Shown: positions 1 to 64,000 of the stretch, one piece after another
Layout: the number at the start of each line of letters is the position of its first letter
Position numbering within the stretch: the stretch's first letter is position 1
From: Mobula birostris
Lineage: Eukaryota
Length of the DNA: 64,000 bases
Direction: 5' to 3'
Assembly: GCF_030028105.1 (NCBI RefSeq)
Contig: NC_092377.1
Coordinates: forward strand, 21,448,782-21,512,781
Notes under the pieces: model-generated
What the model was told of the DNA's origin: nothing
Database searches by the model: none
Seen by the model: only the letters and a program-made list of their open reading frames with translations
Position numbers and translations under genes: made by a program

Positions 1-711
1 CATCCCTTAGGAAGCATGCGGTAAGGATTTCCTTTTCTAACTCGGACTGATTCTTTTATATCTATAAATTATAAACAGTTTATAGCTGCTTTTGTTAAAA
101 AACGTGTTAAATCTTAAAGACAATGTTGTTATCACTATTATAAAGGCTTTACTGCAAAGATACTTCTTTTACTGACGGGATTTCAATGAACCAAATCATT
201 CAAGAAGAAAACTACAGATGTAACAAATTGAGCAAAAACTGACAAGACTGTGGAAAGATTATTTGAGTGAGCGATGAATGGTTTCGGATATCTTTCTAGA
301 GGACCACAAAATCTTTTACTGGCAATATTAAGATCACAAGCCTTTTCAAAAGCAAACAAATGACATGTTTTCTACTGGAATATTACTGGCTTAAAATTTG
401 ACAAGGAAAATAAGAAATGTAAATACCAAAATAGTTTTATATCTGAACTGGATATATTCTGATAACATCTTTGAACATTTCAAACCTGCAGCAAGACAAA
501 CAACAGTGTAGTAGGAAATGTGCAGAATTTTGCAGTTGTTGTTTTGAAAAGGACTATATATAACGGACAGAGAAAACTGAAGGTGGTAGATAAAAAGGAT
601 CTCCGAAAACGATATCACAAAGCATTTGTTATTGGCGACGATAATAAAGATACTTTAATATAGTTACCTCAGCATACAGTTGTTGGATTAGTGAAATTGT
701 CCAGTAGAAAA

Positions 712-864
712 ATGGGCATCTCTGCCATCACTGAAGCAGAGAAAGTAAGTCTCCAAGGAGAGAAAGAAGACAGAGAGGAGTCTATTCTTGCTCTGCTGGG
801 GATCATAGGAACAATTCTGAATCTTCTAGTGATCATCTTTGTATACATCTATACTACGTTCTGA
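712..864 (+). CDS. TUNAR/megamind-family transmembrane microprotein (50 aa), nested antisense in a BIRC6 intron
   Basis: Manual translation: MGISAITEAEKVSLQGEKEDREESILALLGIIGTILNLLVIIFVYIYTTF*. The ATG is in strong Kozak context (aaaATGG). The C-terminal half is nearly identical to the recalled human TUNAR peptide (...EESVLAMLGIIGTILNLIVIIFVYIYTTL). The BIRC6-intronic antisense position matches zebrafish megamind (linc-birc6). Symbol left blank because this is probably the BIRC6-linked paralog rather than the TUNAR ortholog. Confidence 0.9.
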   Translation: MGISAITEAEKVSLQGEKEDREESILALLGIIGTILNLLVIIFVYIYTTF

Positions 865-926
865 ATGCTCAGAAGCTGATGAAAAGCAACAAACTAGCCC
901 CAAAAGTTCTTCAGAATACTTTCGTA

Positions 927-1030
927 TCATAAGACCATAAGATGCAGGAGCGGAGTTAGGCCATTTGGCCCATCGAGTCTGCTCTGCCATTTGATCATGG
1001 CTGATTTATTTTCCTTTTCAAACCCATAAG
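927..1030 (-). mobile_element. CR1 3' tail remnant
   Basis: cataagaccataaga repeat tail followed by ggccatttggcccatcgagtctgctc; resembles the other CR1 3' ends here (e.g. 32945). Confidence 0.7.
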
Positions 1031-2524
1031 ATGAAGCAATGAAAGGAATACTCAAAAATGCATTATCCGAACCTTGCAAAAACATCAATAATTAAGCAAC
1101 TGATTAAATAACATTGATAATGTGAAACAACTATCTTCAGTCATATCACTGGAATTTTGTTGCGAACTAACAGAACAGATGGGCATAAAACTGAGTGGGT
1201 GGAAGACAATCAAACTGCCAGAAAGGGACTGATGCCTAATATCAGTGAATTACAAATGATTTTACTACAATATTTAAAAATGAATGCAGCTGAAACTTTG
1301 AAAAATACATAGGCATCACAGAGACAATTGTACAAGCTTTTTCCACAATTTATCTGCAATATTTGGATTATCACCTTTCTCATCTGCAAAGCTTTAGAGC
1401 AAAAGCAAAGCAAAATGATTAAATGGCATGAAAGTTGTTCCAAACATTTGTTTTCAAATTATGTAAGATGTTTGTAATTTTTGTCCTAATATGGATACCT
1501 ACAATAATTTTCCCCCATTAATCTTATACAATCTACTGCTTGGAACATGTCTTCTATATTTTGATAAACTGATGGCTGTAATTTGTCACTTGGGACAATT
1601 CAATAAAACTCAGGCGGCTAAATTAGCCAATAACTTCAAAAATGTTAGTAAGTTACATGATTAAGTTTTAAAAGGCATACATTTGGAGATTATACCTCAA
1701 TAAAACAAATATAAATGTTCAGTGTGTCTGTGATCATAAATTAAGGAAAAATCTCATCATCTCTGTGAATGAGACATTCTCTGCAAATGAGATCATTTCT
1801 GCATTTTCAAAAGAAACCATCAAAGGGTATTTCTCAGTGGGGAATAGGATGCTTGAAGAATGAGTGGGATACCTCAATGCTTGATGTTGGGATATTACAT
1901 CTTCTAAGCTAGGGCATTAATTGACTCAAAAGATTTACCCTCATGATAATCTAAGAGGGACTGCAGAATTGGAACAGGAGGTAGATTAGAAAATGTTCAG
2001 AGTTGGAGGACTGGGCAAAGAGCAAGAGGAATATACTAACTACAAGGAAAAATGCACCTACTCTCTGAATGGTGGTGAAACAATAGGAAGCAACATTGAA
2101 AATGTCTTGGAAACTTCAGCAAAGCCACACTGCCCAACCGCTCCAATGCAACAAGATAAAAAAAATTGATATTGACTATTGAGATCTCAGCAGAAAATAT
2201 CAGGATTAAACTGTAGGGTATCCAATTTTGCTCAACTTATACAATGTAATTTGATACACCAGCATGGAATTTTAAAACAAAAGAAAACAGCTATGGAGAT
2301 ATTTGGATAGATGGCTGAAAATCTTGTTAATGATGAAGATTTTAACAATTGTCTTAAAAGTAGAATGTAGAATAGGAGATTTAAGGAAGGAATTCCAGAC
2401 TTTAGGGCTTTGGTAACTTAATGGCAAATAAATGATGAAATTGCTGACTATGTGGCCAAGTTTGCAGACAATATAAAGATAGGCGAAAGGGCAGGTAGTG
2501 TCGAGAAAGCAGAGAGTCTACAGA

Positions 2525-2561
2525 AGTCCTGACGAAGGGTATCGGCCTGAAACGTCGACTG
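2525..2561 (+). ncRNA. Minimal type I hammerhead ribozyme motif, intact core
   Basis: AGUC-CUGACGA-AGG(GUAUCGG)CCU-GAAA-CGUC/GACU: stem I AGUC/GACU, conserved core, palindromic ACGU in place of stem III. Confidence 0.75.
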
Positions 2562-2625
2562 TACCTCTTCCTAGAGATGCTGCCTGGCCTGCTGCGTTCA
2601 CCAGCAACTTTGATGTGTGTTGCTT
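2527..2625 (+). mobile_element. 99-bp Penelope-like terminal-repeat insert with a 13-bp flanking direct repeat
   Basis: gagtctacagaag at 2514-2526 and 2626-2638; the insert matches the repeat that follows the GIY-YIG ORF at 46766-46890. Confidence 0.85.
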
Positions 2626-4716
2626 GAGTCTACAGAAGGACTTATTAAGAGAATGGGCAAAGTGACAAATGGAATACAGTGTAGGGAAGTGTATGGTCAT
2701 GCATTTTAGTAGAAGGAATAAAGGCATAGACTATTTTCTAAACAGAAAGAAAATTCAAAAATCAGAGGTGCAAAGGGCCTTGGGAGTCTTCATGCAGGAT
2801 TCCCTAAAAGTTAGTTTTCAGGTCTAGTTACATTTACCACCAATGTTAGCATTTATTTCAAGAGAACTAAAATATAAAACAAGGATGTCATGCTGAGGCT
2901 TAGTAAGGTATTGGTCAGACCTCACTCAAAGTATTGTGAACGGTTTTGGGCCCCTTATCTAAGAAAAGATATGCTGGCATTGGAGAAGGTCCAGAGGAAG
3001 TCAACGAGAAAGATTCCAGGAATGAAAGGGTTAACCTATGAGGAGTGTTTGATGGCTCCAGTCTTGCACTGAACTTAGAAAAATGAAGGGGAATCTCAGT
3101 GAAACCTACTGAATATTGAAAGGTGTGGATATTGGAGAGGATGTTTTCTATGGTGCGGTGGGGGGGGATGGGGGAGTCTAGAACAAGAGGGCACACCTCA
3201 GAATAGAGGGACATTCTTTTAGAACAGAGATGAGGAGGAATTCCTTTAGCCAGAGGGTAGTAAATCTGTGGAATTCATTGCCACTGAAGGCTTTGGAAGC
3301 CAAGTCATTGAATATATTTAAAGTGGTGGTTGTTAAGTTCTTGATTAGTCAGGGCATCAAAGGTTACCGGGAGAAGGCAAGAGAATAGGGTTGATAAGAA
3401 TAATAAATCAGCCATGATGGAGTGGTGAGCAGACTTGTGGTCTAAATGAGGAGATTTTTTTTTTAAGGAAGGTGTGTGCTTTGAGTGAGCTAGCTCAGTA
3501 AAAACAGGGATGATGGTAAATAAAATATCAAGGTAAGAGTTGGCCCAGACAGCGGAAAGGGAGAGAGCAGCCGCAACAATGACATTTCAAAAAAAGACAA
3601 ACATCAGATATCTGACAGCCTTATAAACTTAATGTAGACTTCAACATTTTCAGTTGATTTTCACTTAGACCACTTTGTGTTTCTAAACATATCGGATCTT
3701 TGGCTTGTACATCAATTGCTTTGTCATTTAATATCTCCTCCAGAACATTAAAAGACCTTCTTGGAATCTTCACACCCTTCCACATTTTCTATATGCCACT
3801 CTAATTTCCAAAAAAAGTAAAATGCTGCAAATTCTGGAAATACGAATTAAAGACAGAAATCTGGGAAATACCAAATGAGTCAGGCAGCATCTGTGAACAG
3901 ATGAGAGTTAATGTTTCCAGTTGAAATATCAACCCATTACATTTTTGTCTTCATTGATCTGGTCTGATCTGCTGACTATTACCTGCATTTTCAGTTCTTC
4001 CTCTGTGGGTGCTTCCTGACCTGAGTTCATTCAGTACCTTCCTGTTGCAAATGTCTGAATATTTCACTTGCATTGGAAAAATTTGAAATTCTTGGTCCAT
4101 TTGATTCATTTTCCAGTAGTGTCATGCTTCACAAGCTTTTCACCACTGTCACCAGCCCCCACCCCCTTCATCTTATTAAAAAAGGAAGATTTGAGATGCT
4201 GGAAATATCAACAAGTGGAACAACATCCGTGAAGGGGGCCATCTTATCTTTTCAACTTGAAGATTTTACAAAGTCTTCATCACTCATCACAATGAAAGGT
4301 TATTAAACAAACACTGACTCATTTCTCTCCACAGGTGCTGCAGGTTATTTCCAGCATTTTCTCATTTAGTTTTATCTTTCTTTTTTTTTTAAATACAAGT
4401 GCTGACATTTGACATTCAGTGCAGGTTATGCAACAAATATGACATATGAAAGCATTTGTATTAAAAAAATTCTCGAAATTTCAAACAGAAATTGTTGGAC
4501 ATACATAAATTAGTCAGGTTTGCCAAGTAAAAAGGCATCAATTCCTCAGGATTTTCCTGAATCCAGTGTTGAAGCAGTACAAATATTAGAAATAGATCCA
4601 TTATGAAAAGGTTTCAAAGTAAAAATTGTATCAATTAAATTCTTAACTGGACATTTAGGAAATGTATAAAGTTGAGAACACAAGAAGTCTCTAATTTGTA
4701 AATATCTAAAAAAAAT

Positions 4717-5840
4717 TTGAGAAACACTCCGTTAGACAAATTTAAAAAAACCTCTGGGAACATGACCTCCAGATTTCAATTGATGAGGATACTTGGAATG
4801 AAAATTTTTTTTAAACTTGTTCACACCTCTTCATTATGTGCACGGCACTCTCTTTTACAATTTAAAGTGGTTCATAGAGCCTATATGACTAAAGATAAGC
4901 TCTCTCGTTTTTACTCAGATTTTTCTCCATACTGTAATAGGTGTAATGTCGAAGAGGCCTCTCTAAATCATATGTTTTGGTCCTGCCCGCGGCTTGATAA
5001 ATTTTGGGAAGAAGTATTTCAAACTTTCTCGGAGCTTTTTAAAGTAAACTTTAAACCCAACCATCTGACTGCCTTGTTTGGCATTGTTGGAGGAAATGAT
5101 TTTACTCTTAAGCCAAATTATTTGTGTATTTTGGCTTTTATTTCTCTTTTAGCCAGAAGAGTTTTGTTGCTGAAATGGGAAGATGCTGCTCCACCTACTC
5201 ATGCCCATTGGTTGATTGACGTTATGTCATGTTTAAATCTGGAGATGATTAGGTGTTCTATTTCTATACCTAAACAAGTATTTTTTCACATTATGGGGAC
5301 CCTAGAACATAGAACCATAGAACATTACAACACAGAAACAGGCCTTTTGGCCCTTCTTGGCTGTGCCGAACCATTTTTTTGCCTAGTCCCACTGACCTGC
5401 ACCTGGACCATATCCCCTCCATACGCCTCTCATCCATATACCTATCCAAGTTTTTCTTTTTTTTTGTAATTTATTTTTTTTTATTGAATTTCATCATCAA
5501 ACATTTCCATAAGATTTATTTCAGATACTGTACATATATAATCACTTCTTGGAACTACTTTCACAATTTTTGATTTGGGCAGCAATGATGATGGCTATTA
5601 TGTTTGAATTTACGACTATGTCAGAGATTTTTTTTCCCTTTTCTTTTAACCAAACAGCTGTTTTTTTTTCTCTCGCTGTTATTCTGTTTTGTTATGGAGT
5701 TTTGATTTTGCTTTAGATTAGAATAAGATATTTTTTCAATATTACGGTTAATTTACGATACATAGTTATGCGGCAATTCAATCTTGTTTCTGTTTCCATA
5801 ATATCATAATGCATTTTGTATTAGTCTATGCAAGTAATTA
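4717..5840 (+). mobile_element. L1-clade LINE 3' fragment (ORF2 C-terminal zinc-binding region plus 3' UTR) with nested inserts at ~5302-5545
   Basis: ORF 4717 contains QFKVVHRAY...CNRC...SLNHMFWSCP (zf-RVT-like) and ends taataaaaatattgaaaaa. An inverted CR1 tail and a T-rich inverted LINE tail interrupt it. Confidence 0.85.
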
Positions 5841-6739
5841 ATAAAAATATTGAAAAAGCAGTACAAACAGCAGAAACATTAACCTTGTATCTTCTCATAA
5901 GAGTGCTGTTTTACAGTACCATAATTTCTGGTTTTTATGTCTGCACATTGGAGTTAGAGCAGAAGAAACGCCTATGGAATATGCCCAAATGGAATTCAGT
6001 AAACTAACCTTCTGTATGCTAAATTCTTAAATATTCCCATGTGAGTTCAAATATGAATAACATTACATCACTATTTAAACAAGGAAGTACCACAAAAATA
6101 ACATTCATGAAAATGATGATTGGCCATTTACAAACAAGATTTTGAATATTCTTTGCAAAATGAACTTTATTGCTAGTCCCTGCAGGAACCACTACAACTG
6201 AATGAAGTACATAAATATTTTATCAGCCAAGGCGATGCATACTTAAAAAGCACAAATCCTTAGCACAGCACGGAGGCTCTAATTAGCTGCTGCTTAGCCA
6301 GTTTTAAAGGGAGGAATGTACTTGTGGACAACTTAACATTTTATACAAGTGTGGAAAACCTACTGGGCATCAGAACCAAGTGAAAACAAGAAAAGATTCA
6401 TGAAAAACAGAGCAGCGCTGTCACACCGAAGAGAAAATCAGTTATAATAAAAGTGATCGACAGATAACTGAATTCTAGTGTCAGCAGCAATACTGCAGAG
6501 GGAAAAGAAGATTATAAAACCTTTCAAAATTCAGTTTTAATTTCTTTCCACCCACAAGCAGAACAAAAAATTCCCAGGAAGATCCCAATGGCTTTGTTGC
6601 AAAATAATACCACCCCTTTGCAATGAGGTGAAACAGGATAAAAGAACACATAAAAGTTATGAGGTACGTGACATTGCTAATTTTATCCCATTTAATTAGA
6701 AAAAATCTAACGATAATATTTCAGTTCCAACTGATTCAA

Positions 6740-7410
6740 CAACTCTTGGTGATTCAAGAATCTTACATCCTGGTAAATTCTGCATCCTCTCTAAAGCTTC
6801 CATATCGCTCCTATAATGAGGTAACCAGAATAGAACACAATACTCCAAGTGTGGTCTCATCAGAGTTTTATAGAGCTGCAACATTACCACGCAGATCATA
6901 AACTCAGTCTCCAGAATAATAAAGGCCAACGCACAATACAGCTTCTTAACCATGCTATGAACTTGCGCGGTAACTTCTAGGGATCTATGGATGTGGACCA
7001 CAAGATTCCCGTTTCCACACTGCTAACAATCCTGCCATTAACCCTGTGCTCTTCCTTCAATTTTAACCTGCTAAAGTGCATCACTTCAGTCTTCTGCATT
7101 GAACTCCATCTGCCACTTCTCAGCCCATCTCTCCATCTTATCAATGTTCTGTTGAAAATCACCACAAACTTCAACACTATCCACACCACTAACTTTTCTG
7201 TGATCCTCAAACTTGCTACCCATCTTTCCGCTTCCTCACCAAATCATTTATGAAAATTGTAAAAAGCAGGGGCCTCAGAATAGAGCCCTGTGGAACACCA
7301 CTGATCACCAATCTCCAGGCAGAATATACTCTATATAGTACCACCCTCTGCCTTCTGTGGGCAAGCCAAATTTGAATCCATACAGTCAAGTTTCCCTGAA
7401 TCATCTTCTG
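6740..7410 (-). mobile_element. CR1 RT fragment
   Basis: [20 protein letters not shown] and LYKTLMRPHLEYCVLFW in the ORF track. Confidence 0.85.
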
Positions 7411-8399
7411 GCTGTTCAATTAAATAATCAATTGACTTTGAAGATTGCTCCAATGCTTTGTTGGACAAGTTTAACATTGAATCTCCTTATTTTTCAAGAT
7501 TTTGTGTGGCTTCAAAGTTAGTCTTATGATAACAAAATCTAAATTCCAAAACTATTGTTATAAACTCAAGCCAAAACCTTGTAGTCAAAAAATCATTGGA
7601 ATTTATAATGTTGCAAGGGTTTTAAAAAACAAATTCCCAATGAGAATACAAAGTAATTATTAAGCATTAATTATCAATTATGCTCAAAAGAGCAAAATGT
7701 TAAGGAGCCTGGCAATATGATATCCTGGCATAACAGTGGCACATCAGTGCCTCAGCAATCCACAGTGCTGACTTCAGCAGCAGATGTGAAAAGATCTGAA
7801 GTGTGACAAATCTGGAATTACGAAAACCCAACATGCATCTGTTGGTGAGCCTTCCCTGGTGGAAAATGTTGACTACCACCAGTAGAGGCATTGATAATTA
7901 CATGTTCTCCAAGGCCTGTGCCAAATTCACATGTATAAATTAGCAAGAATGTTTTGAGATTAATTATCTAGACATTCCATCCTAAACCATCAGGTGATCT
8001 TTCAGCCCGAATTGGTCATTAGTGAATACTTTAAAAAAATCTCAACTCAAGGTCAATGCCATGTAATCCTTCAGCACTTCATTAAAGGGTCTTTGAGTAT
8101 TTAAGCTCTGAATAATATGATGTGCAACTACTCATCAGGCTGTTGATGAGTAGGAAAAGCATGCTGGATTACTTCAACATGTATACCTACAATTTGAAGT
8201 GCCTGGCAGAGACATTCCATTCTCGTGAAAAAGCCAGAGAAAAGCCATATTTACCAGAGAAGCAAGTGTTTAACAGGAAGGAACTGAAGGCAGCAAGTTT
8301 TAGTTTGAAAAAAAAAACTGGAAAACTAAAGACCCCCTATGTTCTCCATCTTAATATTTTGAAAGATAATGACTAAGAACATTTTTCTTCTCATTTTTC

Positions 8400-9120
8400 A
8401 AGGTTCTGTAAATTTTGGAAGTGACTGTGGGTTGTAGGGTGGCAAATGTGACCTTACTACTTAAGAAGCAAGGGAGAGAGAAAACAGGGAATCACTGACC
8501 TGGTAGTTTAACATTAGTAGGAGGGAAGACAATGAGTGAAGGACATCACAGCAGAAAATCCTGCAAATCATAAGTTTGAGCAGATTCAGCACAAAGATGA
8601 GAGGAGAAATCATGCTTGACTAATTCACTGCAGTTATTTAAGGACATATGCTTGCACTGTGTCCTTTGTAGAACAAATGAAAAGCCAATGGATGCAGTGT
8701 ATTTGGATTTTGACGAGTCTGATGGTGAGTTACCATAAGACTGACTGAGTAAACTAGGCTGTATGTATTCCAGATGATTGAAGAGAACTCCCACTGAATA
8801 TACAAAGTTCTTAAAGACAGAGAATGGATGCAGCATGGATTTGTTTTAGCAGAGGAGTGTCAAATAAGATATCATCTGACAATAAAGGATAGGCAATTTA
8901 GGAGAGACAAGGAGAAATTTCTTTAGCAGAGGTGGTAAATGAGAATTCAACCAAGGAGGATTGTGAAAGTTTGGTCAGACTTCATGCAAAATGGGGATTT
9001 GTGGATGTTAAGGCGACATAAGGTACGAAGATAACACCTTGACAGAAGATCATTTATCATCTTGATGAATACTGGAGTATGCTTTAAGGTGAGCGAGTTA
9101 TTTCTGGTGACTGCTTCCAA
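8400..9120 (+). mobile_element. Old, highly degraded CR1 fragment
   Basis: DWRVANVT.L.KK-like, KSCLTN and AVYLDF-like remnants. Confidence 0.55.
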
Positions 9121-9164
9121 CATTGTCATGTAAATGTTCTGAAACAAGAAACTGCTGTGATGAG

Positions 9165-9495
9165 GACATTCTCAGGTTGGAGGAGCAACACCTTATATTT
9201 CCTCTTGAAAGTCTCTAAATTGATAGCATGGACATCGATTTCTCTTCCTCCCCCCTTCTCTCATTTTCTATTCTCCATCCTGACTCCCCTCTTACCCCTT
9301 TTTCTCACCTTTCTCTGATGCCCCCCCTCCTTCCTTTCTTCCATGGTCCACTATCCTCTATCAGATTCTATCTACCCCCCTCCCACCTTCTTCCTACTTC
9401 ATTTCCAGTCCTGATGAAGGGTCCTGGACCAACATGTCAACTGTTTATTCCCCTCCACAGATCCTGCTGAGTTCCTCCAACATTTTATGCATGTT
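9165..9495 (+). mobile_element. Penelope-like 3' end with degenerate hammerhead at 9406-9443
   Basis: ggaggagcaacaccttatatt, a pyrimidine tract, then cagtc-ctgatga-aggg...aactg. Confidence 0.75.
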
Positions 9496-10799
9496 ATTTA
9501 AAAGAAATACTGGCCAAGAAGTTATTTGCAAAACAGAAAACAAAAAACAAACATATCCATTTTATCCAAGGTTATTTAAACTGCAGATCAAATTCATCAA
9601 ACGCAATCCTGATTAGCAACCAGGACAAACCTCATGGACTCTGCAAAATAAGAGGTCATGTGCTTGTTATTTTAGTGACTTATTTAAATAATGTACAACT
9701 TTCAAACAATTCAGATTATTTAATACCTTCATGGCAAATTGGCCTAAATAAGTATTGTTTAAAAAAAGTGTTGGAAATACTCAGCAGGACAAGATACAAC
9801 TGAACCATTAAATTTGTTCCTCTTCCTACAGACGAGTCCTGACGTGTTCATTATTTCTAGCATTTTCTGTTTTTCAGCATGTGTCAGCACGTGCTTCTTT
9901 TATGTTTAAACATTGTTAAAATACTAGTTGTATTTCACAGATGGTTCTTTAGAAATTGACGTAGCAAAGCTATTTACAATAACCAAAGGACACTCTGCTA
10001 ATGTTTCAAATTAATCTTGTAGTACCTTCAGCATATCAACAATGACTTGATTAAATCTGTAACTGTATCTAAATTGGATATTCTACTACAGGTTTTCAGG
10101 CTGCACTGAAGAGCAAATTAAGATATAAAAGTGACTGTGTGTATAAAACAGTCTGTAATACCCAATACAAATGAGGAACTCTCTTTAAAATGAGCAATTT
10201 TAAAAGTAAAATGTCAGGGGACAGATTCTTTAAAATAACTTTTTAATCCATTGGTTGACAAGGAACTTTACAAAAATCCACAGTGAGAAACTCCTACTCT
10301 TAATTTGGCAAAGATCACTGATGAAAACTATTTTAAAGATTGAGTAAGTGCAAGCCCAGTGGAAACCAGTGTTGCATATAACTTGCTGTACACACAGATG
10401 TTGAGAAATTTTGCATGCAAAGGACAACCTTGGGCATGAGCTACCTCAGTGAATCTCTAAAGCTCAAAAGACTAAGGTGTTTAAGAAGCAAATTGCCGTC
10501 AGAAGAAGATATGTATGATATTAAAAGTACAGAAAGAACACAACATTCACGAGTAGACTGAATTTAAATTTGAAAGGCTACTTAATGTACAACAAGATTC
10601 TGAAATAGGAGGGGCCAGGTAACGAAAATCCAAAATCCAGGATAAAACTGATGGCAAGTAATTATGAGTATTAGCATTATATATCAGACCATAACAAAAT
10701 GAAAACAAAAGCAGAGAAGAGGTGGGGATATTAGGGTGGTAAGAGCAAGGAATAGACTGCAGCAGCCAAAGATGGTAGCAACAAGATAAGAGACAACAA

Positions 10800-11170
10800 A
10801 AACACGAGGAATTCTGCAGATGCTGGAAATTCAAGCAACACACATCAAAGTTGCTGGTGAATGCAGCAGGCCAGGCAGCATTTCTAGGAAGAGGTACAGT
10901 CAACGTTTTGGGCCGAGACCCTTCGTCAGGACTAACTGAAGGAAGAGCTAGTAAGAGATTTGAAAGGGGGAGGGGGAGATCCAAAATGATAGGAGAAGAC
11001 AGGAGGGGGAGGGATGGAGCCAAGAGCTGGACAAGTGATTGGCAAAGGGGATATGAGAGGATCATGGGACAGGAGGCCCAGGGAAAAAGAAAAGGGGGAG
11101 GGAGGGAAAAACCCAGAGGATGGGCAAGGGGTATAGTCAGAGGGACAGAGGGAGAAAAAGGAGACAGAGA
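10800..11170 (-). mobile_element. Penelope-like terminal repeat with mutated hammerhead at 10897-10934
   Basis: Same family as 2527 and 13598. On the minus strand it reads agtc-ctgacga-agggtctcggccc-aaaa-cgtt-gactg (GAAA>AAAA, GUC>GUU). Confidence 0.85.
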
Positions 11171-11419
11171 TAACAACACTGCATTTACTGATATAGTAGT
11201 GACAGAAGAGGAGATTATGGCTGGATGGAGACTGCATTGTTAAAGAAAATGCAATCTTACTTTTCAGACATGGGTATTACTGGAAAGGTCACCATTTACT
11301 AGCACAGCAGTGATGGTAAACTAATTTCTTAAGCAGCAGCAATACTGCTAGTGAAGGTACTTCCACACTGCTGTTGCATAGGGTGTTCTAGAGTGTATAG
11401 ATTCAGCCGCATAAAGTAG

Positions 11420-11688
11420 TGGCGGCACACTAGTGTAATGATTAGCACAACCCTTTACAGTACCAATGACATGGGTTCAATTCCCATCGCTGTCTGTAAG
11501 GAGCTTGTATGTTCTCCCCATGGCTATGGAGGTTTCCTCTGGGTGCTCCGATTTCCTCCATCGGCCCAAGGACGGCTAATTGGTCTGTACGTTGTCCCAC
11601 GATTAGGGTCGAGGTAAATCAGGGGCTGCTGGGCGGCTAGGCTTGAAGGGCTGAAACAGCCTATTCCACACTGTACCTCAACAAATAA
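11420..11688 (+). mobile_element. tRNA-derived V-SINE (HE1-like)
   Basis: A-box-like tagtgtaatgatt, B-box ggttcaattcc, V-domain-like gttctcccc...ggtttcctctgggtgctccgatttcctcc, and an aataaa tail. Confidence 0.75.
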
Positions 11689-11809
11689 AGTGGCACATAT
11701 CTCCACATCAGAGTGGAGAGCAATGTGAGTGGGAATCCCTGGTATTCCTAATCACCAGATTTGGTTCTTCTTGGCTTTTAAATTGCTGCAAGATCAGTCC
11801 AGACTCATC

Positions 11810-12612
11810 TAAATATACCCTATTTTTTTCTCCCCCAGAAACCTAGGGTGTACACCATTTAGTCCAGGTGACTTATCTAACTTCAGAACTTTCAGTTTCC
11901 TAAGAATCTTCTCCCTAGTTATGTAATGTCAAGCAACACACACAAAATGCTGGAGGAAGTCAGCAGGCCGGGCTGCATCTATGGAAAAGAGTACAGACGA
12001 CGATTTGGGACAAAGGGTTTCTGCCCTTCTGCCATCATCCTTGCCAGTGTTCTTTTCCAATCAATTCTGGCCAACTCCTCTCTCATGCCTCTGCAATTTC
12101 CTTTACTTCACTACAATACTGATACGACTTCAGCATCTCCTTTTCAAAATTCAGGGTGAATTTGATATTATGATCACTTGCCCCCAAGGGTTCTTTGATC
12201 TTAGCACTCTAATCAATTCCAGTTCATTGCACAACACCCAATCCTCCAGTGGACTCAACCATGAGCTATTCTAAAAAGCCATCTTGTAAGCACTCCAGAA
12301 AATTTCCCCTCTTGGAATGCAGCAGCAACCTGATTTTCCCCAATCAACCTGCATATTGAAATCCCCCATGACTATTGTAACGTTGATCTTTTGGCATGCA
12401 TTTTCTATCTCCCATTGTAATTTGTAGACCACATCCTTACTGCTTGGGGGTCTGCATACCACTCCCATCAGGGTCTTTTAACCCTTGCAGTTCCTTAGCT
12501 CTATCCACAATGATTCAACATCTTCCAACCCTATGTCTCCTCATGATAATGATTTGATAGCATTTTTTACCAACAGTAATGCCACTCCCTCTGCCTTCCT
12601 GCCTGTCTTTAT
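11810..12612 (-). mobile_element. CR1 endonuclease-region fragment, with a short Penelope repeat at ~11928-12012
   Basis: GVVCRPP...IVMGDFNMQVDW (APE domain). Confidence 0.8.
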
Positions 12613-13597
12613 TAATAAGGCTCTTTTACTTTTCCAGTACATTAGCAATAACTGTACTAATTATACATGTGTACAGGCAACAGTACCAGATATGCCAGAA
12701 TACATTGCAAGAGAATAATAAAACCAGAAGCGTAAACATACACTGCATAAAGAGGAAAGCACCAAATACCATCACGTAGTATTAAGAAACAGAAATGGCA
12801 TACTTAACAAGTCTAAAAAAAACTTTTACAGAAATTGATACACAAAATGACTTCCTAAGTATATTAAGTCTGCTCAATGTTGCATTACCCTAATATAATC
12901 AGTTCTTTGATCTAAAATCTGATTGAGAAAAGATCAAAATACATTGTATTTTGGCAACTATCTGTAAGGTAGAACTACTGTAATGTCTCTCATAAAGTTC
13001 CATTTTCTTGTTCCCTATCAATCGGATCGAGTTCTCAGTATTCTCAAGAGGGAAGGTGAGCAGCCAGATGTCATGGTCCATGTAGGGACCAATGATGTGG
13101 ATAGGAAGGAGGAGGAGGTCCTACAAAGAGAGTTTAGGGAGTTAGGTGCAAAGTTGAAGGACAGGACCTCCAGGGTTGCAATCTCAGGATTGCTACCCAT
13201 GCCACGTGCTAGTGAGGCTAGAAATAGGAAGATAATGCAGCTAAGTACATGGCTAAGGAGTTGGTGCAGGAGGGAGGGCTTCATGTTTCTGGACAATTGG
13301 GCCCTGTTCCATGGAAGGTGGGACCTGTTCCGACAGGATGGGTTGCACCAGAACTGGAGGGGGACTAACATCCTTGTGGGAATGTTTGCTAGTGCTGCTC
13401 CGGGGAGGGTAAAACTAGATTTGCAGGAGGAGGGGAACCAGAGTGTTAGAGCAGATAGTGAGGTGGAGGAGGATAAAGGTCATGCGAGAACTGCAAGTAT
13501 AGACAGAAATCAAAGGTTTGTACGAGATAGAAATGTTCTCAGGTGCATCTACTTCAATGCAAGGAGTATTGTAGGTAAGGCAGATGAGCTCAGGACA

Positions 13598-13730
13598 AAC
13601 AACAGGAATTCTGCAGATGCTGGAAATTCAAGCAACACACATCAAAGTTGCTGGTGAACGCAGCAGGCCAGGTAGCATCTGTAGGAAGAGGTGCAGTCGA
13701 CGTTTCAGGCCGAGACCCTTCGTCAGGACC
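13598..13730 (-). mobile_element. Short Penelope-like terminal-repeat insert in the CR1 ORF2 start
   Basis: Interrupts KADELRT|WIS; aggaca flanks both sides (13592-13597 and 13733-13738). Confidence 0.85.
13695..13730 (-). ncRNA. Minimal type I hammerhead ribozyme motif, intact core
   Basis: Minus strand: GGUC-CUGACGA-AGG(GUCUCGG)CCU-GAAA-CGUC/GACU. Confidence 0.75.
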
Positions 13731-16700
13731 AGAGGACATGGATTAGCATGTGGGATTAGGACATTATTGCTATTACTAAGACTTGGTTACAGGAAGGGCA
13801 GAACTAGCAGCTTAATGTTCCGGGGTTCTGTTGTTTCAGACGTGACAGAGGGGAAGAGATGAAAGGGGGAGGAGTGGCATTACTAGTCAGGGAGAATATC
13901 ACAGCTGTGCGAAGGCAGGACAGCACGAAGGGCTCGTCTACAGAGGCCATATGGGTAGAGCTGAGGAATGGGAAAGGTGTGACCACACTAATAGGGTTGT
14001 ATTATAGACCACCTAATAGCTAGAGAGAATTGGAGGAGCAAGTCTGTAGAGAGATAGCAGACCGATGAAAGAAACAGAAAGTTGTAACTTTCCACATATT
14101 GACTGGGAATCCCACACTGTGAAAGGGCTGGATGACTTGGAGTTTGTCAAATGTGTTCAGGAAAGTTTTCTAAATCAAAATATAGAGGTACCAACGAGAG
14201 AGGATGCAACACTTGATCTCCTATTAGGGAACCAGACAGGTCAGGTGTCAGAAGTATGTGTGGGCGAACATTTTGGGTCCAGTGACCATAATGTCATTAG
14301 TTTCAAGTTAATTATGGATAAAGGTAGATCTGGGTCTTCGAGTTGAGGTTCTAAATTGGAGAAAGGCCAATTTTGTGATAAGAAAGGATCTAGGAAGAGT
14401 GGATTGGGACAAGTTGTTTTCTGGCAAAGATGTGTTCAGTAAGTGGAAGGCCTTCAAAGGCGAAATTTTGAGAGTGCAGAGTTTGCATGTTCTTGCCAAG
14501 ATTAAAGGCAAGGTTAATAGGCATAGGGAACCTTGGTTTTAAAGGGATATTCGCAATCTGGTTAAGAAAAAGAGGTGGAAAGCAGGTAAGGCAATTAGGA
14601 ACAAATGAGGTACTTGAAGAGTATAGAAAATGTAAGAAAATACTAAAGGAGAAAATCAGGAAGGCAAAAAGAAGATATGAGGTTGCTTTAGCAGATAATG
14701 TGAAGGTAAACCTAAAGGATTTCTACAAGTATACTAAAAAGAGAGTAAGGGAGAAAATTGGTCCTCCAGAAGATCAGAGTGGTCGTCTATGTGTGGAGCC
14801 TCAGGAGATGGGGGAGATCTTAAAGAGTATTTTTTCATCAGTATTTACTCAGGAAACTGGCAGAGTGTATATGGAAGGAAGGGAAACAATCAGTAGTGTC
14901 ATGAAACATATAGAGATTAAAGAGGAGAAGGTGCTTGCTGCCTCACAGTGAATAAAGGTAGATAAATCCCCCGGGCCTGACAGGATATTTCCTCGGACAT
15001 TGAGAGAGACTAGTGTAGAAATTGCAGGGGCCCTGGCAGAAATATTTAAAATGTCCTTAGCCACCCACGTGGTGCTGGAGGACTGGAGGGTGGCTCATGT
15101 TGTTCCGTTGTTTAAAACAGGCTCTAAAAGTAAACCAAGCACTTACAGACTGGTGAGCCTAACATCAGTAGTAAGTAAATTATTGGAAGGTGTTCTGAGA
15201 GATCGGATATACAAGTATTTGGACAGTCAGAGGCTGATTCGGGATAGTCAGCATGGCTTTGTGTGTGGTAGATCATGTTTAACGAATCTTGTAGAGTTTT
15301 TTGAGGAGGTTACCAAGAAAGTAGATGAGGGAAAGGCTATGGATGTTGTCCACGTGGATTTTAGTAAAGCCTTTGACAAGGTCCCACATGGGAGGTTAGT
15401 TCAGAAAGTTCAGACACGAGGTATCCATAGAGAGGTTGTAAACTGGATTCGAAATTGGCTGCGTGGGAGAAGACAGAGAGTGGTAGTGGATGATTGCTCA
15501 TCAGACTGGAGGCCTGTGACTACTGGTGTGCCTCAGGGATCTGTGCTGGGACCGTCGTTGTTTGTTGTCTATATCAATGATCTAGATGAAAATGTGGAAA
15601 ACTGGATCAGCAAGTTTGTTGATGACACTAAGATTGGAGGTGTTGTGGACAGCGAGGAAGGCTTTCAAAGCTTGCAGAGGGATCTGGACCAGCTGGAAAA
15701 ATGGGCTAGAAAATGGCAGATGGAAATTAATGCAGACAAGTGTGAGGTGTTGCATTTTGGAAGGACAAATCAAGGTAGGACATACACAGTAAATGGTAGG
15801 GCACTGAGGAGTGCGGAGAAACAAAGGGATCTGGGAGTTCAGATACATAATTCCCTGAAAAGTGGCGTCACAGGTGGACAGGGTGGTAAAGAAGGCTTTT
15901 GGCATCTTGGCATTCATAAATCAAAGTACTGAGTATAGGAGTTGGGATGTTATGGCGAAGTTGTTTAAGACATTGGTGAGGCCAAATTTGGAATATTGTG
16001 TGCAGTTCTGGTCACCTAACTATAGGAAGGATATCAGTAAGATTGAAAGTGTGCAGAGGAGATTTACTAGGATGTTGCGGGTCTTCAGGAGTTGAGTTAC
16101 AAGGAAAGATTGAACAGGTTAGGACTTCATTCCTTGGAGCGTAGAAGAATGAGGGGAGATTTGACAGAGGTTTACAAAATAATGAGGGGTATAGACAGAG
16201 TAAATGCGAGTAGGCTCTTTCACTTAGATTAGGAGAGATAAACACACGAGGACATGGCTTTACGGTGAAAGGAGAAAGATTTAGCAGGAATATTAGAGGG
16301 AACTTCACTCAGAGAGTGGTGGGAGTGTGGAACGAGCTGCCATCTGACGCGGTAAATGCGAGCTCACTCAAGTTTTAAGAACAAATTGGATAAATACATG
16401 GATGGGAGAGGTCTCCAGGGTTATGGACTGGGTGCAGGTCAATGGGACCAGCAGAATAAAGTTTCAGCACAGACTAGAAAGGCCGAATGGCCTGTTTTCT
16501 GTGCTGTAGTGTTCTATGGTTCTATCAAATTATTCCAGGCAGCCGAGTTATTAAAAAATAATACCTCACATCCTCCTTCACTCCAAAGAGAAAAGCCATA
16601 GCTCACTCAACCTATCCTCATAATATCACTAAACTACAAAAATTATATATTAAAAATTTTAGAATTTTACTACACCTGCCTATAGTACATGATTCTATTC

Positions 16701-16864
16701 ACATTTGCAGCTGCCCCTTTTAAAGTTTTATGGACTGCTAGAAAAAGCTTTTAATGAAGAATAAGCCAAGTTTTTGAGCTTTTACTGCTCCCCGCATTGA
16801 TTAGCTGACCTCTATTATAATTTAACAGTAAATTAAAATGTAAAATTAATTTAAAACAGTAGAT

Positions 16865-17335
16865 AGAATCACATTTGGAGTATTGTGTTCAGTCCTGGTT
16901 GCCTCATTTTAGGGAGGATGGTGAAAACTCTCGATGAGGTACAGATGAGATTTAGCAAGAGGCTGCCAGGATTCAAGAGAATATCTTAGGAAGATAGGTT
17001 GAGTGAGCTAGGACTTTTCTTTTTAGAGTGAAGGGGGATGAGAGGTGACTTGATTGAGATGTACAAGATGATAAGCAGCAGAGATAGAGTGGACAGCTGG
17101 ATACTTTTCCCAGGGTCAAAATGGCTGATACTAAGAGGTATAACTTTAAGGCAATTAGAAGAAAGTATGGGGGAATGACAGAGGTAGTGTTTTTTTTTTA
17201 AATACATAGAGTGGTAGGTGCATGGATTACACTGCCAGGGTGGTGTTAGAGCCAAGTACATTAGGGACATTTAAGACACTCTTAGATGGGCACTCAGATG
17301 AAAGAAAAATGGAGGCCTGTATTGTTCTATGCTCT
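16865..17335 (+). mobile_element. CR1 3' fragment
   Basis: HLEYCVQSW, RGDLIEMYK and a ttctatgctcta tail. Confidence 0.8.
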
Positions 17336-18989
17336 AGAAACACAAATCAGTATGGTTGACAGGGAAAGAGATCGCCTTTGACTCAACTGCAACAGACTGA
17401 GCTCTTAGTTCACTGCAGTCAATAAAAATTAAAGAAAGATCGTTCATCAACTAGTGAAAAAGATATTATTTGATCTTAGTACTGGGTATCTTCCAAATTT
17501 GCAGCAAAGTATACTGAACTTTGATTTATCTGTTGTATATAATGCTAATTGAAAATATTTATCTTTTCAATGACATATAAAATTGGACAAGCTATTTTAA
17601 AGTTAATGCCTGTAATCCACAGAAACACCAACTTCAGCATGGCCTACTCCACTTCCATGCTCTATTTCACCATGTTTGCATCGAATCAAAATGAAATGAG
17701 TTATAATAAAGAGAGATTTTCTTCCTTACCCAGATGAATTATAATTTCTGAAGTTAATCTCATCTCAAACCAGTTCTAAAATGGTTATGTACTATTGCAA
17801 AATTTGGAAGGAATTAATTTCCTAACCAAGAACAAACTTATATTTATGCCAAATTATTCAAAATGTGCATACATGTCCTTCACTATACAATATTCATCAA
17901 TTTATAATGTTGACTGTAGAAACACAATTAAAACCAAACTATTACATTTCCTGCAAAATGTTATTAAATAGGATATACCTGAAATAAGATATAGTGAGAC
18001 TCTCTTATTTAGGGTACATTTAGGTTTTCGAAGAGTTCGTCAGGGACAAAAAAATCTTGCTATGTCTCTGGCACTCCAACACTATCTTTTACAATTGCTT
18101 AATGTTTTGACAGAAAAATTTTTAATACTTATTTTCTGCCTGTAGGATAAAAACAACATTTTGCACAGTGCTGTCAACTGAAAAATATAATGGCTTTGAA
18201 GCATTAGTTGAATATCTTCTCGTTTTAACACTGCTGCCTAATTTGAGTTTACAGCATCTTGCTTCCAGAATATTTATACATTATTAAATCAGTTTACCAC
18301 AAAACTAGAAAACATGCAAGCTGACTGCAAAAAGAAAGATCACAATAAATAGCTGATTTTACTCAATGTGATGACCTGACAGGTCTGCAACACCTTCCGC
18401 ACCCACCATGGCATTGTCACTTACCTGTGAAATTGCAAGCTTCTACTTACATTCTACAATGGAATTATTAATTGTACAATCTCATGTTGGTGAAAAGAAC
18501 TATAATTTGTGACGCAGAACATGGTTTACTATTTATTTAGTCTGTTTCAATTTACCCACCTAAAGTGGACTGCAAAATCTGTGCACAATAAACTGCATTA
18601 TAGCCTTGCTCGCATCATGTTAAATGGTAGGTTCAAAAGAGAGCATTATTCCATGACAAAATGTTTTCTCAACAAAATGAATCAATGTAATGACAATTAA
18701 ATCAAATTAAAACTCTACAGTTCTACTTTGTGCTTTGCATTTTCTTGATAACCACTACCACTCTGAAGAAACTAATCATAATTCAGCCAATATAAAAAAA
18801 GTTGTAAAAATTTATATCCTTAATATTCAAAGCTTCAGTTTTAAAAGTCTATTTGTTCACTGGGTCCGCTGGCATTACCAACATTTGTTGTCCATCCCCA
18901 TTTGCTTCTGAAATGAGCACTTAAAAGTCAACCATATTGGTGTTTGAAGACACATACAAGCCAGATTGCATAAAGACAATGATTCTTTA

Positions 18990-19455
18990 GATCATAGAAT
19001 GTTACAGCACAGGAACAGTCCCTGCAGCTCACAATGCCAGTCATGGATTTCCCAACCATACCCTACCCTGACTTTTAAATGCTGCTATCTTATCTGTGAC
19101 CATCACCTCACCAGACAGCATATTTCAAACACCTACCATTCTCTCCGTAAGAAAGGTTGTTATGAAAATCTTATTTAAATTTTCTCCCTCTGACCATAAA
19201 CCTATGCCTTGTAGAATTTGACATTTCAACCCATAGAAAAGGGTCTGATGCTGCAGAGAAAACTATCCAGCTTTGCCCAACCTCTCCTTATAGTTAATAC
19301 TCAAATCCAGGCAACATCCTGGTGAACCTCTTCTGCACCTTCTCCAAACCTCCATATCCTACCTGTAGATCAATGGGTAGAACTTCATATACTAAACTAA
19401 ATGTGGCCCAATCAGAGTTTTATAAAGCGGCAGCTTGACTTCCCACCTTTTATAG
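18990..19455 (-). mobile_element. CR1 3' fragment
   Basis: Inverted catagaa tail and RT C-terminal remnants (ccaggcaacatcctggtgaacctcttctgcacc). Confidence 0.7.
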
Positions 19456-19713
19456 GAAATGCAACAGTAAAGTAGTAGTTCTGCAAAGATGCTGGAAATT
19501 TTGTGGTTACCAATATCTGATTATCTTCTCTTACGTAATAATTTTAAATTAAATTCCACAGTTGCCTTTGTACGGTTCAAAGCTGGGTCTCTAGAACAAT
19601 GGTCTGGTACTCTAGATGTTAGTCCAGTGACAATAACATTAAGCAACAATATCCTAAACTAATGACATAAAAAGCACTTTCATTGCTAAAAATGTAACTT
19701 TACAGTTACATAC

Positions 19714-19879
19714 CCGAGTCATTCCTCAGATAGGATGACATGGCAGGAATAAGACAGGATTGGCTGAGCAGCTCCACAAGTACAGAGGGAAGAGCATTAT
19801 TATTCTGTCCTCGACTTTCACCAGGGTTTAGATCTCCAGATAAACTGCTGCCTCCAGGATTTATGTAACTAGCAAGAAC
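19714..19879 (-). CDS. BIRC6: BIRC6 coding exon (VLASYINP...SYLRNDS), 166 nt; last BIRC6 exon found in the window
   Basis: gttctag|GTT ... TCG G|gtatgt; NALPSVLVELLSQSCLIPAMSSYLRNDS. The expected next exon (VLDMARHVPLY..., recalled) was not found in 1-19713. Confidence 0.96.
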
Positions 19880-20280
19880 CTAGAACAACAAAAACAAACA
19901 TAAGAGCATTTGTAGAGTAAAGAATATTTACTTGTGGGGAGAAGTTGGGCAGGCCAATCTTGTTTTTCCTGGAGCAAAGGAGGCGGAGGATGACCTGATA
20001 AAGGTATGTAAAATATAAGAATTCCATTCAGAATACTTTTCCCACATTAGGGATATCAAAGACAAGAGGGCATAGCTTAAAGGTGAGAGGAAGGAACTTA
20101 AATGGTTATTTGAGGGGATTTCCAAGCAGCCCTCTGCCACCCACATACATACAACACAAGAGTGTCTGGATCTCACTGCTGAAGAAGGTGGAGTTCGATA
20201 TATTTTCTGTGTTTAAGAAACATTTAGATAGGCACTTAAAAAGGCAAGTCATTGGTGTGGTTTCTCTGCTGTACAACGTA

Positions 20281-20449
20281 GGACGTCACTGTAACACAGC
20301 GATTAGCACTATGTTATAATAGCTTGGGGTGTTGGAGTTTGAAGTTCAATTCTAGCGTCCTCTGAATGTGTGTGTCTCTGTTTCCTTCCTTCCTCTGGGT
20401 GCCCCAGTTTCCTCTCATGGTCCAAAGAAATACTGGTTAGTAGGTTAAA
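20281..20449 (+). mobile_element. V-SINE 5' half; 3' half at ~23612-23717
   Basis: B-box-like aagttcaattct and V-domain tcctctgggtgccccagtttcctc; resumes after the CR1 with ctgtaaatggtcctgtgattaggct...aataaataaa. Confidence 0.7.
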
Positions 20450-23400
20450 AGCAGAAAGTCTCAGCCGTCAGCACTCTGGCACTGAGTCTGGCTCTGGCTC
20501 AAGAAGGAAAAGGGGAGAAGAGGCAAACTATAGTGATGGGGTTCACTGTTTAGGGGAACAAGTTCTGCGGACGAGAAGGAGATTTGCGGATTGTACGTTG
20601 CCTCCCAGGTAACGGGGTCAGAGAAATCTTGGATTCTTAAGTGGGAGGATGAGCATCCAGAGGTTGTGGTCAATGTTGGTACCAGTGACATGGGTAGGAA
20701 GAGTAACGAGATCTTGCAAAGTGAGTTCAGGGAGTCAGGCACTAAGTTGAAGGTCAAGTCCTCCAGGGTTGGGATCTTAGGATTGCTGTCTGTGCCACAT
20801 GCTAGTGAAGCAAAATAGGAAGATCATACAGTTTAACTCATGGCTAAAGAGATGCAGCAGAAGAGAGGGCTTTAGCTTTTTGGATAATTGAATTTCCTTC
20901 CACAGAAGATGGGATTTGTACAGAAGGGACAGGTTGCACAACAACTAGAGGGGGACTAGAATCTTTGCAGGAAGGTTTGCTTTTAAACACAGGGGTGTTT
21001 AAACTGGAGTTGCAGGGGGATGGGAACCAGAGCACAGGAGTAAATAGTGGAGAGGTTGTGGGGAAGCCTACATACAGTCAGAAATTGAAAAGTTAAGCAT
21101 GGTTGGACTAATATTCTGAGTTGTGAAAATTTCAATGCAAAGAGTATCATAGGAAAGACAGATGAGCTTAGGACATGGATCAGCACGTGAAATTATGGCA
21201 TTGTAGCCATTAGTGAGACTTGGTTGCAGGATGGCTGGGACTGGCAGCTCAATGTCCTGGGGTTCCACTGTCTTGGACAAGATCAAGTGGGAGGGATTAA
21301 AGGGGGAAGGGGGCATCACGGCAGGACAAACTGGAAGGCTGGCTGACTGAGGCTGTAAGGGACGGAACTGAGGAATAACAAAGGGATGACCACGTTACTG
21401 GGATTCTATTACAGACACCCAACAGTCAACAGGATTTAGAGGAGCGAATTTCTACAGAGATCACAGTCTGTTGCAAGAAACATAATGTTGTGAAAGTAGG
21501 CAATTTTAACTTTGCACATATTGACTGGGCCCCCATATTGTACAAGAGTTAGATGGGATGTGTGTTCAGGAACATTTCCTTACATAAAAATCATGACTAG
21601 AAAGAATGTGATACTCGATCTCCTATTGGAAATGAGACAGGGTATGTGACAGAAGATTGTGTAGGGGAATACTTTGCATCTTGTGATCATAATGCCATTA
21701 GTTACAAGACAATTATAGAGAAGGACAGGTTCAGTCTTCAGGCTGAGATTCCAAATTAAAGAAAGGCTAATTTTGATGGTATCAGTAAGGATCTGGCAAT
21801 TGTGGACTGAGATATGCTGTTTTCTGGCAAAGGTGTGCATGACAAATGGGAGGCCTTCAAAAGTGAAGTTTTGGGAGTACCAAGTTTATACCTTCCTGTC
21901 AGAATAAAAGGCAAGGATACCAGGTTTAGGGAACCGTGGTTTTTGAGAGATATTGAGGCCTAGGTTAAGAAAAAGGAGATGCGCAGCAGGTATAGGCAAG
22001 CAGGAACAAATGAGGTACTTGAGGAGTGTAAGAATTTCAACAGAATACTTGAGAAAGAAATCAGAGGGCTAAAAGGTAGGTGTTTCTGTACCAGACAAGG
22101 TAAAGGAGAATCCCAAGGGCTTCTACAGATATATTAAGAACAAAAGGATAGTAAGGAACAACAGACAGGATCTATAGAACTGAGGCAAAGCAGCCATGAT
22201 GTCATTGACCATAAGAAGATTACAGAGGAGGAGGTGTTTGTTGTCTTGAGGCAAATTTGGGTAGATGAATCCCCAGGGCCTGACAAGCTGTTCCATTGGA
22301 CCCTGTGGGACACTAATGACATGAATTTCAGAGGCCATAGCAGAGATATTTAAAATGTCCCTAGCCATGGGTGGGGGACTGGAGGACTGGAGGACAACTA
22401 ATGTTGTTTCGTTGTTTAAGAAAGACTCTAAGACTAAGCCAGGAAATTATAAGCTGCTGAACCTAACATCAGTAGTGGGAAAGTTACTGGAAGGTGTTCT
22501 AAGAAACCAAGATAAGTAGGTTCAATAGACAGAGACTGACTAGGGATAGTCATGGCTTTGTGTGTGCTGGGTCAGTTCAATCACTTGGCATTCAAGATGG
22601 CGTAGTAAACTAGATTAGACATTGGCTTAGGAGAAGTCAGAGTGGTGGTAGATTGTTGCTTCTGACTGGAGGCCTATGACTAGTGGTGTGCCGCAGGGAT
22701 CGGTGCTGGGTCCTTTGTTTTTGTCAACTATATCAATGATCTGGATGATAATGAGGTAAAGTGTATCAGCAAATTTGCACATGACATCAAGATTGCGGGG
22801 GGGGGGGGCATAGTGGACAGCGAAGAAGTCTATCAAAGGAACTGGACAAGCTGGAAAAATGCACTTAAAACTGGCAGATTGACTTTAATGCAGTCAAGTT
22901 TGAGATGCTGCACTTTGGGAGGACAAACTAAGGTAGTACTTAGTGAGCAATAGGGCACTGAAGAGTGACCTGGGAATTCAGACCCATAATTCCTTGAAAG
23001 TAGCATCACAGGTAGGTAGGGTCATAAAGAAAGCTGTTAGCACATTGGCCTCCACTAATCAAAGTAGCAAGTACAGGAGTTAGGATATTATATTGAAGCT
23101 TCATAGTAATCAAAAGCTGAAAATGTTGGTGAGGCCTAACTTGGGAGTATTGTGTGCAGCCTTGGTCATATATCTACAGCAAAGACACAGTAAGATTGCA
23201 GCAAAAAGTTACAGGGATGTTGCCAAGCCTTAAGGACTTGAGCAATAGAGAAAGGTTGAAAAGGTAAGGACTTTATTCCCTTGAACATAGAACAATGAGG
23301 GAAGATTTGACAGACGTATACAAAATTATCAGGGGCTATCGACAAGGTAAACGCGAACAGGCTTTTCCAATGAGGTTGGGTGATACTAACACTAGAGGTC

Positions 23401-23611
23401 ATAGGTTAAGGGTGAAAGGCGAAATGTTTAAGGGGTACATGAGGGGAAACTTCAATGTCAACATTTAAGAGAAATTCGGATAGAGTCATGGATGGGAGGA
23501 GTATGGAATGCTATGGTCCAGGCGATGGGACTAGGCAAAATAATAGGTTGGCTCAAGTTAGATGGGCCAAATGGCCTGCTTCTGTGCTGTGTGTTCTATG
23601 GCTATGACTCT
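20450..23611 (+). mobile_element. Degenerate CR1 LINE (ORF1 esterase plus ORF2), related to 13015-16525
   Basis: VVVNVGTSD, FNAKSIIGK, GVPQGSVLGP and a ttctatggctatgactct tail. Confidence 0.9.
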
Positions 23612-24446
23612 AAATGAGTGCTGTAAATGGTCCTGTGATTAGGCTGGGGTTAAATAGGCCAGTTGCTGGGCCATCTGGCTCATTGGGCCAGAAGGACCTG
23701 TTCCACAATAAATAAAATGAACTCTTTGGAGCATTCTGTTTGTCATTGACACACATCAAGTTATAATAATCCTCATATCTGCTGAAATACTTTGTACAGA
23801 AAGTTTGGAAATTGCAGTAGTTTTCAACTTTTCATTATTATTCATTCCAGAGTTGGTGACAGTAAAAAGCAGGAGATCAATTAGCTGTGTGGTCCTACAT
23901 GCAGGACTACATACGACTTCAAACTAGCATTATTATTAGATTGAGCCATAAAAATATGGGTCACAGTAATTGTTAACAGGGAGAGGAAATAAGTTACAGT
24001 ACAAGCATCAAAATAGCTGCCTTCAGTTTTCTCAATATTTGGGTGGAGAAGATTAGTCTCAAAATCAGAATATCTGCCTTGCAGCTTTGTTGCATAGTAC
24101 CTGGAATGTTGAACCTCTATGAAGTTGACTTCAGCGTCGAATGCCATAGAGGGAACATATGAATAAGAAAAGTTGTCTAGTAACAGTGGAGAGGAAGATG
24201 AATGATAAAATTATTGCTTTTGGGAGGGGGATTTCAATGGAGTCTAAAGTGAAAAAGTCTGATCTATTGGTAAAAGTATAGGTTAGAAGTATGCCAAAAA
24301 TGTTCAAATTTTCACTTTATATTGAATGCAGCCAGAATGAAGGCAGTGATAGGGAAGAAGTCAGAACAAAATACAAAGATATAATGTTCGTTAGCATGCA
24401 GCTCACTGATTCAACTAATTTTCAGGACAACTTAGTCACAGCATAC

Positions 24447-24611
24447 CTGCAGAAGACAGGTGACATGTTCTTCTTCTAGTCTCTGCTTGGTTAGTGCTTG
24501 TTCCACATCCCAACCTGATGCAGTAGAACCTGTTCCAAAACCTGTACCTTTGGCCCAGTATAACTGTTGGTCTTCAGTGGAAGAATTTGCATGTGTACTG
24601 GAAACTTGTGG
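24447..24611 (-). CDS. BIRC6: BIRC6 coding exon (PQVSSTH...HVTCLLQ), 165 nt
   Basis: aaatag|CCA ... CAG|gtatgc; QQLYWAKGTGFGTGSTASGWDVEQALTKQRLEEEHVTCLLQ. Confidence 0.96.
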
Positions 24612-25204
24612 CTATTTTAAATGGGGGAGAAATACAATTGTCATTAATCAAAGAGACAATTGATAGAGGCAAAAGAAACAAATGGTTAAAATACTTTGTC
24701 TTTGCATCAGCTCAAAGTATTCATGTTAACAGATGTGTCCTGTGATTTGACAGACACTCTCCTTCAGACAAATGGAATTTATATTTTGCAATAGCTGTGT
24801 TCAGAATGTTAATTAGATCCAAACTATTAACCTACTTCAGCCTGAGTGCTTATTTCAGATGTTAGTGATCAAAATCAAGATAAGTTCATTATCCCCTTAC
24901 TCCAGGTTATAAAACCCACAATCTGTTGAATTTAAATGTTAAATTTATTAAAAATCAACGATTTCAGTTAGTTATGAACAACTACTTACATATTTCTAAA
25001 GAAATAGTTTCCCTTGAAATACTTTGTAGTAATCATATGAATAGAGACACAATCAAAACTGAATTAAAGATGAACTGAAATCTTTCTGTGCATTTTTAAT
25101 TCCATAATGCAATGCAATGGAATTATGCTTCTAACACCTTAAACAAGAAAAAGAGAAATAGATTTTATACTAACCAAGATCAGATGGTAAATGCAAAGGA
25201 ATCA

Positions 25205-26430
25205 CAAAACAGTTACGAGGGAGTATGAGGCTATTTGGCCCATCACATGTGCACTAGTTCTATGAAAGAGTAATGGAGCTACACTCTCCTCATAGGTCTG
25301 AAAATATTTTCCTTTCAGCTCCAACTCCCTATTGAATGCTACAAATGAGTCTGCCTCCACTACTGGCAATCCAAGCTGTAACTTCTCTTTCTTCAAGTGT
25401 TACTTCATGTCGGCTTTGGTTATTTTTCCCATTTGATATCCTGGTCCTTCGTGCTTTGGCCAATGCCAGCAGTTTCTCTCCATCTGATCTGCCTGTACCC
25501 TTCACGATATTCAATACCTCTCTGATTCCTTTGCAGCTTCCTTTGTTCTAAGGAAACTACCCCATCTTTTCCAGTCATTCTAAATTACTGCATCCCTCAT
25601 CCCAGAACCATTTCGATTAATGCCATATACACACTCCCTGAAACTTTAAACTTACCCAGATCTCAGCTGAGGTTAAAATGCTTCGACAGTGTCACTGTTA
25701 TTCCTTTGCTTTATATTCTATGTCTGTTTATGAAACACACAATTCTTTATGCTTTTCTTACATCATTTTCATCCCGATCTGTCAATTTCAATATTCTCCA
25801 AATACGTGTCTGTGCTCAGTTTAGAATTGCTTGCTTTCTTATTAAGATGTGACACTTCACAATTCTCAGCATTAATCTTCATCTGACACTTATCCATCCA
25901 ACTGGGCAACCTGCATGACTTGGTTCATGACCCTTCTAAGGTTTGTGTATCACCTGCAAATCTGGAAAGTTCCCCAATCTAAAGTATAAATATAAATATT
26001 TTTAACTAGACATCATTTCTTGGAATGCATCTCTGGGAAACTCCACCGGACCTTTCCCTTCAGTCCAGCAAACATTTCTAGCACATAGTATTTTGCTTCT
26101 CACTTTGCTCTTACATTTCTTTTAATACGGTGACCTTCAAAATTTGAAGACAAGCCTGTCATGTGGTACTATATCAAATGCCTTTTGGAAGTCCCTAAAT
26201 ACACCAATCATATCTTCCTCATTCCCACCCATTCCCCCCAGGTACTTGAAAAAACAAAGATTTAGTTGCACTTAATTTCCCTATAACAAATGCACTCGGC
26301 TTTCTCTAATCAGTCCACAATTATACAATTGACTGCTTATTTTGTCCTCGTTTAACATGACTAGAATTTCCCCAGTGAAATCATCTGATCTATAGTTACT
26401 GGATTTATCTGTACACCCTTTTTATTAAGA
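25205..26430 (-). mobile_element. Old CR1 fragments
   Basis: Inverted 3' UTR and DFQKAFD-like remnant (tatcaaatgccttttggaagtc). Confidence 0.6.
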
Positions 26431-26444
26431 CAAAAAGGACGCAA

Positions 26445-26860
26445 TTTTCTGGTGGAGAGCATTCTAACTGGTTGCATCACAGCATGGCACAGAGACTCCA
26501 ATGCACAGGACTGCAGAGGGTTGTCGACTAAGCCTGCTCCATCATTGGCACAATCCTCCACATCATCAAGGACATATTCAAGAGGGAGTGCCTCAAAAGG
26601 GAGCATTCATCATTAAGGACCCACAGAATCCGAGACATGACCTCGTCTCATGGGAGAGAGGTGGTTCAAGAGCATGAGAGCCCACACTCAGATTTACGAA
26701 CAGGTTCTTCACCTCCACATCAGATTCCTGAATGGTTCATGAACAGTACCTCATTATTCCTTTTTTGTTGTACTATTTTGTAATTTATAGTAATTTTATG
26801 TATTTTGACTGTGTTGTTTCTGCAAAACATAAGACAGTGATAATAAAACTGATTCTGATA
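26445..26860 (+). mobile_element. Rex1/Babar-like LINE 3' fragment
   Basis: VESILTGCITAW, IIKDP...NRFF..IRFLN, and an aataaaactgattctgat tail. Confidence 0.7.
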
Positions 26861-27068
26861 CTCAGGCACCAACTCCAAATCTAGAAGTGACTTCAAAATT
26901 ATGGCTACAGCCTCTGCAATTTTTTTTTGACATTCCTTCTGCAACCCAGGATGCATAGCATCTAGTTCAGGTCTCTTAGGCAATACTACTTCACTCTCTG
27001 CTTCCTTAGGAATTTGAGAATTGGTATGTCACTGAAGACTTGCAAATTTTTACAGATGTACAGTGGAG

Positions 27069-27492
27069 AATCAACAAACTCATTCGTAAGGCCAGTGATG
27101 TTGTGGGGATGGAACTGGACTCTCTCACGGTGGTGTCTGAAAAGAGGATGCTGTCCAAGTTGCATGTCATCTTGGACAATGTCTCCCATCCACTACATAA
27201 TGTACTGGTTGGGCACAGGAGTACATTCAGCCAGAGACTTATTCCACCGAGATGCAACACAGAGCGACATAGGAAGTCATTCCTGCCTGTGGCCATCAAA
27301 CTTTACAACTCCTCCATTGGAGGGTCAGACACCCTGAGCCAATAGGCTGGTCCTGGACTTATTTCCTGGCATAATTTATATATTACTATTTAATAATTTA
27401 TGGTTTTATTACTATTTAATTATTTATGGTGCAACGAAAACCAATTTCCCCCGGGATCAATAAAGTATGACTATGACTATGATTATGACTAT
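27069..27492 (+). mobile_element. Rex1/Babar-like LINE 3' end with (ATGACT)n tail, nested in another Rex-like fragment (27007-27600)
   Basis: NKLIRKASDVVG...SHPLHNVL...RHRKSFLPVAIKLYN; the host resumes attctgagtggttgcatcacagcctggtatg. Confidence 0.8.
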
Positions 27493-28849
27493 TCTGAGTG
27501 GTTGCATCACAGCCTGGTATGAAGCTTCCAATACACAGAATCACAAGAGACTCAAAGGGATATAGACTCAGCTATCTCTGCCACAGCAACAATTCTTCCT
27601 GTCATTTTCCTTGGTTAAGATTCTCGTGACAATCCTCCTTGACAGTCTGATTTAAAACACTCATTTATTGTCTCAACTACAAATATTTTACATATTTTGG
27701 TCTGACTCTCCTTTGCCTGGGCTCTCACAGCCCTTTCTCTGGCTGTAAGCTTTCGCATTCCTTTATATTTGTTCCCAATCTTTTCTTATTCTCCCTTTTT
27801 ACCCTGCTTACTTTCATATTCTTCCACCACATCAAAGAACTTTCAGAAGTCAGCCAAGTTCTTCATATTAACAAGTTGGCTTCATATGATTCCCCCCCCC
27901 CCCCCCCCCGGGCTTTACTTAACAGAACTTTCGGTTACCCAAGCAACTCTGGAATTAATTTTCCTTCCTTTTTCCATCATGGGAATGCACTTGAGCAGTA
28001 GTTGAAAAATTTCCACCCTCAAGACCCTACATCGTTCAATCTGATTTTTTCCCTGAAAACCTAGACTCCAAGTTACCTGTGCCAATTTGGCTCATGTCCA
28101 AACGAATATTTTACCTGGGACTAATCCATATTTTTCTCCATCATTATTCTAAACCTTCTGTTATGATTATTGTTTCCGAGATGTTTTGCACTGATACTTT
28201 ATCCACATGAACTAACTCTTTTACCAAAGCTACATCCAGCAATGCCACTTCCCTTGAATGGGCCAGTAATATGCTGACCATGGAAGTTTGCACACTCACA
28301 TTTCAATTCCTCCCCATCACACTTGAGGTATTACTATCAGTCTGCATTTGAAAAGTTATTATTCTTTGTTATCACTACCTGTGGCTTTTGCACACAATTT
28401 CCAAGCAAGTTTGTGAGCACCAGTTGCCAACCTCAACAAGAGACAGCATTTCTCTTTAATTTTGGAAACAGGTAATTTCTGCCATTCGTCAACCCAATCT
28501 CATTTCAGCATAGCAACACATTTCTTTATTATCATTCTCTCTGCATTTATGCCCATCTTCCCTGAATACCTTGCATCAGGAATATTTAGAATTGATTCCT
28601 ACTCTTTGTTGGTAATCATATTTTTGTTATTGCTGTTGCATTGTAATCATAATTGGTTGATGGTGCCTGCAGCTCATCACCTTTGTCTAATGTGTTCTGT
28701 GTTCTCCTCTTCTTTGTGAGGGAGAGATAAAACAATGGATTAGATAGTCCAAAATCAGTTTTTTGGAAAAATGCAGAATTCATTAAGAAATCGATAACAG
28801 AGTACTTAAACCTGTAAAATATGTTTGATTATGGACATCATAGTTTTAG

Positions 28850-30690
28850 AGACATCGCCAGAGAAATACAGCACAGAAGTGAGCCCTTCGGCCCATCTAG
28901 TCCATGCTGAAACTATTTAAACTGCCTATTCCCATCAGCCGGCACCGGGACCATAGCTCTCCATACTCCTACTATCCATATACCTATCCAAACTCCTTTT
29001 CAGTGTTGAAATCGAGCTCATGTGCACCACTTTTCCTGGCTACTGATTCTACCCTCATGACCCTCTGAGTGAAGTTTCCCCTCATTCCCTTTAAACTTCT
29101 CACCGTTCACCCTTAACCCATGATCTCTGGTTGTCATCCAACCCAACCTCAGTGGAAAAAATATACCTCTATCAAATCTCCACTCATTCTTCTGGGTTCT
29201 AAAGAATACAGTCCTAACCTATTCAATCTTTCCTTATGACTCAGATCCTCCAGTCCCAGCAACAGCCTTGTAAATTTTCACTGTACTCTTTTAACCTTAT
29301 TTACATCTTTTCTGTAGGTAGTTACCAAATCTACACAAAATACTCCAAAATAATCCTCGCCAAAGTCTTATAAAACTTCAACAGAACATCCCATCTCCTG
29401 TACACAATACTTTGATTTGTGCCAAAAGCTTTCTTTACGACCCTAACTGTGATGCCACTTTCAATGAATTATGGACCTGTATTCCCAGATCCCTTTGTTC
29501 TACAACACTCCTCAGAGCTCAACCATTCACTGTCGGTCGTACTGAAGTGTAAAACCTCACCTTTGTCTGTATTAAATTCCAACTGCCGTTTTTCAGCCTA
29601 TTTTTTCCAGCTGATGCAGAACCCTCTGCAAACCATGATTGCCTTCCTCATTGTCCACTACACTGTCATTCACAAATATGCTGATCCAGTTAACCACATC
29701 ATCATCCAGATGACTGATACAGATGACAAACTACAAAGGACCTAGCATTGATCCCTGCAGCACTCCACTAGTCACAGGCCTCTAGTTAGAGAGGCAACCA
29801 TCTACTACCACTCTCTGGCTTCTCCCACTAAGCCAATGTCCAATCCGATTTACTCAATTTACTACCTCATCTTGAGTACCGAGCAACTGGACCTTCTTGA
29901 TTAGTCTACCATGTGGGACCTGGTCAAATGCCATACTAAATTTCATGTAGACAACATCCACTGTCTTGCCTTTATCAACTTTCCTGGTAACCTCATCAAA
30001 AAAAACTTGACAAGTTTGTTTCGACATGACCTACACACACACAAAGCCAGGCTGACTATCCTCAATCAATCCATGTCTATCCAAATACTTACATATCCAG
30101 TCTCCTGGAATACCTTCCAATAACTTTGGCACAATTGATATCAGACTCACTGGCCTACAATTTTCCTGGTTTATGTTTAGAACCTTTTTTAAACAGCAGA
30201 ACAACACTGGCTATCCTTGAATCCTCTGGTACTTTCACTGTTGCTAAGGTGATTTAAATATCTCTGCTAGGGCCCTGGCAATTTCTGCACTTGCCTCCCA
30301 GAGGATCCAAGGGAAAACCTGATTTCCTTAGGGTAGCAAACACCTCCTCCACTGTAATCTGTACAGGGTCCATGAAGTTGATGCTGCTTTGCATTGCTTC
30401 TATATACTGTGCCATCTCCTGAGTAAATACAGAAGCAAAGAATTCATTTAAGACCTCCCACATCTCTTTTGGCTCCACATATGGATTACCATTCTGGTCT
30501 TTCAGAGGACCAATTTTGTCCCCTGCAATCCTTCTGCTCTTAACATATCTGTAGAATCCTTTAGGATTTTCCTTCATCTTGTCTGCCAGAGTAACTGCAT
30601 GCCTTCTTTTAGCCCTCCTGATTTAAGTGTTCCCTTGCATTTCTTATACACCCATAGGTACCTCATTTGTTCCTACTTGCCTATTATCAA
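28850..30690 (-). mobile_element. CR1 ORF2 fragment
   Basis: KENPKGFYRYVKSRR...LNEFFASVFT, followed by RT and 3' tail. Confidence 0.88.
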
Positions 30691-31344
30691 ATTTTTTTTA
30701 AAGTGTTAAACAATTTTAACATTGGCTTTTTTTGAAATATAGCCCGGAGGATTGAAAAATAAAGCATATTTGGAGTTCCAAAATGTATTTGGTAAAGTGC
30801 TACACCTTTTTGCTTACAGTAAGTGTCATACATTAAGATGGACTGATGGAAAATAAAGGTAGGATATATTTGCTTTAGAAACAGTGTAGAAAAGGTTCAC
30901 CAGCTTTAATTCCTGGGATGAGGTGGTTGCCTAATGAGAAAAGATGAAGCAGAAAAAGACATTAGCTCTCAGGTCCTTGGTAGCGAGAGCATTGAAACAT
31001 ACAACCTTAAATAGCTTGACATGGCATACAAAGTATACTTCGCTGCTGGGGAAGTCAGGGAAAAAGAAATGGCATCATCTTAGTGTAAGGGGTTGGCTAC
31101 TTAATTCCCAAGCAAATATCCCTTTTCACAAGGTTCTAAACTTTCAGGACCCTCTCCCGAATGACCACAGCCATTAGCTGTGGTCAAGATTGAAGTAGGT
31201 AGGCTCTGGGAATGAGGCCATAAAGTCAATTTCAATCACTGATCAGAACAGCTATTTTTACAACAACCCAAATTGTTCTGTGAGAGCTGTATTCAAAAGT
31301 AAACATCCAGATTTTAAAAAGAATCTAGTGCTTTCCCAGTGTAT

Positions 31345-31462
31345 ATGACAAATCAACTCTTCCCGGGCTTCCAGGTATCAATTATAACCAACATTTGGAT
31401 GACAAACTCTGGCATCTTCAAGAAGAGTTAACTGGCTAGAAGCCCGAGAAGAGTTTATTCAT
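31345..31462. repeat. Short inverted repeat, probably from a second Penelope-like family
   Basis: aactcttcccgggcttccag versus ctagaagcccgagaagagtt around a ~60-nt spacer. Confidence 0.6.
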
Positions 31463-31826
31463 CCAGATTTGTTGCTGTGGTAGAATTAAAATTTGTGCTG
31501 TTACGAGAAAAAGCTTCTGAGAGGCCTACATGCAAAATAATAGCCATAATTAAAACTATTCTGTAAAATTACACAGAGAGCTCAATCATTTGGAGAAAGT
31601 AATTAAAATAAAAACATCATACTATCCAATATACTGCAGTATCTTACCTATAACAATGAATTTTAAAAAAATTTAAATAGATGTTGATAAATAGTAACAT
31701 TTGTACATTAACTCTTCACACTTTGATCAGATTTTAAAACCACTTTTTCTAATGACAATATTAGAACTGTATTGAATAAATACAGTTAGACTGCGAATTT
31801 GATTTACAATCTTAGATTAGGCTTAC

Positions 31827-32044
31827 CTCTGTCTGGTTGATGTTTGCATTGGGAACTCTGGGGGCATGGTGACTTAGTGCAGACAGGCAAGCAAGGATAA
31901 GATGAATTGCTCCGATCTCCAAAGCCATCCGCCTAAGGAGAACGCCGTCATCAGTAGTCAATGGGGTGGTACTGAATAAAGTGCGCAAAACATGGAATGG
32001 AAGTGTAGGAAGAACATTTGCTGATGGGGACTGTAGGATGTGAC
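31827..32044 (-). CDS. BIRC6: BIRC6 coding exon (SHILQSPSAN...NINQTE), 218 nt
   Basis: ttttcag|GT ... GAG|gtaagc; HILQSPSANVLPTLPFHVLRTLFSTTPLTTDDGVLLRRMALEIGAIHLILACLSALSHH. Confidence 0.96.
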
Positions 32045-32397
32045 CTGAAAATTCAAGAGAAAATGAAAAGGATTTTTTAAAAAAACTGTTTTGATGACTG
32101 GATTCTCGATAACTAAAATTAAAATTCCTTTTCAGCAGCTGGAGGTTTTATTATTCATTAATGTTCAAAAATTACAAATTGAACAAATAACTACCTGCTG
32201 TATATGCAAATGTTTTCCACAATGCCATTTGCTCATAACATGATGCAGTTTTCTAAAAGAGCTAGTGACTGTGAACCATTATTTTATTAATTTAGAAATA
32301 CAGCATAGTAACAGGCCCTTCCAGCCCAAGGAGTCCAGGCTGCCTAATTACACCAATGTGACCAGTTAACCTATGCCTTTGGATGTATGGGTTAGTT

Positions 32398-32620
32398 CAG
32401 GGGTCCCCAACCTTTTTTGCACCATGGACCAGTTTAATATTGACAATATTCTTGTGGACTGGCTGATGAGGGGGGCGGGGGGGGGTGTTCAAGTTCAACA
32501 GTACGTGACAGGGAATGAGGAAAGGTGCAGCTGACTCGCAATCGTTTCATATCACCAAATCATATTGTTTCTTCGCGGCCCGGTACCACATGCTTTGCGG
32601 CCCGGTGGTTGGGACCACTG
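32398..32620. mobile_element. hAT (Charlie-type) MITE
   Basis: Termini caggggtccccaacc...ggttgggaccactg; 8-bp TSD ggttagtt at 32390-32397 and 32621-32628. Confidence 0.9.
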
Positions 32621-32944
32621 GGTTAGTTAGTTGGTCACATGAATGTAATTGTCTTAATTATCATTTTCCGTTGCTCCCCCAGGATCAAGGATGACTTGCT
32701 TTTTTGGGATATCAGCAGGCCAATGAAGCCAATGCGTGGCCCTGCAAATAGGTGTTCTCCTTCAGCTACTTTCACTGATCTTCTGTGTGCTTCTATGTGT
32801 GAATTTCACACTCTCAATCTCAGATGTACCACAAAGCTCACGATAACAGAAAACGCAAGAAATACTCAGCAAACAAGGTTACATCTGGGAGAAGAAACAG
32901 AGTTAACTTGGCAGATTGAAGACCCTTCATCCAGATGAAGTTAA

Positions 32945-33790
32945 CATAAGAACATAGGAATAGGAGCAGAAGCAGGCCATCTGGCCTGGTGAGCCTGCTG
33001 CATCATTCAATAAGATCATGGCTGATCTGACCATGGACTCATCTCCACCCACCTGCCATAACCATTAATTCCCCTATAATGTAAAAATCTATCCAACCTT
33101 GTCTTAAATATTATTACTGGGGTAACCTCCACTGCTTCATTGGACAGAGAATTCCACAGATCCGCCACTCTCTGAGAAAAGCAGTTCTTCCTCAACTCCA
33201 TCCTAAATTTACTCCCCATGTCCCCTAATTTAAGTCTCACCTACCAGTGGAAACAACTTTCCTGCCTCTATCTTATCTATCCCTTTCATTAATTTTATAT
33301 GTTTCTATAAGATCTCCTTTCATCCTTCTGAATTCTAGCAAGTACAGTCCCAGGCATCTCAATCTCTCCTCATAGTCTAACCCCTCATCTCTGGAATCAA
33401 CCTGGTGAACCTCCTCTGCACCACCTCCAAAGCCAGTATACTCTTCCTCAAGTCAGGAGACGAGACCTGCACGCAGTACTCCAGGCGCAGCCTCACTAGT
33501 ACCTTGTACGGTTGCAGCAGATCTTCCCTGCTCTTAAATTCAATCTCTCTACTAATGAAGGCCAACATTCCATTTGCCTTCTTGATAGCCTGCTGCACCT
33601 GCAAACCAGCCTTTTTGTGATTCATACACAAGCACTCCCAAGTTCCCCTGCACAGCAGCACGATGCAATTTTTTTTTACCATTTAAATAACAATGTGCTC
33701 TCTCATTTTTCTTTCCAAAGTGGATGACCTCACATTTACCAACAATGGACTTAATCCGCCAGACCCCTGCCCACTCACTTATCCTATCTA
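32945..33790 (-). mobile_element. CR1 3' fragment
   Basis: AIKKANGMLAFISR...LEYCVQ...VQRRFTRLIP; aacataagaacata tail. Confidence 0.88.
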
Positions 33791-34316
33791 CATCTGTTTT
33801 ATTTCATATTTTTGTTTTAGATTTCCAGCATCTGCACTTTATAAATTTGACTTTTAAAGTTCAGGCTTAGTACAATGGGCAGCAGATTACTGACCACTGT
33901 ATGCTTCCAAGTCTCGGAAGACGTGGACTATTTACCGTCAGCACTTCTAAGCACAGGGGAGATATCACCAATACTGTGAAAACTCCTCCAAATCCACGAG
34001 TAAAATATGGCAACCAACGTTACCATTATTTCTCATATCAACACCCTCATCAAGACTAACTACACTCAGACCACACTGTTGGACAAGCTGCATTGTTTGC
34101 ATGCCTAATACTAGACAGCCAAAGTAGATGTGGTTATGCAGAGGAAAGGAATCGAGGGTGGTCTAAACATTGCCTAGGAAAAAATATCATTTTAGTGGCC
34201 CTTGGCCTGTGAATATTCAAAGAAGAGAAACACTAAGAAACTCAAGCTAAGTGATAATTTGATTATATTATTAAAGGTAGAATCATGGAGAAAAAAGTAC
34301 ACATAATGACACTTAC

Positions 34317-34617
34317 TGCCTTCACCATCATCAGTTACTCCGAGCACCAATCTAAGCAAACACTGTGCATGCTTCCGTTCTTTGAGGAGTACTTCAGCAT
34401 AACCTGGCAAACGGAGGAAGAGTCCAAAGGCTGCAAGAGAATGCGCTGGGATGGGAGACATGGCTGGGACAGTTGATTTGATTGGCGGCGGCTCTGCAGT
34501 TATTGTCTCAGGGGCTTCATAAACCAATTCACCAGACTGCTCTATGGTGACCCACTCAAACTGTTCATTGTCTTTGGGCTTTTCTTGTGAAGTCGATGTT
34601 ACCACTGGGGCACTCAC
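34317..34617 (-). CDS. BIRC6: BIRC6 coding exon (VSAPVVTST...VTDDGEG), 301 nt
   Basis: gtgtttag|GTG ... GGC A|gtaagt; QFEWVTIEQSGELVYEAPE...HSLAAFGLFLRLPGYAEVLLKERKHAQCLLRLVLGVTDDGEG. Confidence 0.97.
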
Positions 34618-36939
34618 CTAAACACACAAATAGAAGGTGCTAAAACAAAACTTTAATATATCAATCATTTGAATTCTGATAGAATCACGATTTTTCATTT
34701 TTTAAATTAAGTAAAATCTGTCAAACTGGACCCTAGCTGAATGATGATTGTCCATCAGCTAACTAAGGCCTCACCAGTAAATATGGTGAGTCTTACATTT
34801 AAGCAACAAATTAGACACAATTTTGTAAATACTGTTTGTTCTATCCCAATGTATTAAATTGTTTAGTAGAAGCAATTTGAAATCTTGCACAAAACTAAGC
34901 AAGCCAGTAGTAAATTTACGACTTGGTAATGCTGATTAGTGACAATGGATGCATCTGTCAAATTTTAAACTGGGCACTAGATAAATCAAGATGTCCTTCA
35001 GCAAATATGTAACCAATAAAGAGAGAGGATGGTAGTCTGGCAGAAACTGAAAATATGGTACAACAGGACAAGCAGTTCTGATAGTAATGCTCTTTCTATA
35101 AGTACATTAAATAATCTATATGAATGATACAAGCCTAAGGTTTTGGGCAAGCAAAAATACAAAAAGTCTACTGACACTAGTAGCAGACTTGTCAATAAGA
35201 GGACTTAAGTAAAATCATACAAGTGTGGAAAATACATTACTTGCAAGGTAATTGAATAATTCTCACAGAAGCAGAGTAGAAAATCTATAGATAACTCCAC
35301 AGTATGGCAAACAAAATGAAAGATATAGTATTTAGGACAAGCTACAAGCATCTAGACAACAGAAAAGTAAAAAGAAACTTACATGAAAAATTTCATTCTG
35401 TTGAATAAATATGGAACAAGATTTAAACAGAGGAGACATAAGAGACTATAGATGCTGTAATCTGGAGAAGCATACAATCTGCTGTTATAACTCTGAGTTA
35501 AGTATCATCAGTGGGAGGAAAGAAATTGTTGATGCCTTGGGTCAAAAACCTGCATCAGGACCAAGTGGAAAGGAGAGCCGGCCAAATTATTTCCCATTCT
35601 GTATTGAATTAATATTTAAGAATCTGCTGAATACAGAACTCAAACCAGACTTTATTTTCAAATATTTGCTCTGCACTTGTTCATTTAACACAATCCAAAC
35701 AATTCACAATTCAAACTCGGTCACCATGAATGCTGCAAGAGCACAGAGTTAATATTTGCTGATAACTACTGTGAAATGGGCTGTGTATTTACCATCAACA
35801 CCTAAAGTCAGCTGAAAGAGTACTTTACCATTCGACTTTCAACTTGAAATGCAACTAAATTCAAATAAATGATCGTAAATTCTGTCATGTAATTGGTTTA
35901 ATAACTTATGATAAATACTGAACTCAAACAAGCAGAATTAATAATTTCTCAGGAGTTTAAACGGATATTCCTCTCAAGGTTCAAACTCTTCTGGCAATCA
36001 TAAATTTGATAACTTCCTCCTTGATCACTTAAATCCAGTACATTGAATGAAACCTCAGTTGTCCTACAATTTAAAGCTCTCAGATTTAAGAATTTCCTTT
36101 ACTATATAGGACCAATTTAACATTTAAAGATTCAATATCTCATATCAAAAGTGTTTCACTTCAACATTACTCTAATATATTTCTACAATTTCACTGACTC
36201 ATAAACTTATGACAGGATTTAATTGCATTCTTTCCTTGAATTGATTATGCCTGTTTCACAATGAATCAAGTGGGGACAATCATGATGCTATCACTTAAGA
36301 TTTCAGGGGTAGACAGAAAAAGTCAACTTTTAGTGTGAGCAAACTACGGCAAATGAACTTGAACAACGTGGGAATGAACGGCCAGGATAGAGCTGTTTCA
36401 ACCAGATTCCTAGAAAATGGTTACTTTGCTGATTAAATATTTCAAAAAACTGGAACATGCTGAAACTTCTGATGGAAATTTTTAACAGAGCATTTTGAAA
36501 AACCAATAAAACAGATGACAGTAATACAGCAAAGCCACTTGTATCAGGATACGTATCACAAACCTGAACAACTGCTTCATATCACCTTCACAGGTTCATG
36601 TTGTGTAAATAGCTTTAAACCAACCCTGTCCTGCTCATAGGGATGCAGGACTCCAAGCTTTCTCTCAGAACTCATTCAGGACTGTAGGAACTAGGTTTCC
36701 CTTCCCCTCCTTCCAAGGGGCACAGTACCAGGGATCATCAACAGCAAAGATCAACACCTATACTCTATGGTATTATCACTTTGCCAGCATGGCATTCTGC
36801 AACTGGAAATGGAAGCTTTCAATCAGACTGGCTAAAGTCATGAAACGGATATGTTAATTCCATTTGGTGTTTCATTTGAACAACTGTAACTTAACTGGCA
36901 TCTCAGATGAGAGTGATAAATGATTATCAAATATCTTAC

Positions 36940-37136
36940 TTGCTGGATAACATCAGGATATAACATCGGCAACCTTTCAGCTATGAGTGCAAGCCCACCC
37001 ATGCCAGCAAACACTTGCAGTGGAGACTGGATAGGATTAGTTTCAAGCAAAGATTCATCCAGGGCATTGTCTAAGCAGTCATCACTAGGTTGCAAGGCTT
37101 CATCTTCAGGGCAGCTGGTCAACCCATCTCCGAGTT
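36940..37136 (-). CDS. BIRC6: BIRC6 coding exon (ELGDGLTSCPEDE...PDVIQQ), 197 nt
   Basis: tttttgcag|AA ... CAA|gtaaga; PIQSPLQVFAGMGGLALIAERLPMLYP. Confidence 0.96.
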
Positions 37137-37167
37137 CTGCAAAAATAGTACATATAAATTACAAAGA

Positions 37168-37360
37168 GAAAATCTACAGATGCTGAAAATCCAAGCAACA
37201 TACACACACAAAATGCTGGAGGAACTCAGCAGGCCAGGAAGCATCTATGGAAAAGAGTACAGTTGACGTTTCAGGCTGAGACTCTTCGTACAGTTCACTG
37301 TACTCTCTTCCATAGATGCTGCCGGGCTTGCTGAGTTTCTCCAACATTTTGTACGTGTTA
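37168..37360. mobile_element. Penelope-like terminal repeat in inverted (fold-back) arrangement
   Basis: Arms at ~37204-37263 and ~37297-37359 are reverse complements around a hammerhead remnant. Confidence 0.8.
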
Positions 37361-37509
37361 GTTAAACATAAGTTAGCCTGCCAAACATGAAAACAAGGCA
37401 ATACTGATAAGGCAAGGAATTGATGATAAATTTATTCATTAAGAGGCTATCTTTTTATATTACCAATATGATTATACAGTATAGCGCTTCAAAAGGGTGC
37501 AAAAGGGAA

Positions 37510-38060
37510 CAAACGCTAAGCAAGCCAAGCAGGGGATGTTTTGCTGAGGCTTTATAAGGCACTGGTGAGGCCTCACCTTGAATATTGTTACAGTACTAGG
37601 CTCCTCATCTAAGAAAAGACGTGCTGCCATTGGAGAGGGTTCAGAGGAAGTTCACAAGGTTCCGGGAATGGAAGGGTTAGTATGCATGAGGAATGCCTGA
37701 TGGCTCTGGGTCTGCACTCATTGGAATTTAAAAGGATGAGGAAAGATCTAATTGAAACTTTAGGAATGTTGAAAGGTCTAGACAAAGTAGTGTGGAAAGA
37801 ATGTTTCCCATGGTGGGAGTGTCTTGGACAAGAGGGCACAACCTCAGGATAGAGGGGCGTCCATTTAAGACAGATGTGGAAAAATTTCTTCAGCCAGAGG
37901 GTGAATTTGTGGAATTTATTACCACAGGCAGTTGGGTGTATTTAAGGCAGAGCTTGTTAGATTCTTGATTGGACACAGCATCAAAGGTTACAGGAAGAAG
38001 GGCGGAGAGTGGGGCTGAACAGGGGGGATAAAAAGGATCAGCCATGTTTGAATGGAGGAG
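37510..38060 (+). mobile_element. CR1 3' fragment
   Basis: LYKALVRPHLEYC...LERVQRKFTR. Confidence 0.85.
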
Positions 38061-38114
38061 CAATTTCAATAATTTGCATGCTTCAGATTGCCAACCCTGA
38101 AACAGGCTGCTCCA

Positions 38115-39180
38115 CAAATATGCACCTTCCAGGTGAGGCAACACTTCACCTGGAAATCTGTTGGGGTCGTCTACTGCAGTGGTCCCCAACCTCCGGGCCG
38201 CGGACCGATACCGATCCGTGAGGCATGCAGGAGTGCAGCGGTGGCTGAGACGCACCCAGCACATCGTTAAGAAAAAAGCTGAAATAAACAAGCTAATTAA
38301 TTACATGCTCAGCTTGATTATATCGACTTTTTTCTTAAAGATGTGCTGGGTGCGTCCCGGCTACCGCTGCACCCCCGCATGCTTCGCGGATCGGTATCGG
38401 TTCGAGGCCTGGAGGTTGGGGACCACTGGTCTACTGTATGTGGTGCTCCTGATGCAAACTCCTCTACATTGGTGTGTCCTGATATAGACTGGGGCACTGC
38501 TTTGTCCAACACCTCCACTTCACCTGAAAAAAGCAGGATTCCCAGGTGGACGACCGTTTTATTTCTTATCCCAATTCTCATTCTGTCATGTCGGTCCACG
38601 ACTTATACTTCTGCCACAATAAGACCGCTCCCAGCTTGAAGGAGCAACACCTCATATTCCATTTAGATAATGTTATGATGAGCCAAAACAACCAATGCCG
38701 ATTGGTCAGCTGACAAATCCCAAGCTGTCTTTCACTAATTGATCATGTTCTAATCAACGTCATCTTCTCTAGTGTAAACAGGCAGCCTCCAACCTGATCG
38801 TATGAACATCGATTTCTCCAATCTCTGGTAATTTTCCCCCCTCTTCCTTTCCTCTTCTTCCATTCACCACTCTGGCTCCCCTCTTACCTCTTCTCTTCTC
38901 CCCACCTGCCCGTCATCTCCCCCAGTACCAACCCCCACCTTTCTCCCATTGTCTACTCTCCGTTCTTATCAGATTCCTTCTCCAGCCTTTTACCTTTTCC
39001 CACTTAACACCTCCTAGCCTTTTACTTCATCCCCCTTCCTCTGCCCACCTGGCTTCACCTATCACCTTCTAGCTTGTCCTCCTCCTTGTTCCGGCATCTT
39101 CCCCCTTCCTTTCCATCGACTGTTTGTTTATTTCCATAAATGCTGCCTGGCTTGCTGAGTTCCTCTGGCATTTTGTATAT
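38115..39180 (+). mobile_element. Penelope-like GIY-YIG 3' fragment interrupted by a MITE
   Basis: TFQVRQHFTWKSVGVVYC|MITE|..., a pyrimidine-rich 3' region and the terminal repeat. Confidence 0.8.
38177..38428. mobile_element. Palindromic hAT MITE, 252 bp
   Basis: Termini cagtggtccccaacctcc...ggaggttggggaccactg; 8-bp TSD gtctactg at 38169-38176 and 38429-38436. Confidence 0.93.
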
Positions 39181-39904
39181 ACAGGTTTTACTGCTCTTAG
39201 CCTATGCTTCATGACATTGAAGATGATGGACCTCTATGATTTCTGAAACTATCAGAAACTGTATTCAGCTTCTATAATAGCACATTTTTAATTCATTGAA
39301 GTAGGTGTTGCCAAGAATCTCATTTTGTAAGTTCTTATGGAGAAACAATGAAACTGAAATGGTTCCATATCCTCTTACGCAGGAGTCAAGTAAATCCATT
39401 TGGCGCATCGAGTCCGCTCCATCATTTCATTAAGGCTGATTCATTTCCCTCTCAGCCCCAATCTCCTGCCTTCTCCCCATATCCATTAATACCCTGCCTA
39501 ATCAAGAATCAACATTACATCCTTGCTTTTACATTCTAGTCCTCTCAAAATGAACCTTGAATTATTAATTCTCTCTGTTTAGAAAATATGCTATCCTCTC
39601 AGAAGATGCTGTCAGCCACTGCAGCAAATGCCTTAATGGATTTAACACATAAATGTACATGCTGAAAATTGCACACCAGCTGAGAAATTTAAATTCAGTT
39701 ACTTAAATAACATTGATTAAACAAAAATTAAATCAGTAATAGTGATCAAGAATCTACTGGATTGGCACAAAAGCCCATTTGGCTCTTTAAAATCCTTTAA
39801 GGAGAATGCTGCTGTCATTTGTCTGAGCTGTATACAACTCCGGATTCACAGTCATGTGCTTGATTTCTGAAATGAACTACTTCATTGAAATTAATCCTTG
39901 AGGA

Positions 39905-40331
39905 CAACAATTGTCGCAGGACTCTGCAGAGAGAGGTGTGGACAGCCCAGCGCATCTGTGCATGTGAACTTGCCACTCTTCAGGACATCTACAGTGACAG
40001 GTGCGTAAAAAGGGCCCAAAGTATCATTGGGGACCCGAGTCACCCCTACCACAAACTGTTCCAGCCGCCACCATCAAGGAAACGGTACCGCAACATTAAA
40101 GCCAGGACCAACAGACTCTGGGACAACTTCTTCCACCAGGCCATGAGACTGATTAATTCACACTGACATAATTGTATTTCTAAGCTATATTGACTGTTCT
40201 GTTGTACATCTTATCGTACTTATATTTATTACAAATTACTATAATTTGCACATTCAGATGGAGATGTAACGTAAAGATTTTTACTTTTCATGTATGTGAA
40301 AGATGTAAGAAATAAAGTCAATTCAATTCAA
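39905..40331 (+). mobile_element. Rex1/Babar-like LINE 3' end
   Basis: IIGDPSHP..LF..PSRKRYRNIKARTNRL..NFFHQAMRLIN; aataaagtcaattcaattcaa tail. An inverted relative lies at ~52165-52392. Confidence 0.85.
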
Positions 40332-40516
40332 GAAGGTGGCTCACACTTTCTAAGAGTTCAGTAAAAGCACTCTTGCCAGCAACACACACACCCTCCACAA
40401 GAATTAAAGACGATCTTTCGCCAGGTCTGGGACTAGGTGAACCAGTGAGGCAGAAAACAAAAGTGACTTCATAGCCATGTAAAATAGGTAGTCAACGAAT
40501 AATTTTAAAAACATAC

Positions 40517-40690
40517 CCTTATCTGTTCGAAGACGTTTAAATGAGTCCGTTTTTGACAATCCTTGGTCACAGATTACTTTAGAGCCTAGCTTGACAGTCA
40601 AATCTATTGACTGGTAGCCTTGAGGGAGTTTGCGATCGTACAGAAGTGTTAGCAACTGAGCCAGTGTCACCTCTGCCAGCAGTGGTTGAC
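40517..40690 (-). CDS. BIRC6: BIRC6 coding exon (GQPLLAEVTL...KRLRTDK), 174 nt
   Basis: ttttccag|GT ... AAG G|gtatgt; TLAQLLTLLYDRKLPQGYQSIDLTVKLGS. Confidence 0.96.
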
Positions 40691-41919
40691 CTGGAAAAGA
40701 ACAGGGGGTTATTTTTGAGAAATTAAAAATCAACTATTAAAATTTATTACAAATCTTGCATTCAAAAAGAACAAAACTCCTCTTATTCAGTCGAAATTAC
40801 AACTTTTAAACATATGAACACACACTTGTTCGTCAATTCAAACAAACATCCACCCTCGTTAGTTTAACAAATCAACCATGAAATAATGCAGCTCTCTCAG
40901 CAACAGCAAAAATCATGGCACAAGGTTCAGATTAATGTGTGTTAAAGTGGTAATGTCATAGTTCTGTTACCGATTAGTAATCCACTAACATGAAATAACT
41001 ACACAGAAATCCAACATTGGCAGTTCAGCTTCTTTTCATTTTTTAAAACAAATTCTAACATCCAACATAATTGTCATGAAACTGTCAGAAAAAGCAACCA
41101 GTTCACCCCACAAAATCTGACCAATTTGTTACTCAAATGCTATCTCCAATTACTCTTGAATTATTCCTGAAATGGCTTAGTTGCATTAAACTGATAACCC
41201 AAGTGATTTTGCAAAGTCCTCTGTAGACAAGGTTATCAGATATGTCCCATGGATGAGTCAACCATCATCAACTGCTCTCGGACTTGTCTATCACCATCCC
41301 TGGATATACCTCTCTAGGTCTGGCGAAAAGGAAAATATAGCATCTTTGATTGGATTAAAGAAATATTAAATGGACTTTCCCCCCAGTGGTAATGAGTTTA
41401 TAATGACAACCTTTCTGTCACATGTTAATTTACAATTTAGGAAGAGGAATAATCCTCTCTCCTTGTTCTGGATTTGCTTCCATTCCAGTTTTGCAGCCGA
41501 TTATGAATGACCAAGGATAATGCAGTTCAAGGAGGTTCTGAGTTACTTCGAGTCTTCTGTGTTCATCTCTTTGCGATACAGAACTCAGTCTATTTGATCT
41601 TGGGTCTACTGTCAAACATGTGAATCGTGTGGATCACCAAACAGCTGATTGAATGCAACTTGGGCCTTTGCCTGGGAAAGGACACTGGCAATGATCCCTT
41701 AACCTTCCAATGAATTTGAAGTCTATGGCGTCAGAATGAGTTGTTTCTTTCTAGCTGGAGGTGGTCCAGATTTATAGGGCAGAGATTACTGCTGCCTGGC
41801 AGACCACGTGCTTTGTGCCAGGTATGAGGTCTTTATCTTTAAGTACCCTTTTCCTCAATTGAACAAAGGTTGTGCTGATGCCCTGAGGCCAGTTGTAAAT
41901 TTCATCATTGATGTTTGCC

Positions 41920-42897
41920 TCAGGGTGCATCTCAGGGGTGTGTGCTTTGCCCACTGTTCTACTCTCTATATACCATGACTGCGTGACTAGGCATAGCTCA
42001 AATACCATCTATAAATTTGCTAATGATACAAACATTCTTGGTAGAATCTCAGATGGTGACGAGAAGGCGTACAGGAGCAAGATATGCGAACTAGTAGAGT
42101 GGTGTCGCAAGAACAACAACCTGGCACTCAACGTCAATCAGACAAAAGAGCTGATTGTGGACTTCAGGAGGAGTAAGACAAAGGAACACATACCAATCCT
42201 CATAGGGGGATCAGAAGTGGAGAGAGTGAGCAGTTTCAAGTTCCTGGGTGTCAAGATCTCTGAGGATCTAACCTGGTCCCAACATATCGATGCAGTTATA
42301 AAAAAAGGCAAGACAGCGACTATACTTCATTAAGAGTTTGAAGAGATTTAGCATGTCAACAAATACACTCAAAAACTTCTATAGTTGTACCGAGGAGAGC
42401 ATTCTGACAGGCTGCATCACTGTCTGGTATGGAGGTGGGGGAGGCTACTGCACAGGACTGAAAGAAGCTGCAGAGGGTCATGAATTTAGTCGGCTCCATC
42501 TTGGGTACGAGCCTACAAAGTACCCAGGACATCTTCAAGAAGCAGTGTTTCAGGAGGGCAGCGTCCATTATTAAGGACCTCCAGCACCCAGGGCATGCTC
42601 TTTTCTCACTGTTACCATCAGGTAGGAGGTACAGAAACCTGAAGGCACACACTCAGTGATTCAGGAACAGCTTCCCTCCCCTGCAATTTGATTTCTAAAT
42701 GGACAATGAACCTTTTTTAATATATATTATTTGTTTTTTGCACAATTTTTAATCTATTCAATATATGTATATTGTAGTTGATTTACTTATTTATCATTAT
42801 TTGTTTTTTCTTCTAGATTATGTATTGCATTGAACTGCTGCTGCTAAACGAACAAATTTCACGACACATGCCGGTGACGATAAAACTGATTTTGATT
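41920..42897 (+). mobile_element. Rex1/Babar-like LINE RT 3' fragment, inserted in older degraded LINE sequence (~41430-44480)
   Basis: IYKFANDT...WC..NNLALNV..TKELIVDFR...FKFLGV.ISEDLTWS; LKNFYSCTEESILTGCITVWYG. Confidence 0.88.
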
Positions 42898-43395
42898 CCC
42901 TCTGCAAAGTGCAGGGTCTTCCTGTCAGAAGGCAACATGGTACAGAGTGTTCAGGCTGTTTGAGGATCTTTGTCTTGAAACAGTTAACTGCAAAGCTCTT
43001 CCTTTTGTATGCTTCAGAGAATGAGTCAACGTGGTTTAAAAGTTGCTTCCCTGTGTGAACAGATACAAGCACGGTTGGCATAATGAAGCTCAACTACTGA
43101 AGTTCCGATGACCTCAAATTTGGACTGCCCGTACATGAGAAATTTGTTGGAAGTAACATTATGCCAGGAACGATTTTAAAAAAGCATTCTGACCATGACA
43201 GTGACACTGACCTTCACTGAGATTGGCTCATGTTGGTTCTTATCATGTTGTCATAGATCAAACAAAATGAGCACACATTTCTGTGAGCAGCCAAACTTGT
43301 GGATAGTGTGCCACAATCAAGGTAGTTTATTGGCACTATCTTATGCACATTTCATAGAAATTGTCATACTGAAAATCATGTTCATACCTCTTGAT

Positions 43396-43474
43396 CGGGG
43401 TTTTCAACCTGGGATCCACGGACACCTCAATTAACATTAGGGGTTCATAGCATAAAAAAGATTGGGAACCCCAG
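43396..43474. mobile_element. Small hAT MITE
   Basis: cggggttttcaacc...gattgggaaccccag; near-identical 8-bp flanks ctcttgat and ctctagat. Confidence 0.7.
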
Positions 43475-45614
43475 CTCTAGATGAAAGAAATCCAAACTGC
43501 AGTTCAGGAGCAGCTCTTCAACCACTGGGAGGAGGCAGTTCAGAAGAACTTATCTCTAGTTATCACAGTGTTGTCTCCTTTCATGAAGATGATCAAAATT
43601 ATAGCATCTATGGTCTATTGGTATTTCTTCCGCAATCCAGATGTGGACAACAAGATTTTGGTTTTGTGACTGAAGCTCTTAACCACTAAGTTTAAGATTT
43701 CAGATTTGGCATCGTGTGCTCGAGACACCTTGTTATTTTTTCTAGCTGCATCAGGGTATTTAACATCATAGATCAGGAGTGGCAAGAAGAGTGGCCTGAA
43801 AAGAATTTGCTGTAAATTAGTGCCAAGCGTGCACACATCAAGAGTAAGATATTGGCTGAGGTCTTTGAACCTTCCTGTTTGCAATGATTGCCAAACTCTA
43901 ATAAGTTAGTCCATTGCTGGGTTGGGGTCTTGTGGGTTTGGGCTATGGATGGCTTTTCACAATGTTGAAGAATCCAGTTATGTCATGGTTGTCGGAGTTG
44001 CCAAGCTTCCTGCACTCTCTTCACCGTTCATCTGTTCTTTAGGTTATCGATTTTCACCTGGACCTCTGCATTTAGGTGCCATGGAGTTATTTTCCCCAGT
44101 TGGGGAATAGAGGAGCTTCTAAGTCCAACAACACCTCATATTTGCAGCTAATTAGTTCCTCAATCTCCAACTTACAATATTTTCATCAAAACTGCCCCAG
44201 TTCTCCTCTGTAGAGATGCTTAGAATTTCTAAACAAGAGCCAAATATGGCAGACATCATGAAAGCCAATTAAGTTGTGGACACCTTACTGCTCTTGTTGA
44301 CTGGACATCTATGACTTACTGCCTAATGACAACTTTATTTGGATGGCCCTGGTGAGTTCTGACATGAGTAGCTTGCATCTTGTTGATGTTGATGATTGGA
44401 GAGCAGGTTGATGCAAAAGAAAATAGTACAATGTAATAGCACAGGAGTCATCAGTAACTGCCACAAGGTAGAGGTATTATAAATATTCTGGTCTCTTGTT
44501 TGGACCATGTTATAATCTAATAGATGCCAGAACTTTAACTGGGGTTATTGTCATATTGTCTTGATTGGCTGGAGCTAGGGGTCAGGAATGCGACTAAAGT
44601 ACATCTGGAGCCAAAGTTCAGGAATGTGGTTAAATGTGCAGCCAAACCAAGGAGTGGGAACAATAAGCATCTAACTAGGGCAGAGACTGGAAGTTTAATT
44701 GGAAGCTGAGAACCAAAGGAAAGAGGCAGAGACAGGCATTTCAGGACATCATATACTCGAACAAATGGCAGGGAAAGCAGGAGTGTTGATGTACACAGGG
44801 ACAAGTTCATACTTCTCTGAAAGTGATGACAGATGTGGAAAAAGTTAGTGAAGCCAGCATTCAAGTTCAAGTTTATTGTCATCTGACTGTACAAATATAC
44901 AACCAAATGAAGCAAGGTTCCTTCTGGACCACAGTGCACCCACAAATACATACATCACAAACAAAATTTTACCACAAATATTTTGAAATATAATTCAAAA
45001 TGCATGTAGTGTGCAGAGGTAAACAATAAACACAACAGTAACAATAAACAGCTCACTGTCCTAGTGACATGATCTCGGTGGTGGCACGATATTCATTAGT
45101 TTCACAGCCTAGAGGAAAGCAGCAACATTCAGCATGCTTGGCTTCACAGACTGAGGCACTGGGTAGAGAAGTTGATATGTCTCATTAATCTGTACAAAAT
45201 CACTGATCGGCTACATTTCAGGAAGAATGTGGCAGCAGAAAAGATTCAGTACGATGTTGCCTGGAATGGAAGGCAAGAGTGATAGAGTCTTTTGCCTTGG
45301 CTGGGGAAGTCTTAAACTGGAGGGCATGGGTTAAGATGGAATACAGTTAAGGACATCCTGGGGGGATAAGATTTTCCACAGAGAGTGGCAGTTATATGGA
45401 ACAAGCTACCAGAGGAGTGGTAAAGGCAGATGCAATTACATTTTAAAGGCAATTGGACAAGCATTTGGAGAGGATATGAGAAAAAGACTACGGACCAAAT
45501 GTGGGCAAATGAGGTGGGTATAGATGGGTGAATGGCCCGATTCTATGCTATACAACCCTAATATTTAAAGGGTTCCAATGCCTTATTAATAACCTTCTTG
45601 TAGCATTTACTCAC

Positions 45615-45782
45615 CTTGTAAAAGCCTGTGATACAGATGGAACACGGGGACACTAATCGTTTTGTTAGTAGATTCTGAAGAAGAGGAAGTTGTTGCCAAC
45701 TTATCAGTCATCACTCTTCCTCTCCTGGATGGTGGTCGTGGGGGTGTAGATGAAACAGCTCTTTTTGACTGAGACTTTAGAC
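45615..45782 (-). CDS. BIRC6: BIRC6 coding exon (GLKSQSKRAV...YHRLLQ), 168 nt
   Basis: ttaacag|GT ... CAA G|gtgagt; GLKSQSKRAVSSTPPRPPSRRGRVMTDK...VPVFHLYHRLLQ. Confidence 0.95.
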
Positions 45783-46044
45783 CTGTTAAAGTATGAAACA
45801 GTGTAGGGCCTGTGACACATACTCAAGATAAATGTTCATTTATTTTAAACCTAAACAGCAAGTTACAGAGCATGCTTACTAACTGCAGAGTTTTCTTTTA
45901 TATGAACCATGTCCAGTAAAATCTAACCCAGAGTGCAGATGGCACGACCGTGTAGTCCCCAAGTCATATTTAATATTTTCAATCAAAGATCACCAACGTA
46001 GCAGGCAGGTGCTCAGTAAGCTTTGCTTGAATGAAAAATGCACA

Positions 46045-46900
46045 ACTATCACACTCCCCATGGATCACCCTCCTGGTACTTATCCTTCCAAGTGGACCTC
46101 ACCACTGATCTCCCTCCTGGCGCTTACCCTTGCAAGCAGAACAAATGCCACAGCTGCCCCTACACCTCCTCCCTCACTACCATTCAGGACTCCAAACAGT
46201 CCTTCCAGGTGAGGCAACACTTCAGCTGCGAGTCTGTTGGGGTCATCTACCGTATCCAGTGCTCCTGGTGTGGCCTGCTGAATATCAGTGAGACCCAGCA
46301 TAAATTGGGAGAGTGCTTCACCAGGCACCTTTGCTCCAACTGCCAGAAAAAGGAGGATCTCCTGGTGGCTACCCATTTCAATTCTACTTCCGATTCCGAC
46401 AGGCCAGTCCATGCCCTCCTCTATTGCCATGATGAGGCCACTCAGGTTGGTGGATCAACACCTTATATTCCATCTGAGTAGCTTCCAACCGGATGGCACA
46501 AACATTGATTTCTTGAACTTCAGGTATTTGCCCCTCCCTCCTCTCCTTCATTCCCATTTTCCTCTCTCACCTCCCCCTCTCTTTTCCTCCATGGTCTTCT
46601 GTCCTCCCCTTTCAGACACCCCTTCTCCAGCCTTTTATCTCTTTCACCAATCAACTTCCTAGCTCTTTACTTCATTCCCTCCCCTGGTTTCACCCATCAT
46701 CTGCCATCTTGCACATCTTCCTCACCTCCCCCCATCATCTTACTCTGACTTCTCCCCTTCCTTTCCAGTCCTGATGAAGGGCCTTGGCCCAAAATGTTGA
46801 CTGTTTACTCTTTTCAATAGATGCTGCCTGACCTGAGGAGCTCCTCCAGCATTTTGTGTGTGTTGCTTTGGATTTCCAGCATCTGCAGATTTTCTCATGT
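46045..46900 (+). mobile_element. Penelope-like retroelement 3' end: GIY-YIG endonuclease plus terminal repeat with degenerate hammerhead at 46766-46803
   Basis: C..CP...FSCESVGVIYRIQCSWCGLLNISET...HL...VATHFN; then cagtc-ctgatga-agggccttggccc-aaaa-tgtt-gactg. Confidence 0.88.
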
Positions 46901-47669
46901 CTGTGTAACTACCACACTCATACAGAAAATATCAGAGATTGATGAGGAAATAAAATGGTTCAGAAAATATCAAACGCTGCTCTATACTCAACTGTCTACA
47001 TTTGCTGCCAAGATCAGTTGCATGAAATTTGCTTGATGAAAACCTCCTTGAAAAGAGGATGGGAAAATGCAAATTAAGCCATGAATTGTGGTAACTTGGT
47101 TTATAGTAAAGTGCTCAAGTCTGCAAAAATCAATGAAATTGAACAAGGATTGTTGCATCAATGGGCCTCTATTTTGTGTATCAACATCTTACACTGAATT
47201 TATAAGACCACAAGACATTTATGTAGTCAAACAACCTCAAATTAGAGTAGGAATCTAACTAAAAGAATTTGCACGATAGCAGGGTTAGTCAACATGGCCA
47301 CTTTAGTTATTGACTAATGTAGAGAACTCATTTGAAGAACATAAAGCCTAAATCAAATCCATAGTAATATATTACAGGAAATCTATGCTTTAAACACCAA
47401 AACCAAATATAGCTTCAAATAAAATTATTTCACTAGAATCTACTTTGATGGCTGAAACAATCCTCTGTTAAAAAGGCCAAAGTCATAATATGTGTATCCT
47501 ATGTGTATAATAGGATTTATACACATCACTATAAATCCTATTCACAATTTTTCTCTATTCTGAAATCAAAAAGTCACTAAACTCTTTCACTGGTTATCTG
47601 AAGGGAATGAGGGGCTCAAAACAATGAAGCAAAATTACACGATCCCACATGTATGTCAACATTAATTAC

Positions 47670-47801
47670 CAGAGGCAACAACAACACTGTAGTTGTCCTG
47701 GAACCCATTGTCGTTCTTCAACTTGTCCTTCTCCTCCTGGTTCCTTTTCTCCTTTTCCTCTTTTTGCTCACTAATCAATTTAGCAGTTATACTTGGTGTA
47801 T
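47670..47801 (-). CDS. BIRC6: BIRC6 coding exon (DTPSITAK...VVVAS), 132 nt
   Basis: cattag|AT ... TCT G|gtaatt; DTPSITAKLISEQKEEKEKRNQEEKDKLKNDNGFQDNYSVVVAS. Confidence 0.95.
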
Positions 47802-48157
47802 CTAATGTGCAAACAAAGACAAAGCAAAAATAGATGTCAAGACAAATACTCCAATAATAACTATGAAAAGAATCTCTCTACCTCCAGTTACCATTAAGAA
47901 ATATCTGCAATTCTTAAATGTACATGCGACATTGAAATTCGCTCTTCTGGATACAAATAATTCGTCCTTCAATCTTACTGAGGCACAAGGTATTAATGCT
48001 TCACACATTACATCTTTTATTCACTTAACAGGAGCACACTTGTAATGCAGGGAACAATAAACTTTAAAGAATTGTTAAAGTTGCTCAAGAGTGATGATGT
48101 ATAAAACCAGCACTGGATATTAACAAAGTAGAAGTTAACCACTTTGAAGCCAGCAAT

Positions 48158-49104
48158 CAGTAATCCGGTTCCACTGCTAGTTCGGACATAATTTTTGCTA
48201 GCCTAATTTCAAATTTCCTGCGTCACTGCACAAACCCATTGCCACCGTTTTGGTGGCACCATTAGCAGACTCAGCTTTTGGCGCAGTCTTTAAAAGAAGC
48301 AAGTCATTCCTCTGCTATTCTGTATCGATCTTTATAACCTGTGTTTATCTCGCCCCAGTCATGTCGTCATTGAATAAAGGAAGTGCTTCTCATGGTGCAA
48401 AGCGCAAACACCATATGTTATTTATACAAGGTGGAATTTCTGAAAAAACTCAAGTGGTGTGTCTATGAAAAGCATATGTGACTTGTATAAAATTGGCCCT
48501 TCCATAGTTTATGATATAAAAAAAACTAAAAGAAAAATTGCTCCAGTTCTTTACCGACAGCAAATCAAAAAAAAAATGTGCACAAGGAAAAAAAATGAAA
48601 GATGGAAGATGTTCACAACTAAATAAGGTTCTTATAAAATGGTTTAAACTCCATGTCAGCAAAGGTGTAGAGCTCTCAGGACAGATGGTGAAGGAACAAG
48701 TGAAATTATTTCATGAAGAATTCGGACTGGATTATGAGTGTGATTACTGAGAAGGGTGGCTTCAGCACTTCAAGCAGCTACAAGACAAAGTTTCATGCAG
48801 TGCATGGTGAAAAACAGTCAGCAGACACGGAAGCAGCTGCTGACTTTGTTGATGAGTTTAATAAGTTAGTTTCTGATGAAAAATTTAAGCCCCGAGTTCA
48901 CCTGCTTTTCATTTGTCATTTCTTTTTTCGTTATTCACCAACTTGCAGTATTTACTGGGTACTTTAAAGGTAGGGTGAGGTGATCAAATGGGTTAGAGGT
49001 GCTTATTTATTTAATCCTAACCTAACTACCTGTGATTTTACAAAATCACTAATCCAACACTGCACAGGTCCCAGTCGCTCCAGATTTGTGGTGGTCAACC
49101 TGTA
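48158..49104 (+). mobile_element. Tigger/pogo DNA transposon deletion derivative (N-terminal HTH/CENPB remnants)
   Basis: AKRKH..L; LNKVLIKWF...GVELSGQMVKEQ...; GWLQHFK; HGEKQSADTEAA; frameshifted. Confidence 0.8.
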
Positions 49105-50084
49105 TTATCAAACACGATTAGTATTACATAAAATTGCAAAATTTGCTTCTACACTACTTAATCCAAATGGGAAAAAAAAACACACTAACCATTAAAAGTC
49201 TGAAAGAACACATTCCCTTGCAATTATCTGGTGCAACATGGAAAATGCAACATTTAACACTTCTGATTGTTAGCATGGTTGTACAACCTATGGGTTCACT
49301 TTTCAAGGACTCCTCATTTCATGTTTTGATATTTGTGTTTAATTATCTTTTTATCTCTTGTATTTGCACCACTGGTTGTTTGTCCACCCTAATGGGTGCA
49401 GTCTTTCATTGATTTTATTATGGTTCTTGGATTTACTGAATATGCCCGCAAAAAAACAAATCTCAGGGTTGTATATGGTCACATATATGTACCGATAATA
49501 AATTTACTTTGAACTTTAATATTAGAATTACTACACTAATTAACAAAGAAGGGTATCACTTCTGTTAGCGTGGAAAATGAAAAGGTATCCAATAGCTACA
49601 AAGTAAATCAACATTTCCTACTTTCTGTGAAAACATGAACATAGAAATTAACAAAATTAAAATTACCACTTTAATGATATTCTATGGCCACCAGCACTGA
49701 TCAAATATAGCTGTAAATACAGGTAAAGTTCTACATTTCTATTTCAGCAATTTCAGTTTTTTTTTACTTAAATTATAAGAATGTAATCTGTCACAAGGGT
49801 GTATACATTAACTAAATAGAATTATTCACAGTCTTGCAGACAATGTATGAAATAAACCACCTAAGCACATCCAGAACTAATCATTTCCTCATAATCTTCT
49901 ACATTATAGTAATTAATGGAATTTATAGCAAAGCTCTTTTTGTTTTGTTTCCCCCCCCCCCCCCCCACCAACCCCTATGAAGCTCTTTCTATATCAGGGA
50001 CTTAAATGTCACAGCTACATTTTGGATTAACATAATTTTACTAGTTTTTGCAACAAGAACGTTACATCAAATAAATTAACCTAC

Positions 50085-50214
50085 CTGATACACGGTCCAA
50101 AACTTCTGCTAATGTAGTTGAAATTGGCAAATGAAGAGTTCGATATTTATGCCCAGCTCCATACATAGGATGTTGGATCACATGGCTAGTGGCATTAATT
50201 CGACCTTTATAAAG
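50085..50214 (-). CDS. BIRC6: BIRC6 coding exon (LYKGRINATSH...VLDRVS), 130 nt
   Basis: ttacag|CTT ... TCA G|gtaggt; LYKGRINATSHVIQHPMYGAGHKYRTLHLPISTTLAEVLDRVS. Confidence 0.96.
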
Positions 50215-50659
50215 CTGTAAAAAAATAAAATAAATAAATCACAGACGATCACAATTTTGTTTAAAAAAAAAGCAACTCCGCTGAAGTAGAAATCGACAAG
50301 TTAACTAAGTTTTGATACCGCCTGCCCAATGAGAACAAACGGTTGCAATTATACTCACCGTCTCCATTCTACTTCCAACCACTTTTGTCATCTATCCCTC
50401 ATCTAACTTTGATCATTAGCAGCTTTCTAAATTATTCCTGCTGATCTTTGCATTTACATTTATGATTACGACTCTTCATTCCTGACCTCTCACTTACTTA
50501 CCTTCTCCTTAAAGGCTCTGATGGTATTCTAACCTTACTTTTATACACACTGTACTATCAAGTCAATAAGAATCTATACCACATATCATGCAAGTTACAA
50601 GCTGCAATTGAACACCACCTAGTTAGACTAATTTGATATTTGTAGGAACCCCAGGGTAG

Positions 50660-53600
50660 AATCAGAGGAAGAAAAACTACACTGGAAATAAAAGGTTGCA
50701 GTTCAATTAAGGGAGTACTTAAGAAAACAAAGTGTATGGCAAGGGATAGGTCTTATGGAAACTAGAGTGTATGGGGAAGGGCCACACTATAAAACCGTAA
50801 GACTTCACCTGCAGAGAGAGTCAGATTAATTTTGTAACCATTTTGTAGTTCACACTAGAATACTTATCATAATGATTTGACTATAGCCCATGAAAATAGA
50901 AAAGGTATATATGGTTCACTATGCACGTTTGTGAATGCTTGGAACATGTACCACTTCAAACATGATATGGTGGTGATTAAAAAAAAAGTGATAGCTCTAA
51001 CAGCAGGACTTGCCATTAGATACTCCTGTCTACAAAGTGTTTAGAAAGGAAAGGGATGGGGAAACAATACTGATTAAAAACATTACAAAACTAGAGAGAG
51101 GGTGTAACAAAAGGAACAACGACAGAATTTGGTTAGAGGAAGAAATGGCAGAGAACATTACATTTCTGAGTGTCTTCAGGTGGTCACCCATGTAGAGGTG
51201 CAAATATGTAGGGAGATTACAGAAAAGTACACAAACATTAAAAATATTTAAAATGGCAATGATAGTGTAAACAGGGATAAAAAGAGTTGAGGTCACAAAG
51301 AAATAAGTGTTATGATCACAAGAGTGTTTTGATCTAATTAATAAAGATTTGGAGATAACAAGCCACAACTTCTCAAATTCATAGATGACACAAAACTGTC
51401 AGTATTGCGAACTCATTTGAAGATAGTGATATGTTGCAGCAAGATATGGAAAGACTGATGGAATGGCGAGATGCAATGTAATGCACAGAAATGGGGACTT
51501 GAAACACACAACGGTATTAAATCCCCAGGGCCTGAACAGATATATCTACGGATGCCATGAAAAGTCAAGGATCCCTGGCAGAGATCTTTGTAACTTCATT
51601 AGCCACAGGTGAAGTACCAGAAAACCAATGGATAGCTTAACATTCTGGTTTTATTTCAGAACAGCAGCAATGTTAAGCCTTACAGGCTAGGGAGCCTTAC
51701 ATCAATGGTGTGCAAGTTACTGGAAAGGATAGGGAGAGAAAAGATTTATTTCCATTTGGAAAGGCAAGGGCTGATATGATTTTCCATCTTTTAGAGTGGG
51801 AAATCATGTCATGAATTTGACAGTGATTTTGAAGAGGTGATCAAGACGACAGACAAGGGCTGGATGGCAAATCACTCTTGTGGACTTTAGACAAGATCTC
51901 ACATAGTAGGCTGCTCCAGAAAGTTGAATCAAATGGGATCTAGGCAGATTTGGCAAACTGACTTGGTGGGAGTATATTGTTTTTTCCAGATTGGAAGCCT
52001 GTAAGCAGTGGTGTGCTACAGGGTCTGACGCTGGGTACTTTGCTGATCATATATAGTGATGATTTGTATTAGAATGTAGGTGACATGATTAATAAGTTAG
52101 CAAATGACATCAAAGATGGTAGGATATCAGACAGTGAAGAAGGATGTTTAACTTTGTTGACTTGTCGTTGAATTGAATTGACTTTATTTCTTATATCCTT
52201 CACATACATGAGGAGTAAAAATCTTTTACGTTACGTCTTCGTCCAAATGTACAATCATAGTAATATATAATAAATAGAACAATCAATGTTACATAGAAAT
52301 ACACTCAAATCAGCCTGAGTTAATCAGTCTGATGGCCTGGTGGAAGAAGCTGCCCCGGAGCCTGTTGGTCCTGCCTTTTATGCTGCGGTACTGTATGAAC
52401 TGGGAAGGTGGACAAGGGAGTGCCAGATGAAACTTAACTCTAACAAGTGCAAAGTGTCACATTTTAGGAAGTTGAAGGCATACATTGAGAACAGAAATAG
52501 CTTGGAGTACAAGCACAAAGATTCCTAAAAATGGAATTTCTGGTCACTACACCAAAGAAAGGAAGTGATTTAATTTGAGGGGACGCAATTGATTCACAAG
52601 GATGTTCACTGGACTGGAGAGTTTGAATTACCAGGAGACATGAGAGAGACTGGATATTTTCCCTGGAGTAAAAGGGGCTAAGAGATGACATGATAGGATG
52701 CATATAAAATCATCAGAAACAATCAGGTAGACAGAGTTTGTTTTCTGTGGTAGGATGTCTAAAAGCAGAGAGCATAGATTTAAGTTGAGAGGAAGGTGGT
52801 TTAAAGGGGATCTATGGGGTAAACCTTTCCCCATATTATCTGGAGAGCTGGTGGTGAAGGCAGGGGAAGTAACCTTTAAGAGGCATTGAGTACCTGAATG
52901 AGCAGGACAAAGGAAAATGGAATTAATGGAGTAGCATACAGTAGATTGGCATGATGGTTGACATAGATATGGATGACTAACAGGCCTGTTTTGATGCTGT
53001 ACAACTCTCTGATGCATTTTGTTGAAAGAATGAGAGGCAGCACAGAATAAAGCAAACAGTTCCACAGCATGCATCGGAGTGAGCAGATGTCTTTGTGGGT
53101 GGAGGTGGGGGGGGGGGGGGAGGGAAGACAAGTAATAAGGCAGGATGAAAAAACACTTAACAAATCCAACGCAATGTCAGGTTTTATGAGGAGGCATACA
53201 ATATAAAAGCAGGGAAGTTGTGCTGAACCTTTATAAAAGATTTAAGGAGGACCTCAACTGGAGTAACTGGGGTGTTGCATTCATAGCTGCCACATTTAAG
53301 GATTCACAGACATTACCAAGGGTCCAAAAAAGATTCACAAGAATCAACCCTGGGAATTATATGAACGCCGAAAGATTGATCAGAGAGCTCTAAATAGCTT
53401 TTTCTTTTGAAACAATGAGGCAAGATTTGATACAAATATCTGAAATGTGAAGCTGCACCTTTGGTGGAGTGAGAGGACGAGAGATCACAGGAATACAATG
53501 GAAGGGAAGTGAATTAAGATCAACATGAGTAAAACTTATTTATACAATGTGTGATTAGGATTGCAATGTATTATCTGCAAATCTGATGGGAGCAGGTTCC

Positions 53601-53750
53601 ATTGTAGCTTTTAACTAGTAACTAAATAAAATGCAAGGTGAAGAAAAAATTGCAAGGCCAAGGAGAAAGGCCAGGGGGTGGAACTAGTGAGTTGCTTAAA
53701 CACAAAAGGTCCAGATGACCTTCCTCTATACAGCATCTATTCTATGATAA
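50660..53750 (+). mobile_element. Cluster of old CR1 fragments
   Basis: KF.DDTK-like, KSPGP and SGVLQG remnants with several CR1 3' ends. Confidence 0.65.
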
Positions 53751-54169
53751 TTTTTAAGTTAGAACCTCAGGATTAATTAAACTACCACTTCCAAAGCCAA
53801 TGATGAAAATATGAAATAAAATAAATCCTGAAAATATTGAGTGTGCCAAGTTGTGCCTCTGAAGAGAGAAAAAAATGTTAATATTTCAGGCTATTGGCCT
53901 TTCCAAAGAAATGGGGAATATAATCAGAATTAATTTTACAATATAAAGGTGAAGGGAAAGGGAAGATAAAACATTTGTGGCAGGGTAAAAGGCAAGAGAA
54001 ATTATATACCAAAATGGAATGATAGTGCAAGATGAAAGGTAATCATAAGTACATACTTTGAAGGAAATGTAAGATGGAGAAGCAAGATAATTCTCTGAAA
54101 TTTCAAGAATAAGAATGATGACAATAGAAAAGGTGAAAATGACATTGAAATGAAAAATGAAAATAACAC

Positions 54170-54808
54170 ACGAAAGCATTTGATAAAGTGAAGCACAATA
54201 AGTTATTTGAAATACTACAGAAAACTCTAGATCTAGATTTGAAAGACCTCTGCCTAATCAGAAATCTGTACTGGGAACAAACTGCTGCTGTAAGAATAGA
54301 TGGAGAAGTGAGTCAGTTTACAAAAATCAAGAGCGGCGTTAGACAAGGATGTGTTTTCTCCCCTGATTTATTTAATATGTACAGTGAAACAATATTACAA
54401 AAAATAAGCAACATCTTGGGAATCAAAGTTGGCGGTGAAAACATCAATAATTTCAGATATGCAGATGACACTGTGTTAATTGCAAGTACGGAGGAAGAAC
54501 TACAGAACTTAATTGATATAGTTGTTGAAGGAAGTGCAAAAATGGGTCTATCTATCAATTGCAAAAAGACAGAATGTATGGTGATATCCAAAAAGGACAT
54601 TCCTATCTGCAGGCTGAGAATAAACGGGGAAGACACAGAACAAGTATAGAACTTTTGCTACTTAGGAAGTTGGGTGACATCAGATGGCAGGTGTGACATG
54701 GACATCAAAAGAAGAATAGGGGTGGCAAAACGCACCTTTACAAGAATGAAGAGTATACTGACCAATACTAAACTAGGCATGACAACCCGCCTCAGAGTAC
54801 TGAAATGA
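54170..54808 (+). mobile_element. RTE-clade LINE RT fragment
   Basis: KAFDKV...LIRNLYWEQTAAVR...GVRQGCVFSPDLFNMYSE...INNFRYADDTVLIA...GLSIN.KKT. Confidence 0.88.
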
Positions 54809-56129
54809 TTTTCTTTTAATTTCAAATGATTCTTTCTCCCACACCTGTCATCTTTAAACTAACATTTTAAGTATCCTCATTTTTTTTATCCTCATTTCAC
54901 TGTGCTGTCAGAATTTGGAACAGCCTTCCAGATGCTGTGGTTGGAAACATCTGCGACGATGGGGTCCAAGCCTTCAAGAGTCGAGTGCACAAACACCTAT
55001 CATCTCTGGGGGGGGGGGGGGGGGTCGTCACATGCCTCTTCATAAGTTATCATGAAGGGGACCAGGATGGCAATGCTTGGTTGTTGGTAGGTAGGGTTAA
55101 TACCTGACTTTCAAGAGCACTTGTGAGTTATGTTCCAGCTGGACTTAGTCCTTCAACTGCTGGAGAACAGTGCGGAAAGAACAGGTGGTTTTCTCCCGGT
55201 AGGGATTAGTTTTTAGCATGTGTATAAATGCTGTCTCTCTTCAGCAGACTTCATCATGATCATCATGATCCCAGTATTTCTACTATTTTTTAACTGTACA
55301 TATGATCTTTTTGTGTTCTATCGCTGAGCAGCTGCGAACCATCTGATTGGCCTACCAGAGTTCTCTTTGGGAACTAGTCGACTTGATCAGCATTTCTGAT
55401 CTGGCTATTGTTCATGATTGCATTTAATTAAAAAAACATGGCCTAATTATTTCTAGTACTTTGTGTTTATATTTTACTATTAAGGGAACTGAATTAAAGA
55501 AGGTAATGTCCTCTATCTCAGAAGTGCTGAATAAAGAACACAAAATGGTTGATAGTTTTGTTAACCAAATGTAACAGTGTTAAAGTCAAGGAAAAGCAAT
55601 GTCTTTCAATCATATGGCACTATTATCTGGTTCTTAATTTGACTGTGTTGATGAACATATAGTCTAAGGAAGCCATCTAGTGGATGCTTCCCTATACAAG
55701 GAACAGAAACAGGTGTACTCTTATTCAGCTATAATGACAGGCGATTAATGCAGAGTGAATTGCACAAATTTAATTTCACAAAAGTTCCTGTACTTTTCAT
55801 TATGAATTTGCATCCATTGTAGATGCACTATCAAAAACAAATGATCTGCTTTCCTAAACGGGACAGTGGCTTACATAGAAATGTATGAAGTTCTGATTTT
55901 ATTACTTACTTGACTGAATATTTTTTATTCAACTACTTGTGAATTTCAGATGCATACTTGCATCGAGATCATTTAAGGCATTGCTGATGCTGCTCAATTT
56001 ATTTGCTCCATTTAAGCATTATTCAATTTTTAATAAATTAAAAAACAACAATAAGTAAATAGGAACATTAATAGGCCAACAGGTCCCTTCCTGTTTAATC
56101 ACTCAATATGATCACACCTCTCCTCTCAG

Positions 56130-56425
56130 CCTCAGGTCACAGACTCAGAACACAAGGACATCCCTTTAGAAAAGAGCTGAATAATTTCCTCAGCCAGAGA
56201 GTGGTGAATCTGTGGGATCCATTGCCGCAGACAGCCATGGTGGCCAAGTCATTGGGTATATTTAAAGCTGAGGTTGATGGGTTCTTATTAAGGGCATCAA
56301 AGTTTACGGGGAGAAGGCAGGGGAAACAAGATTGACAGAGATATTGAATCAGCCATGATGGAATGGCAGAGCAGACTCGACAGGCCGAATGGCCTAATTC
56401 TACCCTCATGTCTTGTGGTCTCGCC
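56130..56425 (+). mobile_element. CR1 3' end
   Basis: SQRVVNLW...FKAEVD plus 3' UTR. Confidence 0.8.
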
Positions 56426-57304
56426 TATGCTAATTTCATGGCCCTCAATTCTCCGATACCAGATGTTCTTTCTTTAAATATCTCTAATGATCAAGCCTCC
56501 ATGAACCTCTGTGGCAGACATTTCCAGTTCCATCATTCTGTGAAGAAATGCTTGAACACTTGTTATACATGTAATTCTAGAGAATTAGCCACTCATGACA
56601 GACGACCCTCTCAAACTAGAAGTTAGCCAGGGCCTGCCCCAAATATGAGTAGGTGCTTTCTTAAGGAAGCTAGAATTGTCCACAGTATTCCCAATGTGGC
56701 CTCGCTAAGATCGTACACAACTGAAACAATATTTCCCTACTTCTCAACTCCAATCCCCCTGTAAAAAAGGATAATTTTCTATTTGCGTTCATAATCACTT
56801 GAAGTACCTGTCACTTTATGATAAGGTATACACAAGAACATTTAGATGTCTCTGAAGCTCAATCGTTTGGTGTTTTCTTTCTTGTGACTGACTGGCAGGT
56901 GGGTGAACTGCAAAGTGTGTGAGTGTGTGAGAGAGATAGGTGGTTTGCAAGTTTTGTTTCTTTTTGTTTTTCTTGCTGAGGGGTGGGGAGTTGATGTCTT
57001 TTCTTTCAACAACTCCCATAGTCTGACTGCATTTCATAGCCATCTGGAGAAGACAAATATAGTAGTATTGTACATGCATACTTTGGCAATAAAATGAACC
57101 ACTGAACCTTTGTTCACCAGTATCAGTTCTGTGAATAGAACGTATGGTTGAATTTACCAACCATTACCACATCATAAGTTATAACAGATGGCTTCATGGC
57201 CATTTGGGTTCTTTCCACCATTCAGCAAGACTATGGCTGATCTTCCACCTCAGCATAATTTCTAACACAATCTCATCTCTGAGATTGCATTAGATCTCAT
57301 TCTG

Positions 57305-58130
57305 TAGTGCACATGCGCCGGTCGTGCATGCAGCCTGGTACAGCGGTTCCGATCTATTATTACTTTCTTCTTCTTACCTTTAACTTACATTATTTTTTTG
57401 TATTTTTTTTCTCACGGTAACACGTCGAAGCTGCACCCTCTCTAACATGCTGGTAGAGAGAGTTTTATTTGGGTTTTTTTTAGCGCTGGAAATAGTTACA
57501 TCCCGACACGCGGGACAGAAGCAAGGTCGCATTGTGTATTCCAGGGACCAGCTAATGTCGGCCGGTTTAGCTAGCAGAGCGGCGGACACCCCTGCTGAAA
57601 TCCGGAGGAAAACACACAGAGGATGCAGAGGGGGATCACAAAGTGGAAGAAAGAGGACCGGGTCGAGACAACAGAGGCTTATGGAGAAGAGGAGTTCGGT
57701 GGGTAATACCGTTCCGTCTGACCGGAAGTGCACTGAGAGCGGTAAGCGTAAAGGAGTTGGGTGCTTACTGATCTGATTGACAACAGATGGTGCAATCCGG
57801 GTCATATTACGATCGAGGAACGTGTTTGTAGACCGTATACTGAACTTTCTACTGTTGGACTTCGGCCACATTCCAACGTGATACAACACTTGGCGACACG
57901 GCAGGTCGTTCCTGCCTGTGGCCATTGAATGTGCAGCTCCTCCCGTGAAGGGTCAGACACCCTGAGCCAATAGACTGGTCCTGGACTTATTTTCCATCTG
58001 GCATAGTTTGCATTTTGTTGTTTGATTGTTTGTGGTTTTTGTATTGCTATATTTACGCTCTATTCTTGGTTGGTGCGGCTGTAACAAAACCAAATTTCCC
58101 TCGGGATTAATAAAGTATATCTATCTATCT
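57305..58130 (+). mobile_element. Internally deleted non-autonomous Rex1/Babar-like element
   Basis: CpG-rich 5' part and an APE remnant (DRKCTESGKRKG...NRWCNPGH) joined to a 3' end homologous to 27252-27470; (TATC)n tail. Confidence 0.75.
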
Positions 58131-59798
58131 CCCTCGATAGCCTTAATACCCAAAGACCTCATCTGAATGAAGACAACTGTTCATTTTCCTCCATAGATTT
58201 TGCCTGACCCACTGAGTTTCTTCAACAATTTGTGCATTGATTCAGAATACTAGCATCTGCCATCTCTCCTGCGCTTTTGAATTTCCACTGCATCCCAAGC
58301 AGAGAACTCCTAAGGTTCACGAATCTCAAAGGAACTTCCTTCTCAGTTGGATTCTCATCAACCTTTCCAAACTAGGTTGCTGGTCCAAGACCCAGTCAAT
58401 TCAGCAAGAGAAAATGTTCTCCATGCATCTGGCCAGTCAAGTCATTAGGGCATTTTATAGGATTCTAAGAGAATTAAAGAACGAAATTCTAGTGTATGCA
58501 ATCACTCCCATATGGTAAACTTGGCCATTACAGGAAATGGCCTAATAACCCCTTGAACTCCCTTCATGACAAATTCTTTTCTTTGGCAAGAAGATCAAAA
58601 AATTTACAAGGTTTTCCAAATACAGATACTTTCTCACCATGGCACTATAAAATCTCTACGATTCCCTTACTCCTACAATCAAACCCTGCTAACATATCAT
58701 TTGTACTGCTTACTGCTTGCTAATTCTTCAGTGAATTGTGTATAAGCAACCTAGGTCCCGTAGAACGTCGATACTAATGAATCGCTTTGTTCTTCACAGT
58801 AACATGCATCAAGATGGATTACCTCAGTATCCACACCATCTTTTAACTGCTAATTAAATGTTATATTCTCACCCATTCATTTAGCATGTCTACATATTTC
58901 TGAAGCATTCTTTACATTTGCCTCTACCATGATTTCAGGTAACTTGTCCCAAATACCCACCACTTTTTGTGTGAAATAAAATTGTCCCTCGGTTTCTCTT
59001 AATATTTTTTAAACTTATATCTTAAGTTTATGCCCTTTAGACTCCTCTACCTTAATTAAAGCAAACTATGACTCTGAGAGTCCGCTCTCAAATCTCCGGG
59101 AAATAGATCAGGTCAACCAGGTTAGTAACCTCCAAGCTCACCAACTTCTCTTGTACTATATTTTCAGTAATACTTCCAGTTCCTCATTGTCACTAGATGC
59201 TTGAATCTTCAACTTAATCGAGTAGTCTTTGAGCATTTTCTTCCATGAAGACTGGCACAAAATCATTAATTCCTTTGCCATTTACTTATTCCCTCTTATA
59301 AATTTGCCAGTCTGCTATAAAGAGCCCACATTTCTACTCACTGTTACTTTCTTTTTATAAAAGGTGTTAATGTCTGTCTTTATGCTTCTCACCAATCTAA
59401 ATTTATACTGTACTTTGCCGTATCAAATTCTTGGCCCTCTACAGAACTCTGAAGTCTCTACTTTCTGAAGATCTCCATCTGAAATTCCGAGGTTCACATT
59501 CCCCTGTGAAACTAGTTTAAATCCCTTCCAATATCATGAACAAACCAAGTTGCATCCCCTTTTCCTCCTCACTCCATAGTTTAAATATTATCACTTCCTT
59601 TGTTTAATATGCACATCTAATCTGCCTGAACAAAACTCAGGATACATTAAGGGTTAACCTGAAATGTCAGCTATCCATTTCGCTCTAGTTCATTCCAGAT
59701 GCTACCTGACACGAATCCCCTCAGTTTGTTTTCACAGCCTGAAAAAAATGCATGATTATTTTGATAAACTTTGCAGATATATGTCATTTTGTACTTAC

Positions 59799-59942
59799 AG
59801 GGCAAGGGGAATGAAGAAACACGGTCACTTTTTCATCTTCCAACATCAGCTGCAAGAAAAGCCTCCTGATAAAACCAGAGATATTTCCCGACGTTGGGAT
59901 ATTTGGTCGCTGAGGTGTTGACTGGAATAGCTCACACAGAAC
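59799..59942 (-). CDS. BIRC6: BIRC6 coding exon (VLCELFQ...FLHSPCP), 144 nt
   Basis: attttcag|GTT ... CCT|gtaagt; translates VLCELFQSTPQRPNIPTSGNISGFIRRLFLQLMLEDEKVTVFLHSPCP; absent from ORF track. Confidence 0.96.
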
Positions 59943-61206
59943 CTGAAAATATTTTAATTTTAAATTAGCTTTTGTCCATTGCTACTTGTTGTTTAATTAC
60001 CATTTGACAAAGTCTGACACAATATTCTAGTCTTATTCAGCAAAATATATTGAGTTGTGTGTAAGTAAACAAATTAAAAATGAGATTAGACATTTATAAT
60101 GATCAAAACCTCAGTTTTCATCACTAAAATTTCACCGAGTCTCAAACATCTGTGCACAAGCTGAACAAAAGCTCAAAACAATTAAGTGACAGATGGTGTT
60201 GCATCTGTTGCAATGCACTATCACTACACTATCATCCAGCAGGAGGTTGCAGTCTTTTGCTATCTTTGACAAAATGTAAAACTCGACTGCCAGTTTCCTT
60301 CTCTCAAGGTGTGCCAGGACATCAGAGGATCGACCCTGTGCACTGTGCCACCCTAGTACCAATGTGGTGCCCAGGCTGGAGGCAGGCTCAGTCCAAGTAT
60401 GACCAGCTCCATAGCAGCTTTCAGGGCAGAGTACAATTCAGAAAAAAATGAGCAACGTGGTGTTTGATGTCCAAGAATCCTGCTTCACCTTCAAGAGCTT
60501 GGAGATATCTCAGAGTAACCAAACCACCAGCATTCTCAAGTCTCCATTCAGAGTTGGCCTTAGTTGGAAAAGAAAAATGAGTTGAGGTGGCGGGGGGGAG
60601 GGGCGGAATTAATCTGAAACTATAGAGGAATGAAATAATGATTTCTACTTGCTTTTCCACACCACTTGCCAGCAAGTACATGGCTCTAGATGTCATCTGA
60701 TGACACTCAGATTTGTTTTATCACTCACTCCAAAATGGAAAATTAACAACAGACAAAGATGAGGTATTGAAGAGTACTAGCACATGGAATCAACAAGAAA
60801 GAATGAAAGAAGAATTAACTGTACAATTTTAGCTCTGAGAAACTGAGTAAATTAATTAGTTACAGTGTACAGAACTATGGTGGTTAAGTTGCTGTACCAC
60901 TATCCAAATACCTGGACTAATGACTAGACAAACTTTAGTCCCTTTGTGGAAGCTGGAAACTTTAACTTCAGAAAAATCAAATCAATCTGGTACAAAACAC
61001 TAATCATTCAATGTGACCACAGAATTCCTGTACTGTCACACGAATTTATCTGATCCTCCAGCAAACCTTCATCCTGAGCTGGTCAAGTCTATATACAATG
61101 AGGCCCACAGCCAAGTAACTGGTTCTTACTAGTTCTGAAAGTGACAAGATCTCTCTGGCTGGGACATTTAGGGATCATGAAGAATTTACAATCAATCATA
61201 GAAATA

Positions 61207-61631
61207 CAAGGGGTGATTGATAAGTTTGTGGCCTAGGGTAGGAGGAGTCAATTTTAGAAAACCTAGCACATTTATTTTTCCTACATTTACACACTTAGTC
61301 CAGTGGTCGTGGAGGACAAACTTATCAATCGCCCCTGCTGTGGATGACCTGGAGGTCCAAGACTCTCTCATTACATGCACATGCAGTTCAACTCTTTGAG
61401 TGATAATGCAGAAAGTTTGAAGTTAACAACTCATCTCCTTCCACCTTAGGCCACGAACTTATCAATTGCCCCTGATGTGGACCACTTCTACAAAGAAAGG
61501 ATCCGTACACCCCACGACCACTGGACTAAGTGTGTACATGTAGGAGGGGACTGTATTGAAAAATAAATGTGCTGGGTTTTCTAAAATTGACTCCTTCTAC
61601 CTTAGGCCACGATCTTATCAGTCACCCCTCT
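61207..61631. mobile_element. Mariner-type MITE
   Basis: TA flanks (61205-61206, 61632-61633); ~105-bp inverted arms; HDHWTKCV.VGGD.IEK* mariner C-terminal motif. Confidence 0.85.
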
Positions 61632-61919
61632 TAAATCACTAATACTTATAATCCTGGCTAAGGCATGGAAAATTGACAGAAATAGGCTCTAACATGAATA
61701 TCACTTACACCAAAACGTTTAGAACAAGATAGGGTGGGAAAGTATCTTCTTCTCATCCCTGGGGAAAATTTCACATTAAGCAATGCATAAAAAGTTGCAA
61801 ATAGATTGAAAAGTTGGTCCATAACTCTAATTCAGTCATATGCAATTTATGTGCTTCAGACAAAGTTTCAGCTCTCAACTAAGTGTAGCAAACAATTCAA
61901 TATACTTTGTTGACATTAC

Positions 61920-62715
61920 CTGAGCCATTAATTTCTGATTATATGGATGACAAGAAATGCACTGCAAGAAGAATGCCACTGTTGAGTTTTCAATTGCTGT
62001 TCTTTGCTGAGTGGTTAATCCCACACCTGCCGGTGAAGAGGCAGAAGGAAGATATCTGGAACCAACATGATGGGACCCATTCTGGTGGTGGTGCCCAGAA
62101 TTACTGCTACTACTGGAATGACACAACAAGAACAGGAGAGCAGTCCACAAGGGGTTTACTTCGGGTCCCCCTAACCAGTCCTTCATGGTGTGGCTGTTGC
62201 CGACTTCAGTGAGAAAACGGAGAACAGGAGCCACCAGGTCGGCTGTGAGGGGAACTCTGCTGATTGCACGTTGTTGTGAATGATGCCTTTTGTTTCTGTC
62301 CGTGGCTGCCTCCACAGGAGGCATTGCACAATCCAAACTGGAAATATGATTGAAGCAGAAACTGATTAAGCTCTTTACGAGCATCGAAGGCAAACCGGAT
62401 TCCAAGAGCTGTTTAATCGCTTCTGGAGACTGGGTTGCCGCCGCAAGTGTAACAAGATGGGATTCATTCAGTGCAATTGGCGCTTGTGCATTCTTAGAGT
62501 CATCTGTTAAACCAGAATCCAGATCCTCTTTCTTGCTGTCATCAGTCATTGAAAGTCTGTGTTGCATTTGTATAGGAGGCAGATTGATGCCCATCCAGCC
62601 CATGAGCAAAGAAAAGTAGCTTGGGTGGATATGACACATGGAACACAGCAGACTGTCTACAGCTTTCTTCAGAACCATGTTGCAAGGAAGAGACATGGAC
62701 CAGTTGTACAGCAAT
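61920..62715 (-). CDS. BIRC6: BIRC6 coding exon (LLYNWSMSLPCN...QKLMAQ), 796 nt
   Basis: Acceptor ctctttag|A, donor CAG|gtaatg. Peptide LVAPVLRFLTEVGNSHTMKDWLGGPEVNPLWTALLFLLCH...TTQQRTAIEN matches recalled BIRC6. Confidence 0.96.
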
Positions 62716-63339
62716 CTAAAGAGACAGAATTTGTAATTAGATCAGTAATAAAATTGCAGCGGTGAAAAAATGCACCTACAGTACCAAAACATATTCAGAC
62801 CTGCAAGTACAACCATAGAAACATCATGATAAGTACAAAAGGACATTTAAACTGTGTTCCTAAAGATTAGAAATAAAACAAATGAGGCTGTAAATCTGAA
62901 ATAAATAAAGGCCAGACATACTCATCCTGTCAAGGAGTGGCTGAAGAAAGAGAAACAGTCATAATTGGAAAGGAAGGAAAACAAATTAGCATTAAGATCT
63001 TTCCTACATACTACTTCCCAACTTGTGTAAACCTTCATCAGTTGATAATTTCCAACACTATTTTAAAGCAAAACATCATCCATTACTTCACCAGATCTTC
63101 CAAACTTACAAAGTTTAATAATATTATTATTTTGTCACCATCAATATTAACATGTCAACTTGCAAACTACATGACCCCTTGAACCTGCACTGCAATTCCA
63201 CAGGATCACCGCTGATCTAACAGTGACCTCAATTGTGCATTCCCACTTACCACAGTTAGCTTTCATTCCTTGCTTATTCTAGAGCAATCAACACAAAACA
63301 GGACCTTCAGCCCAAGTTGTATTTGCCTGTATTTTGGCA

Positions 63340-64000
63340 CATATCCCTCGAAAACTTTCCTTTTCCTACAGCTATCCAATTTTCTTTAGAACGAAGGAGA
63401 TGTTCTCCTTTTTCAAAGAAAAGGGTTTCCCTTCCTCAACCATCTATGCTGCCCTCAACCACATCTCTTCCATTCCACACGTCTGCAATCACCTCTGATC
63501 TGAGCCGACATTTACGTGCCGGGCGGCACCTAATTAATTAGCTTGTTTATTTTGGTTTTTTTCTTAAGGACGTGCAGGGTGCATTCCAATTACCGCTGCA
63601 CCACTGCATTCTTTGCGGCAATGTATTGGTCCGCGGCCCGGAGGTTGGGGACCACTGCTCTAACCCCATCCTTCCGCCAACCTACGAGGGACAGGGTTCC
63701 TCTTGTCCTCGCCTACCACAGCACCAGCCTCCGTCTCCAGCACTTCTGGCACTTCCAACGGGATCCCACCACCAAGCACATCTTTCCCTCCCCCTCACTT
63801 TCCGCTCTCCGCAGGGATCGCTCCCTACACGACTCCCTTGTCCATTCATTCCTCCCCATTGATCTCCCTCCTGGTATCCTTGCAAGCCAAGTGAGGCGAC
63901 ACTTCACTTGAGAGTCTGATGGGGTCATCGACTGTGTCCAGTGCTCCCGGTGTGGCCCCCTGTACATTGGTGACACCCGACATAGATTGGGAGGCTGATT
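63340..64000 (+). mobile_element. Penelope-like fragment (GIY-YIG start) containing a half copy of the hAT MITE (~63497-63657)
   Basis: RDRVPLVLAYH...LQRDPTTKHIFP..PLSA.RRDRSL.DSLV; GVI.C..C.RCGPLYIGDT; the MITE end ggaggttggggaccactg at 63657. Confidence 0.85.

What the first reader, a model, noticed from the sequence alone, without database searches (positions are those of the whole stretch)
712..864. Hidden TUNAR/megamind-family microprotein gene nested antisense in a BIRC6 intron
Seen: a 50-codon ORF missed by the ORF track, with a strong Kozak context, an acidic N-terminus and a ~23-residue hydrophobic C-terminal helix (ILALLGIIGTILNLLVIIFVYIY), i.e. a tail-anchored topology. It lies in the >19.7-kb intron after the BIRC6 ...YLRNDS exon, on the opposite strand. 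Established (recalled): zebrafish megamind/linc-birc6 was described as a brain lncRNA in a birc6 intron, and mammalian TUNAR encodes a 48-aa peptide (pTUNAR/BNLN) reported to regulate SERCA-dependent ER calcium. Inference: the BIRC6-linked copy is an intact protein-coding gene in a probable cartilaginous fish. That would date the nested arrangement and the peptide to at least the jawed-vertebrate ancestor, and the locus is likely unannotated or mis-annotated as lncRNA. The N-terminus (MGISAITEAEKVSLQG) diverges from TUNAR while the helix is almost invariant, suggesting a distinct paralog.
Basis: partly seen in the sequence, partly recalled or inferred. Interest (0 to 1): 0.9.

Follow-up and report, generated by a model that had tools for sequence, protein, structure and literature searches.

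The report
Shark TUNAR-like microprotein gene inside BIRC6
A real, conserved 50-amino-acid membrane microprotein gene of the TUNAR family lies backwards inside an intron of the BIRC6 gene of a shark-like fish, and it belongs to a little-noticed sister branch of TUNAR, not to TUNAR itself.

Summary
The ORF at 712-864 (+) exists as described. ORFs of this length are common here, so homology is the evidence. It matches Pfam TUNAR (PF21954) at E=1.3e-19. It is 90% identical over all 50 residues to NCBI-annotated 'protein TUNAR(-like)' of two sharks. Against a bird-type and a teleost-type copy, differences fall at codon positions 1/2/3 as 10/7/31 and 13/8/35, so the peptide is under selection. BIRC6 runs on the minus strand. 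Its C-terminal exons were not found left of 19.7 kb, so the gene sits antisense in a BIRC6 intron.

The peptide belongs to a 'TUNAR-like' branch ('group C', my label). This branch occurs in sharks, ray-finned fishes, amphibians, squamates and a bird, beside TUNAR proper in the same genomes. No paper held uses the term 'TUNAR-like'.

It is a new member of a known family, and two other sharks already have it annotated.

The scan's notes hold no earlier TUNAR finding.

The parts
712..864 (+). Coding sequence of the 50-aa TUNAR-like microprotein (short isoform) with its TGA stop
   Evidence: Searches show the ORF. One search gives Pfam PF21954 at E=1.3e-19. One search gives 90% identity to shark 'protein TUNAR(-like)'. 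One search shows a codon-position pattern of purifying selection.
784..852 (+). Codons 25-47, the hydrophobic C-terminal membrane helix (ILALLGIIGTILNLLVIIFVYIY); only three residues (TTF) follow it
   Evidence: One search shows hydropathy peaking at residues 25-43. One search gives a helix with pLDDT 88-97. One search finds 17 invariant columns across 31 family members, 13 of them in the helix and its C-terminal flank. One search finds 0 second-position changes in this half against the L001 and L002 copies.
673..711 (+). In-frame open stretch (HTVVGLVKLSSRK) between the putative acceptor and the ATG. It matches the exon-2 part of the N-terminal extension of the 67-68-aa shark isoforms.
   Evidence: Searches show the shark extension MKCG(Q)TA.GLLLK.FTT. 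One search shows the tblastn match of P0001 starting at 688. One search shows the frame open back to the TAG at 661. The upstream exon was not found in the window.
664..672 (+). Putative 3' splice acceptor (ttacctcag|) about 40 nt upstream of the ATG
   Evidence: One search aligns it with ...ttcttctag| in L002 and ...ttattacag| in L001. One search shows S. torazame isoforms X1 and X2 differing by one Q at this point. Searches give the literature: the last acceptor is conserved, and the sORF lies at the start of the last exon. There are no RNA data here, so this part is inferred.
19714..19879 (-). BIRC6 exon encoding VLASYINP...YLRNDS (human BIRC6 residues 4328-4383 of chain 8atm_A), with acceptor ...ttctag| and donor G|GTATGT
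   Evidence: E=5.8e-18 to BIRC6 structures; the sequence.
61911..62723 (-). Large BIRC6 exon (human residues 3523-3788). It fixes the gene's orientation as minus.
   Evidence: E=1.4e-125.
1..19713 (-). Part of the BIRC6 intron that hosts the microprotein gene. The intron runs off the left end of the window.
   Evidence: One search finds no E2 active-site motif in the window. One search finds 0 of 148 minus-strand open segments of 34 aa or more matching UQ_con or BIRC6 families. About 476 BIRC6 residues remain to be encoded after the exon at 19714.

Best explanation
Window 712-864 (+) is the coding exon of a functional protein-coding gene for a 50-aa single-helix membrane microprotein of the TUNAR family. 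It belongs to the 'TUNAR-like' paralogue group, which I call group C. The gene lies antisense inside an intron of BIRC6, after the exon that ends ...YLRNDS.

Shown here: the homology, protein-level purifying selection, the paralogue assignment, and the BIRC6 orientation and position.

Inferred: the ORF starts the last exon, about 40 nt after a conserved splice acceptor. A longer isoform of roughly 65 aa may begin in an upstream exon left of the window.

Inferred from mammalian pTUNAR/BNLN: the peptide is too short for co-translational targeting, so its C-terminal helix inserts post-translationally into the ER membrane, with the acidic N-terminus in the cytosol. The helix is 22 of 26 residues identical to a TUNAR-proper (group A) representative. 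It would bind a SERCA calcium pump and tune ER/cytosolic calcium in neurons and endocrine cells.
For: Family membership:
- Pfam TUNAR E=1.3e-19, 70.3 bits against a cut-off of 27.
- All 30 of 30 hits in the 5.8-billion-protein search carry PF21954. The top three are shark proteins at 90% identity over 100% of the query.
- 111 representatives reach E<=1e-3 among 1.84 billion; 6 of the top 7 are group C.

Coding signature:
- Against bird-type L002, differences at codon positions 1/2/3 are 10/7/31, with 37 of 50 residues identical, pS 0.78 and pN 0.18.
- Against teleost-type L001 they are 13/8/35, with pS 0.98 and pN 0.19.
- In the helix half there are 0 second-position and 17-19 third-position changes in 26 codons.
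- Similarity decays after the stop codon, and an acceptor aligns upstream.

Paralogue assignment:
- N-terminal motifs (MG.SAIT..E.V, LLK.F..KM) are shared with bird, squamate, amphibian and sturgeon group C, not with group A or B.
- On 66 residues, a starred split (95/81) puts the sharks with group C against A+B.
- Groups A and C coexist in Pituophis, Vipera, Pelodytes, Dallia and Knipowitschia. Groups B and C coexist in Huso and Xenopus laevis.

Host gene.

Structure: one helix, pLDDT 88-97 over residues 21-50.

Function of the family: passages of PMC8758570 (ER, SERCA2) and of bioRxiv 10.1101/2020.05.12.091728 (ER, SERCA3).

Weak hint of expression: three small runs of 119-241 million letters, guessed to be RNA, hold 66%, 32% and 27% of the sampled words of 560-1000.
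Against: - The runs are only guessed to be RNA and could be DNA or capture libraries.
- On the last 50 residues alone, the best tree puts the sharks beside group B with weak support (77/34). The acidic motif EDREE resembles group B. The AU tests for shark+C and shark+A did not finish.
- The window row in the 66-residue tree uses 13 inferred residues upstream of the ATG.
- Nesting rests on not finding BIRC6 3' exons in 1-19713. Exons shorter than 34 open codons, or outside Pfam domains, would be missed.
- No function has been tested for any group C protein. The two papers on group A disagree on whether SERCA is activated or inhibited.
Confidence: 0.85

Rival explanations
1. It is simply the shark orthologue of TUNAR proper (group A), with a lineage-specific N-terminus and no separate paralogue.
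For: NCBI names the S. torazame protein 'protein TUNAR'. The helix is 82% identical over 34 residues to a 48-aa group A protein. No group A or B protein from a cartilaginous fish was recognised in my searches, so sharks might have only one gene.
Against: The N-terminus and the upstream extension match group C position by position, not group A. A starred split (95/81) puts the sharks with C against A+B. Groups A and C are separate genes in the same genomes.
Confidence: 0.08
2. The conserved element acts only as RNA, as the lncRNA megamind/TUNA was first described, and the ORF is incidental.
For: The locus family was first published as lncRNA, with morpholino and rescue phenotypes (review passages). 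A dual RNA and protein role is not excluded (passage of PMC6886504).
Against: Third codon positions are saturated while second positions in the helix never change between shark, bird-type and teleost-type copies. The frame, length and stop are kept across about 240 family members. Similarity ends at the stop codon. The zebrafish morpholino phenotypes were later attributed to off-target effects (passages).
Confidence: 0.03
3. The ORF is intact but silent in this species: a recently inactivated or unexpressed copy.
For: No RNA evidence could be obtained. The upstream exon of the long isoform was not found in the 711 bases available. The exact peptide is not in the 15-billion-protein collection.
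Against: The ORF is full length with a strong start context. It differs from two other sharks at only 5 of 50 residues, all conservative in the helix. Small runs hold up to 66% of the words of the exon.
Confidence: 0.06
4. The gene lies just downstream of BIRC6 (convergent, tail to tail), not inside an intron.
For: Only exons up to human residue 4383 were located. Small exons could hide in 865-19713 (one search covers only open segments of 34 aa or more).
Against: About 476 residues, including the UBC domain, remain to be encoded. There is no E2 active-site motif anywhere in the window, and 0 of 148 segments hit UQ_con or BIRC6 families. By my reading, the open minus-strand segments of 50 aa or more in 865-19713 look like repeats or low-complexity sequence. 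The only Pfam hints there are two weak LINE-type matches.
Confidence: 0.04

Closest known systems
pTUNAR / BNLN, the 48-aa peptide of mammalian TUNAR (group A)
   Same: It is in the same Pfam family. Both have a short acidic N-terminus and a C-terminal helix ending ...FVYIYTT. The window peptide is 28 of 34 residues identical to a 48-aa group A protein. In both, the sORF lies at the start of the last exon, with a possible longer isoform of about 65 aa (passages). In mammals the peptide localises to the ER and binds SERCA.
   Different: The N-terminus differs: MGISAITEAE.V against MVITSGNEE.. The sequences fall on different sides of a starred split. The host locus here is a BIRC6 intron. The function of group C is untested.
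NCBI 'protein TUNAR-like' / 'protein TUNAR' of Cetorhinus maximus and Scyliorhinus torazame (P0001-P0003)
   Same: They are 90% identical over all 50 residues, with the same C-terminal TTF and the same extension frame. They are the presumed orthologues.
   Different: They are annotated as 67-68 aa from an upstream exon (MKCG...) that is not in the window. Their genomic context could not be fetched.
Zebrafish megamind / linc-birc6
   Same: Passages describe it as a 3.2-kb gene antisense in an intron of birc6, with its last acceptor conserved across gnathostomes (PMC3668355; PMC4408788). That is the arrangement seen here.
   Different: It was published as a lncRNA and is equated in the literature with TUNAR. 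I had no zebrafish sequence, so I cannot say which paralogue group it belongs to.
Regulins and DWORF (phospholamban, sarcolipin, myoregulin and others): micropeptide regulators of SERCA
   Same: They are single-helix micropeptides under 60 aa in the ER/SR membrane that act on SERCA through the membrane helix. This is the likely mode of action.
   Different: pTUNAR lacks the xLFxxF motif shared by regulins and has no sequence similarity to them or to DWORF (passage of PMC8758570). The window helix also has no LF..F (read).

Membership tests
TUNAR family (Pfam PF21954) | Match to the family profile above its curated cut-off | tested here: met
   70.3 bits against a cut-off of 27, E=1.3e-19, residues 17-49 on profile positions 15-47 of 48.
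TUNAR family (Pfam PF21954) | A peptide of about 48-50 aa with an acidic segment (E..EE) and then one C-terminal hydrophobic helix ending FVY.YT | tested here: met
   17 invariant columns in 31 members; helix 4-49.
TUNAR family (Pfam PF21954) | Selection acts on the peptide, not only on the RNA | tested here: met
   Codon-position differences are 10/7/31 and 13/8/35, with pN 0.18-0.19 against pS 0.78-0.98. Only two distant copies were compared. No shark or ray DNA was available.
TUNAR family (Pfam PF21954) | ORF at the start of the last exon, behind a conserved acceptor | tested here: inconclusive
   An AG with a pyrimidine run aligns in the window, L001 and L002. No RNA reads are available.
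TUNAR family (Pfam PF21954) | ER membrane localisation and SERCA binding | not testable with these tools
   Known only for mammalian group A.
TUNAR proper (orthologue of human TUNAR, my group A) | N-terminal MV(I/N)T... and a KESKEE-type acidic motif | tested here: not met
   The window has MGISAIT... and EKEDREES.
TUNAR proper (orthologue of human TUNAR, my group A) | Groups with group A in a family tree | tested here: not met
   A starred split (95/81) separates sharks+C from A+B on 66 residues. On 50 residues the placement is unresolved.
TUNAR-like paralogue (my group C) | Shared N-terminal motifs MG/V.SAIT..E.V(K/R) and the extension ..LLK.F..KM | tested here: met
   (37 of 49 residues identical to finch P0240 over the whole peptide).
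TUNAR-like paralogue (my group C) | Helix variant NLFVIVF, typical of bony-vertebrate group C | tested here: not met
   The sharks have NLLVIIF, as in groups A and B. I read this as the retained ancestral state, but it is what pulls the sharks towards group B.
megamind / linc-birc6 arrangement | Antisense within an intron of BIRC6 | tested here: met
   Literature passages.
megamind / linc-birc6 arrangement | Sequence orthology to the zebrafish birc6-hosted gene | not testable with these tools
   No zebrafish locus was available.
Regulins (PLN/SLN/MLN/ELN/ALN) | xLFxxF motif in the membrane helix | tested here: not met
   No LF..F occurs in ILALLGIIGTILNLLVIIFVYIYTTF. The same is stated for pTUNAR.

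The most novel reading that the evidence does not exclude
The vertebrate TUNAR family consists of at least three old paralogue groups. The copy nested antisense in BIRC6 is group C ('TUNAR-like'). Under this reading it kept its place since before sharks and bony vertebrates split. It survives in sharks, ray-finned fishes, amphibians, squamates and birds, and is missing or decayed in mammals.

If so, zebrafish megamind (linc-birc6) would be the group C gene. The widely repeated equation 'megamind = TUNAR' would then be a paralogue mix-up. That would bear on how cross-species rescue and knockout results are read, because paralogues could compensate for one another.
Probability: 0.35. Interest if true: 0.6.

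Novelty: new member of a known kind. Interest (0 to 1): 0.45.

Why it matters
TUNAR/megamind is a standard example both of a 'conserved lncRNA' and of a lncRNA that turned out to encode a microprotein. This locus shows that a sister gene of TUNAR is protein-coding and under strong selection in a cartilaginous fish. It sits in the same host-gene arrangement reported for zebrafish megamind.

The family has at least three paralogue groups in jawed vertebrates plus lamprey relatives. The papers I could search do not mention this: 'TUNAR-like' occurs in 0 papers, and none of the 15 listed of 109 papers holding 'TUNAR' and 'paralog' concerns TUNAR paralogues by title or abstract.

Redundant paralogues could explain why the zebrafish megamind deletion mutant showed no phenotype (passages). 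They also give three natural variants of one SERCA-binding helix to compare. For annotation, such 50-codon genes inside introns of large genes are still called unevenly. Only two cartilaginous-fish species appeared among the named hits.

Tried and rejected

One metagenome scan gave two host-derived contigs, L001 (3.3 kb, teleost-type) and L002 (8.3 kb, bird-type). Neither holds a recognisable BIRC6 exon: four window exons searched one by one by local tblastn gave no hit, and I recognised none by eye in the open minus-strand segments. The contigs are too short for this to count against nesting.

Papers. Ulitsky 2011 (PMC3376356) and Lin 2014 (PMC4010157) are not held. 'BIRC6-AS2' occurs in one unrelated paper. 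My recollection that HGNC lists 'megamind' as an alias of human BIRC6-AS2 therefore has no support from any call. The searches were badly framed and gave nothing useful. I did not ask for supplements. The 88-species alignment in the BNLN supplement and the megamind sequence in Ulitsky's supplement could settle which fish genes were treated as TUNAR orthologues.

Trees. On the last 50 residues (117 rows quick; 109 rows careful) the sharks' nearest rows by path are group C. The best careful tree nevertheless joins them to group B at 77/34. The AU tests for shark+C and shark+A did not finish in the time limit and give no result. For one search I dropped 8 long-branch or duplicate-like rows. For one search I chose 49 rows that carry the N-terminal extension out of about 240 sequences.

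Other blanks. The protein atlas gave only a generic 'protein TUNAR' cluster by structure, with no taxa of use. Rfam at gathering scores found nothing in 1-5400. There is no second TUNAR-like ORF in the window (local tblastn). P0248, a 585-aa member of the P0162 cluster, is an unrelated prokaryote-like protein and was ignored. The GTAAGT inside the ORF (746-751) reads as the codons for V-S. At this position the other sharks have V-R, so I take it as chance and not a used donor.

Full report
**1. The observation**

The plus strand carries ATG at 712 and TGA at 862-864, enclosing 50 codons. The start context is AGAAAAATGG, with A at -3 and G at +4. AlphaFold2, given a 31-sequence family alignment, predicts one helix over residues 4-49. 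Its pLDDT is 88-97 over residues 21-50 and 52-56 over residues 1-20. An ORF of this size is ordinary: the window has 165 ATG-ORFs of 50 aa or more. The case therefore rests on homology.

**2. Family**

The peptide matches Pfam TUNAR (PF21954) at E=1.3e-19 and 70.3 bits, against a cut-off of 27. In the 5.8-billion-protein collection, 30 of 30 candidates pass E<=0.01 and all carry PF21954. The three best are NCBI models from sharks: 'protein TUNAR-like isoform X2' of Cetorhinus maximus and 'protein TUNAR isoform X1/X2' of Scyliorhinus torazame. They are 90% identical over the whole query, which fits a cartilaginous-fish source. The exact peptide was not returned, so it is not in that collection. 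An exhaustive HMMER scan of 1.84 billion representatives found 111 proteins at E<=1e-3.

**3. Coding or RNA?**

One metagenome scan returned two host-derived contigs with related ORFs. L002 encodes a peptide identical to the last 50 residues of the finch protein P0240. L001 encodes a percomorph-type peptide.

| Comparison | Differences at codon positions 1/2/3 | pS | pN |
|---|---|---|---|
| Window against L002 (bird-type) | 10/7/31 | 0.78 | 0.18 |
| Window against L001 (teleost-type) | 13/8/35 | 0.98 | 0.19 |

Against L002, 37 of 50 residues are identical. In the 26 codons of the helix half there are no second-position changes and 17-19 third-position changes, with 22 of 26 residues identical. 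The DNA alignment keeps an AG acceptor about 40 nt upstream of the ATG in all three sequences and loses similarity after the stop. This is the signature of selection on the peptide. It agrees with passages stating that the TUNAR sORF lies at the start of the last exon and that megamind's last acceptor is conserved across gnathostomes.

**4. Gene structure (inferred)**

The frame is open from 664 to the ATG, with a TAG at 661. The stretch HTVVGLVKLSSRK after the AG at 671-672 parallels the extension of the 67-68-aa shark isoforms, (Q)TA.GLLLK.FTT.M. The two S. torazame isoforms differ by one Q exactly there, as expected of a tandem acceptor. The first coding exon (MKCG in the sharks) was not found in bases 1-660 and probably lies left of the window. 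A long isoform of about 65 aa beside the short one is also discussed for mammalian TUNAR (passage). Candidate poly(A) signals start at 1103. None of this could be checked against reads.

**5. Host gene**

Two exons were searched separately against solved structures.

| Window position | Human BIRC6 residues | E-value |
|---|---|---|
| 61911-62723 (-) | 3523-3788 | 1.4e-125 |
| 19714-19879 (-) | 4328-4383 | 5.8e-18 |

The exon at 19714-19879 has a textbook acceptor and a G|GTATGT donor. BIRC6 therefore runs right to left. About 476 residues, including the UBC domain, must be encoded further left.

No E2 active-site motif occurs anywhere in the window. None of the 148 minus-strand open segments of 34 aa or more in 1-19708 matches UQ_con or a BIRC6 family. 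Only weak LINE-type hits appear, with best E values of 0.0014 and 0.0018. The ORF is thus inside the BIRC6 transcription unit, on the opposite strand, in an intron longer than 19.7 kb. Other BIRC6-like open frames at about 24.5, 31.9, 34.4, 37.0, 40.6, 45.7, 47.8, 50.1 and 59.9 kb were seen but not searched. The spliced BIRC6 model was not joined or searched as a whole.

**6. Which TUNAR?**

The family sequences fall into three groups by my own motif sorting of 236 sequences: 100 in group A, 33 in group B, 84 in group C, 4 shark rows (the window included) and 15 others.

- **Group A** is TUNAR proper (MV(I/N)T...KESKEES..LNL.VIIFVYIYTTL).
- **Group B** has ..DREER..LNLLVVIF...TTI.
- **Group C** has MG/V.(S/T).IT..E(E/D)V(K/R)..KEE.EES..LNLFVIVF...TTL.

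Names from cluster look-ups and search listings give the following distribution:

- **Group C:** sharks, sturgeons, eels and other teleosts, amphibians (Bombina, Lissotriton, Pelodytes, Xenopus laevis, Anomaloglossus), squamates (Anolis, Pituophis, Naja, Vipera) and a bird (Chloebia).
- **Group B:** Huso, X. laevis, Gekko, Lerista, cyprinids and gadids.
- **Lampreys:** more distant relatives.
- **Mammals:** none of the named group C proteins is mammalian.

Groups A and C occur together in Pituophis, Vipera, Pelodytes, Dallia and Knipowitschia, so they are separate genes.

The window peptide shares group C's N-terminus and extension: LLK.F..KMG.SAIT.AE.V. It is 37 of 49 residues identical to the finch protein along its whole length. 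The matches to group A (28 of 34) and group B (21 of 25) cover only the C-terminal part. A careful tree of 49 chosen rows over 66 residues has a starred split (95/81). It puts the three shark rows and 17 group C rows, plus one lamprey, against 14 group A and 13 group B rows plus the other lamprey.

Against this reading, the 50-residue tree joins the sharks to group B weakly (77/34), and the AU tests did not finish. The shark helix (NLLVIIF) and EDREE motif look like groups A and B. I read these as retained ancestral states.

**7. How it probably works**

The function is inferred from group A. Passages of PMC8758570 report that pTUNAR is an ER membrane protein that co-precipitates with SERCA2 and speeds cytosolic calcium clearance. 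Passages of bioRxiv 10.1101/2020.05.12.091728 report that BNLN binds SERCA3 and lowers ER calcium. The two papers differ on the direction of the effect.

A 50-residue peptide with its only hydrophobic segment at the C-terminus leaves the ribosome before it can be targeted co-translationally. A tail-anchor-like, post-translational insertion with the acidic N-terminus in the cytosol is therefore the likely topology; this is inference. The membrane helix is the part conserved between paralogues, so a SERCA-type partner is the best guess for group C as well. I put this at about 0.5. The helix lacks the regulin xLFxxF motif, so it would work like a regulin without being one.

**8. What is known and what is new**

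Already known: the family, its peptide, its Pfam entry, NCBI's 'TUNAR-like' models in two sharks, and zebrafish megamind's position antisense in a birc6 intron. The locus is therefore a new member of a known kind.

What I could not find in the searchable papers is any account of TUNAR paralogues. 'TUNAR-like' occurs in 0 papers. 'TUNAR' with 'paralog' occurs in 109 papers; by title and abstract, none of the 15 listed treats the subject. Every passage I read equates megamind with TUNAR.

Because the shark gene in the BIRC6 intron is group C, the birc6-hosted zebrafish gene may be group C too. I could not test this. No named cypriniform group C protein appeared, which either argues against it or reflects annotation of that locus as non-coding.

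**9. Limits**

- There are no reads for this locus and no genomic context for any relative.
- The two founding papers are not held, and supplements were not consulted.
- The run listing offers only a hint of expression. Three small runs, guessed to be RNA, hold 27-66% of the sampled words of 560-1000. That would be unlikely for low-coverage DNA of a large genome, but it is also compatible with capture libraries.

Noticed in passing
Rfam at gathering scores found no family match anywhere in 1-5400. I did not try the more permissive E-value mode.
   Followed up: partly
window 6699-7419, 12274-12477, 29857-30622 and 33019-33803 (minus-strand open frames): These open frames look like reverse-transcriptase or endonuclease remnants of LINE-type retrotransposons in BIRC6 introns. 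Among the 148 segments of 1-19708, one matched RVT_1 (E=0.0018) and one matched Exo_endo_phos_2 (E=0.0014).
   Followed up: partly
window 746-751: A perfect donor-like AAG|GTAAGT lies inside the ORF, at codons 11-13 (K-V-S). The other sharks have V-R at this position, so it is probably a chance product of the S codon and not a used splice site.
   Followed up: partly
proteins P0032 and P0138 (not in the window): P0032 (263 aa) holds two TUNAR-like helices in one predicted protein. The second resembles the divergent 46-aa P0138. This hints at tandem group B copies in some fish, or at a fused gene model.
   Followed up: no
proteins P0126 (Petromyzon marinus) and P0134 (Lampetra fluviatilis): Lampreys carry TUNAR-family relatives. 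The family therefore predates the split of jawed vertebrates and lampreys. Their placement in the trees is unstable because of long branches.
   Followed up: partly
proteins P0037, P0091, P0107, P0195 and P0201 (Logan assemblies, organism unknown): These are divergent group C-like peptides with unusual changes in the otherwise fixed helix, for example ...VFVYICTTL and ...VFMYIYTIF. They may be fast-evolving or decaying copies in an unidentified lineage.
   Followed up: no
L002 1-8347 (contig Ga0181612_135143) and L001 1-3255 (contig MDSQ01046324.1): Metagenome contigs carry vertebrate host DNA with intact group C ORFs: bird-type at L002 2395-2547 and teleost-type at L001 2807-2956.
   Followed up: partly

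What the first reader, a model, noticed from the sequence alone, without database searches (positions are those of the whole stretch)
2514..2638. 99-bp mobile insert that is essentially a hammerhead ribozyme plus tail, with a 13-bp duplication
Seen: gagtctacagaag is duplicated on both sides of an insert that begins just before CUGACGA and contains stem II, GAAA and CGUC/GACU; the predicted cleavage site is after 2556. The 5' strand of stem I is partly supplied by the duplicated target (AG+UC). Established: Penelope-like elements carry minimal hammerheads with a palindromic, loop-less stem III that cleave as dimers. Inference: a young, very small non-autonomous ribozyme-bearing retroelement family in this genome. 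This copy is on the microprotein strand ~1.7 kb downstream of its stop codon, so it could be co-transcribed.
Basis: partly seen in the sequence, partly recalled or inferred. Interest (0 to 1): 0.7.

Follow-up and report, generated by a model that had tools for sequence, protein, structure and literature searches.

The report
Penelope retrotransposon stub with hammerhead motif
This 99-base insert is the short end piece of a very abundant, full-size Penelope-like jumping gene that carries a known kind of predicted self-cutting RNA motif, not a tiny mobile family of its own; its one unusual trait, shared by about a fifth of sampled sister copies, is that it begins at the motif's front edge, which likely marks where the element's RNA starts.

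Summary
Observation confirmed: 99-bp insert (2527-2625), exact 13-bp duplication, complete minimal hammerhead core. The target is a dead LINE reverse transcriptase, whose paralogs carry the 13-mer once (10 of 12). The insert is 97-98% identical to both pseudo-LTRs of a 3.5-kb Penelope-like element with RT and GIY-YIG domains (Neptune/Nematis-type linker) in the same genome. The hammerhead pattern occurs 71,308 times (control 112). Short and long copies share subfamily letters, and 11 of 12 fetched copies with the insert's own loop variant are long, so there is no sign of a separate 99-bp master. Its 3' end is the tail-less one of the two known Penelope-type ends. Extra: 39 of 173 sampled copies start within -5..+4 of its first base; native upstream sequence is predicted to lock the core; rare duplication joints peak at the predicted cut (21 of 82), but almost as often at +36 (15). 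Cleavage and co-transcription with the upstream TUNAR microprotein are untested. The scan has noted this family, its fixed start and the cut-site joints before, on other DNA of this genome.

The parts
2514..2526 (+). Left copy of the 13-bp target-site duplication; its last AG doubles as element positions -2/-1 (microhomology)
2527..2625 (+). 99-bp stub of a Penelope-like element pseudo-LTR (element positions 0 to +98), tail-less 3' end
   Evidence: 97-98% identity to both pLTRs of L151; 3' end classes
2525..2560 (+). Minimal type I hammerhead motif: stem I AGUC/GACU, core CUGACGA, extra A, stem II of 4 bp, GAAAC-GUC with loop-less palindromic helix III; predicted cut after 2556
   Evidence: sequence; folding; pair counts; descriptor scan
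2626..2638 (+). Right copy of the 13-bp target-site duplication
2390..3450 (+). Decayed LINE reverse-transcriptase fragment that received the insert (ends approximate; 'CR1-type' is recalled, not tested)
   Evidence: both flanks align to an RVT_1-positive LINE frame from L032; repeat hits
13596..13729 (-). Sister stub starting at element position -1 and carrying the 3' tail, inserted in another LINE
10800..11173 (-). Longer sister copy: about 240 bases of 3' UTR, hammerhead motif and tail
712..864 (+).
   Evidence: Pfam PF21954, E 1.3e-19

Best explanation
The insert is a cut-short copy of the terminal repeat (pseudo-LTR) of a very abundant 3.5-kb Penelope-like retrotransposon, likely made when the element's enzyme nicked a dead LINE, began copying at an internal site about 100 bases into the element's RNA, and likely ran off the RNA's front end at the first base of the hammerhead motif. 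Shown: identity with the pLTRs of an RT + GIY-YIG element, the target-site duplication, two 3' end classes (with and without tail), and a sharp cluster of 5' ends at -2/-1. Inferred: target-primed internal initiation (by analogy with Anolis PAc, PMC11167929), an uncut RNA as template (the copy spans the cut site), and -2 being the RNA's 5' end. Predicted only: the hammerhead folds when the RNA starts at -2 and is locked by upstream pLTR sequence in the 3' repeat. The copy is most likely an inert insertion product. Identity about 0.95; the run-off step about 0.5.
For: L151 is a textbook element: inverted 5'-truncated copy, pLTR with hammerhead, tail, ORF to a GIY-YIG end and a second pLTR, with 3,514 bases from hammerhead to hammerhead; the insert matches 97.98% and 96.9%. 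The L031 frame of 758 codons gives RVT_1 E 0.003 and GIY-YIG E 4e-4, both below the curated cut-offs, and shows DKG, CX4CXXC and CCHH motifs. In 143 evenly spaced 10-kb stretches (1.42 Mb) there are 182 copies of 30 bp or more. Their 3' ends fall mostly near +93..+105 or +114..+139, the tail signature of PMC11167929 and PMC8557442. Their 5' ends lie in -5..+4 in 39 of 173, against 36 in the 88 flanking positions (p 2e-19). Genome-wide, a purine replaces the element base just before A(-2) 5,794 times, against 978 one base further up and 923 at -7. Starts at the cut site are not enriched (1 of 22). G before A(-2) is 62% against 53.5% in controls (107 of 200 listed; p 0.012), a weak hint of a copied cap. 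Mean stem I probability in 32 young long copies is 0.08 with native upstream, 0.33 with shuffled upstream and 0.51 when starting at -2. In 8 of 8 fetched loci with a joint at the cut site, the extra piece does not reach upstream of -3, whereas 88 of 145 ordinary copies start upstream of -5.
Against: No RNA start was observed: the runs were contigs, RNA only by guess, and gave no begin or end sites. The 5' cluster is broad in young copies (-12..+12) and many of these are head-to-head fold-backs, which a cDNA hairpin at this spot could also produce. The peak is carried mostly by older copies (33 of 115 old, 6 of 58 young), whose upstream reference panel was small (10 long copies plus 2 references). 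The lock is not seen in 26 old copies (0.42 native vs 0.35 shuffled). The G excess is small and fold-back microhomology could add to it. No pair shows a recurrent two-sided compensatory change. Slippage on one molecule also explains the 8 of 8.
Confidence: 0.8

Rival explanations
1. Same element, but the 5' ends cluster because reverse transcriptase stalls or folds back at RNA/cDNA structure (hammerhead stem I or the upstream hairpin) on a longer RNA. The stub is then ordinary structure-guided 5' truncation from the 3' pLTR.
For: The predicted hairpin of upstream UCAG with the core CUGA has its loop at -4..+1. Of 32 copies starting at -5..+1, 13 have an inverted partner. AGTC and GACT are complementary, so a fold-back is easy.
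Against: The step is sharp at A(-2), about six-fold over neighbouring positions. It persists in old subfamilies whose upstream sequence differs and shows little lock. There is a slight extra-G excess.
Confidence: 0.3
2. One reading: a separate, very small non-autonomous family (retrozyme- or SINE-like) with its own 99-bp master that is copied by the Penelope enzyme.
For: In the sample, 9 of 173 copies are short, tail-less and without an inverted partner, like this one. A match of 8 nt or more flanks 15 of 76 non-inverted copies against a shuffled mean of 0.4. Non-autonomous PLE derivatives are described (PMC8557442 passages; bioRxiv 10.64898/2026.07.22.740005).
Against: No private letters in short copies at 16 diagnostic positions (14 short, 32 long young copies). 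11 of 12 fetched copies with the insert's loop variant extend beyond -30. Short and long copies split alike between the two 3' classes (21:33 and 19:31). The insert is a single unit, not a tandem; head-to-tail joints of the 99-mer are rare (8 matches).
Confidence: 0.05
3. The boundary is a splice acceptor: the pLTR has a pyrimidine tract and YAG just before position 0, and stubs are copies of spliced RNA with a very short first exon, as the intron end of D. virilis Penelope meets helix I.
For: YAG precedes position 0 in 31 of 31 young and 18 of 27 old long copies. PMC4209133 places the D. virilis intron end at the 5' end of helix I; PMC2377424 describes that intron and an internal promoter.
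Against: None of 89 copies lacking the young upstream 9-mer joins one of the element's own donor-like sites to position 0. YAG is also what stem I pairing requires, and the whole 3' UTR is pyrimidine-rich. PLEs are reported to retain introns (PMC8557442).
Confidence: 0.1
4. This copy is a functional, co-transcribed ribozyme that trims or regulates the TUNAR transcript.
For: Same strand as the TUNAR ORF, 1,663 bases downstream. In its LINE context stems I and II are predicted to form (P 0.3-0.9).
Against: Six AATAAA/ATTAAA sites lie upstream of it. It sits inside a dead LINE. It is a lone copy; a single S. mansoni min-HHR did not cleave (PMC4209133) and the Anolis one needed the element's protein (PMC11167929). 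With about one intact pattern per 56 kb, a copy near a gene is expected.
Confidence: 0.05

Closest known systems
Minimal hammerheads (min-HHR) in pLTRs of metazoan Penelope-like elements, including fish Xena/Poseidon/Neptune (Cervera and De la Pena 2014, PMC4209133; parts 1-2 of 4 read)
   Same: Short stem I (4-5 bp), unpaired base between positions 9 and 10.1, loop-less palindromic helix III, position in the pLTR, mostly single copies from truncated elements.
   Different: Far more copies (71,308 exact patterns against about 4,000-9,000 reported for coelacanth and Xenopus). Stem II has only 4 bp. The youngest subfamily has G-U instead of G-C at 10.1-11.1 (53 of 126 copies).
Endonuclease-bearing Penelope-like elements, Neptune/Nematis type (Craig et al. 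2021, PMC8557442; passages read)
   Same: Single RT + C-terminal GIY-YIG ORF, Zn-finger-like linker CX4CXXC, CCHH, partial tandem pLTR, inverted 5'-truncated copy, optional 30-40 bp tail, heavy 5' truncation.
   Different: The fixed 5' boundary at the hammerhead edge was not in the passages read. Neptune versus Nematis was not resolved (no tree).
Poseidon element PAc of Anolis carolinensis (Frangieh et al. 2024, PMC11167929; parts 1-2 of 4 read)
   Same: Two 3' end classes about 35 nt apart downstream of the hammerhead, matching two internal initiation sites; uncut RNA as the main template.
   Different: Other clade. Here the long ORF starts downstream of the tail, not at stem II. No biochemistry exists for this element.
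Animal non-LTR retrozymes (bioRxiv 10.64898/2026.07.22.740005; part 1 of 5 and passages read, supplements closed)
   Same: Type I hammerhead related to PLE pLTRs, non-coding, dispersed monomers exist.
   Different: Retrozymes are defined there as tandem units with hammerheads in consecutive repeats and their own consensus. This insert is a single unit identical to an autonomous pLTR.

Membership tests
EN+ Penelope-like element (parent element) | Single ORF with RT and C-terminal GIY-YIG endonuclease | tested here: met
   758- and 798-codon open frames; RVT_1 E 0.003 and GIY-YIG E 4e-4, both under the curated cut-offs
EN+ Penelope-like element (parent element) | Pseudo-LTRs from partial tandems, often an inverted 5'-truncated copy | tested here: met
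   L151 has both; L152 has a partial tandem
EN+ Penelope-like element (parent element) | Optional 30-40 bp tail at one end | tested here: met
   two 3' end classes; the tail continues into the ORF leader in L151 and L152
Neptune/Nematis clades | CX2-5CxxC linker between RT and EN, CCHH in EN | tested here: met
   CKRNKCYTC linker and the CxxC...H...H endonuclease read in the frames
Neptune/Nematis clades | Placement in the RT phylogeny | not tested
   no reference set fetched, no tree built
Minimal hammerhead of PLEs | Conserved core CUGANGA and GAAA-N-N-UH with stems I and II, palindromic helix III, extra base after position 9 | tested here: met
   descriptor gave 25 hits in 1.42 Mb, all this family, and 0 in 10 shuffles; the G10-Y21 register pairs in 119 of 126 copies, the A9 register in 57 of 123
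Minimal hammerhead of PLEs | Compensatory changes in stems | tested here: inconclusive
   only one-sided, pair-keeping changes recur (G-C/G-U, U-G/C-G, U-G/U-A); none two-sided
Minimal hammerhead of PLEs | Self-cleavage after GUC, as dimer or with protein help | not testable with these tools
   indirect only: 21 of 82 duplication joints end at +29, 15 at +36 (counted by hand)
Non-LTR retrozyme / small non-autonomous family | Tandem units with hammerheads in consecutive repeats | tested here: not met
   single unit between the duplications; 8 head-to-tail joints of the tail-less end in the genome
Non-LTR retrozyme / small non-autonomous family | Own master sequence distinct from the autonomous element | tested here: not met

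The most novel reading that the evidence does not exclude
The element's RNA starts, capped, at the first base of the hammerhead, so the 99- and 135-base stubs are strong-stop-like run-off cDNAs primed at the two internal sites of the 5' repeat. The pLTR works as a positional switch: the ribozyme folds only at the RNA's 5' end and is locked by upstream sequence in the 3' repeat. When it cuts, it frees a 32-nt leader whose 3' end is recorded in rare duplication joints. Tens of thousands of genomic copies would then map the start, the initiation sites and the in vivo cut of a Penelope-like RNA.
Probability: 0.3. Interest if true: 0.6.

Novelty: new member of a known kind. Interest (0 to 1): 0.3.

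Why it matters
As an object it is ordinary: one of an estimated half a million fragments of a Penelope-like element (182 in 1.42 Mb, extrapolated). The family matters as a natural data set. What PLE hammerheads do, and how pseudo-LTRs and tails arise, is open (PMC4209133, PMC11167929, PMC8557442). The fixed start at -2, the predicted upstream lock and the joints at +29 give three cheap, position-exact tests of whether the ribozyme cuts in vivo and where the RNA begins.

Tried and rejected
Rfam scan of 1-6000: no hammerhead family, one chance miRNA hit. Free folding of the motif is no better than shuffles (z -0.21 to +0.98), as expected for a motif with an unpaired core; it is not used as evidence. 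An all-against-all boundary call was dropped because head-to-head copies align to each other upstream; it was replaced by a sense-strand panel, which also drops edge-clipped copies (173 of 182 kept). The many GAAG-preceded copies among the top 30 hits come from flank letters in my query and were not used. Sequencing runs: no RNA holder listed on record; contigs of four related organisms hold the element, but give no start, end or strand. One contig joint returns to +30 and is anecdotal. No splice joint into position 0 among the joints shown (48 more not shown). Head-to-tail joints from the tail-less end: 7 loci, 2 restart at +29/+30, too few to judge. A second start at -6 is not supported (923 matches, 51 G of 100 listed). 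Pfam found nothing on the 30-residue left LINE flank alone. Transcription of the TUNAR-to-insert stretch was not tested. Paper searches for this family or for a fixed 5' start found no paper on it; subscription journals and Repbase were not searchable, and the bioRxiv supplements, which list a chondrichthyan retrozyme family, were closed.

Full report
Numbering: position 0 is window 2527, the first base of the insert; -2 is 2525 and the predicted cut lies after +29 (2556).

Observation. The 13-mer at 2514-2526 recurs exactly at 2626-2638 around 99 bases. All core bases of a minimal type I hammerhead are in place. The pattern occurs twice in the window and never in 100 shuffles, and 71,308 times in the 4.0-Gb genome against 112 for the reversed control. 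The flanks are a decayed LINE reverse transcriptase: both align to an RVT_1-positive frame, and 10 of 12 paralogs spanning the site carry the 13-mer once. The duplication is therefore real.

What it is part of. The best genome hits run on beyond both ends of the insert. Upstream lie about 420 bases of pyrimidine-rich 3' UTR and the end of a GIY-YIG frame; downstream lies a 35-base tail. Locus L151 holds a whole element: an inverted truncated copy (807-1351), a 5' pLTR with the hammerhead (1424), the tail, a coding region ending at 4637 and a 3' pLTR (4938) without tail. The unit is 3,514 bases and the insert matches its two repeats at 97.98% and 96.9%. A 758-codon frame in L031 gives RVT_1 (E 0.003) and GIY-YIG (E 4e-4), both below Pfam's cut-offs, with DKG, CX4CXXC and CCHH motifs. 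By PMC8557442 (passages read) this is the anatomy of an endonuclease-bearing Penelope-like element of Neptune/Nematis type. The host is a vertebrate (TUNAR); 'cartilaginous fish, likely a ray' is recalled and echoed by earlier notes, not tested.

Unbiased sample. I fetched 143 evenly spaced 10-kb stretches from eight large contigs (1,419,800 bases). They hold 182 copies of 30 bp or more, 61 of them at least 90% identical. That extrapolates to about 0.5 million and 0.17 million (head-to-head pairs count twice). A structure descriptor found 25 minimal hammerheads, all of this family, and none in 10 shuffles. Among 110 older copies the share of minority letters is 0.06 in the non-CpG core, 0.08 in the stems and 0.26 in the adjacent linker; positions 49-67 and 102-118 are kept about as well as the stems, so conservation is not special to the ribozyme. 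Pair counts support the register with an extra A (119 of 126 paired against 57 of 123) and show only one-sided changes.

Not a family of its own. Short copies (start -8..+12) and long copies (start upstream of -50) show the same letters at 16 diagnostic positions and the same split of 3' ends, 21:33 and 19:31. The insert's rare loop variant occurs 26 times as an exact 35-mer; of 12 fetched, 11 extend beyond -30. Head-to-tail joints of the tail-less end are rare (8 matches). Only 9 of 173 sampled copies are short, tail-less and unpaired like this one.

How it was likely made. The 3' ends fall in two classes, near +93..+105 and +114..+139. In Anolis PAc two internal initiation sites produce this tail signature, and uncut RNA is the main template (PMC11167929, parts 1-2 read). 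The insert belongs to the tail-less class and spans the cut site, so its template was uncut or resealed (inference). The 5' ends cluster: 39 of 173 at -5..+4 against 36 in 88 flanking positions, with no excess at the cut (1 of 22). The peak is stronger in old copies (33 of 115) than in young ones (6 of 58). Genome-wide, a purine stands before A(-2) 5,794 times, but only 978 times one base further up and 923 times at -7. G makes up 62% of these against 107 of 200 in the two controls (p 0.012), a weak hint of a copied cap. TTAGTC at this spot resembles an initiator (recalled), and D. virilis Penelope has an internal promoter in its pLTR (PMC2377424, abstract and section 14 read). I therefore favour run-off at the RNA's 5' end (about 0.5) over stalling at structure (0.3) or a splice boundary (0.1; no spliced joint in 89 copies).

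The ribozyme. Folding predicts that native upstream sequence pairs with the core (0.79 in L151) and abolishes stems I and II, while an RNA starting at -2 forms them (0.6-0.96). Over 32 young long copies, mean stem I probability is 0.08 native, 0.33 with shuffled upstream and 0.51 from -2; 26 old copies show no clear effect. Prompted by earlier notes, I searched for short duplications ending between +26 and +47: 144 matches, 100 listed, 82 loci after merging tandem and duplicated rows, counted by hand. Of these, 21 end at +29 (5 with microhomology), 8 more are ambiguous, 15 end at +36, 9 at +28 and 8 at +32. Both +29 and +36 exceed a uniform spread, so cutting is suggested, not shown. In 8 of the 21 loci, chosen for a restart at -2, the extra piece never reaches upstream of -3. 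That fits a freed 32-nt leader, but also slippage on one molecule. A single S. mansoni min-HHR did not cleave and dimers cleaved weakly (PMC4209133, parts 1-2 read), so this lone copy is probably silent.

Host gene. The ORF at 712-864 is the TUNAR microprotein (PMC8758570 seen as a search listing only). The insert lies 1,663 bases downstream, inside a dead LINE and behind six AATAAA/ATTAAA sites. Co-transcription was not tested.

Other papers seen: PMC6155905 (passages) and bioRxiv 10.64898/2026.07.22.740005 (part 1 of 5 and passages; supplements closed).

Verdict. Real feature, known kind: a stub of a Penelope-like pLTR with a minimal hammerhead. The small-family claim fails. The fixed start, the predicted lock and the cut-site joints are testable leads on an open mechanism, and the scan had already noted the first and the third elsewhere in this genome. 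Interest 0.3.

Noticed in passing
window 712-864 (+): The 50-codon ORF is the TUNAR microprotein (Pfam PF21954, E 1.3e-19); a repeat begins right after its stop.
   Followed up: partly
element position +5 in older copies (e.g. L049, L153, L198): 10 of 64 older copies have C instead of the core A of CUGA, which looks like an older subfamily with an altered core.
   Followed up: no
genome-wide duplication joints: A second peak of joints at +35/+36 (21 of 82), just past stem I, has no explanation; several joints carry an extra G before the restart.
   Followed up: partly
window 2577-2627 (+), element +50..+100: A 16-codon open frame starts inside the pLTR and stops at the tail boundary; positions 49-67 are as conserved as the hammerhead stems.
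   Followed up: no
window 37164-37359 and 38177-38428: Two fold-back (self-inverted) stretches; the first is made of older copies of this element.
   Followed up: no
L030 (G000:C16:34858245-34861347): An independent stub of the same element sits in a paralog of the same LINE about 40 bases downstream of the homologous site, with its own duplication.
   Followed up: no
L022, L025, L028 5' junctions: Short extra pieces, some copied from the target, lie between the duplication and the AG start of the stub.
   Followed up: no
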